This document shows, in pieces, positions 1 to 64,000 of a stretch of DNA of 64,000 bases. Both the position numbers and the translations under genes were made by a program. Within the stretch, counting starts at the first letter, position 1. Every line of letters starts with the position of its first letter. This DNA comes from a virus (Duplodnaviria > Caudoviricetes). The DNA lies in IMG/VR virus record IMGVR_UViG_2903109678_000002, positions 10,656 through 74,655 of that record; one strand, written 5' to 3'. The notes beneath the pieces were generated by a model. It searched no databases. It was not told where the DNA came from and saw nothing but the letters and a program-made list of their open reading frames with translations.

Positions 1-410
1 TGCCTTAACAGCGGCTGTGGCATGCGGCGACTTCCCGCCTGCGCGTTAACCCCAACTGGCGTATTTTTCAGCTGGCCCGCCACTCGCTGGCGCAGCAACA
101 GCTGCGGCGTGTGAAGCTGCCCTAACAGCGGCTGTGCCGTGCGGCGGCTTCTCGCCTGCGCGTTAACCCCAACTGGCGTACTTTTCAGCTGGCCCGCCAC
201 TCGCTGGCGCAGCAACGGCTGCGTCGTGCGGGGCTGCCTTAACAACGGCTGCGGCTTGGAATGGCTTCCCGCCTGTGCGTTAACCCCAACTGGCGTACTT
301 TTCAGCTGGCCCACCACTCGCTGGCGCAGCAACGGCTGCGTCGTGCGGGGCTGCCCTGACAATGGCTGCGCCGTGCGGCGGCTTCCCGCCTGCGCAATAA
401 CACCTGACTG
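1..410. repeat. 117-bp (39-codon) tandem repeat, at least 3.4 copies, inside the Afp14-like gene
   Basis: AACTGGCGTA recurs at 54, 171 and 288 (period 117); unit approx QAGSRRTAQPLxxQPRTTQPLLRQRVxGQLKSTPVGVNA. Confidence 0.95.
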
Positions 411-941
411 GCCCTGCTGCTTTGACGCCGTCGCGTCAGTTTGCAGCGCCCACCCTGCCACAGGTTGCGGCACAGTGGCAAAAGTGGGCCAATAGCCATT
501 GCTCAGGTAACGCAGCAATGTCGACCACTCTGGTGGCGCTGCGTCAGCCAGAGGGATGGCTCCTGGCGTATCGCCACTGAGATCCCTGAGACTTTCCTGC
601 TCCTCAGGGGGATTGCTTATCTCACGCCGATCGGCTGCGCCCCGATCCTGGTCGGCAGGAACGGCGAATCTCTCCGTTGGGTCAATCTCCTGCTGCTGTA
701 GCGCCTGTTCCAGCGCGGCCAGCAGCCGTGGCACAAACTGCCAGGAGAACTGCCTAAGCGGCAGCGTGCCAATATCCACTCGTAATGGCTCTGTTAGCAT
801 GGTATCTGCGGGAAGATAACGCGCCAGTAACGCCGCGAGCTGTGGGTTCAGCTGCTGCATCAGCTGGCTCACCTGCTGCTGGAGATAAGCCGCATGCGTT
901 CGTGAGGTGGTTAGCGATACGGTGACACGATCAATCGGCAT
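1..941 (-). CDS. Afp14/Pvc14-like eCIS tape-measure protein, 5' part (runs off left edge)
   Basis: Manually translated from ATG at 941 (CAGGAG RBS upstream): MPIDRVTVSLTTSRTHAAYLQQQVSQLMQQQLNPQL...LRVDIGTLPLRQFSWQFVPRLLAALEQAL...LLRYLSNGYWP; open to base 1. The N-terminal pattern and the position after the baseplate genes fit Afp14. Not in the ORF track because its stop is outside the window. Confidence 0.7.
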   Translation of the reverse strand, partial: MPIDRVTVSLTTSRTHAAYLQQQVSQLMQQLNPQLAALLARYLPADTMLTEPLRVDIGTLPLRQFSWQFVPRLLAALEQALQQQEIDPTERFAVPADQDRGAADRREISNPPEEQESLRDLSGDTPGAIPLADAAPPEWSTLLRYLSNGYWPTFATVPQPVAGWALQTDATASKQQGQSGVIAQAGSRRTAQPLSGQPRTTQPLLRQRVVGQLKSTPVGVNAQAGSHSKPQPLLRQPRTTQPLLRQRVAGQLKSTPVGVNAQARSRRTAQPLLGQLHTPQLLLRQRVAGQLKNTPVGVNAQAGSRRMPQPLLR

Positions 942-995
942 AAGTTCTCCTGTCAGCAGGACACAGCCCAACACCGGCTATGGCTGCGCGCGGGC

Positions 996-3900
996 TTAAT
1001 CGTCCGGTGCCACAAACAGCAGGAAGTTATCGCTCGCCTCCTTGTTCCATGCGGCTTGGTTTTCCACTGTCCACTCTTTAAAGGGTTTCAGTACCCCATT
1101 AACGGTTTCCCTGGCTTCAATAGCCGTAAGCCTCGCCGACTCGGCATGGTCCGGAATGCGCGCTATCCCAATGCCTTCTACCAGCTCGGCCAGCATACCC
1201 AGCGAGAGCATGCGCATGAGCTTCAGGGAGTCTTCCCCGACCGCCATTCCCTGGTTTTGCCAACTGGCATAGGTGCTGCTAAAACTGGCAAATTGTTCGT
1301 CTGTTAACCACAGCACCCTCACCTGAATGTGCGCCGGCACCTCCCCCTGCACAATTTTGCGCACCCGCTGATCTTCGGCTTCAATCTGCTGTGCCGTCTT
1401 ATCTTTCACATTCCCTATGTAACGCAGTGGCAATACCACGCTGAGGGTAAAGGAGAATCGATCGCGCTGTAGCAGGTCGTCATGGGAGGCAGGTTTGACC
1501 AGCGTGTCCTTAGATTTGATGAACCAGTAATAACGGTATTTTTCGAAGTCAACGGGGTCGTCCGCACTGTCTGTCACCGTAATGTTGGCGTAGCCTGTGA
1601 CAGGGTCGACAGCATCAACGGTGGCCTCATACTGATAATCATTGCTGGCGGTACGTTCTTTGGTTTTAGACGCAGCATAGTAAGTACGCTCCAGGGTGAG
1701 CGTATCCCCTTTGCGGAGCACCTGCGGCCACGGTTGATCGCTGTTGGTGGTAATTTTATATTTGTTGGTCCCTGCGATAATCACTTCAGCGTGTTCTTTA
1801 TCCAGCAAGTACTTCATTTCGTTAAGCCAGATATCGCTGAAGCTGGCGTTTAGCGTTGTCTTCGTCAGATCCAGCGCCAAAATCTCTTTTAACACCGCGC
1901 GCAGTTGCGCAAATTTACCCGGCAGTAGCAGGAAGCTGTTTTCACGTTTAGGTGCACCCGTACCTGTTAGCCACAGTTCTTCTCGCACATCGTTACCCAG
2001 TTGCATCACCAGCAGGTTGCCTATGTGTACTTCCGGTTCGGTGCCAATTTTATATTTGAGATCAACCATATGCTTGCGCGTCATGTAGCCCGTAAGCTCC
2101 CTGTTCGTCTCCAGTACCAGGAAAGTTTCCGTGCCTAACTGCAGCTCTTTGGCCTGCGAGATTTTCAGCGGGGCCTGGCCCTGCTCTGGCGGCATATCCG
2201 GCAACAACAGGGCATGTTCCACCACATAAAACGACAGTTGGCGAATATCGGGCGCGGTGCTGAACATCTCCTTGCCGATCCCCAACTGCCCGGCAAGGCG
2301 GCGCTGGAGGGAAGAGACCTGATTGTTGATAAATACGGTGCGTTTGTAGCCGACTTCAGGCACCTGGCGCAGCAGATTCAGGCCGATATACAGATTATCC
2401 AGCAGCTGCTGGTCAGTTGTGATCTGTTTATTGAAGTCTTCAATACCGAAGTAATTTAACAAGAAGCGAATCAGCCGCAGCATGGCACTGAGTTCCATCT
2501 GGTTTATCTCTGCGGTGTTAATTAATTTCTCTTTAAGATCGGCGTCTTTATCGTCGCGATAGACCGCATCCAACACGCTACCTTCAGCAAATGGCCACTG
2601 CGCACCGTAGGCTTCCATCATGCTGAGATGGTCAGTGGAGAGATTGAGCAGCCGGGTCAGGTTTTCCAGCTGCTGCAGGTTGCTGGCAAGGTGCTGCTCA
2701 AACCCCAACAGAAAATGGTGTAACTGACGAACTTCCGGGGTCGGGTCAACTTGCTGTAGCTGGTAGAGCGGTGGCACCACCAGGCTGGCCGGGTAGTAAC
2801 GGCGCAGATGACGATAACGGCCCAGGGGATAAGGCGGTGAGACCTGGCTGCGGGGGGACGCAAAACGCAATGCAATCAGCGACACAATGTTGCTTGCCTT
2901 ACCGGCTATTTGCACCCCGTTACGGTAGATCAACACTTTTTCCAGCATCAACGCTACTTGTTTATCCAGGTCACGACTTGCTCCCCACAGCACCGGCAAT
3001 TTATCTGTTAGCGTCCTGAAGAATTTCTCTTTCTCTGCTACGCCATCAAACGCCAACTCACGCACCGCTTTCACGCCCTCCACCGCCGTCAGCGCAGTAT
3101 TAAAGTGACTGAGTGAAATCACCTTCTTTCCGCCCAACTGGCCGGGAGGAAGTTTGGTAATCCAGCCATAGGCTGCCTTCGGCCCATGGTATTCCCCACG
3201 CGCCAGATCGACCTTTTCCTGACGTTCCAGCCGTGCTGCCAGCACATTTTGCAGCGCCAGATAGAGGTTGGCGTAACACGCATCGACATCTTCCAGCAGT
3301 TCGTCAGCCTCGATCTTTGCTGACAGCGTGATCACCTCTTCTTTTGCGCTAAGCACCGAGACACTCCGGAACACCTCACCCAGGTTGCGATGCTGCTCCA
3401 GATAGTTGGTCAGTTTCTGTTTATAAGCATCGTCATTGAGGTTAAGCCGCGGCAACTGTGAAATCTGTGCCACCACCTGGTAGCTGCCAAACAGCTCCAT
3501 ACGGGGGGGGCCTGGAAGAACTGGATCTTCCGGCTTCTCTTTTACGGGTTTTTTAAACACAAAATTGCGGTTTACGGCATCGTAATAGTAGTGGAAACGG
3601 CCATTTGTCTCGCCATCTGCGGCCACGCGGGGATCGCGCGTAATCGTCGCATCGGCAAAGTAAAAACCAGCCGGCGTGCCTTGATGGTAAAGATCAAGAA
3701 TGCCACGGCGATAATCTTCCGCCGTCACCGGGCTGGTGGTGAGCATCTCTTCCGGCACAAAATTCGGCGGAAACAGCCCGCTGCCCACGGGCGCGTTTTC
3801 CAGCGTCAGTAGATCCTGCAACGGTAGCAGGCAACGGTAGCTGATATCAGAAATGTTCCAGGCCAGCGCCTCCAGCAGCGTAATGCCCGGATCGTGCAGT

Positions 3901-4031
3901 GCGGTATCGGTCCAGGTTTTCCCCGCCAGTTGTTCTACTACCTCGCGTGCATCACGCATCAGGGTGTTAAAGTGGATGTTCTCTTTTTCAGCTTCCACCA
4001 GCGAAGGCGGAATATAGTTATCGCTCATCAC
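996..4031 (-). CDS. Afp12/Pvc12-like baseplate protein
   Basis: 1011 aa; WTDTALHDPGITLLEAL N-terminus, PVTAEDYRR, C-terminal EVPAHI motif typical of Afp12; follows Afp11. Confidence 0.85.
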   Translation of the reverse strand: MMSDNYIPPSLVEAEKENIHFNTLMRDAREVVEQLAGKTWTDTALHDPGITLLEALAWNISDISYRCLLPLQDLLTLENAPVGSGLFPPNFVPEEMLTTSPVTAEDYRRGILDLYHQGTPAGFYFADATITRDPRVAADGETNGRFHYYYDAVNRNFVFKKPVKEKPEDPVLPGPPRMELFGSYQVVAQISQLPRLNLNDDAYKQKLTNYLEQHRNLGEVFRSVSVLSAKEEVITLSAKIEADELLEDVDACYANLYLALQNVLAARLERQEKVDLARGEYHGPKAAYGWITKLPPGQLGGKKVISLSHFNTALTAVEGVKAVRELAFDGVAEKEKFFRTLTDKLPVLWGASRDLDKQVALMLEKVLIYRNGVQIAGKASNIVSLIALRFASPRSQVSPPYPLGRYRHLRRYYPASLVVPPLYQLQQVDPTPEVRQLHHFLLGFEQHLASNLQQLENLTRLLNLSTDHLSMMEAYGAQWPFAEGSVLDAVYRDDKDADLKEKLINTAEINQMELSAMLRLIRFLLNYFGIEDFNKQITTDQQLLDNLYIGLNLLRQVPEVGYKRTVFINNQVSSLQRRLAGQLGIGKEMFSTAPDIRQLSFYVVEHALLLPDMPPEQGQAPLKISQAKELQLGTETFLVLETNRELTGYMTRKHMVDLKYKIGTEPEVHIGNLLVMQLGNDVREELWLTGTGAPKRENSFLLLPGKFAQLRAVLKEILALDLTKTTLNASFSDIWLNEMKYLLDKEHAEVIIAGTNKYKITTNSDQPWPQVLRKGDTLTLERTYYAASKTKERTASNDYQYEATVDAVDPVTGYANITVTDSADDPVDFEKYRYYWFIKSKDTLVKPASHDDLLQRDRFSFTLSVVLPLRYIGNVKDKTAQQIEAEDQRVRKIVQGEVPAHIQVRVLWLTDEQFASFSSTYASWQNQGMAVGEDSLKLMRMLSLGMLAELVEGIGIARIPDHAESARLTAIEARETVNGVLKPFKEWTVENQAAWNKEASDNFLLFVAPDD

Positions 4032-6826
4032 ACAGTCTCCTCTGGCTGGGGTAATCCCACACTGGCATCACTGGGCAGCTTGAGATTAATCACTGCCAGC
4101 GTGGTTTCAATCGCCTGGTATTTATCTTTATCAGCCTGCGTTTCATTTTTGACATCATTCAGCGTGACATCGGTGACATACCGCACATCAGGGTGCTGTT
4201 GCAGCACCTGCATGATGTCATTAATGGTCAGTGTGTCCCCCGGTTGCACCCGCTGCTGGCCATTCAGCCAGGGCATAAAGTGCTGGCGCAGCATCTCATC
4301 CAACTGACTTTGCAGATTGGCCTGGTTGACATGCTCATCCACGGCAACGTCATATTTCACCACAACGTCGAGATAGCAGGGGTTGAGCACCCGCAGATTG
4401 AGCCAGGGAGAAGCCCGATCGGTAATAAACTGCTGAATCTCTTTTAATCGTGCCGGGCTTAATATCGGTTTGTGGGGGTCCTGCCCCTGGTTGATGCCCG
4501 CTTGTGGGATCACCATAATCTCTTGCACGCGATCGGTAACGAATACCGGTTCTGCTGTTGCGCTAGTGCCCGAACTGGCGGGTGGCACTTTCGGAATATA
4601 CAAACCGTCGAGGATTTTCATACCGGGCAGGCGCACATGATGCACATCCGGGAAGTTGGCAATAATCAACTGGACAATATCGCGCCAGTTAGAGGCACGG
4701 CCACGATGCATAACCTGTTCAGCAATGCGCTGCATGCTGGCGGCATCGCTCTCCTGTGCCTTCCCTCCCCAGCCCGGCAGCGGCTGAAGCACGGCAAGCA
4801 ACCCATTGAACGGGACCACCGTGCTGCTCACCGTACCGGCGGGCAGCGGCGTGGCGAAGTGCTCAGGCGCAATACTGGCGGCATCCACCAACGTGGCACT
4901 CTGGGCATTGGTCCATAAACCATTGAACCATGGGTACGGCTCCACATTCGGCTGCATAGCCAGTAGTTTCTGTTGATCAGTGGCGGTGAGATCCTGAGTC
5001 ATATAGACAGGTAGCTGTACCTGATGGTCAGTGAGTTCAAACTTACTGACCCGAAGCCAGTAGCGTCCCGTGGGCATTAGCGTTGTCTCGTGAGCCGCGT
5101 CCGCTGGCAGCGTCACTGCGCCACTGCCGTTACGGGCAAAGTTGCCGGTGTTGTCACTTAGCTGCTTACTTAACGCTTTCCACTCAGCGACACCGTTAGT
5201 CTGCGACAGGTACTCCCACTCCAGCCCATCAGGCGTGAACGGTACCGGCGTCTCGATGGACCAGTAGAGGCTCAGCTGTTGGCCGGGGTGCATATCCGTG
5301 AAGCCGAGATAGACGTGCGGGCTGGCGAACTCCTCGCGGGATTCAGCATAGCCATAGGGCAGCAGCGCGTATGGGGTAAATGCAACGTCAGCAAGGCTAT
5401 AGCTGACATCGACATCCTCCAGACGGGGATCGTAAGGGGGATTGAGCGGCTTATTCTCGGTGATATTCCCCTCTTTAAACGTCTTTTCATACAGTGCATG
5501 CTGGAAGTCAATGGCCCCTAAATTCACCACCAGCGTATTTTCCCCCTCCTTTAGGGTGCGGGAAAAGATCAGTGCATTATCGCTTTGCCTCTCGCCAAAC
5601 AACGAGACCTCTTTTTGCACCAGATCTTCACTCTTGACCTTGAAAACCCCGTTACCCGAGACAGGATTATTGGGGTAGTTGGCGTACCAGGCCTTAAGAT
5701 CCGCCGGACGTCCCTGCCATTTCGGGGTGAGGGTGAGCGTCAACGTCTGGCCGCTGGCGTTGCGCCATGCCGGAGATGACAGCGTAAAGGGGCTGCCTGC
5801 TTTCGGTGCCATACCAAAAAGATAATTTACCTGTTGAACCGGGCCTGAAACGCCATCGGCGGTCGTCACCGTCACGTCTGCAGCATTGACGACGGTAATC
5901 TCCACCGCCGTCACTTTTGGTAACGTCGCGTTAGATTTTTCCTGATAGAGGCGTATCACCGGGTCGGTCAACAACGCATACTCCGCTGGCGCTTCCGGGC
6001 TCAGGCTCGCTTCCAGGGTGGCCGTTAGCGTATTGCCAGAAACAGAACACAGCAGTGGCTGCCATTTGGTGCCGATGCTCACTTCGGCCTTAAACCCTAC
6101 AGGCGAGCTGTCAAACGTCAGCGTTAACTTACGCTGACCCGCGCCAGCCGCTTGCAGGGCGGCAATCACCAACAGCCAACCGTTGCGCACGGTTTCATCT
6201 TGCGGCTGTCCCCGCTTTCCGCCCAACTGGGGCGAAAATAGCCGCACGCCACCCGCTGGCGGTGTGATGCCCGTCGCCACATCAAGCAGGGTACAGGCCC
6301 GGACGGTGTTTGTGACGGTATCAGGCAGCAGCCAGCGAATATCGGTAATACGCGCATGGTTGATCAGCAGCGGGGCATCCAACCGGTAGTTCACGGGTAC
6401 ACCCGCACTGTCTTGCCCGGCACTGAACAGCAGCCCTTCGGGTACATTCAGCGTCTGGTGCTGCTCATCCGGCGTGAGCTGTAGCATCACCTGGTCGGCC
6501 GCTGCGGGCAGCGGCTTAACCCCGAGCACGCCGCGAAAATAGAGATCGCGATGCCGCGCTGGCAAGGTGTTCATCAGCCGGCGCGGGGTTTCCATCATTT
6601 TGAGGAATGCGAGAAGAAACGCCTGCTGCGGCTGAAGCGTACCCGGTGCCGATGCTGCTTGCTCCAGCAGAGCGGCGAGAGATTGCGGTGTCTGACCATC
6701 ATTAAAGAAAACCTCATCCCAATTCTTAAGATCGTTGAATGGGATAGCACGGGTATATGCCTGGAAATTCTGCAGGTGCGTAAGCAACGAACGATTATCA
6801 TAGATAAACTCTTCTGGCGATGTCAT
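4028..6826 (-). CDS. Afp11/Pvc11-like baseplate J (gp6-like) protein
   Basis: 932 aa; LQPQQAFLLAFLKM...PARHRDLYFRGVLG, AGQDSAG, C-terminal GGKAQES...HRGRA baseplate-J motifs. Confidence 0.9.
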   Translation of the reverse strand: MTSPEEFIYDNRSLLTHLQNFQAYTRAIPFNDLKNWDEVFFNDGQTPQSLAALLEQAASAPGTLQPQQAFLLAFLKMMETPRRLMNTLPARHRDLYFRGVLGVKPLPAAADQVMLQLTPDEQHQTLNVPEGLLFSAGQDSAGVPVNYRLDAPLLINHARITDIRWLLPDTVTNTVRACTLLDVATGITPPAGGVRLFSPQLGGKRGQPQDETVRNGWLLVIAALQAAGAGQRKLTLTFDSSPVGFKAEVSIGTKWQPLLCSVSGNTLTATLEASLSPEAPAEYALLTDPVIRLYQEKSNATLPKVTAVEITVVNAADVTVTTADGVSGPVQQVNYLFGMAPKAGSPFTLSSPAWRNASGQTLTLTLTPKWQGRPADLKAWYANYPNNPVSGNGVFKVKSEDLVQKEVSLFGERQSDNALIFSRTLKEGENTLVVNLGAIDFQHALYEKTFKEGNITENKPLNPPYDPRLEDVDVSYSLADVAFTPYALLPYGYAESREEFASPHVYLGFTDMHPGQQLSLYWSIETPVPFTPDGLEWEYLSQTNGVAEWKALSKQLSDNTGNFARNGSGAVTLPADAAHETTLMPTGRYWLRVSKFELTDHQVQLPVYMTQDLTATDQQKLLAMQPNVEPYPWFNGLWTNAQSATLVDAASIAPEHFATPLPAGTVSSTVVPFNGLLAVLQPLPGWGGKAQESDAASMQRIAEQVMHRGRASNWRDIVQLIIANFPDVHHVRLPGMKILDGLYIPKVPPASSGTSATAEPVFVTDRVQEIMVIPQAGINQGQDPHKPILSPARLKEIQQFITDRASPWLNLRVLNPCYLDVVVKYDVAVDEHVNQANLQSQLDEMLRQHFMPWLNGQQRVQPGDTLTINDIMQVLQQHPDVRYVTDVTLNDVKNETQADKDKYQAIETTLAVINLKLPSDASVGLPQPEETV

Positions 6827-6870
6827 AGAAGTATCCTGCGGTCAGGGCCGAAAAAGCAGGCGAGTAAGAT

Positions 6871-7305
6871 TTAACCAGCGGTGACGAAGAATTGAGTGTT
6901 AATAAAGCTGCCGGTGCCGATCATCGGTGACCCAACAGTGGGATCGGGTGTTGAGGCGGGTGGCGGAAGGGTGGCCGGTGTTATGCCTGTGCACACGGCG
7001 ATAAACTTCGTCCCCACGGTAATGACGTTGCCTTTACTGTCACACCAGACCTGAAGCTGGTCGGCGTTTAACGCCTGTATCTCCAGTTTGCAGGTGCCCG
7101 GAACGGTATACGGCGGTGCGATATACGCGGTCGACATCACCTTGGTGGAGAGTTGATTGATATCTGCGGCGACACAGACCTTCAGCGCATTGATGTCGGC
7201 GTGGCCCGTACCGGTCATCACCGCCGGAACGGGCACCACGGTCCGGGTCATAAAAGTGGGGTCATAGAGCACTTTATCGCCGGTCACCACAATAAATTTG
7301 CTCAT
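6871..7305 (-). CDS. Afp10/Pvc10-like PAAR-like spike tip
   Basis: 144 aa; VTGD...GTGHA..KVCV..D...PYTVPG motifs; synteny between gp25 and baseplate. Confidence 0.75.
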   Translation of the reverse strand: MSKFIVVTGDKVLYDPTFMTRTVVPVPAVMTGTGHADINALKVCVAADINQLSTKVMSTAYIAPPYTVPGTCKLEIQALNADQLQVWCDSKGNVITVGTKFIAVCTGITPATLPPPASTPDPTVGSPMIGTGSFINTQFFVTAG

Positions 7306-7745
7306 GCAAATACCCCGCTTCGCCCGTCTGCGACATCCATGAATCCCTCTTCGGTTAGCACGATGTCGGAACCCTGAATTTTGTAGGAAACCTGTAACCG
7401 CAGCACGTTGAAACCCGACTGGCCGGTGCGCAGCACGCTGACATCCTCAAACAGCGCCTCAACGTTGAGGAGTGCGACCCTGGGTTCATAATGGGTAATA
7501 CTCTCCCGTACCAGCGTGGTGATCCGTTGGAGCAAATCCGCATTGACGTTAGCAAAAACCACTTCATGCAGGTCACAGCCGTAACCGGCGTGCATCACCC
7601 GTTCCAGCGGTAAGGTATTAAACAGAATGCGCAGGCTCTGCTGGATATCTTCTACGTAGTTGGCAGCCAGTGCTGCGCCACTGTTAAGGGAGAAACGTGG
7701 CGGGAAGGCCCAGCCACGCCCGTGGATCTCGTCTAATGTTGGCAT
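7302..7745 (-). CDS. Afp9-like gp25/GPW baseplate protein
   Basis: GRGWAFPPRF...DIQQSLRILFNTLPLERVM..YGCDL...YEPRV. Confidence 0.92.
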   Translation of the reverse strand: MPTLDEIHGRGWAFPPRFSLNSGAALAANYVEDIQQSLRILFNTLPLERVMHAGYGCDLHEVVFANVNADLLQRITTLVRESITHYEPRVALLNVEALFEDVSVLRTGQSGFNVLRLQVSYKIQGSDIVLTEEGFMDVADGRSGVFA

Positions 7746-7763
7746 TCTTCACCTTCCCGTTTA

Positions 7764-9404
7764 TTAACCCTGTTTCAGGCTGACCAGCGCCCCTTTCACA
7801 TCAACACCCGCTTTTCCCGCCACTTCTGTTTTCGCCGTGGCATCAAGTTTGATGTTAACTTTCGCCTTGATGGTGGCATTGGTATCCACATCCAGCGTGG
7901 CTTCGCCTTTATTAAGTACCAATGCGCTTTTCACCCCGGCTAACTCCTGCTGTAGCGTGATACCGGTAGTCGGACTGAGCATCAGAGACTGCTTGAGCTG
8001 TTTTTCGCTGTTGGTATGCACAATCCCTACGCCGTCCGCCGGAGTGAGGAACGGTGTCTGATTGAGGGTGCTGTGCATCGAACCGAGAATCACCGGGTAA
8101 CAGGGATCTTCATCAATAAACGCCACCACCACTTCATCTCCCTGTTGCGGATAGAAGCTAAAGCCATGGCCTTTGCCAGCGTAAGGGCTGCTGAGGCGAG
8201 CCCGAATCGGCGTTGGTTTGCTCAGCTGGAGCGCGGGGATGTCAATGGCCAACGTATTATCCGCAGGCAACGGCCCAGAGGGGTTCACACCGATGACCCC
8301 CACATGCAAACCTGGCGCGCGTGGCACGCGCTCGTGGGTTATGGGTGGCGCATACTCGCTGCCGATTTCTAACAGGGTCTCCCAGTCTTCCAGGCCCTGT
8401 GTCGCGGCGGAGAAGCGATGCCTCACCCCCATCACCAGCGCCGTTCCGTCACTGGCAGTACCAAACCCTGCCAGCAGCACGCTGTTGCCGGGCTCAATGC
8501 TGGCATCACCGTGAATAGCCAGCTCTGCGGAGACGGCACTGAGATGGTTCATTTGCAGGCGAGCGGTGGCTAACTCAACCGCTTCGCCCGGATCCAGCAT
8601 GTTATAACCTTGCTGCCAAATGGCGGTGTTTAACGGCTTAACCAGCTTTGCATCGTATGCCATTAACCCCAGCATAGCGGGCAGGCCTGCACCGGGGAGT
8701 AGCTTCTGCGTTGGCACGTTCCAGCCGCCGACGTTGATCCCCTGCGCCAGTTGCTCGTTACTGTGGGTGATGGTTAACCTGCGCAGTCCCTCTTTCCCTG
8801 GGACAAAACGTACAACCGGCGCTGCCGCCAGCGGCTTAATCGCGGAAACTACGCCCAGCCCATTGGTGGCGAGCATCAGGCCACAGGCATTCAGCCGGGT
8901 TTGCACATAGCGCCAGTCAGAACAGTTGAACTGAATCATCTGGGGATGGCTGATTTTCATCCCCTCAACTTTACCCGCTACGATGCCGTGCTGCGTCAGG
9001 ATCAGGCGCAGGATCGCTTCATCCGTCATCATCGGCCAGACCTGGCTCTGATACGTTGACTTCAGCAACTGCAACGCATGGCTGAGATGTAGCTCCAGCG
9101 TGCGGGATTTATCATCCATTGAAAGTTGTGTGCGCGTCAGCCGCCCTGTAAACAGCGCGGTTTTACCCACCATAATCGTGGCCACAGCCCCCGGCAGGAA
9201 CGATGCCAGTTCGGCTTCCACCTCGGGATTAGGCACTTTGCCTGGTTTCGGGCATTGAAGTACCAGCTTTGCTGTCGATACCTCATTGAGTCGGTTGATG
9301 GTGGTCAACTCAACCAGCCGAAACCCTTTGAGTGCGCTGGCTTTTTTCGTGGGCTCAACCAGGACTTTACCTGCCACGGATACTGTTAACTGATAATTGG
9401 CCAT
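7764..9404 (-). CDS. Afp8-like VgrG central spike
   Basis: 546 aa; QFNCSDW, YAGKGHGFSFYPQQGDEVVVAFIDEDPCYPVILGSMH (gp5 OB-fold motif). Confidence 0.92.
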   Translation of the reverse strand: MANYQLTVSVAGKVLVEPTKKASALKGFRLVELTTINRLNEVSTAKLVLQCPKPGKVPNPEVEAELASFLPGAVATIMVGKTALFTGRLTRTQLSMDDKSRTLELHLSHALQLLKSTYQSQVWPMMTDEAILRLILTQHGIVAGKVEGMKISHPQMIQFNCSDWRYVQTRLNACGLMLATNGLGVVSAIKPLAAAPVVRFVPGKEGLRRLTITHSNEQLAQGINVGGWNVPTQKLLPGAGLPAMLGLMAYDAKLVKPLNTAIWQQGYNMLDPGEAVELATARLQMNHLSAVSAELAIHGDASIEPGNSVLLAGFGTASDGTALVMGVRHRFSAATQGLEDWETLLEIGSEYAPPITHERVPRAPGLHVGVIGVNPSGPLPADNTLAIDIPALQLSKPTPIRARLSSPYAGKGHGFSFYPQQGDEVVVAFIDEDPCYPVILGSMHSTLNQTPFLTPADGVGIVHTNSEKQLKQSLMLSPTTGITLQQELAGVKSALVLNKGEATLDVDTNATIKAKVNIKLDATAKTEVAGKAGVDVKGALVSLKQG

Positions 9405-9421
9405 CGCGTTTCTCCCGCAGA

Positions 9422-10156
9422 TCAGTGACCGACCATAAGGTTCTCACCCACCTGGGGCTGATTCAGGCTGTCTAAATCGTTATCAACGGCGGTGCCCACG
9501 TAATCCACGCTGTCGCCCTGCTGTTCGCCCATCGCCGCAGCGGCAGCTGAAGCGGCTGTCAGTCCCGCGATCAGGGCAATCACCGCTGGCAGCACGGTCA
9601 GGTCAGGAACGGTCAGGTTGGGCATACTCAGACCCGCACCGACGGTGGTATCCGTTTTATAGTGCACGCCTTTAATCGAGAAACTGACTGAGGCCTGAAT
9701 CGGCTCTCCTTGTCGGTTAAACAAGGTACGATTGATGGCCAGGCTGGTCATTAATCCTTCATAGGTCGTTGGACCATAGACAAATTTTACCCGTACCGGA
9801 TTCGAGGTCAGCATATCTACCCCATGCACCAGGACCGTTAACGCCTCAATAATTTGCTGCACGGAATAAACGCGTTTTTCAGGCAGCGTGGAATCGAGGG
9901 TTAACGACAGATGCAGGGTCACGCCACTGGTCTGAGTACGCATCTCACTGTCTTTACCACCGGATAAGCTACTGACACTCTGGTAGCTGGACGTATGGGT
10001 GGTATGCAAATTGTCTGGATTGAAATGCAGAGGAATGCCCAATGGAAACAGCAGCAATTCCGGTGCGGTGACACCGACAGTGTAAGACTCATCGCTATAG
10101 CCATATAAGGTGGCTTTGGCGGGAATCATGGTTTTCAGCTGGCTGACGATACTCAT
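9422..10156 (-). CDS. Afp7-like tube initiator/hub protein
   Basis: FNPD..., LSLTLDST, FNRQGEPIQASV, degenerate C-terminal LysM-like NDLDSLNQPQVGENL. Confidence 0.8.
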   Translation of the reverse strand: MSIVSQLKTMIPAKATLYGYSDESYTVGVTAPELLLFPLGIPLHFNPDNLHTTHTSSYQSVSSLSGGKDSEMRTQTSGVTLHLSLTLDSTLPEKRVYSVQQIIEALTVLVHGVDMLTSNPVRVKFVYGPTTYEGLMTSLAINRTLFNRQGEPIQASVSFSIKGVHYKTDTTVGAGLSMPNLTVPDLTVLPAVIALIAGLTAASAAAAAMGEQQGDSVDYVGTAVDNDLDSLNQPQVGENLMVGH

Positions 10157-10332
10157 CTGAACCTCCAGGCTTCATCACGTATTTTTGCCATCACCTGGCT
10201 CATGACCTGGCGCGAAATACGATTGACCAGGTCCGCTTCGGTAACCGGAGAGAGAGAGGCTGCCGGTGGCTGATCGTTGATATCATCAGTGACGCGTGCT
10301 TCGATGATCAGTTCACGAATTTCAATCGTCAT
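10153..10332 (-). CDS. Afp6-like small protein
   Basis: MTIEIRELIIEARV N-terminus typical of Afp6/Pvc6; start moved to ATG at 10332. Confidence 0.8.
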   Translation of the reverse strand: MTIEIRELIIEARVTDDINDQPPAASLSPVTEADLVNRISRQVMSQVMAKIRDEAWRFR

Positions 10333-10793
10333 AGTTTGACTCCCAGCCATTCAATGCTGCGACAGGTAAACTCAAAGCTGTTGATCAGCGGCTGGCCCGA
10401 ATCGGCATCCAGCGCCCCGTATTGCATGCGCACCGGGAGTGCATCACTCGCCATCCAGATTGACTGCGGCTTGCCAGACTCCCCCAGCAGCATGATGGTA
10501 ATGTCGAAATAGGTGACCGAGGTCAGGAACTCGCTCAGGATCAACTGCACTCCCACGCTCATCGGTGTGGGGATCATCACCCCCCGATCAAACACCAGGT
10601 TTGAAGTGGTCGAGCGCTGCGGGAGTACCCGGTTGCTGGCGTTATGCCCGCCTTCGTGAATCGATCGGGTCTGTAGCTGGTAGCCGAGCCCCGTGATACT
10701 GGCAAACTTAAAGCTTAACGGGTCTGGTACTAAGCCCAGCAAGACAAAAGAGGCGAGAAAACGGTGATTCAGTTCAGGCTGATAGATGCTCAC
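10329..10793 (-). CDS. Afp5-like tail tube protein (T4 gp19 family)
   Basis: HRFLASF...FASITGLG...EGGHN...LVFDRG...DADSG; probable GTG start at 10793. Confidence 0.85.
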   Translation of the reverse strand: MSIYQPELNHRFLASFVLLGLVPDPLSFKFASITGLGYQLQTRSIHEGGHNASNRVLPQRSTTSNLVFDRGVMIPTPMSVGVQLILSEFLTSVTYFDITIMLLGESGKPQSIWMASDALPVRMQYGALDADSGQPLINSFEFTCRSIEWLGVKL

Positions 10794-10794
10794 G

Positions 10795-11991
10795 TTATCC
10801 TCCCGTGGCCGCGACATGCTCGGCAGTCAGATAGAAGTCGAGATTAATATGGATAAATTCGGCCGGTCTTTGGGTCGCCACCGCCACCCTGACGCGCAGC
10901 AAACCACTGGCGATTTCACTGGCTGACATGGTTTCATCCAGACCGACACTGATTTTATAGGCATCATCTTCTACGCCCCCGGCCAGCCCCCCTTGTTCCC
11001 ACAGCCTTTTAAGCTGTTGGCGCACCACGGCATGCAGCCGGTACCAGGTGATTTCATTGTTAGGTTCAAAGACATAAGGGCGCATAGCCTCTTTCAGCGT
11101 CTGTTTAATCCACTTGACCAACCGCTGATTTTGCAGATAGACAAAGCGCAGGTCAGGTTGATTACTCAACGTGCGGCAACCCCAAATTTTAACGCCGCGA
11201 CCGGGGAAACTGCGGATCTGATTCACCGAGCGGCCGCTGCGCGGATCAGGATGGAACAACGTGACGGGTGTGAGATGGTCATACTGGGGTTTGAGCACCC
11301 GCTCCAGCCGCAGGTTAGCGGGGGCGTACCAGATACCCCGCTGCTTATCAGACTGTTGCATTTTGGCCGCCACGGCCGCACCCGGAGGCACGGCCCGCAG
11401 CGCGCGCGTGGGAAAGGCCGGATCTTCGCTGACCATCACCCACGGCCAGTATCCCGCAAGGTGTGCCCAGTGTTCATTGCCCCATTTTGCGTTGTATTTT
11501 TCTGCGTCAGCAGGCGCACTCGGATAGTCAATTAAACCCGTCAGGTTCAGGCTCGAGGCGCAGCAGATGGCCAGTTGATTAACCACACTTTCCCACTGGT
11601 TCTCATCTAGCAGCGGGAGTTCTGGCAGCACCACCAGCGTAATGGTGGGCTCGTCTGCCAGCAGGGCAAAGGCTTCATCGTAGCCCGTAACAGAGGGGAC
11701 ATCGTCGATCAGTGTGCCGAGAGAAATCACATAGCACTGGCCGCCACCATGACTGAAGTAGAGGCGCATAGCGTCGGCGAGATAGCCACCGTTGCGCACA
11801 GCATCACGGCCAAACTGGTCATAATAGTCTTGCAGCGAAGTGACCTGTACCCGCTCAAGTACCGATGCTTCAGGATGGTCGGCATAACCAATAAACACCG
11901 GCAGCGCGGTGAGTTTTTCCCGCTGGCTGATGTTGATGATCTGTTGATGAAAAGAGACGCCGGGCTGACTGAAATCACTGTTCAAAGACAT
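10795..11991 (-). CDS. Tail sheath paralogue 5 (Afp4-like)
   Basis: RGIWYAPAN, NQIRSFPGRGVKIWGCRTL, VFEPNNEITW, RPAEFI. Confidence 0.92.
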   Translation of the reverse strand: MSLNSDFSQPGVSFHQQIINISQREKLTALPVFIGYADHPEASVLERVQVTSLQDYYDQFGRDAVRNGGYLADAMRLYFSHGGGQCYVISLGTLIDDVPSVTGYDEAFALLADEPTITLVVLPELPLLDENQWESVVNQLAICCASSLNLTGLIDYPSAPADAEKYNAKWGNEHWAHLAGYWPWVMVSEDPAFPTRALRAVPPGAAVAAKMQQSDKQRGIWYAPANLRLERVLKPQYDHLTPVTLFHPDPRSGRSVNQIRSFPGRGVKIWGCRTLSNQPDLRFVYLQNQRLVKWIKQTLKEAMRPYVFEPNNEITWYRLHAVVRQQLKRLWEQGGLAGGVEDDAYKISVGLDETMSASEIASGLLRVRVAVATQRPAEFIHINLDFYLTAEHVAATGG

Positions 11992-12056
11992 GGCTTAACC
12001 TCTTTACGTCTATTTTACGGAAGGTGGCAGGAGACGTGCCAACGCGTGGACGGCAC

Positions 12057-13331
12057 CTAAGCGGCCATAAGATCCTGCGAGAAGTCGAGCCAGAGAAACT
12101 CCACCGGACGCAGCGCCGCCAGCCCGATGCGGATGCGCAAAATGCCAAGGCTTAACTCACTGGACGTCAGCGCCAGTTCAACCTGGAAAGCCTGCTGTGG
12201 CGTTTCCCCATACAGCCCTCCCTGCTGCCACAGACGGTGCAGATACTGATTGATTGCTGCCCGCGCCGACTGCCAGGTGCCTGCTGAGTTGGGTTGATAC
12301 ACCACCGGCAGCAGCAGGTTACGGACATCGCGCTCAACGGTGTTAAACAGCAGCCGCACCGGGATGTAGCGCCAACTGCTGTCGCTACTGGTCGCCAGCG
12401 TGCGAGCGCCCATCACCGTCGTGCCACCTTGTTCCTGCCAGAGAATGGCATTAACGCCCCGTTCGTTGAGATCACCATGCTGAGCGTTACCAATGGCACG
12501 CTGCGGGTCAACGCCTTCCAGCGCAAGATTGGCGCTGGCCTGCCACACGCCCAGTTGGCGCTCGGTGCGACAGTAAAGCCCGGCAACAGGTGCACAGGGT
12601 GAGAGCGTGAAGGTGTTCAGGTGCTGGTAATCCACGGTGACGAGATTGAGCCACTGCTTGACCTTGCGATAGGTTTCCCGCTGTTTAGCCGTCCCCTGCG
12701 CCAGCGAGCTGAGGCTGCATGCAAGGTCACGGAGCCAGATATCCGACGCCTGAATACTGAGCGGTTGACGCGGCACCAGATCCGGCGTGTAGCAGGCACT
12801 CTGTGCCTGTTCGCCGTAACGCGGTGGATTCCCACTGCCAACCACATAGCGCAGCAGCAAAAACGACTGTGGTAGCCGTGAAGTTAAGCCACCAAGCTGC
12901 GTCAGAATAGCCTCATCATCATGGCCCACATCAATCAGCGCCATCAGCGAGATATCATCCCGCTGCGCGAGGATTTCGCTGAGGCGCGCAATCTCATCAC
13001 CCTGCGCCAGCGACAGGATGTAACAAGGGCCACCGCCGTTTTCGAAGTAGCTGCGCAAGGCAAATGCTGCGCTGTGAACGGCACTGCGTTCTGGCTGTAG
13101 GCTGTCTGGCAGTGAGTCGGTCTCGACTTCCACCCACACTTGCGCCCCCTGCAACAGCTGGCAGTAGTGCTGCCAGTTTTCAATCCACACCGGGCCATAG
13201 CTAAGGCTTAGTGGCGTGTTGTCCTGCTGACGAAAACGCCCCACCAGCAATGGCACCAGCTTGCTCATGCCGGGACTGGCCAGTGCCAGCCGGTTGTTCT
13301 CTTTAATAAATACGCCGGGATAATTGCTCAT
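12057..13331 (-). CDS. Tail sheath paralogue 4
   Basis: YPGVFIKE, YFENGGGPCYI, GVWQASAN, WRYIPVRLLF, RPVEFL. Confidence 0.9.
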   Translation of the reverse strand: MSNYPGVFIKENNRLALASPGMSKLVPLLVGRFRQQDNTPLSLSYGPVWIENWQHYCQLLQGAQVWVEVETDSLPDSLQPERSAVHSAAFALRSYFENGGGPCYILSLAQGDEIARLSEILAQRDDISLMALIDVGHDDEAILTQLGGLTSRLPQSFLLLRYVVGSGNPPRYGEQAQSACYTPDLVPRQPLSIQASDIWLRDLACSLSSLAQGTAKQRETYRKVKQWLNLVTVDYQHLNTFTLSPCAPVAGLYCRTERQLGVWQASANLALEGVDPQRAIGNAQHGDLNERGVNAILWQEQGGTTVMGARTLATSSDSSWRYIPVRLLFNTVERDVRNLLLPVVYQPNSAGTWQSARAAINQYLHRLWQQGGLYGETPQQAFQVELALTSSELSLGILRIRIGLAALRPVEFLWLDFSQDLMAA

Positions 13332-13402
13332 CCTCTTCTCCTGGGAATCCATCGGGCCGCAGGGCGGCTGACGGCGAAGGGTTCAGGTGGTTAGGTATAG
13401 AT

Positions 13403-14800
13403 TCAGGCGAGAACCTGTAGCTGTTGGGTAAATTCCAGTTCGATAAATTCTGCGGGCCTGAGCGGCGCCAGGGCGACACGAATGCGCATTACCCCTTGTG
13501 CCTCGTCATCCTCATCCAGCGCAACCTGCACCTGGAAGGCCTGCTCCGGGGTCAGCCCTTGTAATCCACCCCGTTTCCACAGCAGGTAGAGGTATTGGCG
13601 GATGCCCGCCGTGGCCGCTTGCCAGCTGCGTGCGCCGTTGGGTTCGAACACCTGCGGTTGGATTATCGCCTGTAGATCTCGCTGCACCGCGTTAAACAGC
13701 AGGCGTACCGAGACGAAGCGCCCGTTGAGGTCTTGCGTGTCTGCGGTGCGCGCCCCGGCGATCACCGTGCCAGTGCGAGGCGACCACAGCAGCGGGTTAA
13801 AGCCTGCCTGAGTGAGCTCCGCCTGCTGCGACAGAGTGAGATTATGGGTCGGCGCGGGGCCAGCGAGTTGAATGTTGGCCGGTGCTTTCCAGATGCCGCG
13901 TTCGCGTTCAGTTTTGCAGAAAACACCGGCGACACCACCGGAAGGGGCCAGGGTAATAGCCCGTAGAATGCTGTCATCGAACTGGTCAGTGTTACGCCTG
14001 GCGGTGACATTGGCATATTGCTCTCTTTGCCTTTCATCATCGCTGACTTTAAGTTGTGCAAGGGTTTTACCGGTGCCCGCGAGCAGGGTGCTCTCTTCTT
14101 CCAGTTCACCGCCCGGCGAAGAAAACTTCAGTGCAGGTGTGTAAGTTGCAACCTGGCGGTTATCCGGCAGCGGTTGCGGAGGTACAGCGCCAGGGTACGG
14201 CTGATGGGTAATCAGCATGGCTTGTGGGTTAATTTCCTGCAACAGCGGAAAGGCAGTTTGCATGGCCACTTTGGCCTGGTCATCCAGGGCTACGTACAGG
14301 GTAATGTCATTATATTCTTGCAAAGAACCCGCGATTTTTCCCCCTTGCTGCTCGCTTTCGCAGTGCATGACATAGCAAGGGCTGCCACCATTATCAAAAT
14401 AACATTTGACCCCAGCAGCACCCGTAGCGATGTCTGATGATTTAAGCACCACAATGTGATTATTTTCAGGTACTGGCACTGCACCGAATGTCACATCGTC
14501 TTCCATTGCGGAGAGGGATGTTTGCAGCGGCGATTCATCGCCTTGTTTTCTGTCTCCCCCCTTTTCAACAATCGGTTCTCCCCAACCATTCGCTAAAACA
14601 ACGGTACGGGCATAAGGCGCGAATCTGGCCAGAAAAGCCTGATAACTGTCAATCCACAGCGGTGCATTAACATGCTCGTCAGGATCGCCGCTGCAGCTCA
14701 GAAAACACCCCAACAACAGCGGCACATGGCCACTCGCGGCTGCCGCTCCCCGGCTGGGTGAATCCACTTCAGTAATACGCACACCAGGAATGTTACTCAT
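13403..14800 (-). CDS. Tail sheath paralogue 3
   Basis: IPGVRITE, YFDNGGSPCY, RGIWKAPAN, VFEPN, RPAEFIELEF. Confidence 0.9.
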   Translation of the reverse strand: MSNIPGVRITEVDSPSRGAAAASGHVPLLLGCFLSCSGDPDEHVNAPLWIDSYQAFLARFAPYARTVVLANGWGEPIVEKGGDRKQGDESPLQTSLSAMEDDVTFGAVPVPENNHIVVLKSSDIATGAAGVKCYFDNGGSPCYVMHCESEQQGGKIAGSLQEYNDITLYVALDDQAKVAMQTAFPLLQEINPQAMLITHQPYPGAVPPQPLPDNRQVATYTPALKFSSPGGELEEESTLLAGTGKTLAQLKVSDDERQREQYANVTARRNTDQFDDSILRAITLAPSGGVAGVFCKTERERGIWKAPANIQLAGPAPTHNLTLSQQAELTQAGFNPLLWSPRTGTVIAGARTADTQDLNGRFVSVRLLFNAVQRDLQAIIQPQVFEPNGARSWQAATAGIRQYLYLLWKRGGLQGLTPEQAFQVQVALDEDDEAQGVMRIRVALAPLRPAEFIELEFTQQLQVLA

Positions 14801-14946
14801 AACAGCTCCTCATCATGATGGCGTATCACCCACCGTAACCGGACGGTGCGATTAGCCACGGGCAAAATAAGTGTGATACGGCGAGAAAAGGGAAAAAGGG
14901 GCGGTGAAGCATGAGCAGCCAGTGAACACCGCCCAAAACAGCGTGA

Positions 14947-16350
14947 TTACGCGGCGGCTAACAGTTCCTGAGTAAACTCCAGGTCGATAAACTCCACCGG
15001 GCGCAACGCAGCAAGGCTGACGCGTACGCGCAGGATGCCGTTGTCGATATCCCCGTCTTGCAGCGCAATCTGCACCCGATAGGCCTCTTCTGGCGAGTTG
15101 CCAAACAGCCCACCGCGTTTCCAGATACCGTGCAGATAGTTACTGATACCCGCCACTACCGCTTGCCAGGTAGGTGCTGAGTTCGGCTGGAAGATAATCG
15201 GTGCCAGCATTGCGCTGACATCACGTTCCACGGTGTTAAATAACAGGCGTACCGGGACGTAGCGCCAGTTAGTAATGTTGGGATCTGCGGAGGTGCGCGC
15301 CCCCATGATTGAAGTGCCCTTCTGCGGCGACCACAAAATGGCATTGACCCCAGCCTCGTTCAAAACACCGTGTTCCTGGGCACTAATAGTGTGTACTGGC
15401 GTTACCCCCACCAGAGAAACGTTCGCAGGTGCTTTCCACACCCCACGGTTGCGCTCGCTGGTGCAATACGCGCCCGCCACAGCGGCAACTGGCGAGAGAG
15501 TTAGCGAACTCACCGCTGAGAAATCCAGTGGCGCGAGTGCCAGATTGTCTTTTACCGTTTTGTAAACGGCTTTATCTCGCTGAGCGGAAAGCAGCGCATT
15601 ACCCAGGAAAATACCGTTTTCATTCACCACGTTGAAATTACTCTCCAGCTTCAGCTCTGGGGTGTAACTGGCAGAAAATTCATTTTTAGGCATGACCGGG
15701 CCGGCTGGTGGCGTACTGCCGGTAAACGCTGCATGGGCAATAAACAGGGATTGTGGATTATGCTCTTGAATCGCGGCAATACTGCCTTTAACCAGCTCTT
15801 GCGCACTGGCATTCAAAGGCACATACAACGAGACTTCATCCAACTCTGCCGTGGCTTTTTCTAAATCGTCTTTTGCATCAGAAGCGCTTAAAGCGAGGAG
15901 ATAGCAAGCGCCGCCCCCGTTCGAAAAATAGCTGGCCACTGCTGCCGAGGAATTGTCATACAAATATGAACTGCTGATTTTTGTTGGCTGGCCGCTGGTA
16001 AAAGGTACCTCCGTGGCCGCAGCCACGCTATCAGCCTCTTTTGTCGCTTTTTTACTTTTTTTAGCTTCTACGCCTCCTGCCTCTTCGCCGCTTTCTTCAT
16101 CACCGCCTTCCGGAAGGGGGGCCGCCTGGCCCCATGCCGGCGCCAGTTTAATAATCAGCGGGGCCGCAACGAATTTTTCAGCAAACTCCGCATAGTTAGC
16201 CACATAGACTGCGCCATCTGCCGCATTGGCTTGCGTTCCGTCCTTTTTCCAAAAGGCTCCCACCAAAAGCGGCACCAGGCCGCTCATGCCCGCAGCACCC
16301 ACCGAAGGGGTACTGCTTTCAATAATTTTCACTCCAGGATTTCTACTCAT
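14947..16350 (-). CDS. Tail sheath paralogue 2 (Afp3-like)
   Basis: NPGVKIIE, YFSNGGGACY, RGVWKAPAN, WRYVPVRLLF, RPVEFI. Confidence 0.92.
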   Translation of the reverse strand: MSRNPGVKIIESSTPSVGAAGMSGLVPLLVGAFWKKDGTQANAADGAVYVANYAEFAEKFVAAPLIIKLAPAWGQAAPLPEGGDEESGEEAGGVEAKKSKKATKEADSVAAATEVPFTSGQPTKISSSYLYDNSSAAVASYFSNGGGACYLLALSASDAKDDLEKATAELDEVSLYVPLNASAQELVKGSIAAIQEHNPQSLFIAHAAFTGSTPPAGPVMPKNEFSASYTPELKLESNFNVVNENGIFLGNALLSAQRDKAVYKTVKDNLALAPLDFSAVSSLTLSPVAAVAGAYCTSERNRGVWKAPANVSLVGVTPVHTISAQEHGVLNEAGVNAILWSPQKGTSIMGARTSADPNITNWRYVPVRLLFNTVERDVSAMLAPIIFQPNSAPTWQAVVAGISNYLHGIWKRGGLFGNSPEEAYRVQIALQDGDIDNGILRVRVSLAALRPVEFIDLEFTQELLAAA

Positions 16351-16377
16351 GATCGATCCTCATGAAAAGGCGCGTGA

Positions 16378-17646
16378 TCACGCGCCACTGGCAACTTGTT
16401 GGCTAAACTCCAGCACGATAAATTCCGCCGGGCGCACCACCGCAATACCGATACGCGCTTTGAGGATTCCGTTATCAATGTCGGCCTGAGTCATGGTGAC
16501 TCCCAGTCCCACCTGAATAAAGAAGGCCTCTTCCGGCGTATTCCCCTGTAACGCGCCTTTTTTCCACAGGTTGTAGAGGTAGTTCTCTACGGCGGCACGC
16601 ACCGCCTCCCAGGTTGCCTGGCCGTTGGGCTCAAACAGCACCGATTCCAGCGCCCGGCCAATATCGCGTTCTGCCATATCAAAGGTACGGCGCACCGGGA
16701 CATATCCCCAGGCATTGCCGCCAGTGGTCAGCGTGCGAGCGCCCCATAGCAGCAGACCACGCCCTTTGAATTCGCGCAGAATATTGACGGATTTGGTGGT
16801 GTGGTTTCCGCTGGTAAACAGGGCTTGCGTGGCTGACCCCACTTTAACCAGTGGGCTTAAACCCGAAGAGACAGCAGCATTTGCCGGTGCTTTCCATGGG
16901 CCTACGCTATTGTCAGTGCGACAGATGATGCCCGCTGCGACAGCACTCGGCGCAACATTAGCAATCTCGGTCACCCCCGGAATGCTCCAGTTGGCTTTCA
17001 GCCATGGATAATAAACTGCAGCATGCTCTGTGGCCTGGATACCGCCGAGCGCAGTTTCAAGCTCACCTTTAACATCCCCTTTTGACTCCTCCGGCCCGTC
17101 CAGTAGAGCAAAACGCCCACTGCCTTCCGCGGTGTACTTCAGGATGTCAGATGTTACTGTGCTCTGACCCGCCTGCACCACCAGGGTGACATCGGGCAAT
17201 TTGTCCAGCCATTCGAGCTTATCTCTGGGCAGCAGATAGCAATAACCGCCACCATTATCAAAATACGCTTTAAGGGCGGGTAAAGTGTGTCGATCCCAGT
17301 CCGGCACATCTGCCGTTTTGGTATTCACACCCATGGCATCGGCAAGACGAGGATGATGCGCCGGCCCGCCACGAGAAAGGCGTGAAAGCAGACTAACAAC
17401 GGCACGCGGCGAGTAGTAGGCCACGCTTTCCGATTTACTCCCGCTGGCGGAGAAATAACTGAGTACATCCGCAAACGAATTGATCAAAGCGGGTTTTTCG
17501 CCCAACGCCTTCCACCAATCCAAAGAGCCCGAATTGCCGTCCAGAATCACCGGTACTGCTGTCGCCGAGCTGCTGATGCTGAATGAGGGCAAATCCACCT
17601 CATCCACATACACGCCCGGCGCTTTTGGTAAAGTAAATACAGCCAT
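16378..17646 (-). CDS. Tail sheath paralogue 1 (Afp2-like)
   Basis: APGVYVDE, YFDNGGGYCY, WKAPAN, WGARTL, QVGLGVTMTQADI, RPAEFIVLEFSQ. Confidence 0.93.
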   Translation of the reverse strand: MAVFTLPKAPGVYVDEVDLPSFSISSSATAVPVILDGNSGSLDWWKALGEKPALINSFADVLSYFSASGSKSESVAYYSPRAVVSLLSRLSRGGPAHHPRLADAMGVNTKTADVPDWDRHTLPALKAYFDNGGGYCYLLPRDKLEWLDKLPDVTLVVQAGQSTVTSDILKYTAEGSGRFALLDGPEESKGDVKGELETALGGIQATEHAAVYYPWLKANWSIPGVTEIANVAPSAVAAGIICRTDNSVGPWKAPANAAVSSGLSPLVKVGSATQALFTSGNHTTKSVNILREFKGRGLLLWGARTLTTGGNAWGYVPVRRTFDMAERDIGRALESVLFEPNGQATWEAVRAAVENYLYNLWKKGALQGNTPEEAFFIQVGLGVTMTQADIDNGILKARIGIAVVRPAEFIVLEFSQQVASGA

Positions 17647-17673
17647 ATAACCTCCAGAAGGTTAAGCAGTACA

Positions 17674-18129
17674 TTACAGGGCGTGGCATTCCACGGTCAG
17701 ACGATCGGCATTCAGGGTGATCTGCTTCGCCGCCACTTCATTGCTGGAAGCTTCGAGGCTTGGCCCGGTAATTCCGGTTGGGAAGCAGTTGAATACGTTC
17801 CAGGTGACATAGAGCTTTTTGCCCGATTCATCCGTCAGACTGATGGCGATATCTTTTTTGCCATCTGCGTGGTTGGCATAGTTATACAGCCACTCATACA
17901 GCTTGCACTCACCTGGGAAGATCGCCTGAGAAAGGGTGATAGAAGGTAACTGAACGCGCGTGATGTTGCGGAACAGGCCGCCCATACCATCGCGGTATTC
18001 ATAACTTTCATACTGCTGGTCGAGGCCGCTTACTGAACTACAGCGGATCACATCACCGTCAATGGTTACAGTGAAGCGAAAACCGGGAACCGGATAACTT
18101 GCATCAATGATATCAGTGGTATCTGCCAT
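17674..18129 (-). CDS. Afp1/Pvc1-like major tail tube protein
   Basis: YPVPGFRFTVTI...SVSGLD...YRDGMG...KKDIAISLTDE...VTWNV.NCFPT..GPSLEASSNEVA. Confidence 0.93.
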   Translation of the reverse strand: MADTTDIIDASYPVPGFRFTVTIDGDVIRCSSVSGLDQQYESYEYRDGMGGLFRNITRVQLPSITLSQAIFPGECKLYEWLYNYANHADGKKDIAISLTDESGKKLYVTWNVFNCFPTGITGPSLEASSNEVAAKQITLNADRLTVECHAL

Positions 18130-18203
18130 GGTTATTTCTCACTTTGCAGGTTTGAACGTATCCGCTGCCCGCAGGCAGTCAGGATGGATGAACAACATTG
18201 ATT

Positions 18204-19580
18204 TCAGGAGGTCCCGGTGGCTGACCTCAGAGGAACTAATTGCGTCAGGTTATTGTTAGAAGCGAATCTGGAATCTTGTGCGATCACAGAATCGGGGTGA
18301 ATCCCTGGTAGTGGCGCCATCACGCCGAGCACCTGCTCAACGCTAATAAACTTCGAGCAGGAAAACTGTTCACTGGTGCCCTTGTGACGTGGACACCAGA
18401 AAAAATCCTTTCGATCAAATTGATAGCGAGTGTCATTCCAGCAGCTATTGCAGACGTGGGTGTTAGTCACCCGATAGGGCGTGGCGAACTCGGTCGCTGG
18501 ATTGCTAAATCCGCTGATCATCACCACCGGTGTGCCTGCGGTCCAGGCCAGCCAGGAGAGCCCGCTACTGAGGCCGACAAAAAATTCCGCGTGCATCAAC
18601 CACCGCAGACGCTCGCTCAAGGGGCGATTGCCGGTTTCGTCTTCAGCGCCATGGGGAATGTGATTCCAGGTCAGATCGCGTCCTACTGTGGTCTCTTTGT
18701 CGATGCAGATCACCCGATAACCGCGTTCTTTAAGCTCCCGCACCAGTTGTATCCAGCCAACGGGATTGTTCCAGAATTTACACTGCGAGGTAGACTGAAC
18801 GCCGATACAGACGTAAGGCTCCGCAATGGGGCGACGGTTTTCAGCCAGCCTGAACTGTGCGGGGTTTTCATCTGGGGCAAGGCCAAGAATGGCGCTGGCG
18901 ATATGGTGTAGTGGCGTTTGTTGACCGTCAACCGGGCAGTATTCCCCCTGCGTATCCCCTATACCTGCATTCAGGAAGTAGGTGGCGTAATAGGTGGTTT
19001 CATCCGGTTCATACGGATCAATAAAGCGAATTTGCGGATAGCTGCTGGCAAAAACATCGTGGAAGCGTGCCGAGACACGGACCGTGAGACGGCACTGATG
19101 GCGTACCTGAAAACGCATCACTGAGGGCAGCCAGGCGAGGGTATCCCCCAGGGTATCTTCGGGGATTTGTATCAGCACCGGTTGCTGATACAAATCCATG
19201 ACGTGCAACATGACAATCTCATTGTCTTTCTGCACCTGAAAGGCAAACGGCACGTAATACTTGTGTTTACTCTCAACCATCCCTCCTGACACCGCAGTAT
19301 CACCAAACACGTGATAGTTCTGGATATCCACTACGCGTACGCGCCAGTTGCCTTCGGGTAGGTGAATGCGACAACCATGATTAAAGTCAAACAAAATGCC
19401 TGTGCCCTCTGCCCCCTGCTGGGTCGGCAGCTCGGGAACGGGGGCATAAGGCGACTTTTTAAAATCAGAATCAGAAGCCACGGCGTACGACGACTCTGGT
19501 ACAGAATCTTCTACGTGTTCGGGTTGTGGACGACTTTCAGGCGATGGAAATGCAGCGTTATTAGGCGTAAAAAAACTCAT
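18204..19580 (-). CDS. TibC/Aah-family (BAHT) protein O-heptosyltransferase
   Basis: GILFDFNHGCRI, SKHKYYVPF, TLGDTLAW (catalytic Asp context), QSTSQCKFWNNP, FFVGLSSGLSWLAW, iron-finger cysteines CNSCWND...WCPRH...FSC. Confidence 0.92.
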   Translation of the reverse strand: MSFFTPNNAAFPSPESRPQPEHVEDSVPESSYAVASDSDFKKSPYAPVPELPTQQGAEGTGILFDFNHGCRIHLPEGNWRVRVVDIQNYHVFGDTAVSGGMVESKHKYYVPFAFQVQKDNEIVMLHVMDLYQQPVLIQIPEDTLGDTLAWLPSVMRFQVRHQCRLTVRVSARFHDVFASSYPQIRFIDPYEPDETTYYATYFLNAGIGDTQGEYCPVDGQQTPLHHIASAILGLAPDENPAQFRLAENRRPIAEPYVCIGVQSTSQCKFWNNPVGWIQLVRELKERGYRVICIDKETTVGRDLTWNHIPHGAEDETGNRPLSERLRWLMHAEFFVGLSSGLSWLAWTAGTPVVMISGFSNPATEFATPYRVTNTHVCNSCWNDTRYQFDRKDFFWCPRHKGTSEQFSCSKFISVEQVLGVMAPLPGIHPDSVIAQDSRFASNNNLTQLVPLRSATGTS

Positions 19581-19665
19581 ATTTCACCTTTATTTTTAAA
19601 TAGGGCAGGTTATTTTTTCTGCTTATTGAGTTTTTATTTGCAGATTTATAAAAAAGTGTTTTAGG

Positions 19666-19677
19666 CAGACTACCGTC
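19666..19677 (-). promoter_or_regulatory. ops-like element (RfaH-family antiterminator recruitment)
   Basis: Minus strand GACGGTAGTCTG versus consensus GGCGGTAGnnTG (one mismatch), 85 nt upstream of the first gene of a >19-kb operon. Confidence 0.65.
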
Positions 19678-20043
19678 CTCAGACATTCAAGCTGATTTTT
19701 GGTAATTTTTTTCTTGCAATAAAGGGCATTCCTGGCGAGTGCCAGATATAACCAGTTGAGTCGATCATGTGTTCCGCGAGGTGTTGCGGTCAGAGATAAT
19801 ATTAACCAGGTTTCTTAATTCAGCAAGCAGGTAAGACAATAAATAGGACAAACAAACACAACCATATGATTTTTAATCAAAAAAATAATTTATCGCTAGT
19901 TGAAAAATGTGACAGAGGCGTCAATTACAATAAAATCATGGTAAAGCAAGGGGTTGGCATGACCTATAGTTACTGTCTCAATAGCCGTTTTATCCATATA
20001 TTTTAAAAAAAACCTTAATAATCAACACTCATAAATCCTCGAT

Positions 20044-20057
20044 TAGGATAAAACTCA
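20044..20057 (-). promoter_or_regulatory. RcsAB/RcsB-like box
   Basis: Minus strand TGAGTTTTATCCTA versus TaAGaatatTCctA. Confidence 0.4.
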
Positions 20058-20189
20058 TTCAATTAATGCCATTTTATCCATAGCGCTGGATCACGGTAAG
20101 CTCGGGAACATGACAATCATATGGGGGAATATTCAGGGCTTATTTCAATATGATTAAAATCACATGACTGAACCGACATGGATTAAAAA

Positions 20190-20203
20190 TAGGATTAGTC
20201 TTA
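20190..20203 (-). promoter_or_regulatory. RcsAB/RcsB-like box
   Basis: Minus strand TAAGACTAATCCTA, 12/14 to TAAGAATATTCCTA with all core positions kept. Confidence 0.55.
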
Positions 20204-20421
20204 TTTTAGAAAAAGATCAGCCACCACGCCTACTGCTGTTCAACGTGAGAGTGATCAAGGGGACAGGAAGAGCATGTTTGAGGCGCATTCTGAAGATTGA
20301 ACAAACTGCTCTTTATAACCGCAATATTGATGCGGTTTAAGTGGTTGGTGGCCAGAAGCCAGGCAAATGATATCAGGAAAGGATATCAGGAAAGGATATT
20401 GAGAAAGGAGGTGTAGAAACG

Positions 20422-20442
20422 AAAAAACCGCCCTTAGGCGGT
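20422..20442 (-). terminator. Intrinsic terminator downstream of the tRNA 3' end
   Basis: ACCGCC-TAAG-GGCGGT followed by TTTTT on the minus strand. Confidence 0.8.
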
Positions 20443-20487
20443 CACGACATTACTACATATTGCTTTGATTTTATTCAGCTTTTACAT

Positions 20488-20543
20488 TGGTGCCCGGGGC
20501 GGGACTTGAACCCGCACAGCCATAAGCCGAGGGATTTTAAATC
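20488..20543 (-). pseudogene. leuZ: 3' half of tRNA-Leu(TAA), prophage attachment site
   Basis: Minus strand GATTTAAAATCCCTCGGCTTATGGCTGTGCGGGTTCAAGTCCCGCCCCGGGCACCA: anticodon loop, long variable arm, T-arm and CCA. D-arm and 5' acceptor strand are absent. Confidence 0.88.
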
Positions 20544-20838
20544 GCTATCTTTTGCCTTTCATTTCAATGGATTACTTAGCTTCTTCATAATATGACGCAT
20601 AAGTAGCATCCTGATAAAACAATGAGTTAGAGATACGGATTGTTCCTTATTATGAAGGCTTTTTCCATACATTCGCAGGATAAGCAAGCCGCACGTAGTA
20701 TCTGGAAAGCTCCACGCAGATGCCCTATTGCTAATAACCAATAATTTAATTAGATATTAAAAAATAATGCCATTTTATATTTAAATAAAACTATCGGATA
20801 TTAGTTATATTGATTCATTTAATTCTTTCTCTTAAAAC

Positions 20839-20930
20839 TTAAATCGGCCCTTATGCTTCCCCAAGGTTAAAATCTCACAAACAATCTTCCCCAGCACAAA
20901 CACCTCTTCCAGTAACCCAGCTTCTATAGC
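20839..20930 (-). pseudogene. Degenerate copy of the 3' end of the umuD-like gene (21711-21803)
   Basis: Translates AIEAGLLEEVFVLGKIVCEILTL versus AIEGEALEEVVVLGKIVCEILTL; small deletion near the end, no 5' part. Confidence 0.8.
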
Positions 20931-21159
20931 GGGTTTCAGTTTAAGTACCTAGACTGGATGAGTATCACTTTCGACTCAAAAAAATGCACCCGGTGGTTCA
21001 TTCTCTTCTATAGTTAACTCAGCTGTAGGTGTTGCTTATCCCCTTGGTGATGTTTCATGTTACTGCCCGGCTGTCTCCGGGCATTTTTTTTCGAAAAATC
21101 ACATCCCGGCTGTTCAAAAAAAACTAGTCGTGCCTAGGCACGCAACCGAGGTATTACTA

Positions 21160-21336
21160 ATGACTACAAGACGTGGTGGAAAAGGCAATTTTGCTGAGGA
21201 TACTGATAGAGCAAGAGAGGCTGGCAGGAAAGGTGGCGCTATGAGTAGCGGTAACTTTAAAAATGATCCTGCACGCGCAGCAGAAGCAGGCCGCAAGGGT
21301 GGAAAAAAGAAGAAACCAGAGCCTACATCAGACTAG
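21160..21336 (+). CDS. KGG-repeat general stress protein (YciG/YmdF/Con-10 family)
   Basis: RGGKGNFAEDTDRAREAGRKGG..SSGNFKNDPARAAEAGRKGG; GAGG RBS before ATG at 21160. Confidence 0.9.
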   Translation: MTTRRGGKGNFAEDTDRAREAGRKGGAMSSGNFKNDPARAAEAGRKGGKKKKPEPTSD

Positions 21337-21380
21337 CCACTAAGCCCGGTTCTATCCGGGCATTAGCTGTAAGTCACGAT

Positions 21381-21596
21381 CTAATTGTTGGCAATCTTAC
21401 ATGCTTTACGCATGATTTTTGCGGCGTCTAAGGTAAATGCTTTCACCTGCAAATCTTTCGATTCAGCGGCCATCCTTTCAAGTTCATAGAGAATATTTTC
21501 ATTGTTGACATGTACGCCTCTACCAGCAAGCTTTAAGACTGCTGACCCTATAGCACGCCCAATCATTTTCGTACGATATGCTCGAACTTCCTTCAT
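21381..21596 (-). CDS. Small hypothetical protein (possibly Ymg/DUF2767-like)
   Basis: 71 aa, amphipathic helices, IGRAIGSAVLKL...VNNENIL; converges on the KGG gene across a GCCCGG/CCGGGC hairpin. Confidence 0.55.
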   Translation of the reverse strand: MKEVRAYRTKMIGRAIGSAVLKLAGRGVHVNNENILYELERMAAESKDLQVKAFTLDAAKIMRKACKIANN

Positions 21597-21710
21597 TTTT
21601 AAGCTTATTTCGTCATGCTGAATCGTTACACTAAACGTTTTGAGTAATTATTCAACATAAATAATTATATATTGTGCCCTAAGGCTTTTATTTATGCTCA
21701 GAAGCCGGAT

Positions 21711-22031
21711 TCAAACTGGCCCCTCGTTCTGCTCCAAAGTCAGAATCTCACAAACAATTTTCCCCAGCACAACCACCTCTTCCAGAGCCTCGCCTTCTAT
21801 AGCTTCACCGTCTTCAGTGACTAGGCTCTTTGGGTAGTATTTGCCGATCATTGGGTAGCCCAAATGCTGGAACGCCACCCGATCACCGACTTCGATTCGG
21901 GCAACACAATCAGCCAGGACGAACCCGGTTGATGTGTCGATGCGAAATGTTGCATCTGGGTGCGGCATGCAGATTTTGTTCAGGTCGATTCGTGATTCAA
22001 TGTAGTCACTGGCCGGACTTGGGAATCCCAT
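21711..22031 (-). CDS. UmuD-like protein (N-terminal GFPSPA motif, no visible S24 catalytic motif)
   Basis: MGFPSPASDYIESRIDLN...HPDATF. Confidence 0.75.
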   Translation of the reverse strand: MGFPSPASDYIESRIDLNKICMPHPDATFRIDTSTGFVLADCVARIEVGDRVAFQHLGYPMIGKYYPKSLVTEDGEAIEGEALEEVVVLGKIVCEILTLEQNEGPV

Positions 22032-22034
22032 GTA

Positions 22035-22274
22035 TCACCTCACGTAGCCCATGTTACCCAACAGGAAAACGCGGTTGCCCTTCCCATCATCTGACTTTTC
22101 AACAAAGCAGGTCTGGTAGTACTCAATCCACCTGTTAGCCTCCTGCCGCGTCCAGATATGGTTCAGCTTCGCCAGTTCCCTGACGAAGTCGTTAGTTGAT
22201 ACCAGGCGATGCCCTTTTGGATCGAGTGATATGGCGTTGTTGAACGCTGCGGGTATGTCAGAACGGCGCGGCAT
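22035..22274 (-). CDS. SOS-regulated small phage protein upstream of the umuD-like gene
   Basis: MPRRSDIPAAF...VSTNDFVREL...WTRQEANRWI; GAGGGG RBS; start reassigned to 22274. Confidence 0.75.
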   Translation of the reverse strand: MPRRSDIPAAFNNAISLDPKGHRLVSTNDFVRELAKLNHIWTRQEANRWIEYYQTCFVEKSDDGKGNRVFLLGNMGYVR

Positions 22275-22292
22275 GGTTTCCCCTCGAACAAT

Positions 22293-22312
22293 TACTGTAT
22301 ATATAAACAGTA
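22293..22312. promoter_or_regulatory. LexA (SOS) box
   Basis: TACTGTATATATAAACAGTA, near-perfect CTG-N10-CAG. Confidence 0.9.
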
Positions 22313-22390
22313 TAATCACGACAAGGCAAAAGCGGCAACTGATCATTTACCTATCAATCGCCGCCTCTGAAGTGCTCTTGATGCTGTTGG

Positions 22391-24400
22391 TTAGATTTCT
22401 GGTTGGTCGTTTAGGTCGGTGTCAGTAGATGCTGGTTCAGATGGTAATTCATCTGATTGCTGTGAAGTTTGTTCCGCTGCGGCCTGCGCTTCAGCAAGCG
22501 CTTCTGCTTCGGCTGCTGCAATTGCTGCTTGCTCTGCTTCCTCCTGCGCTTTCTGTTGAGCCGCAAGGTATTCACGCAGTTCAACAGTGGCCTGAGCCGC
22601 TTTCTGATTGAAAACAGAATCGCCAGGCATCGCAACACGCACATCAATCCATCGACCGTCCGGGACATCAACGGGATCGCCTGCAACAATCATAGCGCTA
22701 TCAACATCAAATTTGCGCTTCGCCACGTTGAGGATCACTACTCCTTCCTGGTACGAAAGTGACGCATAGCAAAGCCTGTTACCATTTTCATCCTGCGGGA
22801 TTTCCAGCGTCCAGCCATCAGGATAGAGACCCGCAGTACCGGCAATGTGGTAAAGCCCTACATCCACACACTCGACGGTAACGCCTTCGGCCTCATCATT
22901 CACAGCAGCATAATCGGTCTGGGTGAAGTTACCTTCAGTAAAGCCTGCTGGCATTTTGCTGACATTGCTTGTCACGCGCACAATAGGGGAGGCTTTCTTG
23001 ATGAACCCATTACCATCAACCGTGGTGTTCTTTTGTGACCAAATCACATAGGAGTTAGCACCATTACTCCAGCCGCCAATTTTTAGCTGGTTGTCAGCAT
23101 CAATACCAAACAGCGTTGCATATGCCCCGTCGCGGATGAATACCATTGCTGCGGAAGCGCTGCTGTTAGCGCCATTAGAAACTCGGAAGCCGGGAGCATT
23201 CGTACCATTAGTCACATTTGCCATCGGGGGGGTAATGTTACTCGCAAAAGTCAGTGCAGCTATTGTGTTATTAGAGTTGACCTGACTCCCTGCAACAATA
23301 GGAGCGCCAGCTACTGGATCCGCACCAGATGGATTAACATTTAAGGTTGCTGCGTTCCCAAGGCCTAACCCGGTTCTTGCGGTTGCCTGGGTGGTGCCAC
23401 CAGTGCCACCGTTGGCTATTGGTACAGTGGTTTTAGTTGAGAGAAGTTCAACCCATGCAACGAATGTTCCTCCAGAGCATAATCTTATAAACTTTCGGTT
23501 ACCAGTAGCCGCAGATGCTGTATCAGTATGATATTCTTGAATGAAGCTTGTTTTACTTCCAATACTGCGTCTCTTAACCTCTAGAACTCCAGAACTTGTT
23601 ATCGGTAAGTCTGTTACTGCATCAGATAAGAAATATCTACCAGGTAAATTTATATCATTTGCACTGCCGCTGATTACCTGAGTGTAAACTGTTCCAGCTC
23701 CGGCAGGTATCCATTCAGACCATGATGGAGTTGTTGCCGACCAGTTTGCAGATAGAGTTCTGGTATATATATTTCCATATCTTGTGGTATATCTCTGCGC
23801 ACAGCTAAAAGCTCCACCAATAAATACTTCCAAGACACCAGAAACCGGTTCAGGCAAATTAAGTAAATTATATTGAGCGGCTGAACTGAAATTCCAAATC
23901 CCAGAGTATCCAGCTTGCTGAGACATCATATTAACGTCAGTAACTTCACTGCCTGTAGTGCCCCTCTGAAGTATGGCACCACTCAAAGCTGCCATATCTG
24001 AAGTCAGCTTAGCGAAGCTACTGATGGTCACGTTGGTTCCATCCGGTGCAGTCAAAGTAATGCTTCCGCTGCCGGTCATTATCTGTTGCCAGCCATCCAT
24101 CTGAGTCTGGTAGTAGCTCAGCTGTGCGGCCAGACGGCGAGCAAAATCTGGCACAGAATCGGTGTAGAATGACATGATCGAGTAAGCTTGCCCCGCTGCG
24201 AGCGTACCCGGTGAAGTCATCAGCGTGATTTTAGTCGCGCTGTCCACACTCTTAATTTCATACATCTTAACCGTACCGGAGCCTGGGATAAGAAGCGCCT
24301 GACCGGGGCCAATAGCAAATTTATTATCCAGCCAGTTGGTGCCTGTTCCGGTTACGGTCGTGCCTGATACGGCGATTGTTCCGGTGTTATACCATGCCAT
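22391..24400 (-). CDS. Side tail fibre protein
   Basis: MAWYNTGTIAVSGTTVTGTGTNW N-terminus, knob-like repeats, ARTGLGLGNAAT, C-terminal NTTVDGNGFIKKASPI...GRWIDVRV module. Confidence 0.88.
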   Translation of the reverse strand: MAWYNTGTIAVSGTTVTGTGTNWLDNKFAIGPGQALLIPGSGTVKMYEIKSVDSATKITLMTSPGTLAAGQAYSIMSFYTDSVPDFARRLAAQLSYYQTQMDGWQQIMTGSGSITLTAPDGTNVTISSFAKLTSDMAALSGAILQRGTTGSEVTDVNMMSQQAGYSGIWNFSSAAQYNLLNLPEPVSGVLEVFIGGAFSCAQRYTTRYGNIYTRTLSANWSATTPSWSEWIPAGAGTVYTQVISGSANDINLPGRYFLSDAVTDLPITSSGVLEVKRRSIGSKTSFIQEYHTDTASAATGNRKFIRLCSGGTFVAWVELLSTKTTVPIANGGTGGTTQATARTGLGLGNAATLNVNPSGADPVAGAPIVAGSQVNSNNTIAALTFASNITPPMANVTNGTNAPGFRVSNGANSSASAAMVFIRDGAYATLFGIDADNQLKIGGWSNGANSYVIWSQKNTTVDGNGFIKKASPIVRVTSNVSKMPAGFTEGNFTQTDYAAVNDEAEGVTVECVDVGLYHIAGTAGLYPDGWTLEIPQDENGNRLCYASLSYQEGVVILNVAKRKFDVDSAMIVAGDPVDVPDGRWIDVRVAMPGDSVFNQKAAQATVELREYLAAQQKAQEEAEQAAIAAAEAEALAEAQAAAEQTSQQSDELPSEPASTDTDLNDQPEI

Positions 24401-24418
24401 TTACTTTTCTCCGGGCAA

Positions 24419-24441
24419 TAAAAAACCCGCCGTAGCGGGTC
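24419..24441 (-). terminator. Intrinsic terminator after the TonB-C gene
   Basis: ACCCGC-TACG-GCGGGT followed by a T-tract on the minus strand. Confidence 0.8.
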
Positions 24442-24453
24442 TCTGTTTATTCG

Positions 24454-24750
24454 TTAGCTTCTTTCGAAACTGATTTTAATCCTGATATCTTTCTCCGGAC
24501 GTCCTTTAGGGAATCGCCATTTATAAATCTGGTCCCTTACCGCATCGTCAAAAAGATATGCTGGTGTACTGCTTATAACCCTGACGTTCTCAGCCTTTCC
24601 GGTATCACCAATGTCATACATGACATCAACGCTGCCTGACTGACCTAGATACCACGCTCTTTCTGGATAGCTAACCTTGTTTTCATTTGCACCAGCAGAT
24701 GAGAAAGAAAGCATTAAAAAAACCAGAAATAATTTTGGTAAGTTATTCAT
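24454..24750 (-). CDS. Secreted stand-alone TonB C-terminal domain protein (moron)
   Basis: AGGAGG RBS; Sec-type signal MNNLPKLFLVFLMLSFSSAGA; then YPERA..LGQSGSVDVMYDI..TGKAENVRVISSTP..LFDDAV..QIYKWRF...ISF (TonB_C signature); no proline-rich linker. Confidence 0.85.
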   Translation of the reverse strand: MNNLPKLFLVFLMLSFSSAGANENKVSYPERAWYLGQSGSVDVMYDIGDTGKAENVRVISSTPAYLFDDAVRDQIYKWRFPKGRPEKDIRIKISFERS

Positions 24751-24846
24751 GACGCCTCCTGTGTTATTCACACAATGAGAACACAGATTCACTTACTCAT
24801 GATTGAATTTATTCGATCTTAATGATCGAGTTTGCTTATTATTAAA

Positions 24847-25521
24847 TTAGTAACCTAATGATTGAATGTAATACTGATCATAGATGGCGGTTCTAATAGC
24901 AATTATCCCTCGACTCTGGTCAGGGTAAACTAGCCCTCCTGTATTAAGACCATCCCACCACGTTCCTTGTGATACACCTGTTGGACTACCTGCCCATGAG
25001 AGAAGAATAAACTGCTGGCTCCCACCGCTACCTGGCACACCCGGCCCAGCGACAGCAGAGTGAAACCCCGGCATAACTGCCATTGGCACACCCTGCGTGT
25101 TCGCTCCTGTCGTCCATGGTACATACTCGCAGGTGAGCGGAAGGCAATTCCCCGCATAGACCATAACCCCACCACGCCAAAAAGACAGGCCAAATGGGGG
25201 GTTATAAGCCACGTAGCCACCGAAGATATAGAACCTGACTGCAAATGCATTTCCGCCATTACCTTGCGCGTAATCAATCTTGAGCTGCTTATACCCATTA
25301 GCGCCAGCAACAATCTGCATCATCATTCCACCAGTGGTGCTGATATAGCGCCAGAAGACAGATGAACTTTGAAAGTTAGGTACGGTGGTTTGAATATAAA
25401 TCGTCGACTTGACGCTGCCGGGTATTGTGTAGTCAATTACTTGTACAAGATTAAACGGTGTAAAATCAGGAGAAGCAAAAAATTTACCATCACTTCTCCT
25501 TATCGTCATACCATAAGCCAT
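24847..25521 (-). CDS. Tail-tip accessory protein downstream of gpJ
   Basis: MAYGMTI.. beta-rich 224 aa; position as in N15/HK022/T1-type tails. Confidence 0.65.
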   Translation of the reverse strand: MAYGMTIRRSDGKFFASPDFTPFNLVQVIDYTIPGSVKSTIYIQTTVPNFQSSSVFWRYISTTGGMMMQIVAGANGYKQLKIDYAQGNGGNAFAVRFYIFGGYVAYNPPFGLSFWRGGVMVYAGNCLPLTCEYVPWTTGANTQGVPMAVMPGFHSAVAGPGVPGSGGSQQFILLSWAGSPTGVSQGTWWDGLNTGGLVYPDQSRGIIAIRTAIYDQYYIQSLGY

Positions 25522-25523
25522 GC

Positions 25524-25790
25524 TTACCCCGCCCAGACAATGATTTTATAAGCCGTAGATGTCCCCGACCATGAAACAGTTGTGCCACTCACCGTTATGG
25601 TTGGCTCTTTTGTTCCCGAATAGGTTGGGGTATCCATGAAAGCCTGAGCAGTCAACGCCGTACCGGGTGGAACATTATACGACCTTGAACCACTTGCTAT
25701 ATTCTCAATGATATCCATCACATAAGAAGGTGACATTGAATTAACGACATCAAAAGACGTGCCTTTGATATAGAGAAAAGCGCCAAACAT
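25524..25790 (-). CDS. Small tail-tip accessory protein
   Basis: 88 aa, overlaps gpJ stop, PTITVSGTTVSW motif. Confidence 0.65.
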   Translation of the reverse strand: MFGAFLYIKGTSFDVVNSMSPSYVMDIIENIASGSRSYNVPPGTALTAQAFMDTPTYSGTKEPTITVSGTTVSWSGTSTAYKIIVWAG

Positions 25791-28700
25791 TATTGTTGCC
25801 CCAGAATAAACACAACGTTGCCGCTTGCGTCATAGCCAACTAAACGGTTATTTGACCAGGTCATTCTCCCCTGCCCTGCCACATAGCCATTGTTTTCAAA
25901 TACACCTGTTTTGAAATTAATAGACAATCCTGTCATACCGGAAACAAAGTTATCTGACTGGAGCGTATCCGTTATTTTACCCCTGCCGATTGTTGCATCG
26001 CCGATAAAAGCAGTGTCCATAATGGCCTGCCCGTTTTGCAGGGCGAAGAAGGCTTTTGGTGTGGTGCCAACCTGCGACATGATCACGAACCGGTCCGCCA
26101 GGAATGCCACTGTAGATTGCATCCCGTTAGGGCCGTTCTCCATGCCAATCCCCATACCTGCCGCATAAAGCACGCCGTTCTGGTCAACCTGCACCTTTAC
26201 GTTGTACTGCGCTGATACCTTGCCATCTACCGCGCTAATAGCTGAGGCGTTTTGCTGAATAGACGCGGTGAAGGTGTTGAGCTGCGCTGTAGTCGTCTGC
26301 TGGAACTGAGCAAAAGCCTGACTTGAATCAGACTGAGCCTGTTCCAGCGTGGACACACGGGCGCTGTTGTTATCGAACTGAACGGTAATCTCGCGCTGGT
26401 ATGAAGCAAACGCCTGATTCGCATCAGCCTGAGCCTTCTCAGCTTGCGTCACCCGCGCACGAATTACACCTGCTGCTGCACGCTGATTTTGTGCATCCTT
26501 ATCATTTGCGAGAGCGTTCTCAATGTCCGCCATCGCCGAAGCATCAAAGTATGCCTCAGTGCTTTGCGTCAGCGTTGCCAGAGCCTGATCGGTCGTGGTC
26601 TGCGCTGTCTGCAACAAACCGATAGACGCAGTATTCCCATCCGTGCTGGTTTTAACGCTATCGATACGCGTACCCAGCGCGGTATCGGCATTAGCTCGGG
26701 CCGTCTGCTCAGTGGTGATCGCAGTGGCGTTGCTCGCAACAGACGCATCCAGGCTGTTTAAGCGGGTTGTAGTTGCTGACTGGTTATCAGTGACCGCTTT
26801 CTCTACCGTGGTCAGGCGTGACGTGTTGTTATCCGTCGTCGCTTTAACATCAGTGATCCGCTGCCCCAGCGCTGTATCTGCATTTGCCCGCGCCGTCTGC
26901 TCAGTAGTGATCGCTGTGGCGTTGCTACCAGCAGATGCCTCTACCGTGTCTATGCGTTTGCCTAACGCCGTATCGGCGTTTGCTCTGGCTGTCTGTTCAG
27001 TAGTGATCGCCGAAGTGTTAGAGCTAGTCGAAGCAGATACAGTATCAATGCGTTTGCCCAAAGCGGTATCGCCATCTGCACGTGCAGTCTGTTCAGTAGC
27101 AATAGCCGATGCATTGTTACCAACAGAGGCGTCCAGGCTATCCAACCGCTTCACAGTCGCCGACTGGTTATCGGTGACAGCTTTTTCCACAGTCGTTAGC
27201 CTGGCCGTGTTGCTGTCTGTGGTAGTTTTCACATCGGTAATTCGCTGACCAAGTGCTGTATCTGCATTTGCCCGAGCCGTCTGCTCAGTGGTGATCGCAG
27301 TGGCGTTCGCGCCAGTCGATGCCGTTACAGTGTCGATACGCTTAGCCAGGGCTGAATCAGCATCCGTCCGCGCCGTGATTTCAGTATTGATGCTTGCGGC
27401 ATTAGAATCGGTCTTTGCTGACACTGCCATGACCATTTCGGTCAGGCCTTGATCAGCATCAGCCCGTGCTTTTGCTTCTGAAACGATACTGGCAGCATTA
27501 CCAGCAGCCGTGGCTGTCACTGCATCAACCCTTGATGACAGCGCATCATCAGCGCTGGCACGCGCCCCCTGCTCTGACAGAACCTGCGCACTAACATCAG
27601 CAATGTCACTGCCAGTGCTATCGAAACGAGCCTCAACACTCTGGCGATAAACTGCAAACGCCTCCCGATCATCAGCCTGAGCCTGCTCGCTTTGCGTGAT
27701 ACGCGCTGAGAGCTTGCCGGATGTTTCCCGCTGCTGCTGCGCGTTCTTATCCGTGCTGAGCGCATTTTCGATATCTGCCGCCGCGCCAGCATCAAACTTA
27801 GCGCTGGTGACGCGGGAAAACTCTGCCAGAGAGTTATCCGTTGTCGTTTGCGCGTTTTGCAGGGCGGTGATCGCCGCGCTGTTATTGCCGGTTTGGGTTG
27901 TGATGGTGTCAATTCGAGTGCCTAACGCACTGTCTGCATTCGCTCTGGCTGTCTGCTCGGTGGCTATTGCGGTAGCGTTTCCATCAGATTTAGCCACAAC
28001 TGCATCCAGTCGGGTCGACATGGATTGATCATTAGCCTGTAACGTCTCGACTTGCGAAACCACCGTGGCGATACTCTGGCTGCTACCTCCAGTGATGGTA
28101 TTGATCTTTTGCTGAATATCATTGTTGACGTTGGTTACGCGTGTATTCACGTCACTGATGTTATTGTTGATGCCAGTAAGGGAGGTGTTAACCTGCTCCC
28201 TCGCCAGATCAAGATCATCACGGGCTGCTTTGATATCCGTTTTGTTCTGTTGGATGTCAATTTTCGCGCTAGATAAATCATCACGTGCAGCTTTGATATC
28301 AGTCTTATTCTGCTGGATATCGGTTTTCGCAGTAGATAAATCATCACGCGCTGATTTGATATCTGCCTGAGCCTGATCAACCGCAGAATCCAGGCCGCTA
28401 ACATCAGATTCAACAGAGGTGATGCGCTCAACCAGCGCTTTACCGGTTTCCGAGTTCATCACCGCTTCAGTGATATCGTTTAGCAACGCGCCAGTATCTG
28501 TACTGGTCACACCCTGAACCCATCCAGTCCAGTCACCGGCATTACCAATACGGTCAACCAGTCGTGCGCGATACCAGCGGCGCACACCAGCAGCCATTGG
28601 CCCGTGTTGATAGCTGGTCGAAGGATACGCAACCGAAACAAGAAGCTGTGGGTTTTGCCCGTCTGCCGTTGTCGCTTGCTGAATCTCCGTTGTAGAGGTG

Positions 28701-30958
28701 TCACCTGAACCGGCAGGGAAAGCCCAGGACAGTTTGATATTCCACACAACGTTATCAGATGCCAGAAGGTTCAGCGGTGTACCGGGCTTGCCTACCTTGC
28801 CCGGAAGTGACACAGATTCAGATGTACCCCACGGGGAAGAGATATCCGCCGCATTAACAGAGCGCACCCGTACATCATAAACCCCAGCGTAAATACCCTG
28901 GATAGAAAACCCCTGGGTGCTGGTCTGGCCTACGTTTATCCAGTCACCTTTATCCTTTCGCCACTGCGCTGTGTAGCTAATCGCGCCTTCAACCTTGTCC
29001 CATTGCACCTGCATGGTGGCAACAGTTAATCCCTGGTCGATGTGGTCAACTTCAGTCACAGTGATATTTTTCGGGGCTTGCATCACCGCCGCAGGCGTAA
29101 TGGTGATAGGTGCTGCATCAACTTTCACGCCATCATCAATGTACTGGTACTTGTTTTTGTCGTGTTGAACGCCGGTTACAGTGAATGTTCCGTCATCGTT
29201 TGAGGCGATAGAGGTAATGCGGAAATACTGGATAGCCAGATTATCACTGTCAATTGCCCACACGCCGCCTGCTACGGGTTGCTGCCGGAAAGCAGTGGTC
29301 ACTGTTACCGTTTTCTTGTCAGCACTTACCGCGCCGATTGTTCGCGTCTGCGCCGTGCCGTCAGGAAGGTTAAGCACCAGCCGGTCACCAGATGCGTAGT
29401 TGATCGCGCGATCAAGGGTTACGTTCAGCCCGTTCACCGCGCTAATTCGCCCGCCGTTCTGCTTGCCAGCCCGATAAGGGTCAGCCACGCCAATGATTTC
29501 AGCCGGAAGTGGTATATACCCATCCAGGCCAACGCCAAAAGAGATCGTTCCGTCTTTGGCATTAGAGAGCAGCAGCCACCGGCCACGGCGATGAGCCTCA
29601 CTTTGAGAGGTGCAGCCAATAGCGGTGAGCTGGGTTTCATTGACGCCATAACGCTCGACTAAGTCTTTGTCATAGACCGCTTCAGGAGTATCGCTGTAGT
29701 TGTTCTGTGGGTCAGACCAGGAGACTTGGCATGAGGTGTAACGGTTCTTGTAAGAGCCGCCAGCGTAAGTAAATAGCCCATCAATAACGTTTGACGCATG
29801 ATAAACAAAATCGACGTCATCCTGCGGGGCATCAGCACGCACATAAATCTGGTCGTTACCCCAGAAGGTAATACCGCGAAATATCGCCGCAATGTCCTTC
29901 AGGACGGTATACGCATCTTCCTGGCTCTGGATGTAGGCATTACAGGTAAAACGAGGCTCCTTGCCACCAGCTCCGTCTGACACCATGTCATCACAGTACT
30001 GTGCGATGGTGTACAGCTCCCATTTATCAATCATGGAAGCATCAACGCGGTTCCCCATCCCGTAAATTTTATCCAGCACCAGATCGTAGAAAATCCACGC
30101 CGGGTTGTTGGTATAAGCCCACTTGAAACTACCCGTCCAGGTGCCGGTGTACGTGCGGGTGTTAGGGTCATAATTATCTGGAACCCGAACCAGCTTTCCT
30201 TTGTATTTACAGGTGGTTTTCGGCACAGAGCCGTTAAACTGGCTGGCATCCAATTCCAGAAAGAGCAAGGCTGTATTCGGGTAGCGTAACTTGCTGTCGA
30301 TCACTTCCGCATAACTGAACACCTTGAAGGCGTTAACCAACTTAGTGGCCGATGTCGAATCAGCAGTGATACGGCGTACCCGGATTGACCAGCCCGAGGT
30401 GGCCTTGGGTAAATCGATGCGGTGATCGCGCTGGTATTCCGATGTGGTTTTGCCGCTAAACACGCCTTCAACTACAATCTGCCAGGCCGCGCCATCGGTG
30501 GATAACTCGATAACGTATTGGGTTGAGGTACCAACCATGTCGCCGTTATCTTTGTACTGATATTGAGCAGGCAGGCTTAGCTTAATACGTACGGCATCAA
30601 GGGAAAGATTGGTGTACTGGTGCGTCCAGGGAGAGGCCTGTTTGACCTCAAGTCCAACAGCCAGCTCGTTATCAACCTCTGGCATGCCCTGAATGTATTC
30701 CTGATCCTGCGTGCCGGTACGGTATTCCCATTTAACGCCGGTAAAGTTATACGTGCCGTCATCGTTTGCCAGCGGCGTATCGCCGAGGAAAATATTTTGT
30801 GCCGTTAAATCGCCCTGGATTTCGCCTTCACCCAAAGCAATCAGAAGCTTTAGCTTTGCCGTGGAGAGCAAATCATCTGGCTGTTCGGTGGGCGTCTGCG
30901 CACTCTGACTGCCCCCTTTGCTCCCCCGGATAATGGTGGCACCGTCAAGAAGTCGCAT
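25790..30958 (-). CDS. Central tail fibre / host specificity protein J
   Basis: 1722 aa; GEGEI.G, YPNTAL, TNNPAWIFYDL, EPRFTCN, FN3 region, coiled-coil repeats, C-terminal AGMGIG..FLADRF. Confidence 0.95.
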   Translation of the reverse strand: MRLLDGATIIRGSKGGSQSAQTPTEQPDDLLSTAKLKLLIALGEGEIQGDLTAQNIFLGDTPLANDDGTYNFTGVKWEYRTGTQDQEYIQGMPEVDNELAVGLEVKQASPWTHQYTNLSLDAVRIKLSLPAQYQYKDNGDMVGTSTQYVIELSTDGAAWQIVVEGVFSGKTTSEYQRDHRIDLPKATSGWSIRVRRITADSTSATKLVNAFKVFSYAEVIDSKLRYPNTALLFLELDASQFNGSVPKTTCKYKGKLVRVPDNYDPNTRTYTGTWTGSFKWAYTNNPAWIFYDLVLDKIYGMGNRVDASMIDKWELYTIAQYCDDMVSDGAGGKEPRFTCNAYIQSQEDAYTVLKDIAAIFRGITFWGNDQIYVRADAPQDDVDFVYHASNVIDGLFTYAGGSYKNRYTSCQVSWSDPQNNYSDTPEAVYDKDLVERYGVNETQLTAIGCTSQSEAHRRGRWLLLSNAKDGTISFGVGLDGYIPLPAEIIGVADPYRAGKQNGGRISAVNGLNVTLDRAINYASGDRLVLNLPDGTAQTRTIGAVSADKKTVTVTTAFRQQPVAGGVWAIDSDNLAIQYFRITSIASNDDGTFTVTGVQHDKNKYQYIDDGVKVDAAPITITPAAVMQAPKNITVTEVDHIDQGLTVATMQVQWDKVEGAISYTAQWRKDKGDWINVGQTSTQGFSIQGIYAGVYDVRVRSVNAADISSPWGTSESVSLPGKVGKPGTPLNLLASDNVVWNIKLSWAFPAGSGDTSTTEIQQATTADGQNPQLLVSVAYPSTSYQHGPMAAGVRRWYRARLVDRIGNAGDWTGWVQGVTSTDTGALLNDITEAVMNSETGKALVERITSVESDVSGLDSAVDQAQADIKSARDDLSTAKTDIQQNKTDIKAARDDLSSAKIDIQQNKTDIKAARDDLDLAREQVNTSLTGINNNISDVNTRVTNVNNDIQQKINTITGGSSQSIATVVSQVETLQANDQSMSTRLDAVVAKSDGNATAIATEQTARANADSALGTRIDTITTQTGNNSAAITALQNAQTTTDNSLAEFSRVTSAKFDAGAAADIENALSTDKNAQQQRETSGKLSARITQSEQAQADDREAFAVYRQSVEARFDSTGSDIADVSAQVLSEQGARASADDALSSRVDAVTATAAGNAASIVSEAKARADADQGLTEMVMAVSAKTDSNAASINTEITARTDADSALAKRIDTVTASTGANATAITTEQTARANADTALGQRITDVKTTTDSNTARLTTVEKAVTDNQSATVKRLDSLDASVGNNASAIATEQTARADGDTALGKRIDTVSASTSSNTSAITTEQTARANADTALGKRIDTVEASAGSNATAITTEQTARANADTALGQRITDVKATTDNNTSRLTTVEKAVTDNQSATTTRLNSLDASVASNATAITTEQTARANADTALGTRIDSVKTSTDGNTASIGLLQTAQTTTDQALATLTQSTEAYFDASAMADIENALANDKDAQNQRAAAGVIRARVTQAEKAQADANQAFASYQREITVQFDNNSARVSTLEQAQSDSSQAFAQFQQTTTAQLNTFTASIQQNASAISAVDGKVSAQYNVKVQVDQNGVLYAAGMGIGMENGPNGMQSTVAFLADRFVIMSQVGTTPKAFFALQNGQAIMDTAFIGDATIGRGKITDTLQSDNFVSGMTGLSINFKTGVFENNGYVAGQGRMTWSNNRLVGYDASGNVVFILGQQ

Positions 30959-31010
30959 ATTTCACCCATAAAAAAAGCCACCCGGAGGTGGCTTAGAAAA
31001 GTTGAAAAAA

Positions 31011-31655
31011 TTATTGCTGGTCGCTGGAGAAAATACCGGCGCTGATTATCGCCCCGCCGTTTTCCCGCTCGCCATAAGCAACAGGAACGGGGTAGCCCAT
31101 TGCTACCGTATTCACCGGGGAACCAAAGGCATAGTTCGGCTTGTTGTCGGCACTAGAAGATGATCCAACACTGTAGCCTGGCTGCGGCGTCAGCAAGCCG
31201 ACTACACCACCGAGCATCATAGAGAGGCCCATACCAGTCAACGCTGTAGCCGCCAGCGCAGCACCGCCAGTAAGCGCGGCTGCACCTGTCCCCACACCGA
31301 GCGTGGCACCCCAGACTCCAAGGGATGCGCCAGCCGTAAAGAACGCAGCAACGAGTGCCGCAGAACCAATAACTATCTGCAATAGCCCAGCACTTTTACT
31401 TCCTTCAATGACCGATACCATCCGGTACTCATTTGCACCGTTGGACATGTCGAACTCTGGAAGCGTGATGTTGTGCTTATCACTGTAGAAGGCAAAGCGA
31501 ATGCCGTTTAGGTGGGCATTAGAAACATACTTTTTAAAGCCCGGTACAGTGGTACACATTGCCCGGAGCATCTCGCGCAGGTCAGCAACTTGATAGCGAT
31601 GCGTCTTGCCAAATTTCTTTGCAAGTGCTCCACCGAGCGTTAAGGTTTTAAGCAT
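31011..31655 (-). CDS. Tail assembly protein I
   Basis: LGGALAKKFG, GSKSAGLLQIV, NYAFGSPVNT.AMGYPVPVAYG. Confidence 0.92.
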   Translation of the reverse strand: MLKTLTLGGALAKKFGKTHRYQVADLREMLRAMCTTVPGFKKYVSNAHLNGIRFAFYSDKHNITLPEFDMSNGANEYRMVSVIEGSKSAGLLQIVIGSAALVAAFFTAGASLGVWGATLGVGTGAAALTGGAALAATALTGMGLSMMLGGVVGLLTPQPGYSVGSSSSADNKPNYAFGSPVNTVAMGYPVPVAYGERENGGAIISAGIFSSDQQ

Positions 31656-32367
31656 TCATCAGCTCCTTGTGCCTGACGATTCTCACTGTCCGATCCCGAT
31701 GGTATGAACCATATGGGATGCGCGTTGAAAGCTGGCCGGACAGATGATGAAGAATGATATTTTCACCGAGATAAACCGCTGCGTGATTGGTCACGGAAGA
31801 CTGGAGCCGCATCATGATGATGTCGCCGTGGCGAAGATCGGAGGTTGAGATTTCAGCAAACCCCTCCTTCTCCCAGTTGTCATCGTAAAGCGCCTCTTTC
31901 CCGTCAATCCACCACTCGAGGGGTACGGAATAATCACCGAGCGCCAGCGAAAACTCCCGGCTGTAATATTCCTTAATCAAGCTCCAGCAGTCGGCATAGC
32001 CGATAACCCACGGCCTGCCGGTATAGTCTCGATCAACTCTTGGGGACAGCGTGCAAAAGTCACCATCAGGCCAGGACATGATCCCCCACTCAACACCAGA
32101 CCAGTCACACTGAATTCGGTCCATCTCGGAGGGAATAAGCTGCACCACGTCCGGGTGAGAATGGATAATCATCAGCACTTCCCCCAACGCCTCCGCTGCG
32201 GTGAAGTCTTCCGGGGCCAGGGTAAAATTTTCCGTTGGCACTTCCGCCGTATTGCGACAGGGAATGTACTGTTGCGCCCTGCCGTTCTGCACAATCACGC
32301 CGCAAGCCTCATTCGGATAAGCGGCGGCTACATGCTGCTGGATAGCCTCAAGCACCTTTTTACGCAT
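31648..32367 (-). CDS. Tail assembly protein K (JAB + NlpC/P60)
   Basis: YPNEACG, HSHPD..PSEMD, DCWSL, NHAAVYLG. Confidence 0.93.
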   Translation of the reverse strand: MRKKVLEAIQQHVAAAYPNEACGVIVQNGRAQQYIPCRNTAEVPTENFTLAPEDFTAAEALGEVLMIIHSHPDVVQLIPSEMDRIQCDWSGVEWGIMSWPDGDFCTLSPRVDRDYTGRPWVIGYADCWSLIKEYYSREFSLALGDYSVPLEWWIDGKEALYDDNWEKEGFAEISTSDLRHGDIIMMRLQSSVTNHAAVYLGENIILHHLSGQLSTRIPYGSYHRDRTVRIVRHKELMNA

Positions 32368-32368
32368 G

Positions 32369-33106
32369 CTATTTCCCCTGAAGATTTGCTGCGGGGAAGC
32401 CACCGAATGGCAACGGTTGATCGCTGCCAAATCGAGACTTACAGTCACTTAGCCTCCCGCCGCAAACATCTAACGCCGGGTTATCAGTTTCAGTTCCATC
32501 CTTCAGGAAGTAATTGCTGCCTGCATAATCACAGCCGGTTCCGCTTCTGTACCATCCGCGCATGCACCAGGTGCAAACAGGCGTTATCTGCCGGGAGGGT
32601 AATTGCAGGCTCTGGACGTCAAACGGAGAGCACAATTCAAAATCTACCTGAATGCGCGTCTCGGTCGATTTGGCATTCACATAGAACAGTTGCACTCTCT
32701 CTTCAGTAGGTGATGCTGTCGGATTGCCTGAAGTCCAGTTCGCGGCGTCCAGATATTTCGCCATCGTGGTGCGGATTCGAACCTTGGCTTTAACGAGATC
32801 GTCGTATTGCAGGCACAACGCGCTGACGTACCCACCAATGTCGCCAACAGACAGAGTTGGCGTGGGCTGTGAACCCGTGCTGGAAAGCTCAACACTTTTC
32901 AGCTCATAGGGATGAGGATCGTACTGATTGCCCTGCCAGATAATGGCCGGCAAATTCTCTTGAGCAAAGGCGGCCCAGCCCTCTGTAGGGAGGTTGTAGG
33001 CGTGGAAACGTAAAACATCTGGCATGCCAAATTCAGTACCATCAACCTCAATAAGCTGAATTAACTGACCGGCCTCCAGTTGTTGCAAATCTCGCGTCAG
33101 ACTCAT
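32369..33106 (-). CDS. Minor tail protein L
   Basis: CTWCMRGWYRSGTGCDY...DVCGGRLSDCK.RFG...PFGGFP. Confidence 0.93.
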   Translation of the reverse strand: MSLTRDLQQLEAGQLIQLIEVDGTEFGMPDVLRFHAYNLPTEGWAAFAQENLPAIIWQGNQYDPHPYELKSVELSSTGSQPTPTLSVGDIGGYVSALCLQYDDLVKAKVRIRTTMAKYLDAANWTSGNPTASPTEERVQLFYVNAKSTETRIQVDFELCSPFDVQSLQLPSRQITPVCTWCMRGWYRSGTGCDYAGSNYFLKDGTETDNPALDVCGGRLSDCKSRFGSDQPLPFGGFPAANLQGK

Positions 33107-33179
33107 AAGCGACCCAATAAAAAAGGCCGCATACGCGACCTGACTGGAAAGGATAGTAATTTAAGCTGTAGTGACTTAA

Positions 33180-33521
33180 TTACGGCGAAGGTGCCTCAAG
33201 GAAGGTAAAGCTGATATCTACAAATACACCCGTTGTGAAGTTAGGGGTGATCGAGTCTTTCTTAACGCGATAGAGCTTTTTTTCACCCCATGGATTTTCC
33301 CACCAGAATGAAGTGATCACATGGTCTTTCAGAAAACTTCTCACCTGTTTCATTTCGGTGATATCGCCGTTACATGAGAGCGTCCAGGTTTCGATTGCGG
33401 CGTTAATTCCGGCGCTGGCTATCTGACTGTAACCATCCCCGAACTGCGCAGACAAAGCCGCAACACTCAACTGCTCTTCTGCACCGATACGTACAGCCCA
33501 GCTAAATGTGTCGATTGCCAT
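33180..33521 (-). CDS. Minor tail protein M (distal tail)
   Basis: QFGDGYSQ...GIN...FLKDH...FWWENP. Confidence 0.9.
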   Translation of the reverse strand: MAIDTFSWAVRIGAEEQLSVAALSAQFGDGYSQIASAGINAAIETWTLSCNGDITEMKQVRSFLKDHVITSFWWENPWGEKKLYRVKKDSITPNFTTGVFVDISFTFLEAPSP

Positions 33522-33565
33522 AAAAATCTCCAGACGAAAAAAAACCACCCGAAGGTGGTTATTTA

Positions 33566-33793
33566 CTACAGGCCAGCTTTCTTTCTGGCCTCTTCAAGAT
33601 ATCCTTCGGCGGATTTATCAAGATTAACTTTAGATCCGTTATCTGGTCCGGTTAGCTGTGATAGTTTCTCGTTAATTGACTCTAAGAGCTGAACTTGACG
33701 ATTGGCTCTCACACTTGCGCGGTTCATGAAATACCAAAAAACAAAAGATATAACCATGAAAATAAGATAAACAACAAAACCTGCTGCGGCCAC
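33566..33793 (-). CDS. YebO-like small membrane protein (moron)
   Basis: One TM helix then WYFMNRASVRANRQVQLLE; AT-rich; terminator AACCACC-TTCG-GGTGGTT at ~33537-33560. Confidence 0.7.
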   Translation of the reverse strand: MAAAGFVVYLIFMVISFVFWYFMNRASVRANRQVQLLESINEKLSQLTGPDNGSKVNLDKSAEGYLEEARKKAGL

Positions 33794-33848
33794 TTGTAAC
33801 TCCCTCTAACATTTGGAGTCACAACCTTAACACTTGTTTGCTGCTGGA

Positions 33849-36800
33849 TCACCTGTTGTATAAAATCCCACCTGGAGACATTTCTTTTTTCAATAAGTCG
33901 GTAAACTTACTCTGTATTACAGCGCTTAATTGTTTTTGTATCGCACCAACACCAGAAGGGTTTGAACTACCGCTATCTGGCTGAGTTAAATTGACCGGGG
34001 CATAGACACTTATTGATGGGCTTGCCTGATTAGATGCGGTGTTAACTTTCGATGAATACTGTGCTTTTCCACCGACGGCCCCACCATCTGCATAACCTCG
34101 CATCATGCCATAAAGGTTATCAACCCCAATCCGTTGAGTCGCCTCTTTGGTAAAGACAAACTCTCCTTTATGAACAATTCCGGCTGGGTCGTACTTCCCG
34201 CCAACTCCTGTAAATCCACCACCATCATAAGCTGCAAAACTTGTGGACAAGCCCATAGCCCCAACGCCACCAGTCGAGGCAGCAGCGCCAGATGCGACCC
34301 CGCCAATGCTGCTAGTTATACCCCCTATAAGTCCACCTAATAGTGATCCCCCTGATTGCTTTAGCGTATTCACAATCGTCATTTGCAAAGCAACTTTCGC
34401 GAGCATCTGAAGTACGGATAAGCCCCATGACTTCCAGTCAGCTTTGCTACCAATTAGCATTGAAGACATGTTGTCCAGGGCGCTATCCATAGTGGATGTG
34501 ATGGCTGTGGCAACTGTTCCGGCCACGTTGCCAGCGCTATCAAGCCAGTTCTGGTAGCCCTTCGATACGCCGCTGAGCCAGTTACCCTCTGTTGCTGCTA
34601 TCGCTTGGTACTTTTTATCGAGGGCATCTAATGCCTGATTGCGTGCTGCAATCGCGGCAGTCCCTTTGTCCGTTTTATCGAAGGTTCGGCCAATTTGCTG
34701 AGTTTCATCGTATCTCTGTTTTTGGCGATCGCTAAGGCTGGCCGTTTCTACTGTCAGCGCTCCCTCATCCTTGAGCCTGCGAGCTGCTTCACGTAAATCT
34801 TTTAACGCCTCCACCTGATCACGCTGTTTTTTAATATTTTCTTCTGCCCTTTGCGTCCAGATCGCCAGTTCAGCCGAAGAATCTCTTATCGCTTTACGCT
34901 GCTCCTCAGTCCACTTTGCCCCTGTTTGGTGAGTTGCGGCGTAAAGCTCAGAAGCTTTTTCTCCCTCAGATGCGCGGACTTTTTGCACCTCAGTGGCCAC
35001 GCTTAAATCTGCCATCTTGCGAGCATAATTTTCCGCCTGCGAAGCGGCTTCTTTTTCCGCTTTATTTTGAGCGTTTGTTGATTTAGTTAATTCTTTCTTA
35101 GAATCAGCGATATTCTGAGTACTTATTGCGCCGCTATCCATATCACTGATGTATTTATTATAATAAACACCAGTCAAGCCAAGGTCTTGTGCTTCATACA
35201 CTCTTTGCTGGTGGAGCTTTTCAAGACCATCAAGCGCACCTAATACGCGCTCTCTTTCCGCCTTTTGCAAAGCTTGTTGTTGTTTCTGGTTTAACCCTGA
35301 ATAATCGAGCACAGGGCCAGTATAGGTTCCAAGATGGGAGCGCTGTTCAATCAGGTTGTTTCCCAATGACATTAAGCGGTTAAATTCGCTGTGTTGCCCG
35401 TTCATCATTACCAGTGACTGGTAAGCCGCGTTTTGCTCAGCAGCCTGCTGTCTGATTAGATCAATGCGGCGATTTTCAAGGGTGGTAAGAGCAGACTGAA
35501 CATCCTGTGATTTAGCCTGCATTTGATAAAGCCTTTCCTGCTCCACTGCCAGAGAGGAAGTCGATTTATCAAGTCCATTGGTCGCATCGGAAAGACTGAT
35601 CAGATGGTTAACCAGAAACCCTCCAATGCTAGGGCCGGGGTTGGACAGTATCTGCTGATACCCCTGCACTTCGCTTTTAAGCTCGCTTACCTTTCTTGCT
35701 TGCTCATCTACCAGACGATTCTGCTCATTAAGTGAGGCTTTGGTCTGAAATGCGTTGTCGGAAACTTCCGGCAAACTCATTTTTGGTAGAGCGCTTTTAA
35801 CCTGCTCTAACGTTTTTATGTATTCCCGCGCTGACTCTCTCGCCTGCTCCTGGTTTTGATACATCGCATACCAGGCGCCAGCCCCCAGCATCACGAGGCC
35901 AGGAACACCACCGATAAGGCCTAGCGCGCCCCCAAGAAGACGCGATCCAACAGATGTTACATTGTTGAGGTTATTTTGAGCTGCAACACGGTTTGCCAGA
36001 TTACCATTCAGACTTGCTTGAGCTGCGGCCAATCGACGTTCTGCCGCAGCCTGCGCATCAGCATTCTTTGCCGAAACTAACGCAGCCTGGGCACGATCAA
36101 GTGCGGTTCGCGCTCTTCCCTTCTCCGTAGCCGTGCCGCTCGCTAGTGCAGCGTTGAGCCGCGTTTGTGCGGCAGTCACTTTCGCATCTGCTGCTGCGAC
36201 TCTCTCCTGCTGAGCTGCTTGAACCTCGGCACTACGCGCAGCTTGCAGCCCCTGCTGTGCTCGATAAACTGCTGCACGTGAAGCAGCTACGGCTGAAGCC
36301 GCAGCCTTCTCCTGTGCGGCAGCAAGTGCGACCTCAGATTTAGCCGCAGCTATCAGAGAAGTAGTGGCACCGGTTGCGCTCGATACGACCCCGCCAAGAT
36401 ATTTTGCTAGCCCAACACCTACCAGAGCACCAGCTACAGTTGTGATGGTTGACATGTTATTGGCAACATCATTTAGCGTGCCGCTAACAGCAGAGGCTGT
36501 GAATGAATCAATAGCTCCCGCCAATCCTGTCACGCCACCAGAAAGCGCCTGGGTTGCCCCGGTGGCATTGTTGATATTGCCTACCCAGGCCATGAAGGAG
36601 TTGCTAACCTTTTGCATGGCCCCTGAAACGGTCTGCGGCATTGCCGCAAACTCCTTTTGCAGGGTCCCAAGCTGGTTAATCAGCGCAGGAACTACCTTAT
36701 CAATCGTAAGCTGCCCCTGATCGGCCATCCCTTTGAGGTCTTTACGTGCAACCCCCATACCAGCAGCCAGTGCCCTGATAACGCGATCACCTGCCTCGTT

Positions 36801-37373
36801 GACTGCGTTAAACTCTTCACCACGCAAAACGCCCTGCGCAAGTGCCTGGCTGAACTGAGTAATAACGGAGCCTGATTCCTCTGTGCTTGCGCCAGAGAGT
36901 TTCAGGCCAGTACTGAGCGCCTCTGTGATTTTAAGTACATCATCAGAGCTGTAGCCATACTCTCGCATTGATGCAGCAGCACGCGAGAACAAGTTGGCGT
37001 TATCTACAAACGCCGTTCCTGTCGCCTGGCTGATTGCCATTAGCTTGCGCTGCGAAGCCGCAAAGTCCTCAGTTGATGAAGATGCCTGACGCATGCGGGC
37101 ATTCACAGAAGTCCATTCATCGGCAATAGCAATGATTTCACCGGTAGCAAACGCAGCCGCAGCGGCCGCTGCCGCGCGCCCTGCGGAAGCGAAACCACTG
37201 GTTAAATCGGATAATGCTCTTTCGCTTTCTTTGGCCGCTGCGGCGGCCTGACGGCCACCATTTTCCATGGTGCGGTAGTAGTCCTGCCCCATGCGTGATG
37301 CTCGGGCAATTTCCGTTTGAAAGGAGCTGGAATTTGCGGAGATTTTGATAATTAGTTCGCGCAGCGTAGCCAT
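33849..37373 (-). CDS. Phage tail tape measure protein
   Basis: MATLRELIIKISA, QFSQALAQGVLRGEEFNAV, C-terminal GGFTG.GGKYDPAGIVHKGEFV. Confidence 0.95.
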   Translation of the reverse strand: MATLRELIIKISANSSSFQTEIARASRMGQDYYRTMENGGRQAAAAAKESERALSDLTSGFASAGRAAAAAAAAFATGEIIAIADEWTSVNARMRQASSSTEDFAASQRKLMAISQATGTAFVDNANLFSRAAASMREYGYSSDDVLKITEALSTGLKLSGASTEESGSVITQFSQALAQGVLRGEEFNAVNEAGDRVIRALAAGMGVARKDLKGMADQGQLTIDKVVPALINQLGTLQKEFAAMPQTVSGAMQKVSNSFMAWVGNINNATGATQALSGGVTGLAGAIDSFTASAVSGTLNDVANNMSTITTVAGALVGVGLAKYLGGVVSSATGATTSLIAAAKSEVALAAAQEKAAASAVAASRAAVYRAQQGLQAARSAEVQAAQQERVAAADAKVTAAQTRLNAALASGTATEKGRARTALDRAQAALVSAKNADAQAAAERRLAAAQASLNGNLANRVAAQNNLNNVTSVGSRLLGGALGLIGGVPGLVMLGAGAWYAMYQNQEQARESAREYIKTLEQVKSALPKMSLPEVSDNAFQTKASLNEQNRLVDEQARKVSELKSEVQGYQQILSNPGPSIGGFLVNHLISLSDATNGLDKSTSSLAVEQERLYQMQAKSQDVQSALTTLENRRIDLIRQQAAEQNAAYQSLVMMNGQHSEFNRLMSLGNNLIEQRSHLGTYTGPVLDYSGLNQKQQQALQKAERERVLGALDGLEKLHQQRVYEAQDLGLTGVYYNKYISDMDSGAISTQNIADSKKELTKSTNAQNKAEKEAASQAENYARKMADLSVATEVQKVRASEGEKASELYAATHQTGAKWTEEQRKAIRDSSAELAIWTQRAEENIKKQRDQVEALKDLREAARRLKDEGALTVETASLSDRQKQRYDETQQIGRTFDKTDKGTAAIAARNQALDALDKKYQAIAATEGNWLSGVSKGYQNWLDSAGNVAGTVATAITSTMDSALDNMSSMLIGSKADWKSWGLSVLQMLAKVALQMTIVNTLKQSGGSLLGGLIGGITSSIGGVASGAAASTGGVGAMGLSTSFAAYDGGGFTGVGGKYDPAGIVHKGEFVFTKEATQRIGVDNLYGMMRGYADGGAVGGKAQYSSKVNTASNQASPSISVYAPVNLTQPDSGSSNPSGVGAIQKQLSAVIQSKFTDLLKKEMSPGGILYNR

Positions 37374-37401
37374 ATATCACCCTTAAATACCGCCGCAGCG
37401 G

Positions 37402-37671
37402 TTACTCAATTAATCCACCCATCCATGTTTCAAGGCCGCTTTTTTCCCGATCCTCTTCCTGTTGCCCCCACTTAACCAGCAATTCATCTATCGTCGCTTT
37501 GCCACCCTGCGAATTAATGACTGCTGCCGATATCTGTGCAGACTGAACATCCCCCCGCCAGTCTCCTATTGGGCTGAGTTGATCGTAGGTGATCCACATT
37601 TTCAGCTCACTGGCCGTCAGGGTCTGGTGTAATTCATGGAGAGTGCGCCCCAGCCGGAGCGCCAATGACAT
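37402..37671 (-). CDS. Tail assembly chaperone gpT-like (frameshift extension)
   Basis: LALRLGRTLHEL...SPIGDWRGD; the -1 frame is open from G-GCA-AAG at the end of the upstream chaperone. Confidence 0.8.
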   Translation of the reverse strand: MSLALRLGRTLHELHQTLTASELKMWITYDQLSPIGDWRGDVQSAQISAAVINSQGGKATIDELLVKWGQQEEDREKSGLETWMGGLIE

Positions 37672-37694
37672 GAGAAAGAAAGTCAGCGGCTGTT

Positions 37695-38087
37695 TTACTT
37701 TGCCTCCGCGTTTTCCTGGCTCATGGTTAATTTAAGCGCCTTTGATAAAAGGCGAGAATGTACCGGCCCATATGAATCTGACACAATACTTTCATCTTCA
37801 TCGCTAAATACCCGGTTGCCGTTTTCATCCAACAACACGTCCATAAACATCAATACATCAGCCCTTTTATTACGCTGATACTCTTGGGTGTGGCTCAGCT
37901 TTGGAGGTTCTTCACCTTCAGGTAGGTCAGGAGACATAATTTCACGGAATTTAACCCACGATTCAGCAGAGGGTTCACGCACAGTTACTTGAGCGTTGTC
38001 CCATTCTGCTACAGAGATTATCGTGGTTCGGAATGAACTAGACTTGGCGAGCGCCAGACTACGAATAGAATTGTTAACCTCAGACAT
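37695..38087 (-). CDS. Tail assembly chaperone gpG-like
   Basis: VAEWDNAQVTVREPS...YGPVHSRLL; ends GCA AAG TAA (probable -1 shift site). Confidence 0.85.
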   Translation of the reverse strand: MSEVNNSIRSLALAKSSSFRTTIISVAEWDNAQVTVREPSAESWVKFREIMSPDLPEGEEPPKLSHTQEYQRNKRADVLMFMDVLLDENGNRVFSDEDESIVSDSYGPVHSRLLSKALKLTMSQENAEAK

Positions 38088-38121
38088 TTTTTTATTTTCC
38101 TGATGGTGAGATTTTAATTAA

Positions 38122-38592
38122 TTAGCTTGCATCAGCAGCGATGGTTTTCAGTTTTCCTTTAACTCGCAGGGAGTACGTTGAAGCAACTACGCTTGATGTA
38201 GTGGCAGACCAAGTGCTTTGGCGAACCTCAATCAATGCGTAGTAGCCATTTCCTGAAGGGAAGACAATCTTCAGCGCGCGCATTTCGTCATTATCGTAGG
38301 CTTCTTGCAACGCCTGCTGTGCAGCTTCAGAACCAACCCAGTTACGGGTAATGCTCATTTCTGCTGCCGCTGCCAGCCCGTTAGTTTGTTCGACTTCCGT
38401 TGAGCAAAGTGTGGTGGTTTCGATATCCGCCTTTTGACCGCCGGTATAAGAGATTTCTTTTGTGGCACAGGATGCATCCAGCCAGGTGATTCCAGCGGCG
38501 GGGAATCCAGCGCTTTTGAAGTCTTCTTGAGTTACTGGGGCAGAAGATACCGAAAATGACATACCCTGCGTTTTTTCAAATTTACTAGTCAT
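38122..38592 (-). CDS. Major tail tube protein
   Basis: MTSKFEKTQG...GGQKADIETTTLCSTE.EQTNGL. Confidence 0.88.
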   Translation of the reverse strand: MTSKFEKTQGMSFSVSSAPVTQEDFKSAGFPAAGITWLDASCATKEISYTGGQKADIETTTLCSTEVEQTNGLAAAAEMSITRNWVGSEAAQQALQEAYDNDEMRALKIVFPSGNGYYALIEVRQSTWSATTSSVVASTYSLRVKGKLKTIAADAS

Positions 38593-38645
38593 GTTTTCTC
38601 CAGACATAAAAAAACCGCCATTTGGCGGTGTGGTACTGAGGTTAT

Positions 38646-38993
38646 TTACTGAATAGCCTGAACTTCGAATGTCGCCCGGTATAGCCCGGTGTCAGATTCC
38701 CAACCTTGCGTTTTGCTCAACTGGCTAAACCCAAGCGGCTCAAGCATATCTATCGCCTTGAGCCTTATCTCTCTGGCCTCGTCAATCGTCAGGGAATAGA
38801 CATCCACCTGCAAAACGCCAGTGCTTTCCGCCCGACAACCAAGCGTGTCAGCTTCACTTTCAGAAACTACTGTGAAGATAACCCACGGGGCGCGAATGTC
38901 TGGCTGACCAGCGGCATTAAGCGGGGCGATATAGGGGTAGACCTGACCATCAGCCAGGCCACCTATTAAGCTGTATACATCTGCTTCGGTCAT
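38646..38993 (-). CDS. Tail terminator (DUF3168-like)
   Basis: VYPYIAP...PWVIF...QVDVYS; synteny. Confidence 0.82.
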   Translation of the reverse strand: MTEADVYSLIGGLADGQVYPYIAPLNAAGQPDIRAPWVIFTVVSESEADTLGCRAESTGVLQVDVYSLTIDEAREIRLKAIDMLEPLGFSQLSKTQGWESDTGLYRATFEVQAIQ

Positions 38994-39436
38994 TTGCTGA
39001 GCGCCTCGTCAATTGCCTGGTTCGCACGCTCAAATGCAGCCTTAGTCGCGTCATCTTGCTTCGCTTCATAAGCGGGGCGAACGAAGGGGGTCGCAGGTAA
39101 CCGTGATGTGCCAAGTTCGACAAAGCGCCAGTAATAGGCGTTGTTCGGGTTGTCCGCTTTCATTTTGTTATCACTGTTTCCAGTCTCTGGGTTTGTACCG
39201 CGAATATGGACACCAGAGGTAATGTTGCCATTGCGGTCACGTTGGGTCATGACGACAACATTCTTTTTGAGCTTACCGGTCAGCTCCGGAGCGCGCTCAA
39301 TAACTTCATCTTTGAAAACTGTGGCCGCAGCGCGTGTCATGTCACGGACCACTTTATTGTTTTCAGCTTTACTCAGCACATCCAAATCAGCGGACAAATC
39401 CAGAAGGTCTGAGAAATCTAGCCTCGAATTAATCAT
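38990..39436 (-). CDS. HK97 gp10-family tail completion protein
   Basis: APELTGKLKK...YWRFVELGTS..PA.PFVRPA. Confidence 0.88.
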   Translation of the reverse strand: MINSRLDFSDLLDLSADLDVLSKAENNKVVRDMTRAAATVFKDEVIERAPELTGKLKKNVVVMTQRDRNGNITSGVHIRGTNPETGNSDNKMKADNPNNAYYWRFVELGTSRLPATPFVRPAYEAKQDDATKAAFERANQAIDEALSK

Positions 39437-39774
39437 GATTTCACGCCCTCTTCGCAGAGAAGCTCCAGGCGAGCACCGTTCTCCGCCTTAATGGCCGAAT
39501 TAATGGTATAGACCTCACCATTACCTGTTGGGGGAAGATGCAATACACGCCAGCCAGCTTTAACCAACACACCGGGAATTTTGCGAATCCAGATACGGGC
39601 AGTAGTCCCTGATAGCTCAGCGCCAGCGGCAATAATCTCCCGACCTGAGATATCAGTAATATCAGCACGAACAGAGATCACATCTACCCATGAAACGCCT
39701 GGCTGGCCTGATGGTAGCCTTCCCGTTCCGGGTTTTTGCAGCGTAACCCGATAACGCATAGGACCGGCTTTCAT
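39433..39774 (-). CDS. Head closure / head-tail adaptor
   Basis: MKAGPMRYRVTLQ...ISGRE. Confidence 0.85.
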   Translation of the reverse strand: MKAGPMRYRVTLQKPGTGRLPSGQPGVSWVDVISVRADITDISGREIIAAGAELSGTTARIWIRKIPGVLVKAGWRVLHLPPTGNGEVYTINSAIKAENGARLELLCEEGVKS

Positions 39775-40097
39775 ACGCCATAAATCCGGTAAGGCTGAAG
39801 GATTGCTTCAACAGCATAATCCAGTGAAGTACTGGTTAGCCCGGTAACAACAGCCTCACGGTTGGCATACCAGTGTGCGATCAGCATCAGCATCGCGGTT
39901 TCAATATCCTCACCGTAAAGCAGAGAATCTCGGTCAGTGATAAAGCCAGGATCGTCCGCCGATTCGTACAGGGTTCGGCGCGTGGACTTTTCAACCATCT
40001 TCACTGCTGCCTTAATTCGCCCAGCGATCCAGACGTCATCCTCCGTAAACCCCAGCTCCAGATTGCAGTGATGCTTTACCTGCTCAACGGTCAGCAT
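39771..40097 (-). CDS. Head-tail connector (gp6-like)
   Basis: VKHHC...AMLMLIAHWYANREAV...LQPYR. Confidence 0.9.
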   Translation of the reverse strand: MLTVEQVKHHCNLELGFTEDDVWIAGRIKAAVKMVEKSTRRTLYESADDPGFITDRDSLLYGEDIETAMLMLIAHWYANREAVVTGLTSTSLDYAVEAILQPYRIYGV

Positions 40098-40106
40098 CTG
40101 GCCCCC

Positions 40107-40364
<258 letters not shown>

Positions 40365-40409
40365 TGGATTACTCCCAATAAAAAACGGCCCGGAGGCCGC
40401 GATTAGTGA

Positions 40410-41630
40410 TTAGGAACCGGAACTGACTGCCGGGGCAGTGAATGGGCCATAGATAAAGCCCTCTGGACGTTTAACCGCGAGTGCCAGACGCTCTTCGCAT
40501 CGAATTGAAATCATGTTCTTTTCGAAGTCGTCGGAGTTCTCAGTAGAGATCACTACGTTCGCGTCTTCACGGTCAAAGAGCTGCGCCGCCGCGTTGAATG
40601 CACCAGTCAGGAACTTGCCCTGGAATGCTGCTGCTTCAGTCGCTACAACCGGCAGCCCCCAGAGGGTGGGACCAGTAAGCCCTGATGGATTAGCCAGAAT
40701 GTAGCGCCCCAGAGTGTCTTTGGTCAGTTCAATTTTCGCCCAGTCAATAAAGTGCAGAACATGGCCAGATGAAGGGAAACGAGCTAATTGCGCCTGCAAC
40801 ATCGCCAGTCGCAGATCGTCGATACCGTTTTGATTAGCGACTTCGAAAGCAGCGGCATAGGCCGAAGCCTGTGGAACGATGCCCTTGAGGTGTGCACCAG
40901 TACCGTCACCGAAAAGAATTTCCTGCTCTTCAACATACTTCAGGCCATAACGCATCTCAGCATCAACGGTCGATTGCAACTGAGCAAAGTCATCCAGAAT
41001 TTGCTTAGAAGCTTTGAACATGTGAGCAATGGTTGTTACAGGGGTGATCTGCGTTGCAAATTGAATATCGCTATACGGCTTGGTCGTTCCTTCAGGCACT
41101 ACAGCCGCTTTGTTGGTAAAGCCCGTCTGCTGCACCCAGAAAATCGCAGGTGATGAGGTTCGGCCTGGCGCAATCAGGTCACGAATGAACAAGCGCTGTT
41201 TAGGCGTAGTATCGATACCTGGCAGTCGTTGAGGTTCAACCACTCCATCAGCAACACCCGTTGATAACAATGCGGCGTTAACCGGGACGCTAACGCGTTT
41301 TCCTCCTTCAACGCTGGCAGCAAAGGCTTTCAGAGCTTCATTGTTGATAACAACCTGCCCAACCGTTTCAACCACTTTTGCTGCATTGATGAGAGGCATC
41401 TCGGCAACCTGCTGTTCCAGTTCACCCAACGCGGCTTTGAGTGTTTTTTCCGCATCGCGTAGGGCATTAAACTCTGACGCCATTTTATCTACAGCGGTTT
41501 TGGTTTCCGCTGAAAGCGTGCCTGCGTTTTTGGCCTCCTTCAAAGCCTCTTCCGCTTTGGCACTGAATTTACCACTGGCCTCTTCAATGCTGGCCGTGAC
41601 CTTTTTCAGAATTTCATTTACTTCAGACAT
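40410..41630 (-). CDS. Major capsid protein (HK97 fold)
   Basis: RLFIRDLIAPG, VPEGTTKP, EEQEILFGDGTG, TLWGLPVV, FEKNMISIRCEERLAL. Confidence 0.96.
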   Translation of the reverse strand: MSEVNEILKKVTASIEEASGKFSAKAEEALKEAKNAGTLSAETKTAVDKMASEFNALRDAEKTLKAALGELEQQVAEMPLINAAKVVETVGQVVINNEALKAFAASVEGGKRVSVPVNAALLSTGVADGVVEPQRLPGIDTTPKQRLFIRDLIAPGRTSSPAIFWVQQTGFTNKAAVVPEGTTKPYSDIQFATQITPVTTIAHMFKASKQILDDFAQLQSTVDAEMRYGLKYVEEQEILFGDGTGAHLKGIVPQASAYAAAFEVANQNGIDDLRLAMLQAQLARFPSSGHVLHFIDWAKIELTKDTLGRYILANPSGLTGPTLWGLPVVATEAAAFQGKFLTGAFNAAAQLFDREDANVVISTENSDDFEKNMISIRCEERLALAVKRPEGFIYGPFTAPAVSSGS

Positions 41631-41639
41631 GGGGATTCC

Positions 41640-42488
41640 TTATTTACGAAACGCCGCCAGGGCGCTTTCAAGTTGTTTGAGGTTGTCAGGATTGATTTCA
41701 TTGGTAGCGCCCGGCATACCATCTTGATCAGCAGTAGCGCCCGGCGTACTGCCTGTTAAAGCTTTAAGAAGTTTTCGCCGTTCTGAACGCGGGGTATCTG
41801 TTTTCGCCAGTAGCGCATCGAGTTTGCGAAGGGCTGCGGAGGGGCTGTCATCGTCGTCGGCAATCTCATCCGCAGAGAGAAGGCGATTAGCGAAACCTTT
41901 ATCAACGGCATCACTACCGCCGATATACGTTTCACCGTCCATCATTGCGCCAACCTCTTCCATGCTTAGCCCAGTTCGCGCTGAGTAGATGTCAGCCATG
42001 GCTTTATCAAACGGCTCCATATCGGCAGCCAGTTGCGCTAAATCGTGGCGATTGCCTGCTGCATACACCCAGCAGTTATGAATCATCAGAAACGCGCCGC
42101 GACCGATCTGGATGTCATCACCTGCCATCGCGATGATGGACGCAGCAGATGCAGCCAGGCCAAGCACCTTAACTGTCACCTTCCCCTCGTATTCACGCAG
42201 CAGGTTATAAATAGCCAGGCCTTCGAACATGTCACCGCCAGGGGAGTTAACGTTAACAGTCACGTCAGAGCCACCCAGGGAGCGAAGCGCTCCAGCAATA
42301 CGGCTGGCAGTGACACCGTCGCCCCAATAGTCCGCGCCGATCACATCAAAAATAGAAATGCTGCCCTCTTCGGGCTTTGCCGCCCTGATATTTCCGTCCC
42401 ACTTTTCCATCGCCGCAGACGGTAAATCGCGATTTGAGAGCGCAGAAGGACGCCCTACCGGCGCTGCCGGAAGGTTTTTTAAAGTCAT
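41640..42488 (-). CDS. Head maturation protease, ClpP-like
   Basis: NSPGGDMFEG, GLAASAASIIAMAGD, LMIHN. Confidence 0.93.
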   Translation of the reverse strand: MTLKNLPAAPVGRPSALSNRDLPSAAMEKWDGNIRAAKPEEGSISIFDVIGADYWGDGVTASRIAGALRSLGGSDVTVNVNSPGGDMFEGLAIYNLLREYEGKVTVKVLGLAASAASIIAMAGDDIQIGRGAFLMIHNCWVYAAGNRHDLAQLAADMEPFDKAMADIYSARTGLSMEEVGAMMDGETYIGGSDAVDKGFANRLLSADEIADDDDSPSAALRKLDALLAKTDTPRSERRKLLKALTGSTPGATADQDGMPGATNEINPDNLKQLESALAAFRK

Positions 42489-42498
42489 TGAGAGGCTC

Positions 42499-43803
42499 CT
42501 AAGCCGCTTTTTTAAGCGGGGATTGTTCGAAAGGTATGTCCGGGAATACGTGAGCGTGAAGTTGTCTTGCTGCTAAAGCGTTAGCTGCATGACTATTTGT
42601 TTTCAGGTCTTCAAGTGGTGTCAGGTTAAGTTGCACTGTGTACAGCTCACCGCCCTCAATTGGCGGCATATTCTCCAGCCTGCGAACATCGTTACGCGAC
42701 ATCCAGCCATTCTGAAGAGCTGTGGTGTAGTAAGCGGCACGGCCTGCACTGTCTGCTCTCAGCAATCCTTCAACTGAGAACTCGGCAAACAGATCGTCGT
42801 CACCATCCAGCAGACAGCGGCAAATCTCCTGCTCAATGTTGACCAGCATTGGCCGAAGCGTGTTAGTCAGGAATTGCAGATTCATTCCCTCCAGGCTAGA
42901 GGCCCAGCTACTTTGCTTGTCAGCGTGGCCGACCATAAAAGGCGGCACGCGGAACCAGCGGCAAATCTCCTCAATGCTGAATGACCGGGATTCCAGCATT
43001 TGTGCAGCTTCTGGATTCATGGTGACGTTCTGATACTTCAGGCCACCTTCCAGCACCATGATTTTCCCGGCGTTTTTGGACCCGGTAAAAGCCTGCATGT
43101 AGCCACGAAGCCTTTCTCGCTGATCATCATTAAGAGCAGCCTCGGCTGAGAGGAACCCCGAACTCTGAAGGCCGTTTTCAAATATCTTCGCAGCGGATTC
43201 TTCAACCGCCATTGCTGAGCCAATCACATCGCGTCCAACCATCATTGGCATCATCCCGCAGACACCATCCAGGCCAAATCCACGAATATGCATGATGTTC
43301 TTCAGCGGAATAACTCGCGGTGATTTTGACTCGGTGTAGGTGTATTCCAGTACGCCGCTGTCGAGGCGTTTAACCACCATGTTCTGCGGCAGCAAAGGCA
43401 CCAGAGAAACCAGTTTGCTACCGATAAATTTCTTTTCAATAAAGGCATTTCCGCGCAGGCAGATACTGGCAACCAGCATCAACATGAAGCGGGAAGGCGT
43501 CATTTCCATATTGGGGCGGCGACAAAGCACCTGATACGCCGGGTGATTCATAGCCAGCTTTCGTGAGCCATCGTCTTGTCGCTCATAAATCTTTAACGGC
43601 AGCGTCGATACCGATTCACTCAGCAACCGGACGCACGCCCAGACAGCAGACAGGCGGATTGCTTTATCTGCTGACACCACCTTGCCGCTGCTGCTCATCC
43701 CCATCCATTCCTGCCAGAATGTTCCCGTGGTTAAGCTAATCGGCACGCCCAGCCAGTTCAGCAGCGCACTTTTAACCCTGCCGGGCTGTTTGTTTGCTTT
43801 CAT
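42499..43803 (-). CDS. Portal protein (HK97 family)
   Basis: SAVWACVRLLSESVSTLPL, LRGNAF, EICRWFRVPP. Confidence 0.95.
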   Translation of the reverse strand: MKANKQPGRVKSALLNWLGVPISLTTGTFWQEWMGMSSSGKVVSADKAIRLSAVWACVRLLSESVSTLPLKIYERQDDGSRKLAMNHPAYQVLCRRPNMEMTPSRFMLMLVASICLRGNAFIEKKFIGSKLVSLVPLLPQNMVVKRLDSGVLEYTYTESKSPRVIPLKNIMHIRGFGLDGVCGMMPMMVGRDVIGSAMAVEESAAKIFENGLQSSGFLSAEAALNDDQRERLRGYMQAFTGSKNAGKIMVLEGGLKYQNVTMNPEAAQMLESRSFSIEEICRWFRVPPFMVGHADKQSSWASSLEGMNLQFLTNTLRPMLVNIEQEICRCLLDGDDDLFAEFSVEGLLRADSAGRAAYYTTALQNGWMSRNDVRRLENMPPIEGGELYTVQLNLTPLEDLKTNSHAANALAARQLHAHVFPDIPFEQSPLKKAA

Positions 43804-45533
43804 CAGAAACCTATCATTATCGGGTTGTCGAAGAAGCCGCTCAGGTCTTGCACGTCTCCACCACCATTGACCAGCAGACGACTTTTGGCGGTGAATAATG
43901 CTACAGGGCCATCAATTTTATTTTCCGGGGTCGATTTATTCGGAAATATGTTGTCGTTCTTATCGGGCTTAACCGTAATATTCGACATCATCCATGTCAT
44001 AACCGGATTATCGTTATGATGGAATTTGTTGCCATATATCTCCGCCTGCACCGATTTCATCGCTTCAGAGAGGTTTTTAACCGTCTGAGGTACTTCAACC
44101 AGCGGCAAACCTTCTTCAGCCAGCGCCAGACTGAATTGCAGTGCGCTCCATGGGTCAAAAGCAATTTCCTTGATATTCTCGCCATGCAGCCACTCCACAA
44201 TTTCAGCCTTGATATACGCGTGATCGATAACATCACCATCGGTTAATTCCAGATATCCGGCATCAGACCACTTGCGGTAAAGCTCAGCGATATGATTAGG
44301 GGCGGTTTCAATGCGCCCTTCCGGTAGCCAGAATCGCGGTTCAATATGTGTTTCGCCTGTTGGATCGCGCCATGCTTTCACTGCCGCGCAAATATCAATT
44401 TTGTTTGCCAGGTCAACACCAACCCACAGCGGCCAGCCTTTTCTCTTCTCAATAGCAGCCGTTTCGGGCATCTTCGCCCAGCGCTCCATGTCCATCCAGG
44501 CACTTTCAGCAGTAACCCAGATGTTCAGGTGTTTGGTGAAGAAGTTAGGCCGTGCGGCCACCTGCTCTTTCGCCTTCTTCGCGAGGCGGCGCATATCATC
44601 CCAGCGCTTGCAGACCCCGAGTCCGGGGTTTGCTTTCGGCCAGTTCGCCTCATCAAAGGGATCGTCATCTTCGTCCAGGGTGTAGATGACGGCAAAGTAA
44701 GTGTCATCATCCACTATTCCGCGTAATACCTTGATGGCGTAATCACGCTGCTCGAAGCAGATTCCCTCTTTGTTAGTGCCCGCCGTGGTGATAGCAAACA
44801 ACAGCGATTGAAGACGCGCACCCGTTGCGGTTTCGAGCACGTCCCACACATCACGGGTACGGTGAGCGTGCAGCTCATCGACTATCCCGCAGTGGATGTT
44901 GAGGCCGTCGAGGTTGTTGGCGTCACTGGAAAGCGGCTCAAACTTTGACGCAGTTCTTTCCTGATGGATATTGAGCTTTACGTGACCGAAAAGCCGCCCC
45001 AGCGTACGAGGTGACTTCTTAATCATGTTCTTTGCATCGTCAAACACGATGCGAGCCTGATCGCGCGTAGTGGCTGCTGAGTAAACCTCTGCACCACCTT
45101 CGCCATCAGCTCCAGTCATGTACAGACCGATACCGGATGAGAGTGTAGATTTGGCGTTTTTACGTGCCACTTCGTCATAAGCCGTGCGGAAACGGCGTAC
45201 CATAACCGGATCGCCATCTTCATCCAAAACCTGTTCGCCGCTGATCTCATCGATAAGCGGAATAATGAATCCAAACAGGTTAATCAGAATAAAGATGTGC
45301 CAGGGCATTAAATCAATCGGCTTGCCTGCCAGCGCACCTTTCACATGTGGAACGAAATTGTAGAAGTCGAGAATGTGCTGGGCGCGGTCCTCACTGAAAT
45401 AGACGCCGCGTTCCGGTCCATGCTCTAAATCATTGAGGAATCGCTGACACGCCAGGCGCACCAGTTCGCCAGCAACAATCTCGCCAGCCAGTACGCGCTC
45501 GGCGTACTGAATACCAGCCTGGACGGTTGCCAT
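43803..45533 (-). CDS. terL: Terminase large subunit
   Basis: ARKNAKST (Walker A), IVDELH (Walker B), GVDLA, KIDGPVA. Confidence 0.96.
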   Translation of the reverse strand: MATVQAGIQYAERVLAGEIVAGELVRLACQRFLNDLEHGPERGVYFSEDRAQHILDFYNFVPHVKGALAGKPIDLMPWHIFILINLFGFIIPLIDEISGEQVLDEDGDPVMVRRFRTAYDEVARKNAKSTLSSGIGLYMTGADGEGGAEVYSAATTRDQARIVFDDAKNMIKKSPRTLGRLFGHVKLNIHQERTASKFEPLSSDANNLDGLNIHCGIVDELHAHRTRDVWDVLETATGARLQSLLFAITTAGTNKEGICFEQRDYAIKVLRGIVDDDTYFAVIYTLDEDDDPFDEANWPKANPGLGVCKRWDDMRRLAKKAKEQVAARPNFFTKHLNIWVTAESAWMDMERWAKMPETAAIEKRKGWPLWVGVDLANKIDICAAVKAWRDPTGETHIEPRFWLPEGRIETAPNHIAELYRKWSDAGYLELTDGDVIDHAYIKAEIVEWLHGENIKEIAFDPWSALQFSLALAEEGLPLVEVPQTVKNLSEAMKSVQAEIYGNKFHHNDNPVMTWMMSNITVKPDKNDNIFPNKSTPENKIDGPVALFTAKSRLLVNGGGDVQDLSGFFDNPIMIGF

Positions 45534-45536
45534 TCA

Positions 45537-46010
45537 TCATTTGCGCTTTTTAAGAAATTCTTCCAGTGGATCGGCTTCAGTCGGGTCTTTCGCGCCAACC
45601 TTGGTTCGGCTGGCAGGCGTCATTCCGAATTCGCCAAGCATCGCCCGTATTCTTTTCCAGGCGTCAGATTTCATTATCGCGGCGGGGTGAGCCTTGATTA
45701 ACACATCCCCGGTCATGGTTTCGGTGCGATAGGTGTAACCCTCTATCGCCAAAGTGTCGCAGTGGTGGCGAAACTCGGTGTAAGCCTCTACCAGCAATTC
45801 GAGCGCTCGGGCATCGAGTTTGGTTACCACGCCGATAGCGTCAAGTTCTTCGCCAATCCGCTTAAACCAGTACTTCCCCTGCTTATCAAAATGCTTAGGA
45901 ATTGGGGGAACCCCTGAAGGCGGTTTTGGTTCGTTCTTGTTTATGGCTCTTTTTGATGGATTCCCCTTCACCAAAGCCAGGTGTGTCGGGGTTTTCGGTG
46001 GTCCTGGCAT
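45537..46010 (-). CDS. terS: Terminase small subunit (P27 family)
   Basis: GPPKTPTHL..KGNPSKR...HPA...EFGMTPASR. Confidence 0.93.
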   Translation of the reverse strand: MPGPPKTPTHLALVKGNPSKRAINKNEPKPPSGVPPIPKHFDKQGKYWFKRIGEELDAIGVVTKLDARALELLVEAYTEFRHHCDTLAIEGYTYRTETMTGDVLIKAHPAAIMKSDAWKRIRAMLGEFGMTPASRTKVGAKDPTEADPLEEFLKKRK

Positions 46011-46086
46011 AATCGAAAACTCCTATTAATTAACGATGCGGAAACCCATAAAAAAGCTTTCTAACCTGCGGCGGTGTGAAAAAAGG

Positions 46087-46096
46087 TTAGGCGGCG
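46087..46096 (-). other. Putative cos site (HK97-like)
   Basis: CGCCGCCTAA in a GC-rich stretch between HNH and terS, resembling HK97-type cos sequences. Confidence 0.45.
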
Positions 46097-46204
46097 GTCC
46101 TTTAGGGGCAAAGGCCCGAACTTTCGCCCCGCCCCACCCGATAAACGATAATGAATCTCATTTATATTTAGGGCGCACTAGTTTTGTGCAAATAGTTTTG
46201 ATTA

Positions 46205-46555
46205 TTACTTGCATCGCTCTTTGGCTGTTTTGCCTTTATGGCACGACCAGCACAGCGCCTGTAGGTTGGCATCATCATCCGTGCCACCGTGTGCCTTGGG
46301 TTTGATGTGGTCTACGGTAGATGCTGGGGCGGGCTTCTGCTGCCGCAAGCACTCCTGGCATAGATGACGATCACGTTTAAGTATGCGAGCGCGGATGACG
46401 TCCCACTTGCTGCCATAGCCTCGCTGGTGTCGGGTCTTGCCGCCTTGATGTTGTTCCCAGCCCTCGTTGCGATGTTCTTCGCAATAGCCTGAGCGGTCGC
46501 TTGTGGTGCGCGCACAGCCACGCTTACGGCATGCGCGAGGAATAGCTGATGGCAT
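46205..46555 (-). CDS. Packaging-associated HNH endonuclease
   Basis: RGYGSKW...CQEC...VDHIKPK..GG.D...NLQALC..CH. Confidence 0.92.
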   Translation of the reverse strand: MPSAIPRACRKRGCARTTSDRSGYCEEHRNEGWEQHQGGKTRHQRGYGSKWDVIRARILKRDRHLCQECLRQQKPAPASTVDHIKPKAHGGTDDDANLQALCWSCHKGKTAKERCK

Positions 46556-46587
46556 ATAAACTCCAATAAAAAACTGCCTGGAGGTGG

Positions 46588-47055
46588 CTAGAGTATAGAG
46601 TTTCCAAAAGCATCAAACCCTATGCCTTTTGCTTCGGGTAAGCTCTCCAGGGATATCCTTGTGTCTCTTCGAACGTACATATCGAAGAGCCCTAAGTCCT
46701 TTTTTCCTATGAGGTGCTTGTTGGCTCCTCTTCCCAGCCATCCGCTTACCATAGCTCCAATAAATTTCGGATGATGATGAGATTTGACGACAGGCTTGCT
46801 TTCTTGAAAGTTTTCTTTGTAAAAACGATGAAGATTTGTACGAGGATACTTTTCATGAACATAATCCCACCAAACTGAAATCCTAATTTCACCATGCCCT
46901 ACTCCGCTCCAGTTTATAACTGCAAGTTTACCTCCAATCTCGGCTACAGCGTGGCCGGATGGTTCTCCTTCATCTTTTCCACTATCGAGGTTGATTAGAC
47001 CATTAACAACTAAGTGGTTAGTGGCATGAACAAGTAGGTTTCGTAAGGCAGTCAT
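46588..47055 (-). CDS. Hypothetical protein (accessory)
   Basis: 155-aa ORF, lower GC, between lysis and HNH genes. Confidence 0.6.
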   Translation of the reverse strand: MTALRNLLVHATNHLVVNGLINLDSGKDEGEPSGHAVAEIGGKLAVINWSGVGHGEIRISVWWDYVHEKYPRTNLHRFYKENFQESKPVVKSHHHPKFIGAMVSGWLGRGANKHLIGKKDLGLFDMYVRRDTRISLESLPEAKGIGFDAFGNSIL

Positions 47056-47354
47056 AGAAGCCTTCTCCAGGGATTCAGTTGATAGTTACCGGATGGAGAA
47101 TTTTTTAACAGGAAACCTTTTGGAAAGCTAACATCTTAGGCAGCACTCGCAAATGTGCCCTAAGATGATCGGCACAACTTGTGATGAAGTGCCAATGATT
47201 AGCTGAAGTATCTTATCGAACACCTTGATAGTGTCCAGAATCGTTCTCACGCCTTAAATTTACCTACCAATATTTAGATAGTGGTAAATTAGGCATGATT
47301 TACGCTCTTTAAATTACATCAAAAGTTAGGCTACCTAATCTCTCACGCTGCAAA

Positions 47355-47702
47355 TTAGATCATACGCCTTTGACTTCTAAGCCTGTTTGACTCTACTTTT
47401 TTGCTTTTGAAGTCGTAAGCCCTAAGCTTCCTTTTAATAATCTTTATAGAATATGCAATGACGCTACTCCATTCAGCACTAGCAGTCTTCATGAGGCAAC
47501 TTTCAAGCATTTTAACTAAGTCTCTAAGAGCCGATTCGAATCCAGACTTATCGTGACTAAATTTTAACCTCAACTCAATGATTACTGCATCTACATCAGC
47601 CTTGCTCTCAGAAAAACTCTCTCCCGACTGATGAGATAGAGCTATCCTTCTGATTTTCCCAAAGAAGTAACTTAATTCTATGTTTTGATTTAACAAAGTC
47701 AC
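47355..47702 (-). CDS. Hypothetical protein (AT-rich accessory)
   Basis: 115-aa ORF, GTG start after GAG. Confidence 0.45.
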   Translation of the reverse strand: MTLLNQNIELSYFFGKIRRIALSHQSGESFSESKADVDAVIIELRLKFSHDKSGFESALRDLVKMLESCLMKTASAEWSSVIAYSIKIIKRKLRAYDFKSKKVESNRLRSQRRMI

Positions 47703-48165
47703 CTCGACGTATGTATAAAAAAAGTAACCACACGAAACAAAAACATTAGAAAACCAATAGTATTCTAAGAATCTCTCGGCTATAGAGGCCTACTAAATTG
47801 TACAGACTCAAACTATTTTTACTGATCAATTTTGTTTTATGCAAAATTATCTCATTCAAATAAAGTGAATGACTTTAATGGTAAACGACCATGTAAACAA
47901 TAAAACCTATCAATAACAATACTTTTAACATTAATTTTTTTGAAAATATAACGCAAAGATATAGACAAACTGGTAATACCACTAGTTTTAAAAAAACTAA
48001 AGTTGTACATTTTTTCAAAAGCTGTATAAGTTAAAAACGTCATCAGTTTTAAAGTAACGAATGGTGCCTTGCGCCTCCTCTGAGAACTTTTTCGGATTAC
48101 GCTCTCAGAGGTTTTTTTCGATGGATTTAAATCCCTTCATAAAGAATTTAAGTAAGAAAATTCTT

Positions 48166-48468
48166 TCACCTACTCTTTAACCGATTTAATTCTATGATTC
48201 GTATAGACATTTTATCAAGGTTGCATTGAGCTAACGCGCTTAATGAAAGCACGTTAAGTTGCAGGCTCTGCGCCCAGGTCATGTTGTCGGGAATGGTGGG
48301 CTGTGGTGTGTCGGCGGTCAGCTCAATGCTGATCGGCACGTATGGCTCTTTGACGTAAACCGTTTGCGAATCCGCGCAACTGCTCAACAGCATCACTATT
48401 AATATGGGTGTTAGCGCACGTATCAGTGGAGAGTTGTTTTTGGATAGTGATAACCCTTTCGCCAGCAT
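48166..48468 (-). CDS. o-spanin (Rz1-like lipoprotein)
   Basis: Lipobox LLSSC, proline-rich, ALAQCNLDK; overlaps the Rz 3' end; start uncertain. Confidence 0.8.
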   Translation of the reverse strand: MLAKGLSLSKNNSPLIRALTPILIVMLLSSCADSQTVYVKEPYVPISIELTADTPQPTIPDNMTWAQSLQLNVLSLSALAQCNLDKMSIRIIELNRLKSR

Positions 48469-48712
48469 CTGCCGCAACAGTCGTTTTTTCTTCATGGGTA
48501 GCTCGTGATAGATCATTAATGAGGGTTACAGCAGTTATCACGTTATTGGTGATTGCCTCTGCTGTCGCTTTGCCCTGCTCCGCCTGTTCCTTCTGTTTAG
48601 CTAGCTCGACGTTGCTTGTGTGCTGCACTTTCACCGTTACAGCCAGGCCAATGATGAACAGAGCGAGAATGACTATCGCCACCGATCCCCACTTGATATC
48701 GGAAAGTGTCAT
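48323..48712 (-). CDS. i-spanin (Rz-like)
   Basis: N-terminal TM, coiled coil, DTCA near C-terminus. Confidence 0.85.
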   Translation of the reverse strand: MTLSDIKWGSVAIVILALFIIGLAVTVKVQHTSNVELAKQKEQAEQGKATAEAITNNVITAVTLINDLSRATHEEKTTVAADAGERVITIQKQLSTDTCANTHINSDAVEQLRGFANGLRQRAIRADQH

Positions 48713-49248
48713 TCATCCAGTCCCCAGCACGTTAGCTCTGACTCCTGGTCCCGGCGATCAACCTGTCCGAAACAATTATTAGAGCGGATTCGGCAATCTT
48801 TCCCGCCGTCGAATATCCATTGCCTGATTGCAGCACACGCGCCTTTGCGATCACCGGCATTAAGCTTGCGATAGAACGTTGACGGCAGGCATTTGCCGGG
48901 GCCAATGTTCCACGGGCAGAACGAAGCAATGCCAACTTTCTGAGGTTCGGTCAGAGGAACGTGAACATTCCTGGCAACCCAGTCCAGCGCCTTTGCCTGT
49001 TCTGCTTTATCGATAGCATCGCATTGCGCAGCGCTTAACTTCATGCCTTCCACTACCGACTTGCCGTTAACGCGCGTAACGCCACCACAGATTGTCCAGA
49101 CCCCGCCAGCGTCAGCGTATGCCGTCAGGCTTGAGCCTTCTTTCTCTTTCTGAAACTGTGACATCAGGGACGGAGCAGAAGCCCCTGCGGCTATAAGCGC
49201 CAGCATGGCGGCACTGAGACGGGTTTTAAGTTGGGTAGATACAGCCAT
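48709..49248 (-). CDS. SAR endolysin (GH24 lysozyme)
   Basis: Ala/Gly-rich SAR helix; EG..LTAY.D.GGVWTIC (E-8x-D-5x-T triad). Confidence 0.93.
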   Translation of the reverse strand: MAVSTQLKTRLSAAMLALIAAGASAPSLMSQFQKEKEGSSLTAYADAGGVWTICGGVTRVNGKSVVEGMKLSAAQCDAIDKAEQAKALDWVARNVHVPLTEPQKVGIASFCPWNIGPGKCLPSTFYRKLNAGDRKGACAAIRQWIFDGGKDCRIRSNNCFGQVDRRDQESELTCWGLDE

Positions 49249-49250
49249 AC

Positions 49251-49493
49251 TTATTCCCCGCGTATTACTGCCTTGCCTTCACCGGCCGCTTTTTCAATGG
49301 CTCGGGTTTGACGGCGCTGAAAGTAAAAATTTGTGAAGAAAGTGGCTATACCGAGCACGATGCCGATAACCACCGCGATCTGATTCCAGTCAAGGTCATG
49401 AATCCATTGCGACACACTGCCTCCACAAACAAGTGCGCCGGACACGCAGTAACTGACTGCGGAAGCAATTTTGTCAGGCATGATTTTTACCAT
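49251..49493 (-). CDS. Holin
   Basis: Two hydrophobic segments, DWNQIAV, basic C-terminus; precedes endolysin. Confidence 0.85.
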   Translation of the reverse strand: MVKIMPDKIASAVSYCVSGALVCGGSVSQWIHDLDWNQIAVVIGIVLGIATFFTNFYFQRRQTRAIEKAAGEGKAVIRGE

Positions 49494-49734
49494 TTGGTCA
49501 CCTCCGGTTGTCCGGTTGGTGCTGTTGTAGTCAGAAACCCCGAATCTACGAGGATAAGAAGCGCCAGCAGCGCAAAGAACTTTTCACCACATCGGGAAAG
49601 ACACTTAACGTTGTTGCAGCAAAGCCCACGCGCCAGCAGATGCCGGTGAGTGACAGTGTCTTTGGGGTTGTGGAGAGGGCATAAAAAAACCCCGCAAGAT
49701 GCGAGGCAAGATGGTAAGTTCCGAGTCTTAGAGA

Positions 49735-49775
49735 CCACTCTTATCACAATACACTGTAATTTGCGTACGCGTTAG
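49735..49775 (-). promoter_or_regulatory. Late promoter pR' / Q-binding region
   Basis: AACGCGTACGCA...GTGTATTGTGATAAGAGTGGTC, followed by a tR'-like hairpin plus T-tract at ~49683-49705. Confidence 0.5.
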
Positions 49776-49826
49776 CTCTTATGTAAAATTTTCACAACTA
49801 ACTAGACCTTACATGGATTAAATAAA

Positions 49827-50396
49827 ATGGAAATAATAAAGTACCTTATACCTTTGATAACTTTCCTCCTCGGGATGCTTTTAACTCCGTATATTGAAGG
49901 ATTAAAAGAAAAAAGGAAGAATAGAATACTAAAAGATAACATTTGGATCGAGCTACATGATGAGCTGATAAACCTAAAGGGCTCTATAAAAGAAACAGAC
50001 AAAAACATTTCATTTAGAAAAAATAAAATAGAAAAACTCCAGTATTTGAACCTACCTCAAGAAATAGAGCTCCTCATTCTAAGTGATAAATTGAAAGAGA
50101 TTTACCCATATCTGACTCGAGAGCAAAGACTAGCATGTAAGACACTAATAAAACTACAAGACTCAATAAATGAAAAGCGAGAAGAAGTGATTAAAAATTA
50201 TTTGGGGAGTAATAGTAGATGCCAAAGGCTTGAAGAAGCAATGCTTAAAGAAAAACTATCGATGTATTATTTAATTAATCAATTAATACATTCTAAAGAC
50301 AAGTTCACTCGCCCAACTGAAAGCAATGATCACTTAATTCTTAAAGCTGCAGCGTCTCTCGACATACAAAACAAACCATCTCGAACAAATAATTAA
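49827..50396 (+). CDS. AT-rich membrane-anchored hypothetical protein (moron)
   Basis: 189 aa; N-terminal hydrophobic helix, helical charged body; antisense to phage genes; hairpin GCACCCA/TGGGTGC downstream. Confidence 0.75.
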   Translation: MEIIKYLIPLITFLLGMLLTPYIEGLKEKRKNRILKDNIWIELHDELINLKGSIKETDKNISFRKNKIEKLQYLNLPQEIELLILSDKLKEIYPYLTREQRLACKTLIKLQDSINEKREEVIKNYLGSNSRCQRLEEAMLKEKLSMYYLINQLIHSKDKFTRPTESNDHLILKAAASLDIQNKPSRTNN

Positions 50397-50423
50397 AGCA
50401 CCCAGTTAATGGGTGCCTATATT

Positions 50424-50768
50424 TTATATCATCATACATAGACACCCATCAACAAAACCCATTGCTGCCTGCAACTCTTTTCTTATCGTACCATCTGAAC
50501 ATTTTCTTTTCTTAGCGATAGTTCTTAATGAGGCTCCAACAACAAAATGGGCAATAAGCAAATCATGCTCTTGAGATTTATATTTTTTTAGTTTAGCAAT
50601 ACATCTGTCAATCATAATGCCTTCATCATCATCTGATTGCACCCTCGACCGTCTGCTGTGTGGTAAAAGCCCTTTAAATCCAGCCGCAATTGGTTGCCAA
50701 TCGACGCCGCTATTCTCTGAAGCAGCCCAAGCACCCCAACGCTCTAATACCTGTGACATGTCACGCAT
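50424..50768 (-). CDS. Late antitermination protein Q
   Basis: MRDMSQVLERWGAWAA...IAAGFKGLLP...DDEG...CSDGTIRK. Confidence 0.92.
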   Translation of the reverse strand: MRDMSQVLERWGAWAASENSGVDWQPIAAGFKGLLPHSRRSRVQSDDDEGIMIDRCIAKLKKYKSQEHDLLIAHFVVGASLRTIAKKRKCSDGTIRKELQAAMGFVDGCLCMMI

Positions 50769-50786
50769 AATTATTCCCCACACTCA

Positions 50787-51356
50787 TTATTTTTTATCAG
50801 TCCCGAGCACGCCCACTGCAAAGACATGATCGAGAAATCGCGCCACCAGCTCTAACTGGCTTCCGTGTTTATCTTCAAACGTTGTTACGTCCGCATGCAG
50901 TTCATCGTGATGCGCTCTGCAAAGCGGTATCACGAATATGTCATGCGCCTTTGTTGCCATACCGCCAAGGCCGTAGCCGATGACGTGATGGGGATCATCA
51001 GCTTGCTTGCCACAACACATACAGGGCTGAGTCTTTACCCATCGGGTGTACTTCTCATTTTCCCAGCGGCGGCGCTTAGGCCGCAGCATGAAGGATTCTG
51101 GTGATTCAGGGTCAACTTTTAGGGTCGTCACTGTGGAAAACGCGCCAGCAGCTACGTAATCGGGTATTTCTGCGCTATCGCCAATCGAAACGGCGTTATC
51201 CGGAATCTGACCAGATGGCAAATGCGCTAGGCATGTAGGCGCGGGTGATACCAGAACGCGGCCACGAAATAGCGGCAAGAGGTTTGGCCCCGGTTTAAAC
51301 AGCACTATCCCCAGCTTTGGAGAAAGCTCAGGTGTCAGTATCGCCTTCACAGTCAC
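50787..51356 (-). CDS. DUF968/YdfU-like HNH protein (short form)
   Basis: LRPKRRRWEN.KY..WVK.QPC.CCG..ADDPHH...AHD.FVIPLCR.HHDELH. Confidence 0.8.
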   Translation of the reverse strand: MTVKAILTPELSPKLGIVLFKPGPNLLPLFRGRVLVSPAPTCLAHLPSGQIPDNAVSIGDSAEIPDYVAAGAFSTVTTLKVDPESPESFMLRPKRRRWENEKYTRWVKTQPCMCCGKQADDPHHVIGYGLGGMATKAHDIFVIPLCRAHHDELHADVTTFEDKHGSQLELVARFLDHVFAVGVLGTDKK

Positions 51357-51357
51357 C

Positions 51358-52137
51358 TCAGCACACGTTATCTAACAGGCGAAGCAACTCGGGGAATTTT
51401 GACTCGAAGAAATGCGGCTGTGTTTCCCGTGGATTAGCCGGGCTGGTGATGTTCTTCCCGTACAAGCAGCCTTTTGAGGTAAGCGACCAGAACGATTTAA
51501 CCCCGCCAGGACCGGACTTGCTGTTACGCGTTTTATGCTCAGCAATCCCCAAGCGCACCAGTTGATGATAAACGCTGTTCGCCGTCACTCTCATACCATT
51601 GGCTTTCAGCAAAGCACTCAGTGACTGTGTGGGCCTGCTTGAGCCGTCCACAGCGTCTGCCGGGGCATCAATGGCGTAACTCGGCATCAGGTTTGGCAAG
51701 CCTGCGACCTGCTGAAGCTTCTGGAAAGCGCCGAGCTTAGATGAGTTGGACAGGTTGAGTAGCTTTGAAGCTGACTCCAGCAGGATAACACCTGCCTGAA
51801 TACGATCTGCCACTACAGGGTTGCTGGAAGAGCCCTGGCTAATGAGCGCATCAAAGGTGCGGATCACTTTGAGGTTGAAGGCGGGACTGATCCACATGGC
51901 ATACGAGTAGACCAGCTCTTTGCATACGAACGTCCCCTGATTGCTGCCACCTTTCACGACCGTTACGGGAATTCCCGTATCGCTCAGTAAATCGACAACC
52001 TCTTTGGTCTGCTTGAGGCGCAGCCAGTCATGCGGGTCATTGCGGCGTTCTGCGCCAGCGGCTTTATGAAGATCATTAAGGCAATAACGGCCAGCGTTGT
52101 CCTGACGTACAGGTACGCTATCAATCACTAGATTCAT
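51358..52137 (-). CDS. KilA-N domain protein (antirepressor-like)
   Basis: GRYCLNDLHKAAG...QGTFVCKELVYSYAMWISPAFNLKVIRTFD; C-terminal FWSLT.KG..YGKN. Confidence 0.9.
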   Translation of the reverse strand: MNLVIDSVPVRQDNAGRYCLNDLHKAAGAERRNDPHDWLRLKQTKEVVDLLSDTGIPVTVVKGGSNQGTFVCKELVYSYAMWISPAFNLKVIRTFDALISQGSSSNPVVADRIQAGVILLESASKLLNLSNSSKLGAFQKLQQVAGLPNLMPSYAIDAPADAVDGSSRPTQSLSALLKANGMRVTANSVYHQLVRLGIAEHKTRNSKSGPGGVKSFWSLTSKGCLYGKNITSPANPRETQPHFFESKFPELLRLLDNVC

Positions 52138-52716
52138 ATTGGTGCTCCACACTCGTTTTTATCCGGCCTCGCCTCTTCGTCTGCAAACAAACGAGGCCTA
52201 CCTTTGCGCCAGCGACTGCAATCACTGGATGCGTATACATATTAACGGGTAACCACCCTTTAACCAAGACTGGTCATGGCATTTTCTCACCATCGGATGG
52301 TAAGATTCTCACATCGGCTTAACACCTAGGTGTCCAGTATCTTCATCCCGTTAATGTGGTACTCTCTAAAATGCTCGTCAATGGTTTGAAAAGTGAATGC
52401 GCCAATGTCAGCTTTGAGCCAGAAGCGGCTAGTAAGCCCAAAGGGAAATATCGGTTAATACTGCAACTTGTAGTACAAAAATTATATGTTTATCGAATTA
52501 AAAATGAATATGGCATCTACTCAACGCACAGGCACTAAAGGTAAGGGGTTTTCGTATTCTGCCTCCTTTACTAAACATTAGGAATTTGAGCTATGTGTAT
52601 GAGATGGTGAAGTTTGAGGTAAGTTAAAGGATTCAACGCAGCCTTGCTGGTCCGGGTTCTAAAAAACGAGAGAAGCCGGAATCAAGACTGAATGCTAACA
52701 GTAGCCATCAATCAAC

Positions 52717-53829
52717 ATGGAGATAGGTTTTATGGCAGTGGAAAATCCAGAAGGACTCAAAAAATTCCTTCATGAGCTAAAAGAAGATACGCCCTCAAGC
52801 CCAATATCAGTGCGAGATTTTATAAGCTTGTTTGGCGCCGAACGCCGAGGATACATGGTTGCGTACAAAATTCGCAAAGAATTAGAAAACTTAGGTTTTA
52901 TAACCAAACCTGATTTTGATAGTGTCCCGCTGGATTCAAAAATTACTATTCATGCATATCAAGCAAATGACGCAATACCTCACGAAGCAGATGGATGCTT
53001 AGACGAAGCGGCCGAATCAAGTAATACTGAATTAGCTGCGCTTGAAACAGGACTTCTGCCGCAAGATCAATTAATTTCCGGTGCAGTTTCCGAGCCAGCC
53101 TTCCGAGTTAGCCGACTCGAAGCATCAGATGTTACATTAGTGACGGTAAAACCTGATGCTACATTAACAGAAGCCATCACATTGATGCTACGTCATGACT
53201 ACTCTCAGTTACCTGTAATGACCAGTGAGCGAGATGTGAAAGGTGTTATTAGTTGGGAAAGCATTGCTCCAGTTCTGGCGTTGACCAAATCCGAATCGGC
53301 AGTTGTGAGAAATTATATGAAGCCGCACAGGGAAATAAACGCCAGCGACTCTATTTTTACCGCACTCCCTAGAATAATTGAATACTCTTATGTATTAGTG
53401 CGCTCTCCTGATCAAAGAATAAGTGGAATTATAACAACTACCGATCTTAGCTCTCAGTTCAAACAGTTGTCAGAGCCTTTCCTTTTACTATCTGAAATTG
53501 AAAACCATATTCGTAAGTTGATAGATGGAAAATTTACGAAGGATGAGCTTGTTAGCATCGTCAACCCATCTGATAGTGGCAGGGTTATTGATTCGGTCGC
53601 AGATTTAACCTTTGGGGAATATATCAGGCTTTTCGAAAACCCAGATTTGTGGAAAAAAACCGAACTTCAAATAGATAAGAAAACTTTTATCAAAGAACTC
53701 GATAAGGTTAGGATAATTCGTAACGATGTGATGCACTTTGATCCAGATGGTATATCAGAGGAAAATCATGAACTTCTTCACAACTTTGTAAGATTTATCC
53801 ACACTATACAAAGCTTATCGAGGAAATGA
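52717..53829 (+). CDS. CBS-pair protein with C-terminal HEPN-like domain (moron)
   Basis: VKPDATLTEAITLM..DYSQLPV...GVISW; GIITTTDL; then EIENHIRKLI...LTFGEYI...W...RIIRNDVMHF (Rx4H). Confidence 0.8.
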   Translation: MEIGFMAVENPEGLKKFLHELKEDTPSSPISVRDFISLFGAERRGYMVAYKIRKELENLGFITKPDFDSVPLDSKITIHAYQANDAIPHEADGCLDEAAESSNTELAALETGLLPQDQLISGAVSEPAFRVSRLEASDVTLVTVKPDATLTEAITLMLRHDYSQLPVMTSERDVKGVISWESIAPVLALTKSESAVVRNYMKPHREINASDSIFTALPRIIEYSYVLVRSPDQRISGIITTTDLSSQFKQLSEPFLLLSEIENHIRKLIDGKFTKDELVSIVNPSDSGRVIDSVADLTFGEYIRLFENPDLWKKTELQIDKKTFIKELDKVRIIRNDVMHFDPDGISEENHELLHNFVRFIHTIQSLSRK

Positions 53830-54040
53830 GATCGGTGCATGTGACATAATTTGCAAAAACTGCCACATTGAACACAAAGAAGCTGCAAATAAGATACGGA
53901 TTGAGTGAGCCTAATCTAATCCTCTGAAAAGGATAGGCTCACCCTGCTTCGTGTTGTGGTAGCTAATCACCACACATGGTTAGATACAATGAACTGACAG
54001 GCGATCTCTCAAAGATATTAATGGTTAAGCTGGTCAGACA

Positions 54041-55339
54041 TTATTCGCCCTCCCTTATGCCGGGAATACACACCTGCGCACGCTGGTTGTTGATTGCGAA
54101 ACGAAGTTCACGGATGTTGTAACCAGACTTCCGGTCAATCCTATCCATTAGCGCCAGCATTTCTTCCAGCGGCATATCGTCTTCTGATGCGACCGTTACA
54201 AAGCGCTCAGTAACTTCATTCAGAGCAGGATCATCCTGATAGTTATTAGCAACCCATGCCGCGATACTTTCCCGGACCGAGTGCTGCTTCTTGAAGCTGA
54301 CCGCTTTCGCGATGGTATCTGCCGGTATGGCGAGAAACTCGGGATTCTCTATCCCGTCCGCCGCCCAGGTATGCGCATATTTTGATTCAGCGTATGAGTA
54401 GGCCTCTTTGTCACCGAACGCGGCAACTGCACAGGCCAGCACTGCCAGGCCACTCTCTGCGAGCATGTCACCACGCAGCAGCGGCAGCTTTGCTTCAAGT
54501 TCTGCTTCAGGCACTTCATGTGAAGGCCTGGACTCCCCAGCAAGCTGAGCAAACTCAGCCAGTATCTGATTTACCTCGTTCTCAATTTCAGGGATTAACT
54601 CAAGTGCCGATCCTTCTCCGTGCGGGAAAACTTCAGCATTGGCTAACAGCTCCACCAGCCGCCGCGCTTTGGCCGCGCTGATTTGAGGCATCGCAGCGGC
54701 GCGGGTCAGCTTCTTCTTGCCGCTGGCTTTGGCCTTCTCCAGTTGGGTTTTGGCTACAATTTCAGCCTTAGCGCCATGCTCACGCACCATTGCAACGGCG
54801 GTCGTCGCAGCGACTTCACCAGTCTTAACCATAGCGATCAGGCCATCACCCACGGTGAGCAGTTGCAGGTGGTGATCGACGTCTGCCACAGAGCGTTTTA
54901 CCTTCTTCGCAATCTCGGCTGGCTCCCAGCCTTGGTTCATCATGCGCTGGTAGGCTGCGGCTCGTTCTAGCGGCTCCAGTGCGCGCCCTTGGCTGCTTGT
55001 AACCATGAAGGCGATGCGGTCAGCCTCGCTACCCACGAAGTCTTTGCACTCCAGGCGGATTTCATGTCCGGCTTCCTGCGCCAGCAACGCCCCGTAATAG
55101 CGGTGGTGACCGTCGATAATCTTGATGCCCTGCTCTGTCACCTGCACGGCCAGCGGAGGAATGTGCTCACCGGCAATGAACGCATCACGGAATTCTTCAA
55201 CGTGGGTCTGGTCAATCTCACGAACGTTGTAACCCGGCTCTACGTACAGCTCGCTCACGCCCAGCAGATAGGTTTTGCGGGTGGTGATGTTGGTATCAGT
55301 CGCGTCTTTGTCTTTGTAAACCAGTGATAACGTAGTCAT
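54041..55339 (-). CDS. ParB-like N-terminal domain phage protein
   Basis: GYNVRE...IPPLAV...IIDGHHRY...SSQG..LEPLERA..Y, HTH. Confidence 0.85.
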   Translation of the reverse strand: MTTLSLVYKDKDATDTNITTRKTYLLGVSELYVEPGYNVREIDQTHVEEFRDAFIAGEHIPPLAVQVTEQGIKIIDGHHRYYGALLAQEAGHEIRLECKDFVGSEADRIAFMVTSSQGRALEPLERAAAYQRMMNQGWEPAEIAKKVKRSVADVDHHLQLLTVGDGLIAMVKTGEVAATTAVAMVREHGAKAEIVAKTQLEKAKASGKKKLTRAAAMPQISAAKARRLVELLANAEVFPHGEGSALELIPEIENEVNQILAEFAQLAGESRPSHEVPEAELEAKLPLLRGDMLAESGLAVLACAVAAFGDKEAYSYAESKYAHTWAADGIENPEFLAIPADTIAKAVSFKKQHSVRESIAAWVANNYQDDPALNEVTERFVTVASEDDMPLEEMLALMDRIDRKSGYNIRELRFAINNQRAQVCIPGIREGE

Positions 55340-55458
55340 TTGGTTGCCAGCTCCCATGCCAGAATAATAATCAGGGTGATAATCATCAAAACTGCTGTCG
55401 GGATAGCCCGGTAGAAAATCTCATGTCGTTCAAAGTGCTGCTTCAGTGCTGTTTTCAT
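55336..55458 (-). CDS. 40-aa membrane peptide
   Basis: MKTALKQHFERHEIFYRAIPTAVLMIITLIIILAWELATK; ATGA overlap with the next gene; below the ORF-track length cutoff. Confidence 0.6.
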   Translation of the reverse strand: MKTALKQHFERHEIFYRAIPTAVLMIITLIIILAWELATK

Positions 55459-55460
55459 CG

Positions 55461-55880
55461 TTACCAGTCCAGTTCCATCACGCCGCAGTAAGCGCCAGCC
55501 ACGTAGCCAGTGTTGGTTACACCGACCTTCCCCATTTCGCAGCAGACAGACTGCCGCTTGTAGGCTTTTTGCCTGAGCGCGGCGCTGTCAGCGGACCAGA
55601 ACGCTTCACTCCAGACCGTTGCAGCTCTGCGCCAAAGGCAGCGGCTCTCTAGGTTTTCAGCTTGAGCCTGGAGAGCGCGGAATACCGGGTTGCTGTCCGG
55701 GGCTGGCATGACCGCGTAGTAACGGTGGTGCTCGTCGCCGAAGATATCGCCCAGCTCGTAGCTCTGGTTAATGGCCCGTAGCGTCACCCAGCGGTCAAGC
55801 CCCAGTGCTTTGCTAATTTGCCCGGTGGTCAGGCCCGGATGCGCGGCGACGAAATCAAACACAGCTTGCTTGTTAGTCAT
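55461..55880 (-). CDS. PerC-family protein with N-terminal wHTH
   Basis: AENLESRCLWRRAATVW. Confidence 0.8.
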   Translation of the reverse strand: MTNKQAVFDFVAAHPGLTTGQISKALGLDRWVTLRAINQSYELGDIFGDEHHRYYAVMPAPDSNPVFRALQAQAENLESRCLWRRAATVWSEAFWSADSAALRQKAYKRQSVCCEMGKVGVTNTGYVAGAYCGVMELDW

Positions 55881-55891
55881 GGTGCCTCCGC

Positions 55892-56818
55892 TCAGTCACA
55901 CCTGAACCCGACAGGGTCAGAGTAGGTTTCAGGGATATCCGTGATGCTGCGTGCTGCTGGCTGGGCGCTCAGCTTGAGGGACAGTTCATCCCACTTATCA
56001 CGCAGCTTTGACGGGCTGAGAACGTTGCGACACCAGAACGGGTCACGCTGTACGCGGCCAAATAACTCGCAAATCTGGCGGTGGCTGCGGCCATCACGGC
56101 TGCACATCAGGCGGACTTCGTTAGCCCAGTCTGTCCAGTTCGGCTCTCTCGGCTTGCTGATTTCGCCATCGGATTCGGCAGCTTTTTCGTACATCGCAGC
56201 GATGCGGGACCAAATCCACTCAGCACAGCGAAGGTCTTCAGCAGAGCCCCATTGACGTTTTGAACGATTAGACACGGCAGCATCAGGATGAAAATCACCT
56301 GTTTCGTCAGGTTGCGGAGCGACCGGACTAAGAGGTTTTTTATCTGATGGATCATGTTTTGAATTTACTAACGGATCGTCGCCAGATTCTGGCGGGTCAA
56401 AACTCACTTTTTTGGTGGATTTTGACGGGTCAAATTTTGATGCGTCAGAATTTGATGCACCAGATTTTGATGTGTCAGATTTTGACGTGTCAGAATCTGA
56501 TGCGTCAGAATCTGCCATGTGAGCGGCAGCAGCTTCGCGCAGCTTTTTGACGTTCAGCTGATACATGTTCGAGGTGTTGCGGTTGCCTTTGCGGCGGGTG
56601 GTGGTGGTTAGCCAGCCGTCAGCTTCAAGCTTACGGATAGCTGTGCGCACGGTACTCGCGCCAGCACCAATCTGACGGGCAATGGTGGCAATTGAAGGCC
56701 AGCAAACGCCTTCATCGCTTGAGAAGTCCGCAAGGCGAGCCATGATGACCACGCTTGAAAGCTTCAGACCTGCGGACGCACAACCGTCCCAGACATATGC
56801 AGATAATTTAACGCTCAT
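55892..56818 (-). CDS. Replication initiator (O-like, N-terminal HTH)
   Basis: MARLADFSSDEGVCWPSIATIARQIG; WANEVRLM...FWCRNVLSPSKLR. Confidence 0.9.
   Translation of the reverse strand: MSVKLSAYVWDGCASAGLKLSSVVIMARLADFSSDEGVCWPSIATIARQIGAGASTVRTAIRKLEADGWLTTTTRRKGNRNTSNMYQLNVKKLREAAAAHMADSDASDSDTSKSDTSKSGASNSDASKFDPSKSTKKVSFDPPESGDDPLVNSKHDPSDKKPLSPVAPQPDETGDFHPDAAVSNRSKRQWGSAEDLRCAEWIWSRIAAMYEKAAESDGEISKPREPNWTDWANEVRLMCSRDGRSHRQICELFGRVQRDPFWCRNVLSPSKLRDKWDELSLKLSAQPAARSITDIPETYSDPVGFRCD
56418..56514. repeat. 15-bp iteron-like repeats (probable phage origin)
   Basis: About six units of GAwTyTGAyGnGTCA inside the initiator gene. Confidence 0.75.
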
Positions 56819-57032
56819 CAGGTGCCTCTATCTCTCGAAAGTAACGCTGGAACTGGTCGAGAGGGGTAAAGCACTCGCCGTGTTCGTAGCCTGTACGCAG
56901 GTAAATAACTCGGTTGCTTTCAGGCTCCCATCTGATGACTCTGACGGGGATGCCACGCTTATCGGTGAACCATCGGTCAAGTTCTCGCACTGATTTGACT
57001 CCATGCGGTTGATGAAATCGCCCACAGTCCAC
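56808..57032 (-). CDS. DUF4222-like protein
   Basis: DKRGIPVRVIRWE...RVIYLR.GYEH.ECF.PL.QF.R.F; start uncertain. Confidence 0.7.
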   Translation of the reverse strand: MDCGRFHQPHGVKSVRELDRWFTDKRGIPVRVIRWEPESNRVIYLRTGYEHGECFTPLDQFQRYFREIEAPDER

Positions 57033-57180
57033 TCGGCGAAGCTGTGGTTCACCTCAGCTCTGCATCCTGGTAGATTGAGTTCATAGCAATACGCAGCGTT
57101 GCGGCCACGTAATGGCAGGCACCGCAATTGCGGTTGGTAGGCTTTGTTGGTTACAATAGACATGCGATTAATCTCCACAC

Positions 57181-57717
57181 TCATGGCGTTACATCGCGAA
57201 CCGAGCGCTCTGGGCTGCAACCCGGAGCGTTCACCTTTTCAGGCTGGCAAAAAACGCGGTACAGCAGCGTTGAATGCTCCTGAAGCTTCACGATGGACAG
57301 ATATAACTGGTCCTCAATTCGGTTTCTCTCCTCGTTATCAATCACGCCATCTTCGATAGATTTGCGAACTTCGAGTGAGTAAGCGCTGATCTGTTCCAGG
57401 GCTTCGAGTAGCCGCTGATTAATATCGCCGTTATCCACCTCTTCAGCTTCCGTCAGTGGGACGTTAACGCTATGGGACTGACGTGATACCGCATCTGCTA
57501 TGAGCTTTTTGCCGCTTGCGTTCTGAAGCACCATCGCCCAGCCGAAAGGAAATATCTGGTCGCCATCAACTCGCAGGCGATTGAATAGCGCATTCTCGGT
57601 AACTCCCAACCAGTCGGCCGCTTCGGCATATCCACCAGGCAATTCGGTGATTGTTTTTTTAATGGCGGTCACAAGCCATGCAGGCTGGCGCTCTACTTGC
57701 CATTCAGGTTTACCCAC
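57181..57717 (-). CDS. YmfL-family CII-position regulator
   Basis: LPGGYAEAA.WLGVTENALFNRLR.DGDQIFP; GTG start with AGGAG RBS. Confidence 0.85.
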   Translation of the reverse strand: MGKPEWQVERQPAWLVTAIKKTITELPGGYAEAADWLGVTENALFNRLRVDGDQIFPFGWAMVLQNASGKKLIADAVSRQSHSVNVPLTEAEEVDNGDINQRLLEALEQISAYSLEVRKSIEDGVIDNEERNRIEDQLYLSIVKLQEHSTLLYRVFCQPEKVNAPGCSPERSVRDVTP

Positions 57718-57745
57718 GGTATCTCTCCTTTCGCTGTGGTTAATC

Positions 57746-57979
57746 TCATGCCGCATGTGAGTTACTTTTATCGCTGGCGGAATCGGCGTTTAGTGATGCG
57801 AGTATTTCGTCTGTGGATATCTGCCCGCCCGTCGCCTTGCTAAGTGCAGGTATGTGCTTGGCACGAATGCCGCCACCGAAAAGCCATTTATGGACCGCTG
57901 ATTGATCGACCCCGACAAGCCTTGCTAATTTGGACTGTGAGCCAGCTATGCGAATAGCTTTCTTGATGGCTAGGTTCAT
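57746..57979 (-). CDS. cro: Cro-like repressor
   Basis: AI..AGSQSKLARLVGVDQSAVHKW HTH; divergent from cI. Confidence 0.88.
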   Translation of the reverse strand: MNLAIKKAIRIAGSQSKLARLVGVDQSAVHKWLFGGGIRAKHIPALSKATGGQISTDEILASLNADSASDKSNSHAA

Positions 57980-57991
57980 GATTAAACCCCT

Positions 57992-58079
57992 ATGACTTTG
58001 GAAAACCGATTATGACTTGAGGAATAGATAAAGGCAATGACTTTGGGAATTTGACGGGCAATTACTTAGCGAATACTTT
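57992..58079. promoter_or_regulatory. OR region: four 14-bp operators with divergent pR/pRM
   Basis: ATGACTTTGGAAAA 57992, ATGACTTGAGGAAT 58012, ATGACTTTGGGAAT 58037, ATTACTTAGCGAAT 58061; minus TTGCCT-17-CATAAT; plus TTGACG-17-TACTTT. Confidence 0.75.
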
Positions 58080-58085
58080 GCTCTT

Positions 58086-58682
58086 ATGAAAAAATTATCT
58101 GACCGACTTAAGCATGCTATGCAGGAATCTGGGGTGCTTTCTCAGAGCGAACTTGCTCGGATTTCTGGCGTACAGCAATCCATCATTTCTAAAATTCTTT
58201 CTGGTAAAAACGAGACTTCAAAGTATTCGCACAAGATTGCGGCAGCGCTGGGGATTAGTGCCGACTGGCTGATCAATGGAAGCGGAAAGATAAAAGGTGA
58301 AAACGCTTCTGCTTATGAAGCTATTGATGCCTCAAAATTAGTGAGCGTGTGGGATGCTAGCGGCGACACAGGCGATCTTGTGACATGGCCGGAGTCTCTT
58401 CCTAAGAGATTCAGAGCTTATGTAATGGCGAAAAACACAGGTATTGCTGAAGCGCCTATCAACTCAGTTGTTGTAGTTGACCCTGAAGCAAGACCGCAGA
58501 ACAATGACTTGGTGGTAACTTTAATCTCAGGGCTCATTTCTACTCACCGCTTCTTAGAGGGGCCGAGTGTCCTGGGCTTTTTGGCTGTTGATGACTCACG
58601 TATTCCCTTGTCTGAGGTCACAGACATGTCTGTAATTGTAGGAGTTGTTGAGCAGGTATTCGTGCGATCACTTCGCAGATAA
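58086..58682 (+). CDS. cI: CI-like repressor (HTH + degenerate S24 domain)
   Basis: LSDRLK.AM...SQSELAR.SGV.QS.ISKI.SG...IAAALGISADWL..G.G. Confidence 0.9.
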   Translation: MKKLSDRLKHAMQESGVLSQSELARISGVQQSIISKILSGKNETSKYSHKIAAALGISADWLINGSGKIKGENASAYEAIDASKLVSVWDASGDTGDLVTWPESLPKRFRAYVMAKNTGIAEAPINSVVVVDPEARPQNNDLVVTLISGLISTHRFLEGPSVLGFLAVDDSRIPLSEVTDMSVIVGVVEQVFVRSLRR

Positions 58683-58872
58683 ACCACCACTGAATCATCA
58701 ATGCACTCCCTGTAAAATTGGCCCAACTGATTCTTTCTAAACAGAAAACCCATAAAGCACCGCCACAGATTTTTTTCGATAAACCGCCTATTCATCAATA
58801 CCACTGTATAAATATATAGTAAATTATCCGATAAGGCTAAAGTAAATTTTTACATTTAGCCTAACGGCCCCT

Positions 58873-58935
58873 ATTCCCCATGTCATAAAATTTCCACAAC
58901 CTTCCGTTGACTATGATTATTACTTGGGTCATAGT
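58873..58935 (+). promoter_or_regulatory. OL operators and pL promoter
   Basis: ATTCCCCATGTCAT 58873 and ATTACTTGGGTCAT 58919 match the OR consensus; TTGACT-17-CATAGT. Confidence 0.7.

Positions 58936-64000: not shown

Follow-up and report, generated by a model that had tools for sequence, protein, structure and literature searches.

A TibC/Aah-type heptosyltransferase gene leads an eCIS gene row: a possibly glycosylated injection machine

Gene content of the locus

The window, by which we mean the whole analysed stretch of 64,000 nucleotides, carries an extracellular contractile injection system (eCIS) on its minus strand. Its features are given from right to left.

20488..20517, minus strand: 3' fragment of tRNA-Leu(taa), right boundary marker and end repeat of the neighbouring prophage
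19581..20487, minus strand: AT-rich non-coding leader upstream of the BAHT gene, GC 0.38-0.44
19666..19677, minus strand: ops-like 12-mer GACGGTAGTCTG, differing from GGCGGTAGNNTG at one position, 86 nt upstream of the start codon of the BAHT gene
18204-19580, minus strand: BAHT (bacterial autotransporter heptosyltransferase) gene, 458 aa, intact
18130..18203, minus strand: BAHT-tube spacer of 74 bp, containing a hairpin without U-tract
17674..18129, minus strand: tube of the Afp1/Pvc1 type, 151 aa (Phage_T4_gp19, E 4.6e-27)
16378-17646, 14947-16350, 13403-14800, 12057-13352 and 10795-11991, minus strand: five consecutive sheath paralogues (Phage_sheath_1C)
10329..10817, minus strand: second tube paralogue, Afp5 type (Phage_T4_gp19, E 1.2e-14)
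9422..10156, minus strand: CIS tube-family protein at the Afp7 position (PF19266 CIS_tube, E 1.5e-16)
7764..9404, minus strand: spike of the VgrG/Afp8 type (Phage_GPD and Phage_base_V)
7302..7745, minus strand: baseplate wedge gp25 homologue (GPW_gp25, E 6.3e-20)
6871..7305, minus strand: CIS spike tip protein (PF19267, E 1.2e-33)
4028-6826 and 996-4031, minus strand: large baseplate proteins at the Afp11 and Afp12 positions (homology to the same-position genes of the eCIS loci L016-L018 and of L193/L279)
1..974, minus strand: start of the CIS tape-measure gene, which continues past the left edge (PF19268 CIS_TMP, E 6.3e-14)

The eCIS is complete: one co-oriented row contains the genes for tube, sheath, spike and tip, gp25 and the large baseplate proteins. 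Four of the five sheaths score above the Pfam cut-off for Phage_sheath_1C, and the fifth (10795-11991) reaches 23.1 bits against 26.9 (E 7.6e-05). The two large baseplate proteins (4028-6826, 996-4031) have no Pfam match. Beyond the left edge, the row goes on with a fibre of 487 aa, a Pvc16 cap, an AAA ATPase and two sheath-like fusion proteins. Pfam identifies the cap as PF14065 (Pvc16_N) and finds an adenovirus-fibre motif at the N-terminus of the fibre. There are seven sheath paralogues in all, of which two carry C-terminal extensions. No toxin or cargo gene is recognisable at its 3' end, where the ATPase gene is followed by the two sheath-like fusions and then by the core sulfate permease gene. 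Capsid or DNA-packaging genes are absent from the cluster (Pfam; ORFs of 100-120 aa or more).

From tube to ATPase, the genes and their order are those of Afp from Serratia entomophila and PVC from Photorhabdus. All three systems lie on chromosomal or plasmid islands in Enterobacterales. In contrast to Afp and PVC, the window eCIS has a glycosyltransferase ahead of the tube, seven sheath paralogues and no recognisable toxin gene at the 3' end. The published PVC/Afp operons start at the tube gene, and the RfaH operator is located between the start of transcription and pvc1 (PMC6748792). The gene order agrees with the preliminary description, which had placed the BAHT as the lead gene of the eCIS row, upstream of the Afp1-type tube.

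At the right boundary, an exact second copy of the 30-nt tRNA sequence lies inside the intact tRNA-Leu immediately right of the window. The tRNA fragment is followed by the tRNA's terminator hairpin, and a terminator-like site is found at 20443-20426. The adjacent prophage forms an element of its own, delimited by the tRNA repeat. In two genomes of the same genus (G007 and G029), the sulfate-permease gene is only 2.3-3.7 kb from the tRNA flank. The BAHT and the eCIS thus lie together in a single inserted stretch. An eCIS sheath was found in none of the 74 other genomes of the genus (0/74).

The window enzyme

By every sequence test, the window gene is a BAHT of the TibC/Aah family. It scores 532.6 bits with TIGR04414 (NCBIfam equivalog, cut-off 200), and two related proteins discussed below, P0003 and P0004, score 500.2 and 546.5 bits. 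The protein matches Pfam TibC_1st (PF21129, E 1.1e-18) at residues 60-119 and GT9 (PF01075) at residues 244-382. The architecture is a beta-barrel domain at the N-terminus followed by a GT-B (GT9) catalytic domain. The TibC structures 4rap and 4rb4 align with residues 41-424 (E 6e-112), and the N-terminal extension is about 45 aa long.

The residue roles are known from TibC: the catalytic base Asp-110, the sugar-binding Thr-226, Lys-230, Arg-286 and Trp-305, and the iron finger (PMC4358343). D146, in the motif LGDTLAW, aligns with the catalytic base D110. Likewise, T264, K268, R324 and W343 align with T226, K230, R286 and W305, and the iron-finger cysteines C377, C380, C396 and C408 align with C339, C342, C358 and C370. 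The TIGR04414 score and the TibC alignment bear out the earlier identification of a full TibC/Aah-type heptosyltransferase with four iron-finger cysteines and a GDT motif, which is the motif around D146. The kept catalytic and sugar-binding residues argue for retained catalysis. The protein would be an active cytoplasmic O-heptosyltransferase.

S338 occupies the position of TibC P300 and AAH S294. Serine, as in AAH, instead of proline at this stereoselectivity position suggests that ADP-D,D- and ADP-L,D-heptose should both serve as donors for the enzyme, by analogy with published swap experiments. ADP-heptose is a bacterial metabolite. The genome carries its genes, hldE and hldD, both scoring above curated cut-offs.

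Signals in the gap and the leader

The BAHT and tube genes are co-oriented on the minus strand and 74 bp apart, and the only hairpin between them lacks a U-tract, all as first described. This hairpin, CUGCCUGCGGGCAG, folds no better than shuffled sequences (z 0.49). When the minus strand was scanned, neither the gap nor the BAHT gene showed a terminator-like or promoter-like site. The final gap bases, GTGAGAAATAAC, lie right before the tube ATG and are common to the window and a metagenome locus (L193). The GC3 values are 0.575 for the BAHT gene, 0.586 for the first tube gene and 0.579 for the first sheath gene. These signals are consistent with the BAHT being co-transcribed with the eCIS genes.

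The leader (19581..20487) has no minus-strand ORF of at least 50 aa and is presumed to be the promoter region. Up to 19828, a 20-kb contig of run X2 matches it with about 93% identity; this contig has 719 other letters in place of 19829-20410. The leader has no alignable similarity to those of L016-L018 (best E 0.89). Against the leader of L193, no similarity appears except in the ribosome-binding region. The ops-like element, which the preliminary description had set before the BAHT gene, is not supported as a signal. The window has 3 such matches, with 3.39 expected by chance, and neither of the related loci L193 and L016 has a match with at most one mismatch. The element is probably a chance occurrence. 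The genome carries RfaH and NusG, without an extra paralogue.

Linkage of BAHT and eCIS genes

The preliminary description had tied its reading to linkage conserved in other genomes. This linkage is conserved within one clade of BAHTs. However, it does not appear in the broad survey, where none of 71 eCIS loci has a BAHT. Likewise, eCIS genes were found at 0/18 and 0/80 BAHT loci in the two sets tested. A large G/S/T/N-rich ORF lies downstream of the BAHT in 17/18 same-family loci and in 50/80 wider loci; among the 76 loci with enough downstream sequence, 26 have no such ORF.

The metagenome locus L193/G496 has the same arrangement as the window. Its BAHT is 54% identical to the window's, and after a 105-bp gap come a tube at 88% identity and then the genes from the sheaths through the ATPase. 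The window tube is 75% identical to that of L016. Two assembled sequences from public runs cross the BAHT-tube junction at about 93-96% identity to the window: a 20,313-bp contig of run X2, which spans 17000-19828 unbroken, and a contig of run X4, which bridges 18032-18338. X2 and X4 were used since in each a single record bridges the junction; the pieces of X3 and X6 on this stretch are short.

Nine BAHT proteins or clusters (P0002, P0003, P0004, P0005, P0006, P0008, P0121, P0125 and P0127) are eCIS-linked, in seven cases by identical longest-contig sizes and not by sequence read across the junction. The sheath clusters P0135, P0134, P0140, P0132, P0138/P0151, P0145, P0131, P0129 and P0130 have longest contigs of exactly the same sizes as those of the nine BAHTs. 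The size-matched records with BAHT and sheath come from Pantoea sp. A4, two Serratia marcescens lineages, S. odorifera and further assemblies. A profile scan of genome contigs with the sheath alignment returned five loci, none of them from Serratia.

In the BAHT tree, the nine eCIS-linked sequences and two other rows without context information split from 58 others (SH-aLRT 100, branch length 0.78). Of these 58, 42 have an autotransporter-like ORF. The sheath tree and the BAHT tree agree in their main splits. By this topology, the eCIS-linked BAHTs are one separate clade accompanying this eCIS lineage. K268, R324, W343 and the four cysteines are invariant in 9/9 aligned clade sequences; at the catalytic base, Glu stands in one member. 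All clade members seen have an intact ORF. Some BAHTs outside the clade, too, have N-terminal extensions that align as far back as residue 1-4. Only six differences are fixed against the 58 other BAHTs (H90, F92, G93, H226, L234 and A241). Their number is too small, and their mapping onto the TibA interface too poor, to make a case for re-targeting, and we dropped that argument.

A plasmid collection holds 220 records with homologues of the P0002 BAHT, all below 60% identity, the best 25 of the 220 being at 47-49%. The genome of Enterobacter sp. ECC-175, whose eCIS is the closest sister among those examined, lacks a BAHT. Such a particle can thus be built without the enzyme.

Candidate acceptors

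In the TibC-TibA and Aah-AIDA-I pairs, an enzyme of the same family is cytoplasmic and encoded directly upstream of the surface structure that is assembled or exported later. They differ from the window in that an autotransporter comes next, whereas here the next gene is the eCIS tube and the enzyme belongs to a separate clade. The window contains no autotransporter, as had been noted from the start. The suggestion that the acceptor might lie beyond the left edge finds no support, as only the further eCIS genes and then core genes are there. An AIDA-type single-chain beta-helix repeat is absent from the eCIS proteins (Pfam and sequence reading), and the Pfam AIDA repeat has 0 matches in the whole genome.

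Within the particle, our best guess for the acceptor is the tail fibre. It is favoured because its shaft is the sole part that is G/S/T/N-rich, repeat-built and surface-exposed. The fibre ranks first in G+S+T+N content among 20 tested eCIS proteins (0.363 overall, 0.427 over its richest 150 aa). For the ORFs that lie downstream of other BAHTs, this content is 0.42-0.50. A homologue search found only three relatives of the fibre, and its AlphaFold2 model, from a 6-row alignment, is unusable (mean pLDDT 38.8, pTM 0.20). The alternative candidates are the surface extensions of the sheaths, the tube and an unlinked cargo.

Two considerations weigh against the fibre. Following the family rule, the substrate is the next gene (17/18 loci; an AIDA-repeat protein in L274), so the tube would be expected. 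Moreover, TibC works by threading a beta-helix through its dodecamer ring, and a trimeric fibre may not fit. On the other hand, loose specificity has been described before. What Aah recognises is a strand-loop-strand motif rather than a sequence (PMC3835316). In ETEC flagellin, 14 Ser/Thr are heptosylated, by an enzyme that the paper leaves open (PMC5000012).

The family is also able to change partners. In BimC-BimA of Burkholderia pseudomallei, a BAHT-family member is reportedly paired with something other than a classical monomeric autotransporter of the AIDA type. Nevertheless, that partner remains a type V secreted protein. At L274, a cassette of BAHT and AIDA-repeat/Hint-domain protein lies within a myovirus tail module, so this BAHT is also placed among contractile-tail genes. 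It differs in having its own AIDA-repeat acceptor as the next gene, and it is only 45% identical to the window BAHT; it was not among the sequences of the tree. Phage-encoded glycosyltransferases of mycobacteriophages, whose genes accompany the structural genes, reportedly decorate proteins of the capsid or tail while these are still in the cytoplasm. The enzyme families, sugars and hosts are different there, and these are true phages, not eCIS.

Outside the particle, the whole genome has two autotransporter-domain matches, on contigs C1 and C44. The C44 ORF (381 aa) was rejected as a substrate; it is too short for an adhesin-type passenger and looks by eye like a porin-type barrel. The C1 autotransporter has about 950 aa, with GGxIxGN-type beta-helix repeats in its passenger. 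The BAHT might act in trans on this protein, or promiscuously on envelope proteins, while its place in the eCIS merely provides a promoter. We regard this as unlikely, though it is the strongest of the alternatives. C1 is the one autotransporter of the genome with a repeat-built passenger and is itself rare in the genus (homologues in 3/74 genomes, distant, at 31-33% identity), and BAHTs without a G/S/T/N-rich ORF downstream are common, as counted above. E. coli heptosyltransferases are described as selecting their targets promiscuously (PMC5000012), and Aah and TibC are interchangeable, with Ag43 glycosylated too (PMC3835316). However, C1 has no AIDA repeats and scores far below the Ag43-type family cut-offs. 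The 35.6-kb metagenome contig has no autotransporter-like ORF (ORFs of 100-120 aa or more). Finally, the linkage to the eCIS is kept over about 45% protein divergence, across genera and with congruent trees, which promoter sharing by itself does not explain.

Proposed mechanism and other alternatives

Modification of the particle itself is the reading that we prefer. It builds on the identity and intactness of the enzyme, the gene order, the conserved linkage and the donor pathway. From these we infer, with fair confidence, that the BAHT heptosylates a particle component in the cytoplasm, the fibre being the favoured putative acceptor. The BAHT would have been recruited once into the Pantoea/Serratia eCIS lineage and retained as the first gene of the operon. 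A promoter in the AT-rich leader would drive it together with the particle genes, and ADP-heptose would be supplied by the LPS-core pathway. During cytoplasmic assembly, heptose would be added onto serines in strand-loop-strand motifs of a particle protein. By analogy with AIDA-I and TibA, the sugar may stabilise the acceptor or tune target binding. We are more tentative, somewhat short of even chances, about a more specific version, in which the co-diversified heptosyltransferase clade of this lineage coats the repeats of the fibre shaft with heptose, and perhaps also the sheath extensions.

The ring formed by the BAHT could instead be structural and non-catalytic or partly catalytic, a six-fold assembly chaperone or scaffold for fibres or baseplate. 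An eCIS has six-fold symmetry. TibC forms a D6 dodecamer with six substrates bound simultaneously (PMC4358343). Also, three of the six clade-fixed changes fall in the N-terminal beta-barrel, suggested for substrate recognition or enzyme integrity. Nevertheless, the window enzyme has all its catalytic and sugar-binding residues; K268, R324, W343 and the four cysteines are invariant in the aligned clade sequences, one of which has Glu at the base. The sister eCIS has its gene set without a BAHT. This makes a structural role improbable.

We give even less weight to the BAHT being a hitch-hiking remnant, an orphan without present function that lost its former autotransporter partner. The canonical partner is indeed absent, and the gene is at the island edge beside a tRNA integration hot spot. 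However, the ORF has stayed intact in the clade members seen, over long divergence and always with an eCIS, and the gap is just 74 bp, with no pseudogene remains. Least credible of all is that the BAHT is a cargo or effector like the glycosyltransferase domain of Afp18: glycosyltransferase toxins are known eCIS cargo (Yersinia ruckeri Afp18), the 3' end has no recognisable toxin gene and the BAHT has its N-terminal extension of about 45 aa, but cargo genes sit at the 3' end of eCIS operons (PMC8213781) and the BAHT at the 5' end, its donor is bacterial, a TibC-type dodecamer of 578 kDa (PMC4358343) is too large for the tube lumen, and such extensions also occur outside the clade.

Significance

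Particles of the eCIS type are under development for programmable protein delivery and for biocontrol, and their fibres set the target. In the literature searched, we found no description of an eCIS or tailocin with a dedicated protein glycosyltransferase. In the survey of Geller et al., 'glycosyl' occurs 0 times in the main text, and the supplements may list such accessory domains. The Pantoea and Serratia particles with this gene order may carry a sugar coat. If true, a sugar coat would be part of the targeting or stability of a CIS, and this would be the first post-translationally glycosylated CIS. Heptosylated particles would mean that the substrate range of BAHTs is broader than type V secreted adhesins. 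The single lead gene would then be a simple genetic handle for testing, and the glycan coat an added layer in the host range and stability of eCIS.

Gene order of the injection-system row

The gene of a TibC/Aah-family (bacterial autotransporter) O-heptosyltransferase, BAHT, stands first in a row of extracellular contractile injection system (eCIS) genes. The features are, in gene order:

Window 18204-19580, minus strand: BAHT, ORF of 458 aa with Pfam TibC_1st and GT9
Window 17674-18129, minus strand: Afp1-type tube gene, starting 74 bases after the BAHT
Window 10795-17646, minus strand: five consecutive sheath paralogues
Next, minus strand: second tube protein and CIS_tube protein
Minus strand: spike parts (VgrG spike, gp25 and spike tip)
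Minus strand: a pair of large baseplate proteins, then the CIS tape measure
Left of the window: 487-aa fibre, Pvc16 cap, AAA ATPase and two sheath-like proteins with C-terminal extensions

The cluster is of the Afp/PVC type, except that it shows no recognizable 3' toxin gene. The published Afp and PVC operons are described as opening with the tube gene and having an RfaH operator in the leader (PMC6748792), whereas this row opens with the BAHT.

All relevant genes are on the minus strand. A single hairpin, lacking a U-tract, lies in the BAHT-tube gap, whose fold is no better than that of shuffled sequence. A consensus scan of this strand found no terminator-like or promoter-like sites, whether between the two genes or inside the BAHT gene. 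The preliminary description, which read the BAHT as the eCIS lead gene, was right in all details (gap, hairpin, residues) save the weight of an ops-like element. This is a 12-mer with one mismatch. The window has three such matches against 3.39 expected, and related loci have none. The leader also contains a tandem direct repeat of ~13 nt (…TCCTTTCCTGATA… twice; window about 20370-20400, minus strand). It lies just downstream of the tRNA terminator, in a part swapped for other sequence in a related contig from a public sequencing run (X2).

In all, seven sheath paralogues belong to the eCIS: five follow the tube gene and two the ATPase (L004:9345-13513, in the sequence left of the window). Of the latter, the 465-aa one has a long tail of Pro-Glu repeats at its end, and the 828-aa one carries a fused C-terminal domain of ~390 aa with a weak PD40/beta-propeller hint. 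The BAHT-linked metagenome locus (G496) has a full-length homologue of this fusion (830 aa, 37.5% identity). The equivalent region of the Enterobacter locus that lacks a BAHT showed no such homologue; this comparison of three loci is anecdotal. The tape measure (~800 aa; window 1-974 plus L004:18571-19998) has about nine degenerate repeats of ~39 aa (…QPLLRQRVAGQLKSTPVGVNAQA…), seen in translation and missed by TRF at the DNA level. No toxin or cargo gene was recognizable after the eCIS (L004:9345-9172 boundary), and the core sulfate permease gene begins 170 bp after the last sheath-like gene. In its place, the related metagenome record has a 2034-aa ORF of convergent orientation that matches no Pfam family (L279:122-6226) and may be cargo.

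The enzyme and its donor

The window BAHT matches the NCBIfam equivalog 'autotransporter strand-loop-strand O-heptosyltransferase' with 532.6 bits (cut-off 200), and its residues 41-424 match TibC crystal structures (E 6e-112). We aligned it with TibC, taking residue roles from the account in PMC4358343. The catalytic base Asp-110 corresponds to D146, in LGDT. The sugar-binding T226, K230, R286 and W305 correspond to T264, K268, R324 and W343, and the four iron-finger cysteines to C377, C380, C396 and C408. Position 338 is serine, as in AAH, where TibC has proline; in the swap experiments described there, serine at this position pairs with use of both ADP-heptose epimers (PMC4358343). Since hldE and hldD of the genome both exceed curated cut-offs, the sugar donor is available. 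Judged from its sequence, the enzyme has every defining BAHT feature testable in this way. The only feature it lacks is the usual gene context, which is not a defining one.

Genomic setting

The window's genome is a Pantoea, and at the 90% level the BAHT shares its protein cluster with a protein of Pantoea sp. A4 that is 92% identical. With a GC3 of 0.575, the BAHT gene matches the tube and sheath genes next to it. No eCIS sheath was found in the 74 other species genomes of the genus. The left flank of the eCIS is a sulfate-permease gene; in G007 and G029, genomes of the same genus, this gene is only 2.3-3.7 kb from the tRNA cluster, against about 75 kb here. The extra DNA consists of a 30-kb stretch with BAHT and eCIS and a prophage of about 43.6 kb. 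By this spacing, the BAHT and the eCIS lie together in one inserted stretch.

The prophage (window 20518-64000, to about 64076) is edged by an exact 30-nt repeat of the tRNA-Leu(taa) 3' end, with copies at window 20488-20517 and C11:674299-674328. Its integration site is the tRNA-Leu(taa) of the Gly-Cys-Leu tRNA cluster. It encodes a tail fibre, a 1722-aa tail-tip-like ORF, a 1174-aa ORF of tape-measure size and large ORFs of head-gene size.

Distribution of the linkage

As a general rule, the BAHT-eCIS linkage did not hold in the neighbourhood survey, and the broad set would make it an accident. No BAHT lay within 10 kb of the 71 sheath-found loci in species-representative genomes. Likewise, eCIS genes were absent from the 8 distinct BAHT sites that were examined first, from 18 BAHT loci of 400 other same-family genomes and, on genome contigs, from the best 80 of 389 BAHT relatives. 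Directly downstream of the BAHT there was a large G/S/T/N-rich ORF, taken to be the classical autotransporter partner, at 17/18 same-family loci, 5/7 of the first loci examined and 50 of the best 80 of 389. Among these 80, 26 of 76 loci had no such ORF within 1.5 kb downstream (4 more had too little sequence). Orphan or differently partnered BAHTs are therefore common in Alpha- and Betaproteobacteria (loci L114-L192).

Within the clade of the window BAHT, the linkage recurs. Outside its own cluster, no relative above 58% identity was found among 5.8 billion proteins; its nearest relatives share its N-terminal peptide. One of the best 80 loci in the metagenome scan has eCIS genes, and this locus is also the closest (L193, which is the same as IMG/VR locus L273). 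Its BAHT is 54% and its tube 88% identical to those of the window, and the 105 bp between them likewise end in GTGAGAAATAAC ahead of the ATG. Three sheaths, a second tube, an Afp7-position gene, VgrG, gp25, tip and an Afp11-position gene follow the tube. The rest of the record has an Afp12-position gene, fibre, tape measure, Pvc16, the sheath-propeller fusion and an ATPase. Moreover, the X2 contig (20,313 bp) is unbroken over window 17000-19828 with 197 differences, and a contig of another run (X4) bridges window 18032-18338. Both are weak as independent evidence, because they are near relatives.

For nine BAHT proteins or clusters, the longest contig has exactly the size of that of the nearest-sheath-homologue clusters: 123627, 127138 (S. 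marcescens), 35646, 227761 (S. odorifera), 20969, 23592, 94318 (S. marcescens), 59930 (Pantoea sp. A4) and 6203. Identical sizes show a shared contig, not adjacency. In a 69-row BAHT tree (a quick search, whose program flags long branches), the 9 eCIS-linked rows and two of unknown context lie on one side of a branch of length 0.78 (SH-aLRT 100). The other side has 58 rows, 42 of them with an autotransporter-like ORF. The sheath tree gives the same main groups (window/A4; P0006; P0003/P0005; P0002/P0121, P-numbers being protein clusters), with the S. odorifera and second S. marcescens lineages outside. The matching groups seem to fit long co-inheritance.

Enterobacter sp. ECC-175 carries a sister eCIS and has no BAHT in its whole genome. 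Its eCIS and some rows of unknown state fall among the linked ones, so parts of the lineage have lost the BAHT or never acquired it. Where the BAHT would be, upstream of the tube gene, ECC-175 has two small ORFs (L016:7964-9006) that resemble, by eye only, a holin and lysozyme-type lysis pair.

Proposed role and candidate substrates

We infer that the BAHT probably heptosylates a component of the particle. BAHTs are described as acting in the cytoplasm on folded beta-rich substrates. The particles of eCIS also assemble in the cytoplasm and are released later, so the enzyme, as lead gene product, would encounter every particle protein there. E. coli heptosyltransferases have been called promiscuous in target choice, and flagellin of ETEC bears heptoses, the enzyme responsible being left open in that account (PMC5000012).

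Several points count against this reading. The genome search found no AIDA-type beta-helix. The TibC ring mechanism, as described, was established on a monomeric beta-helix. Finally, the genome has one clear autotransporter, unlinked to the BAHT (G000:C1:40089-42947, ~950 aa), with a passenger built of GGxIxGN-type repeats. It is rare in the genus, with distant homologues (31-33% identity) in 3/74 genomes.

In composition, the fibre stands apart from the rest of the 20 eCIS proteins: its G+S+T+N fraction is 0.363 over the full length and reaches 0.427 in the richest stretch of 150 residues. The latter overlaps the 0.42-0.50 of ORFs downstream of other BAHTs. By eye, the fibre is made up of short repeated strand-turn-strand units. 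It also evolves fastest (62% identity to Pantoea sp. A4, against 92% for both sheath and BAHT). On these features, the fibre might be the substrate, a tentative and somewhat doubtful choice. The tube would be another candidate, by the family rule of a substrate encoded in the next gene. Further candidates are the surface extensions of the sheath paralogues, the sheath-propeller fusion and some cargo.

Relation to known systems

A second, independent BAHT among contractile-tail genes occurs in the myovirus-type morphogenesis module of an IMG/VR contig (L274:4554-8562), there with its own AIDA-repeat acceptor. The cassette, between the baseplate spike and gp25 wedge genes, comprises a LysR regulator, a BAHT with 45% identity to that of the window and, 14 bp downstream, a 442-aa AIDA-repeat and Hint-domain protein.

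Phage virion glycosylation is known in mycobacteriophages. This and Afp18, described as a glycosyltransferase cargo toxin, are among the nearest analogies, and both differ in kind from the present case. We found no paper in which a BAHT, or a protein glycosyltransferase of any kind, is tied to the building of eCIS particles, and 'glycosyl' does not occur in the main text of PMC8213781, although supplements of eCIS surveys may list such accessory domains. In the window, an enzyme family that is already known has a partner system that is both new and conserved.

Follow-up and report, generated by a model that had tools for sequence, protein, structure and literature searches.

What might a phage do with an exported TonB C-terminal domain that it encodes between its tail-tip genes and a tail-fibre gene? 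The question is raised by P0001, a small gene in the 64,000-nt stretch of viral DNA analysed here (the window; features are collected in Table 1). An earlier note on this DNA, made from the letters alone, had described a 98-aa gene in which a signal peptide ending in AGA is followed only by a TonB_C domain, and the open reading frame, the Pfam match and an AF2 model all agreed with that description. The interval given there, 24419–24846, comprises the coding sequence, its 5' region and a terminator, all of them on the minus strand. The start is credibly the ATG at 24750, which lies 6 nt after a GGAGG ribosome-binding site; the GTG at 24792, which opens the longest reading frame (112 aa), was rejected because it has no ribosome-binding site. 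Residues 1–21 (MNNLPKLFLVFLMLSFSSAGA) look like a Sec signal peptide: A-G-A occupies positions -3 to -1, N follows the cut, and the mature protein would begin NENKVSYPERA. The 27 residues before the YP motif consist of a short hydrophobic core and the A-G-A site, without a Pro-rich run. No cysteine was found in the first 30 residues of P0001, which leaves it without a lipobox, and neither a transmembrane helix nor a coiled coil was found in the protein. The sequence also bore out the claimed absence of the ExbBD-coupling anchor and of the proline-rich linker. Without membrane anchor and spacer, P0001 would be unable to transmit energy.

The base composition and the flanking signals of the gene were then compared with the surrounding DNA. 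The GC content was 0.36–0.40 across 24450–24900, which holds the gene and its 5' region, vs 0.51–0.56 on either side. The MFE of the terminator was -16.6 kcal/mol, with a z of -2.8; of 200 shuffles, none folded equally well. The GC profile and the folding against shuffles confirmed that P0001 is AT-rich and has, besides its GGAGG site, a terminator of its own. A hairpin was predicted at about 24757–24782, where it pairs with the Shine-Dalgarno sequence. A standard consensus scan of 24751–24846 found no sigma-70-like promoter, and the best hit of a looser scan had 8 of 12 matches. A Fur box was rejected: scored against the Fur-box consensus, the best upstream site reached 12 of 19, a chance level given that 106 positions of the window score at least 12. 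Megablast of 22300–26000 against phage genomes returned only matches of 33–45 nt, at the junction of the terminator and the fibre start.

Table 1. Features of P0001 and its neighbours in the window
Feature	Position	Strand	Basis or remark
gpJ-like central tail fibre / tail tip protein, 1722 aa	25790..30958	minus	phrog_31, phrog_2589
g22-like gene, 88 aa	25524..25790	minus	phrog_557
g23-like gene, 224 aa, part of putative receptor-binding locus downstream of gpJ	24847..25521	minus	phrog_425
AT-rich 5' intergenic region of P0001, 96 nt, with GGAGG ribosome-binding site	24751..24846	minus	
P0001 CDS, 98 aa + stop, exported TonB C-terminal domain protein	24454..24750	minus	Pfam, TIGR01352, AF2, Foldseek
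P0001 signal peptide	residues 1-21		
P0001 mature domain, 77 aa	residues 22-98		
Intrinsic terminator, GC stem + U6, between P0001 gene and tail-fibre gene	24421..24445	minus	
Side tail fibre, 669 aa, other flank of slot	22391..24400	minus	N-terminus aligns with N15 gp25
UmuD-like gene, 106 aa	21711..22031	minus	phrog_3469, E 1.5e-24; counterpart of N15 gene 26

The order of the neighbouring genes was compared with that of phage N15. The window reads J, the 88-aa gene, the 224-aa gene, a 96-nt gap, the TonB_C gene, terminator, fibre, a 103-aa gene and the UmuD-like gene. In N15, gene 21 (J) is followed by gene 22 (100 aa) and gene 23 (225 aa), and after a 111-nt gap come gene 24 (Cor), a stem-loop, gene 25 (fibre) and gene 26 (UmuD-like). 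In the otherwise collinear Yersinia phage P400, J and a 90-aa gene are followed by a 215-aa gene that abuts the tail protein, and the slot gene is absent. The expected order of gpJ and two small genes ahead of P0001 was therefore present, and the synteny with N15 agreed with the assignment of the TonB_C gene to the cor position. These results strongly support the view that P0001 occupies the exact cor slot of an N15-type tail module.

We also examined what related modules carry in this slot. A profile of the fibre N-terminus, run against 401 genomes of the family, marked 149 places in 105 genomes. The survey covered the 2.6 kb upstream of 140 of these places (11 stretches were shortened at contig ends); the place in the window itself, 7 places that were weak or contained stops, and a 295-nt stub were left out. 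In 50 of the 140 fibre loci, all from family genomes other than that of the window, a g23-like gene lay upstream. Of these 50 loci, 25 had an empty slot (<150 nt between g23 and fibre) and 18 held cor. A forward 95-aa TonB_C gene with a signal peptide, confirmed by Pfam, was found in two loci (L047 and L048), and a reverse-strand gene for a TonB_C-like lipoprotein of 111–117 aa in three (L105, L127 and L141); the other 2 of the 50 held an IS1-like insertion and an unknown 85-aa ORF. Neither cor nor TonB_C was found in any of the 90 fibre loci without g23. The forward TonB_C type is thus rare (two cases among the 50 modules of 400 other genomes), and the IMG/VR contig L215 supplied the fourth forward case. 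In L048, the TonB_C gene lies 11 nt behind g23 and 21 nt before the fibre. The alternation of cor and a TonB_C gene at one locus, a check that the earlier note had proposed, was borne out by these 50 loci, with the empty slot as a further state.

P0001 has several features of a moron: a base composition unlike that of its flanks, absence from collinear relatives and a terminator of its own. Given the low GC content, the terminator and the absence of the gene from P400 and from 25 of the 50 related modules, P0001 looks like an accessory cassette inserted where an N15-like siphovirus prophage keeps its genes for host recognition. The position of the gene, between the tail-tip genes and the tail-fibre gene, would also suit a tail-tip protein with a role in the virion or in tail assembly. 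However, the Sec-type signal peptide argues that P0001 is not part of the virion, P400 and half of the related modules lack the gene, and the same slot is filled elsewhere by Cor, which the annotations of N15 and other phage records do not class as a virion protein. We consider a virion role highly improbable.

To characterize the encoded domain, P0001 was searched against profile libraries and modelled. Pfam TonB_C (PF03544) matched residues 26–93 with E 2.1e-13 and 50.9 bits (cut-off 24.6), and TIGR01352 (tonB_Cterm) matched with 44.5 bits (cut-off 27.1). The best score among the NCBIfam TonB equivalogs NF008080–84 was 60.2 bits, far below the cut-off of 265, and the match to these five profiles was confined to their last ~70 positions. 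An AF2 model based on an alignment of 27 short relatives had a pLDDT of 89.5 and an alpha-beta-beta-alpha-beta arrangement (H30–35, E39–47, E52–62, H68–76 and E86–95). In Foldseek, this model matched 7zc8, 2gsk_B, 1u07 and 2grx_C at an rmsd of 1.0–1.5 A over 72–76 residues. These matches are FusB and TonB C-terminal domains, 2gsk_B being TonB bound to BtuB and 2grx_C TonB bound to FhuA, and TolA domains matched far worse. A profile of the short family aligned with the solved enterobacterial TonB C-terminal domains, including 2gsk_B and 2grx_C, at E ~1e-24 and without internal gaps. The TonB_C assignment thus passed both the HMM and the structure comparison, and the best matches in sequence and structure were true TonB domains rather than TolA or others.

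The ungapped alignments allowed TonB residues to be mapped onto P0001 by hand (TonB n corresponds to P0001 n-135), with the numbering checked on chain 1xx3_A, whose 144 residues end at 239. By this mapping, mature P0001 corresponds to TonB 157–233. According to an excerpt of PMC3005593, TonB residues 158–171 and 225–232 contact the TonB box of BtuB, and mature P0001 spans the equivalents of both segments. The same excerpt names Y163, F180, G186, F202, W213, Y215 and F230 as functionally important. Their counterparts are Y28, Y45, G51, F67, W78, F80 and F95 of P0001, so that all seven of the residues named there are kept or are still aromatic.

Next, relatives of P0001 were collected. A word-index search found the query alone, and an exhaustive one yielded 667 proteins at E <=1e-3. 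Approximately 30 of the best 150 relatives are 90–120 aa long, align end to end and are 33–54% identical, which indicates that exported proteins consisting only of a TonB domain form a family and are not a one-off. When 32 short relatives were sorted with a crude regular expression, 12 had a lipobox, 14 had an SPase-I-like signal and 6 were unclear or truncated. None of the 12 lipobox relatives had Asp at +2, and the tether was 8–16 residues long in 11 of them. In E. coli, the sorting of lipoproteins follows the +2 rule, by which the lack of Asp would assign the lipidated relatives to the outer membrane, at its inner face.

Relatives at 31–39% identity were present in 15 of 50,697 phage records (14 E. 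coli lambdoid phages and 1 Klebsiella phage). In the three that were inspected, phage 21, PhiR47_2 and Klebsiella phi12.4, the gene lies in the accessory region from lysis/bor to cos and not in the cor slot; the remaining matches are near-identical E. coli lambdoid phages. Two of the three were translated, and both encode lipoproteins. These phage relatives belong to phrog_1267 (E 5e-43 for the phage-21 TonB_C lipoprotein, P0159), which bears the label 'Rz-like spanin'. PADLOC gave no match for P0001, P0152, P0159 or Cor, Cor itself lying outside that library. In a mostly open-access literature search, from which subscription journals were largely absent, we found no report on the function of phage or prophage TonB-like or TonB C-terminal proteins, nor, within the same scope, on that of the phage-21-type TonB_C lipoprotein.

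The label of phrog_1267 bears on the idea that the TonB_C fold serves P0001 in a job away from transporters, at another envelope protein, at peptidoglycan or as a lysis accessory. This idea also draws on the occurrence of TonB_C-like folds in many non-TonB proteins (multi-domain matches and an AgmX/PglI model). The label is, however, almost certainly positional: phrog_1267 is the family of the phage-21 TonB_C lipoprotein, phage 21 has separately annotated spanins, and the prophage carries its own endolysin, Rz and Rz1 at 48166–49248 (Rz and Rz1 at 48166–48712). Unlike a spanin, P0001 lacks a transmembrane helix and a coiled coil, and its model shows the TonB_C fold only. Together with the true TonB domains among its best matches, these results make a non-transporter job very unlikely.

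The reverse-strand slot lipoproteins belong to phrog_25729, which is present in 44 phage records. Pfam TonB_C did not detect them, and they were accordingly counted apart, as TonB_C-like; an in-house TonB_C profile matched them with E 1e-5 to 1e-6. In hhalign, three of these lipoproteins aligned with the short family at 96.4% probability and E 1.2e-9 over 87 columns, part of which are signal peptide. An AF2 model from eight sequences had a core pLDDT of 85–92 and again an alpha-beta-beta-alpha-beta arrangement. Its top 11 PDB matches were all TonB or FusB domains, weak as they were (best Foldseek E 2e-2, TM 0.5–0.6). On the strength of these models, the phrog_25729 proteins are probable remote relatives of the TonB domain.

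We then asked how the slot gene relates to the receptor-binding genes beside it. An excerpt of PMC8594841 (BASEL) reports that alleles of the loci downstream of gpJ match the receptor and move horizontally, and that phage IsaakIselin targets YncD; YncD is identified in an excerpt of PMC11658791 as the TonB-dependent PQQ transporter PqqU. Between the window and L215, J was 75.5% identical over 826 aa, and identity was 36% for g22, 31% for g23 and 50% for the TonB_C protein. When the g23 proteins were clustered at >=45% identity, no cluster mixed cor with TonB_C-type genes, although this association and those of the J ends given below are descriptive, because the genes are adjacent and the genomes related, so that linkage or shared descent alone could yield them. 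All 19 cor cases, including N15, fell in g23 clusters that otherwise held only empty or 'other' slots. One cluster united L047 and L048 (forward TonB_C) with L127 and L141 (reverse lipoproteins) and three empty modules, the g23 proteins of L048 and L141 being 76% identical. A sister cluster held HK639, L105, one empty module and IsaakIselin. The TonB_C-linked g23 alleles of the other prophages were 36–49% identical to that of IsaakIselin, and the window's own g23 is an outlier with <=33% identity to any other.

The C-terminus of J followed the same division. Clustering of the J C-termini at 40% identity placed almost all of them in one group, leaving the terminal motif and the g23 clusters as the informative features. 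In a hand count, 16 of 17 cor-bearing J proteins had the N15-like end ...RVQ.G..TGVF, and 5 of 6 J proteins of the TonB_C type ended in ...GLW. None of the 11 GLW/GLF tails went with cor, and none of the 22 N15-like tails with a TonB_C-type gene. The resemblance of the TonB_C-linked g23 alleles of other prophages to that of IsaakIselin gives indirect support to the view that the phage in the window uses a TonB-dependent receptor.

A gene that sits in the cor slot, alternates with cor and tracks the receptor cassette is most simply the receptor-blocking partner of that cassette. We therefore propose, with moderate confidence, that P0001 acts, once exported, as a TonB mimic: it would uncouple or jam a TonB-dependent receptor and thus bring about superinfection exclusion. 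The protein would be exported by Sec and cut after AGA, and the mature domain would then dock on the periplasmic face or on the TonB box of a TonB-dependent outer-membrane transporter, probably the one recognised by the phage's own receptor-binding cassette. Docking would keep the real TonB off the transporter, or lock the transporter in a state unfit for phage entry. Exclusion would then fall on those phages of the same receptor type that depend on an energised receptor, and colicins or siderophore antibiotics that use this receptor would be blocked as a side effect. There is precedent for such an action: an excerpt of PMC9586334 describes periplasmic phage proteins that jam a TonB-dependent transporter, established for T5 Llp and inferred for Cor. 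That periplasmic TonB fragments act as inhibitors, as the earlier note had held, found indirect backing in a passage of PMC9841981, which cites Howard et al. 2001 for the inhibition of TonB-dependent iron import in E. coli by an overexpressed periplasmic TonB domain.

The same domain might instead act as a general decoy, sitting on the TonB boxes of every transporter or poisoning TonB, and so make the cell broadly resistant to TonB-dependent phages, group B colicins and sideromycins, whatever receptor the phage itself uses. The P0001 domain is indeed closest to housekeeping enterobacterial TonB, it keeps the residues for recognising several transporters that are named in the excerpt of PMC3005593, and the overexpressed periplasmic domain in the passage of PMC9841981 inhibits several transporters. 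On the other hand, the host has 26 Plug-domain transporters, and a free decoy acting on all of them would cost the lysogen its iron and B12 uptake. Moreover, family identity is only 33–54%, as would fit co-evolution with specific partners rather than mimicry of a conserved TonB. The slot gene also co-varies with g22/g23 and never shares the g23 cluster of cor, which a receptor-matched blocker fits better than a general decoy does. This co-variation and the cost of uncoupling 26 transporters favour a receptor-biased action, and we regard a general decoy as unlikely. The TonB-mimic blocker put forward in the earlier note was thus upheld in its domain, slot and alternation with cor, whereas its extension to a decoy for all TonB boxes runs against the co-variation with the receptor cassette.

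The timing of such a receptor-directed action bears on its purpose. P0001 could be made together with the late tail genes, as T5 Llp is, and inactivate the receptor on the infected or lysing cell; it would then stop superinfection during the lytic cycle and save progeny from debris, rather than provide lysogenic conversion. P0001 runs in the same direction as the late operon, a clear promoter was not found for it, and the L048 copy is packed tightly in the late operon, which makes late-only lytic expression possible. Likewise, in the lytic phage IsaakIselin the related gene forms one operon with g22 and g23, and the virulent phage T1 also carries Cor. Against this, a stem-loop follows cor at the same place in N15, and the Cor proteins of N15 and phi80 give lysogenic conversion. 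The three related slot genes that run opposite to the late operon argue for independent expression, and the low GC content and terminator suggest a moron-like gene. A purely lytic role appears unlikely, and receptor-directed exclusion is a plausible function of P0001.

To our knowledge, two mechanisms act against TonB-dependent receptors, those of Cor and Llp, both of them small lipoproteins of unrelated fold. P0001 probably represents a novel type of phage device for disabling outer-membrane receptors; if so, a TonB-domain mimic of natural origin would add a third solution, based on mimicry of the host's energy transducer. A broader and more tentative reading, which we think possible but doubtful, is that phages have repeatedly turned the host's TonB docking domain into exported receptor blockers, each tuned to the receptor of its own phage; the forward cor-slot genes, phrog_25729 at receptor-binding loci and the phage-21-type lipoproteins by bor would be three groups of these. 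On this broader reading, the type of slot gene would predict the receptor class directly from sequence. Exclusion proteins that block receptors determine which phages are able to co-infect a lysogen, and they also bear on phage therapy and on the sensitivity to colicins and sideromycins. If P0001 is such a mimic, its gene would mark, at the level of sequence, phages with a TonB-dependent receptor. P0001 would also be a ready-made natural inhibitor of the contact between TonB and its transporters, a contact that an excerpt of PMC9841981 describes as pursued as an antibiotic target.

Among known systems, Cor (N15 gene 24, phi80, HK-series, ES18 and T1) shares with P0001 the slot between J-g22-g23 and the terminator and fibre. 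Both are small exported proteins whose gene is matched to the receptor cassette. The sequences differ, as BLASTP of P0001 vs N15 Cor gave no alignment at E <=100. Cor is a lipoprotein for which Pfam yields only a sub-threshold lipoprotein-signal match, whereas P0001 has no lipobox and is a TonB_C domain. Cor is present in 245 phage records; of the 15 records with a P0001-like gene, none has it in the cor slot, judging by the three inspected and by the near identity of the other, E. coli lambdoid, matches. T5 Llp acts, as proposed for P0001, on the periplasmic side of a TonB-dependent transporter (FhuA) and is encoded beside the receptor-binding gene. According to the excerpt of PMC9586334, however, Llp is a lipoprotein of unrelated fold that binds a non-native state of the plug and leaves the TonB box untouched, whereas P0001 is a soluble copy of the TonB domain whose expected contact is the TonB box itself.

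The phage-21-type lipoproteins (phrog_1267; CPT_21_73; the 'tonB-like' proteins of CP-933N and Stx1a phages) are, like P0001, exported and composed only of TonB_C, with 37% identity to it over 71 aa. They differ in being lipoproteins (LAVGC) encoded in the lysis/bor-to-cos accessory region, whereas P0001 lies in the cor slot. The phrog_25729 proteins (HK639, IsaakIselin, L105, L127 and L141) are exported, occupy the slot of P0001 and go with the same or related g23 alleles as the TonB_C type. In contrast to P0001, they have no Pfam TonB_C match and only a weak fold match, are mostly lipoproteins and, in prophages, lie on the opposite strand. With TonB of the ExbB-ExbD-TonB system, P0001 shares the C-terminal domain in sequence and fold, including the seven important residues, but it has no N-terminal anchor and no proline-rich spacer and so cannot couple to ExbBD. 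The engineered periplasmic TonB fragments of Howard et al. 2001, as cited in the passage of PMC9841981, are anchorless and exported by a signal peptide, as P0001 is. Those fragments are overexpressed laboratory constructs of host TonB, whereas P0001 is natural, diverged and phage-borne.

The genome that contains the window carries a second gene for an exported protein consisting only of a TonB_C domain, located at ~269.6 kb of G000:C11 (loci L007, 1402-1740, and L271). Its product is a 112-aa lipoprotein with the lipobox LISGC (Pfam E 4.7e-12), and the gene is placed at the end of a different prophage. The neighbourhood of this lipoprotein gene contains gtrABC-like genes, myovirus-type tail genes, a UmuD-like paralogue that is 72% identical, and a paralogue of the 71-aa phrog_3975 gene listed in the table, all labeled from ORF translations only. 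In the PHROG database, the 'Rz-like spanin' label of phrog_1267 takes in TonB_C lipoproteins encoded beside bor, including the phage 21 lipoprotein P0159 (E 5e-43; phage 21 locus L001, 3896-4222). This label is probably a positional mis-annotation.

The cor slot, between the g23-like gene and the side tail fibre gene, has other occupants. Members of phrog_25729, which probably represents a remote TonB_C fold, were found there in three loci from other records (L105, 2125-2478, minus strand; L127, 264-599, plus strand; and L141, 265-600, plus strand) and likewise in HK639 and IsaakIselin (L188 and L187, respectively). The version from IsaakIselin, a phage that targets the TonB-dependent YncD, carries a signal peptide that lacks a lipobox, and its gene shares an operon with g22 and g23. 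In one prophage (G022:C1), ORFs read as IS1-like InsA/InsB from their translations only are inserted between g23 and the fibre gene (L095, ~1840-2540).

In the 5' leader of the TonB_C gene of the window, the GGAGG Shine-Dalgarno sequence is paired within a predicted hairpin (24757-24782, minus strand), and this hairpin may control translation of the gene. At the junction of the terminator and the fibre start (24396-24441), 33-45 nt were 93-100% identical to sites in Salmonella phage vB_SosS_Oslo, Erwinia phage Midgardsormr38, and one faecal phage contig. The rest of the 3.7 kb around the junction gave no match beyond these short sites. The junction may be a module boundary common to several phages.

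Apart from the tail region, positions 1-19580 of the window hold a PVC/Afp-type contractile injection locus.

Features of the contractile injection locus and the prophage end
Feature	Position	Strand	Remark
T4 gp19-like tube gene	17674-18129		
Sheath genes (n = 2)	16378-17646 and 14947-16350		
TibC-like heptosyltransferase	18204-19580		Next after tube/sheath genes of PVC/Afp-kind locus
KGG-repeat stress protein	21130-21336	plus	At prophage end
71-aa phrog_3975 gene	21381-21596	minus	At prophage end

Translation of the gpJ gene revealed a long series of repeat units of the form ...AITTEQTARANADTALG.RID.V... (window 26400-28400). Compared with this 1722-aa protein, the J relative encoded at L215, a locus outside the window, comprises 1064 aa and is missing most of the repeat run.
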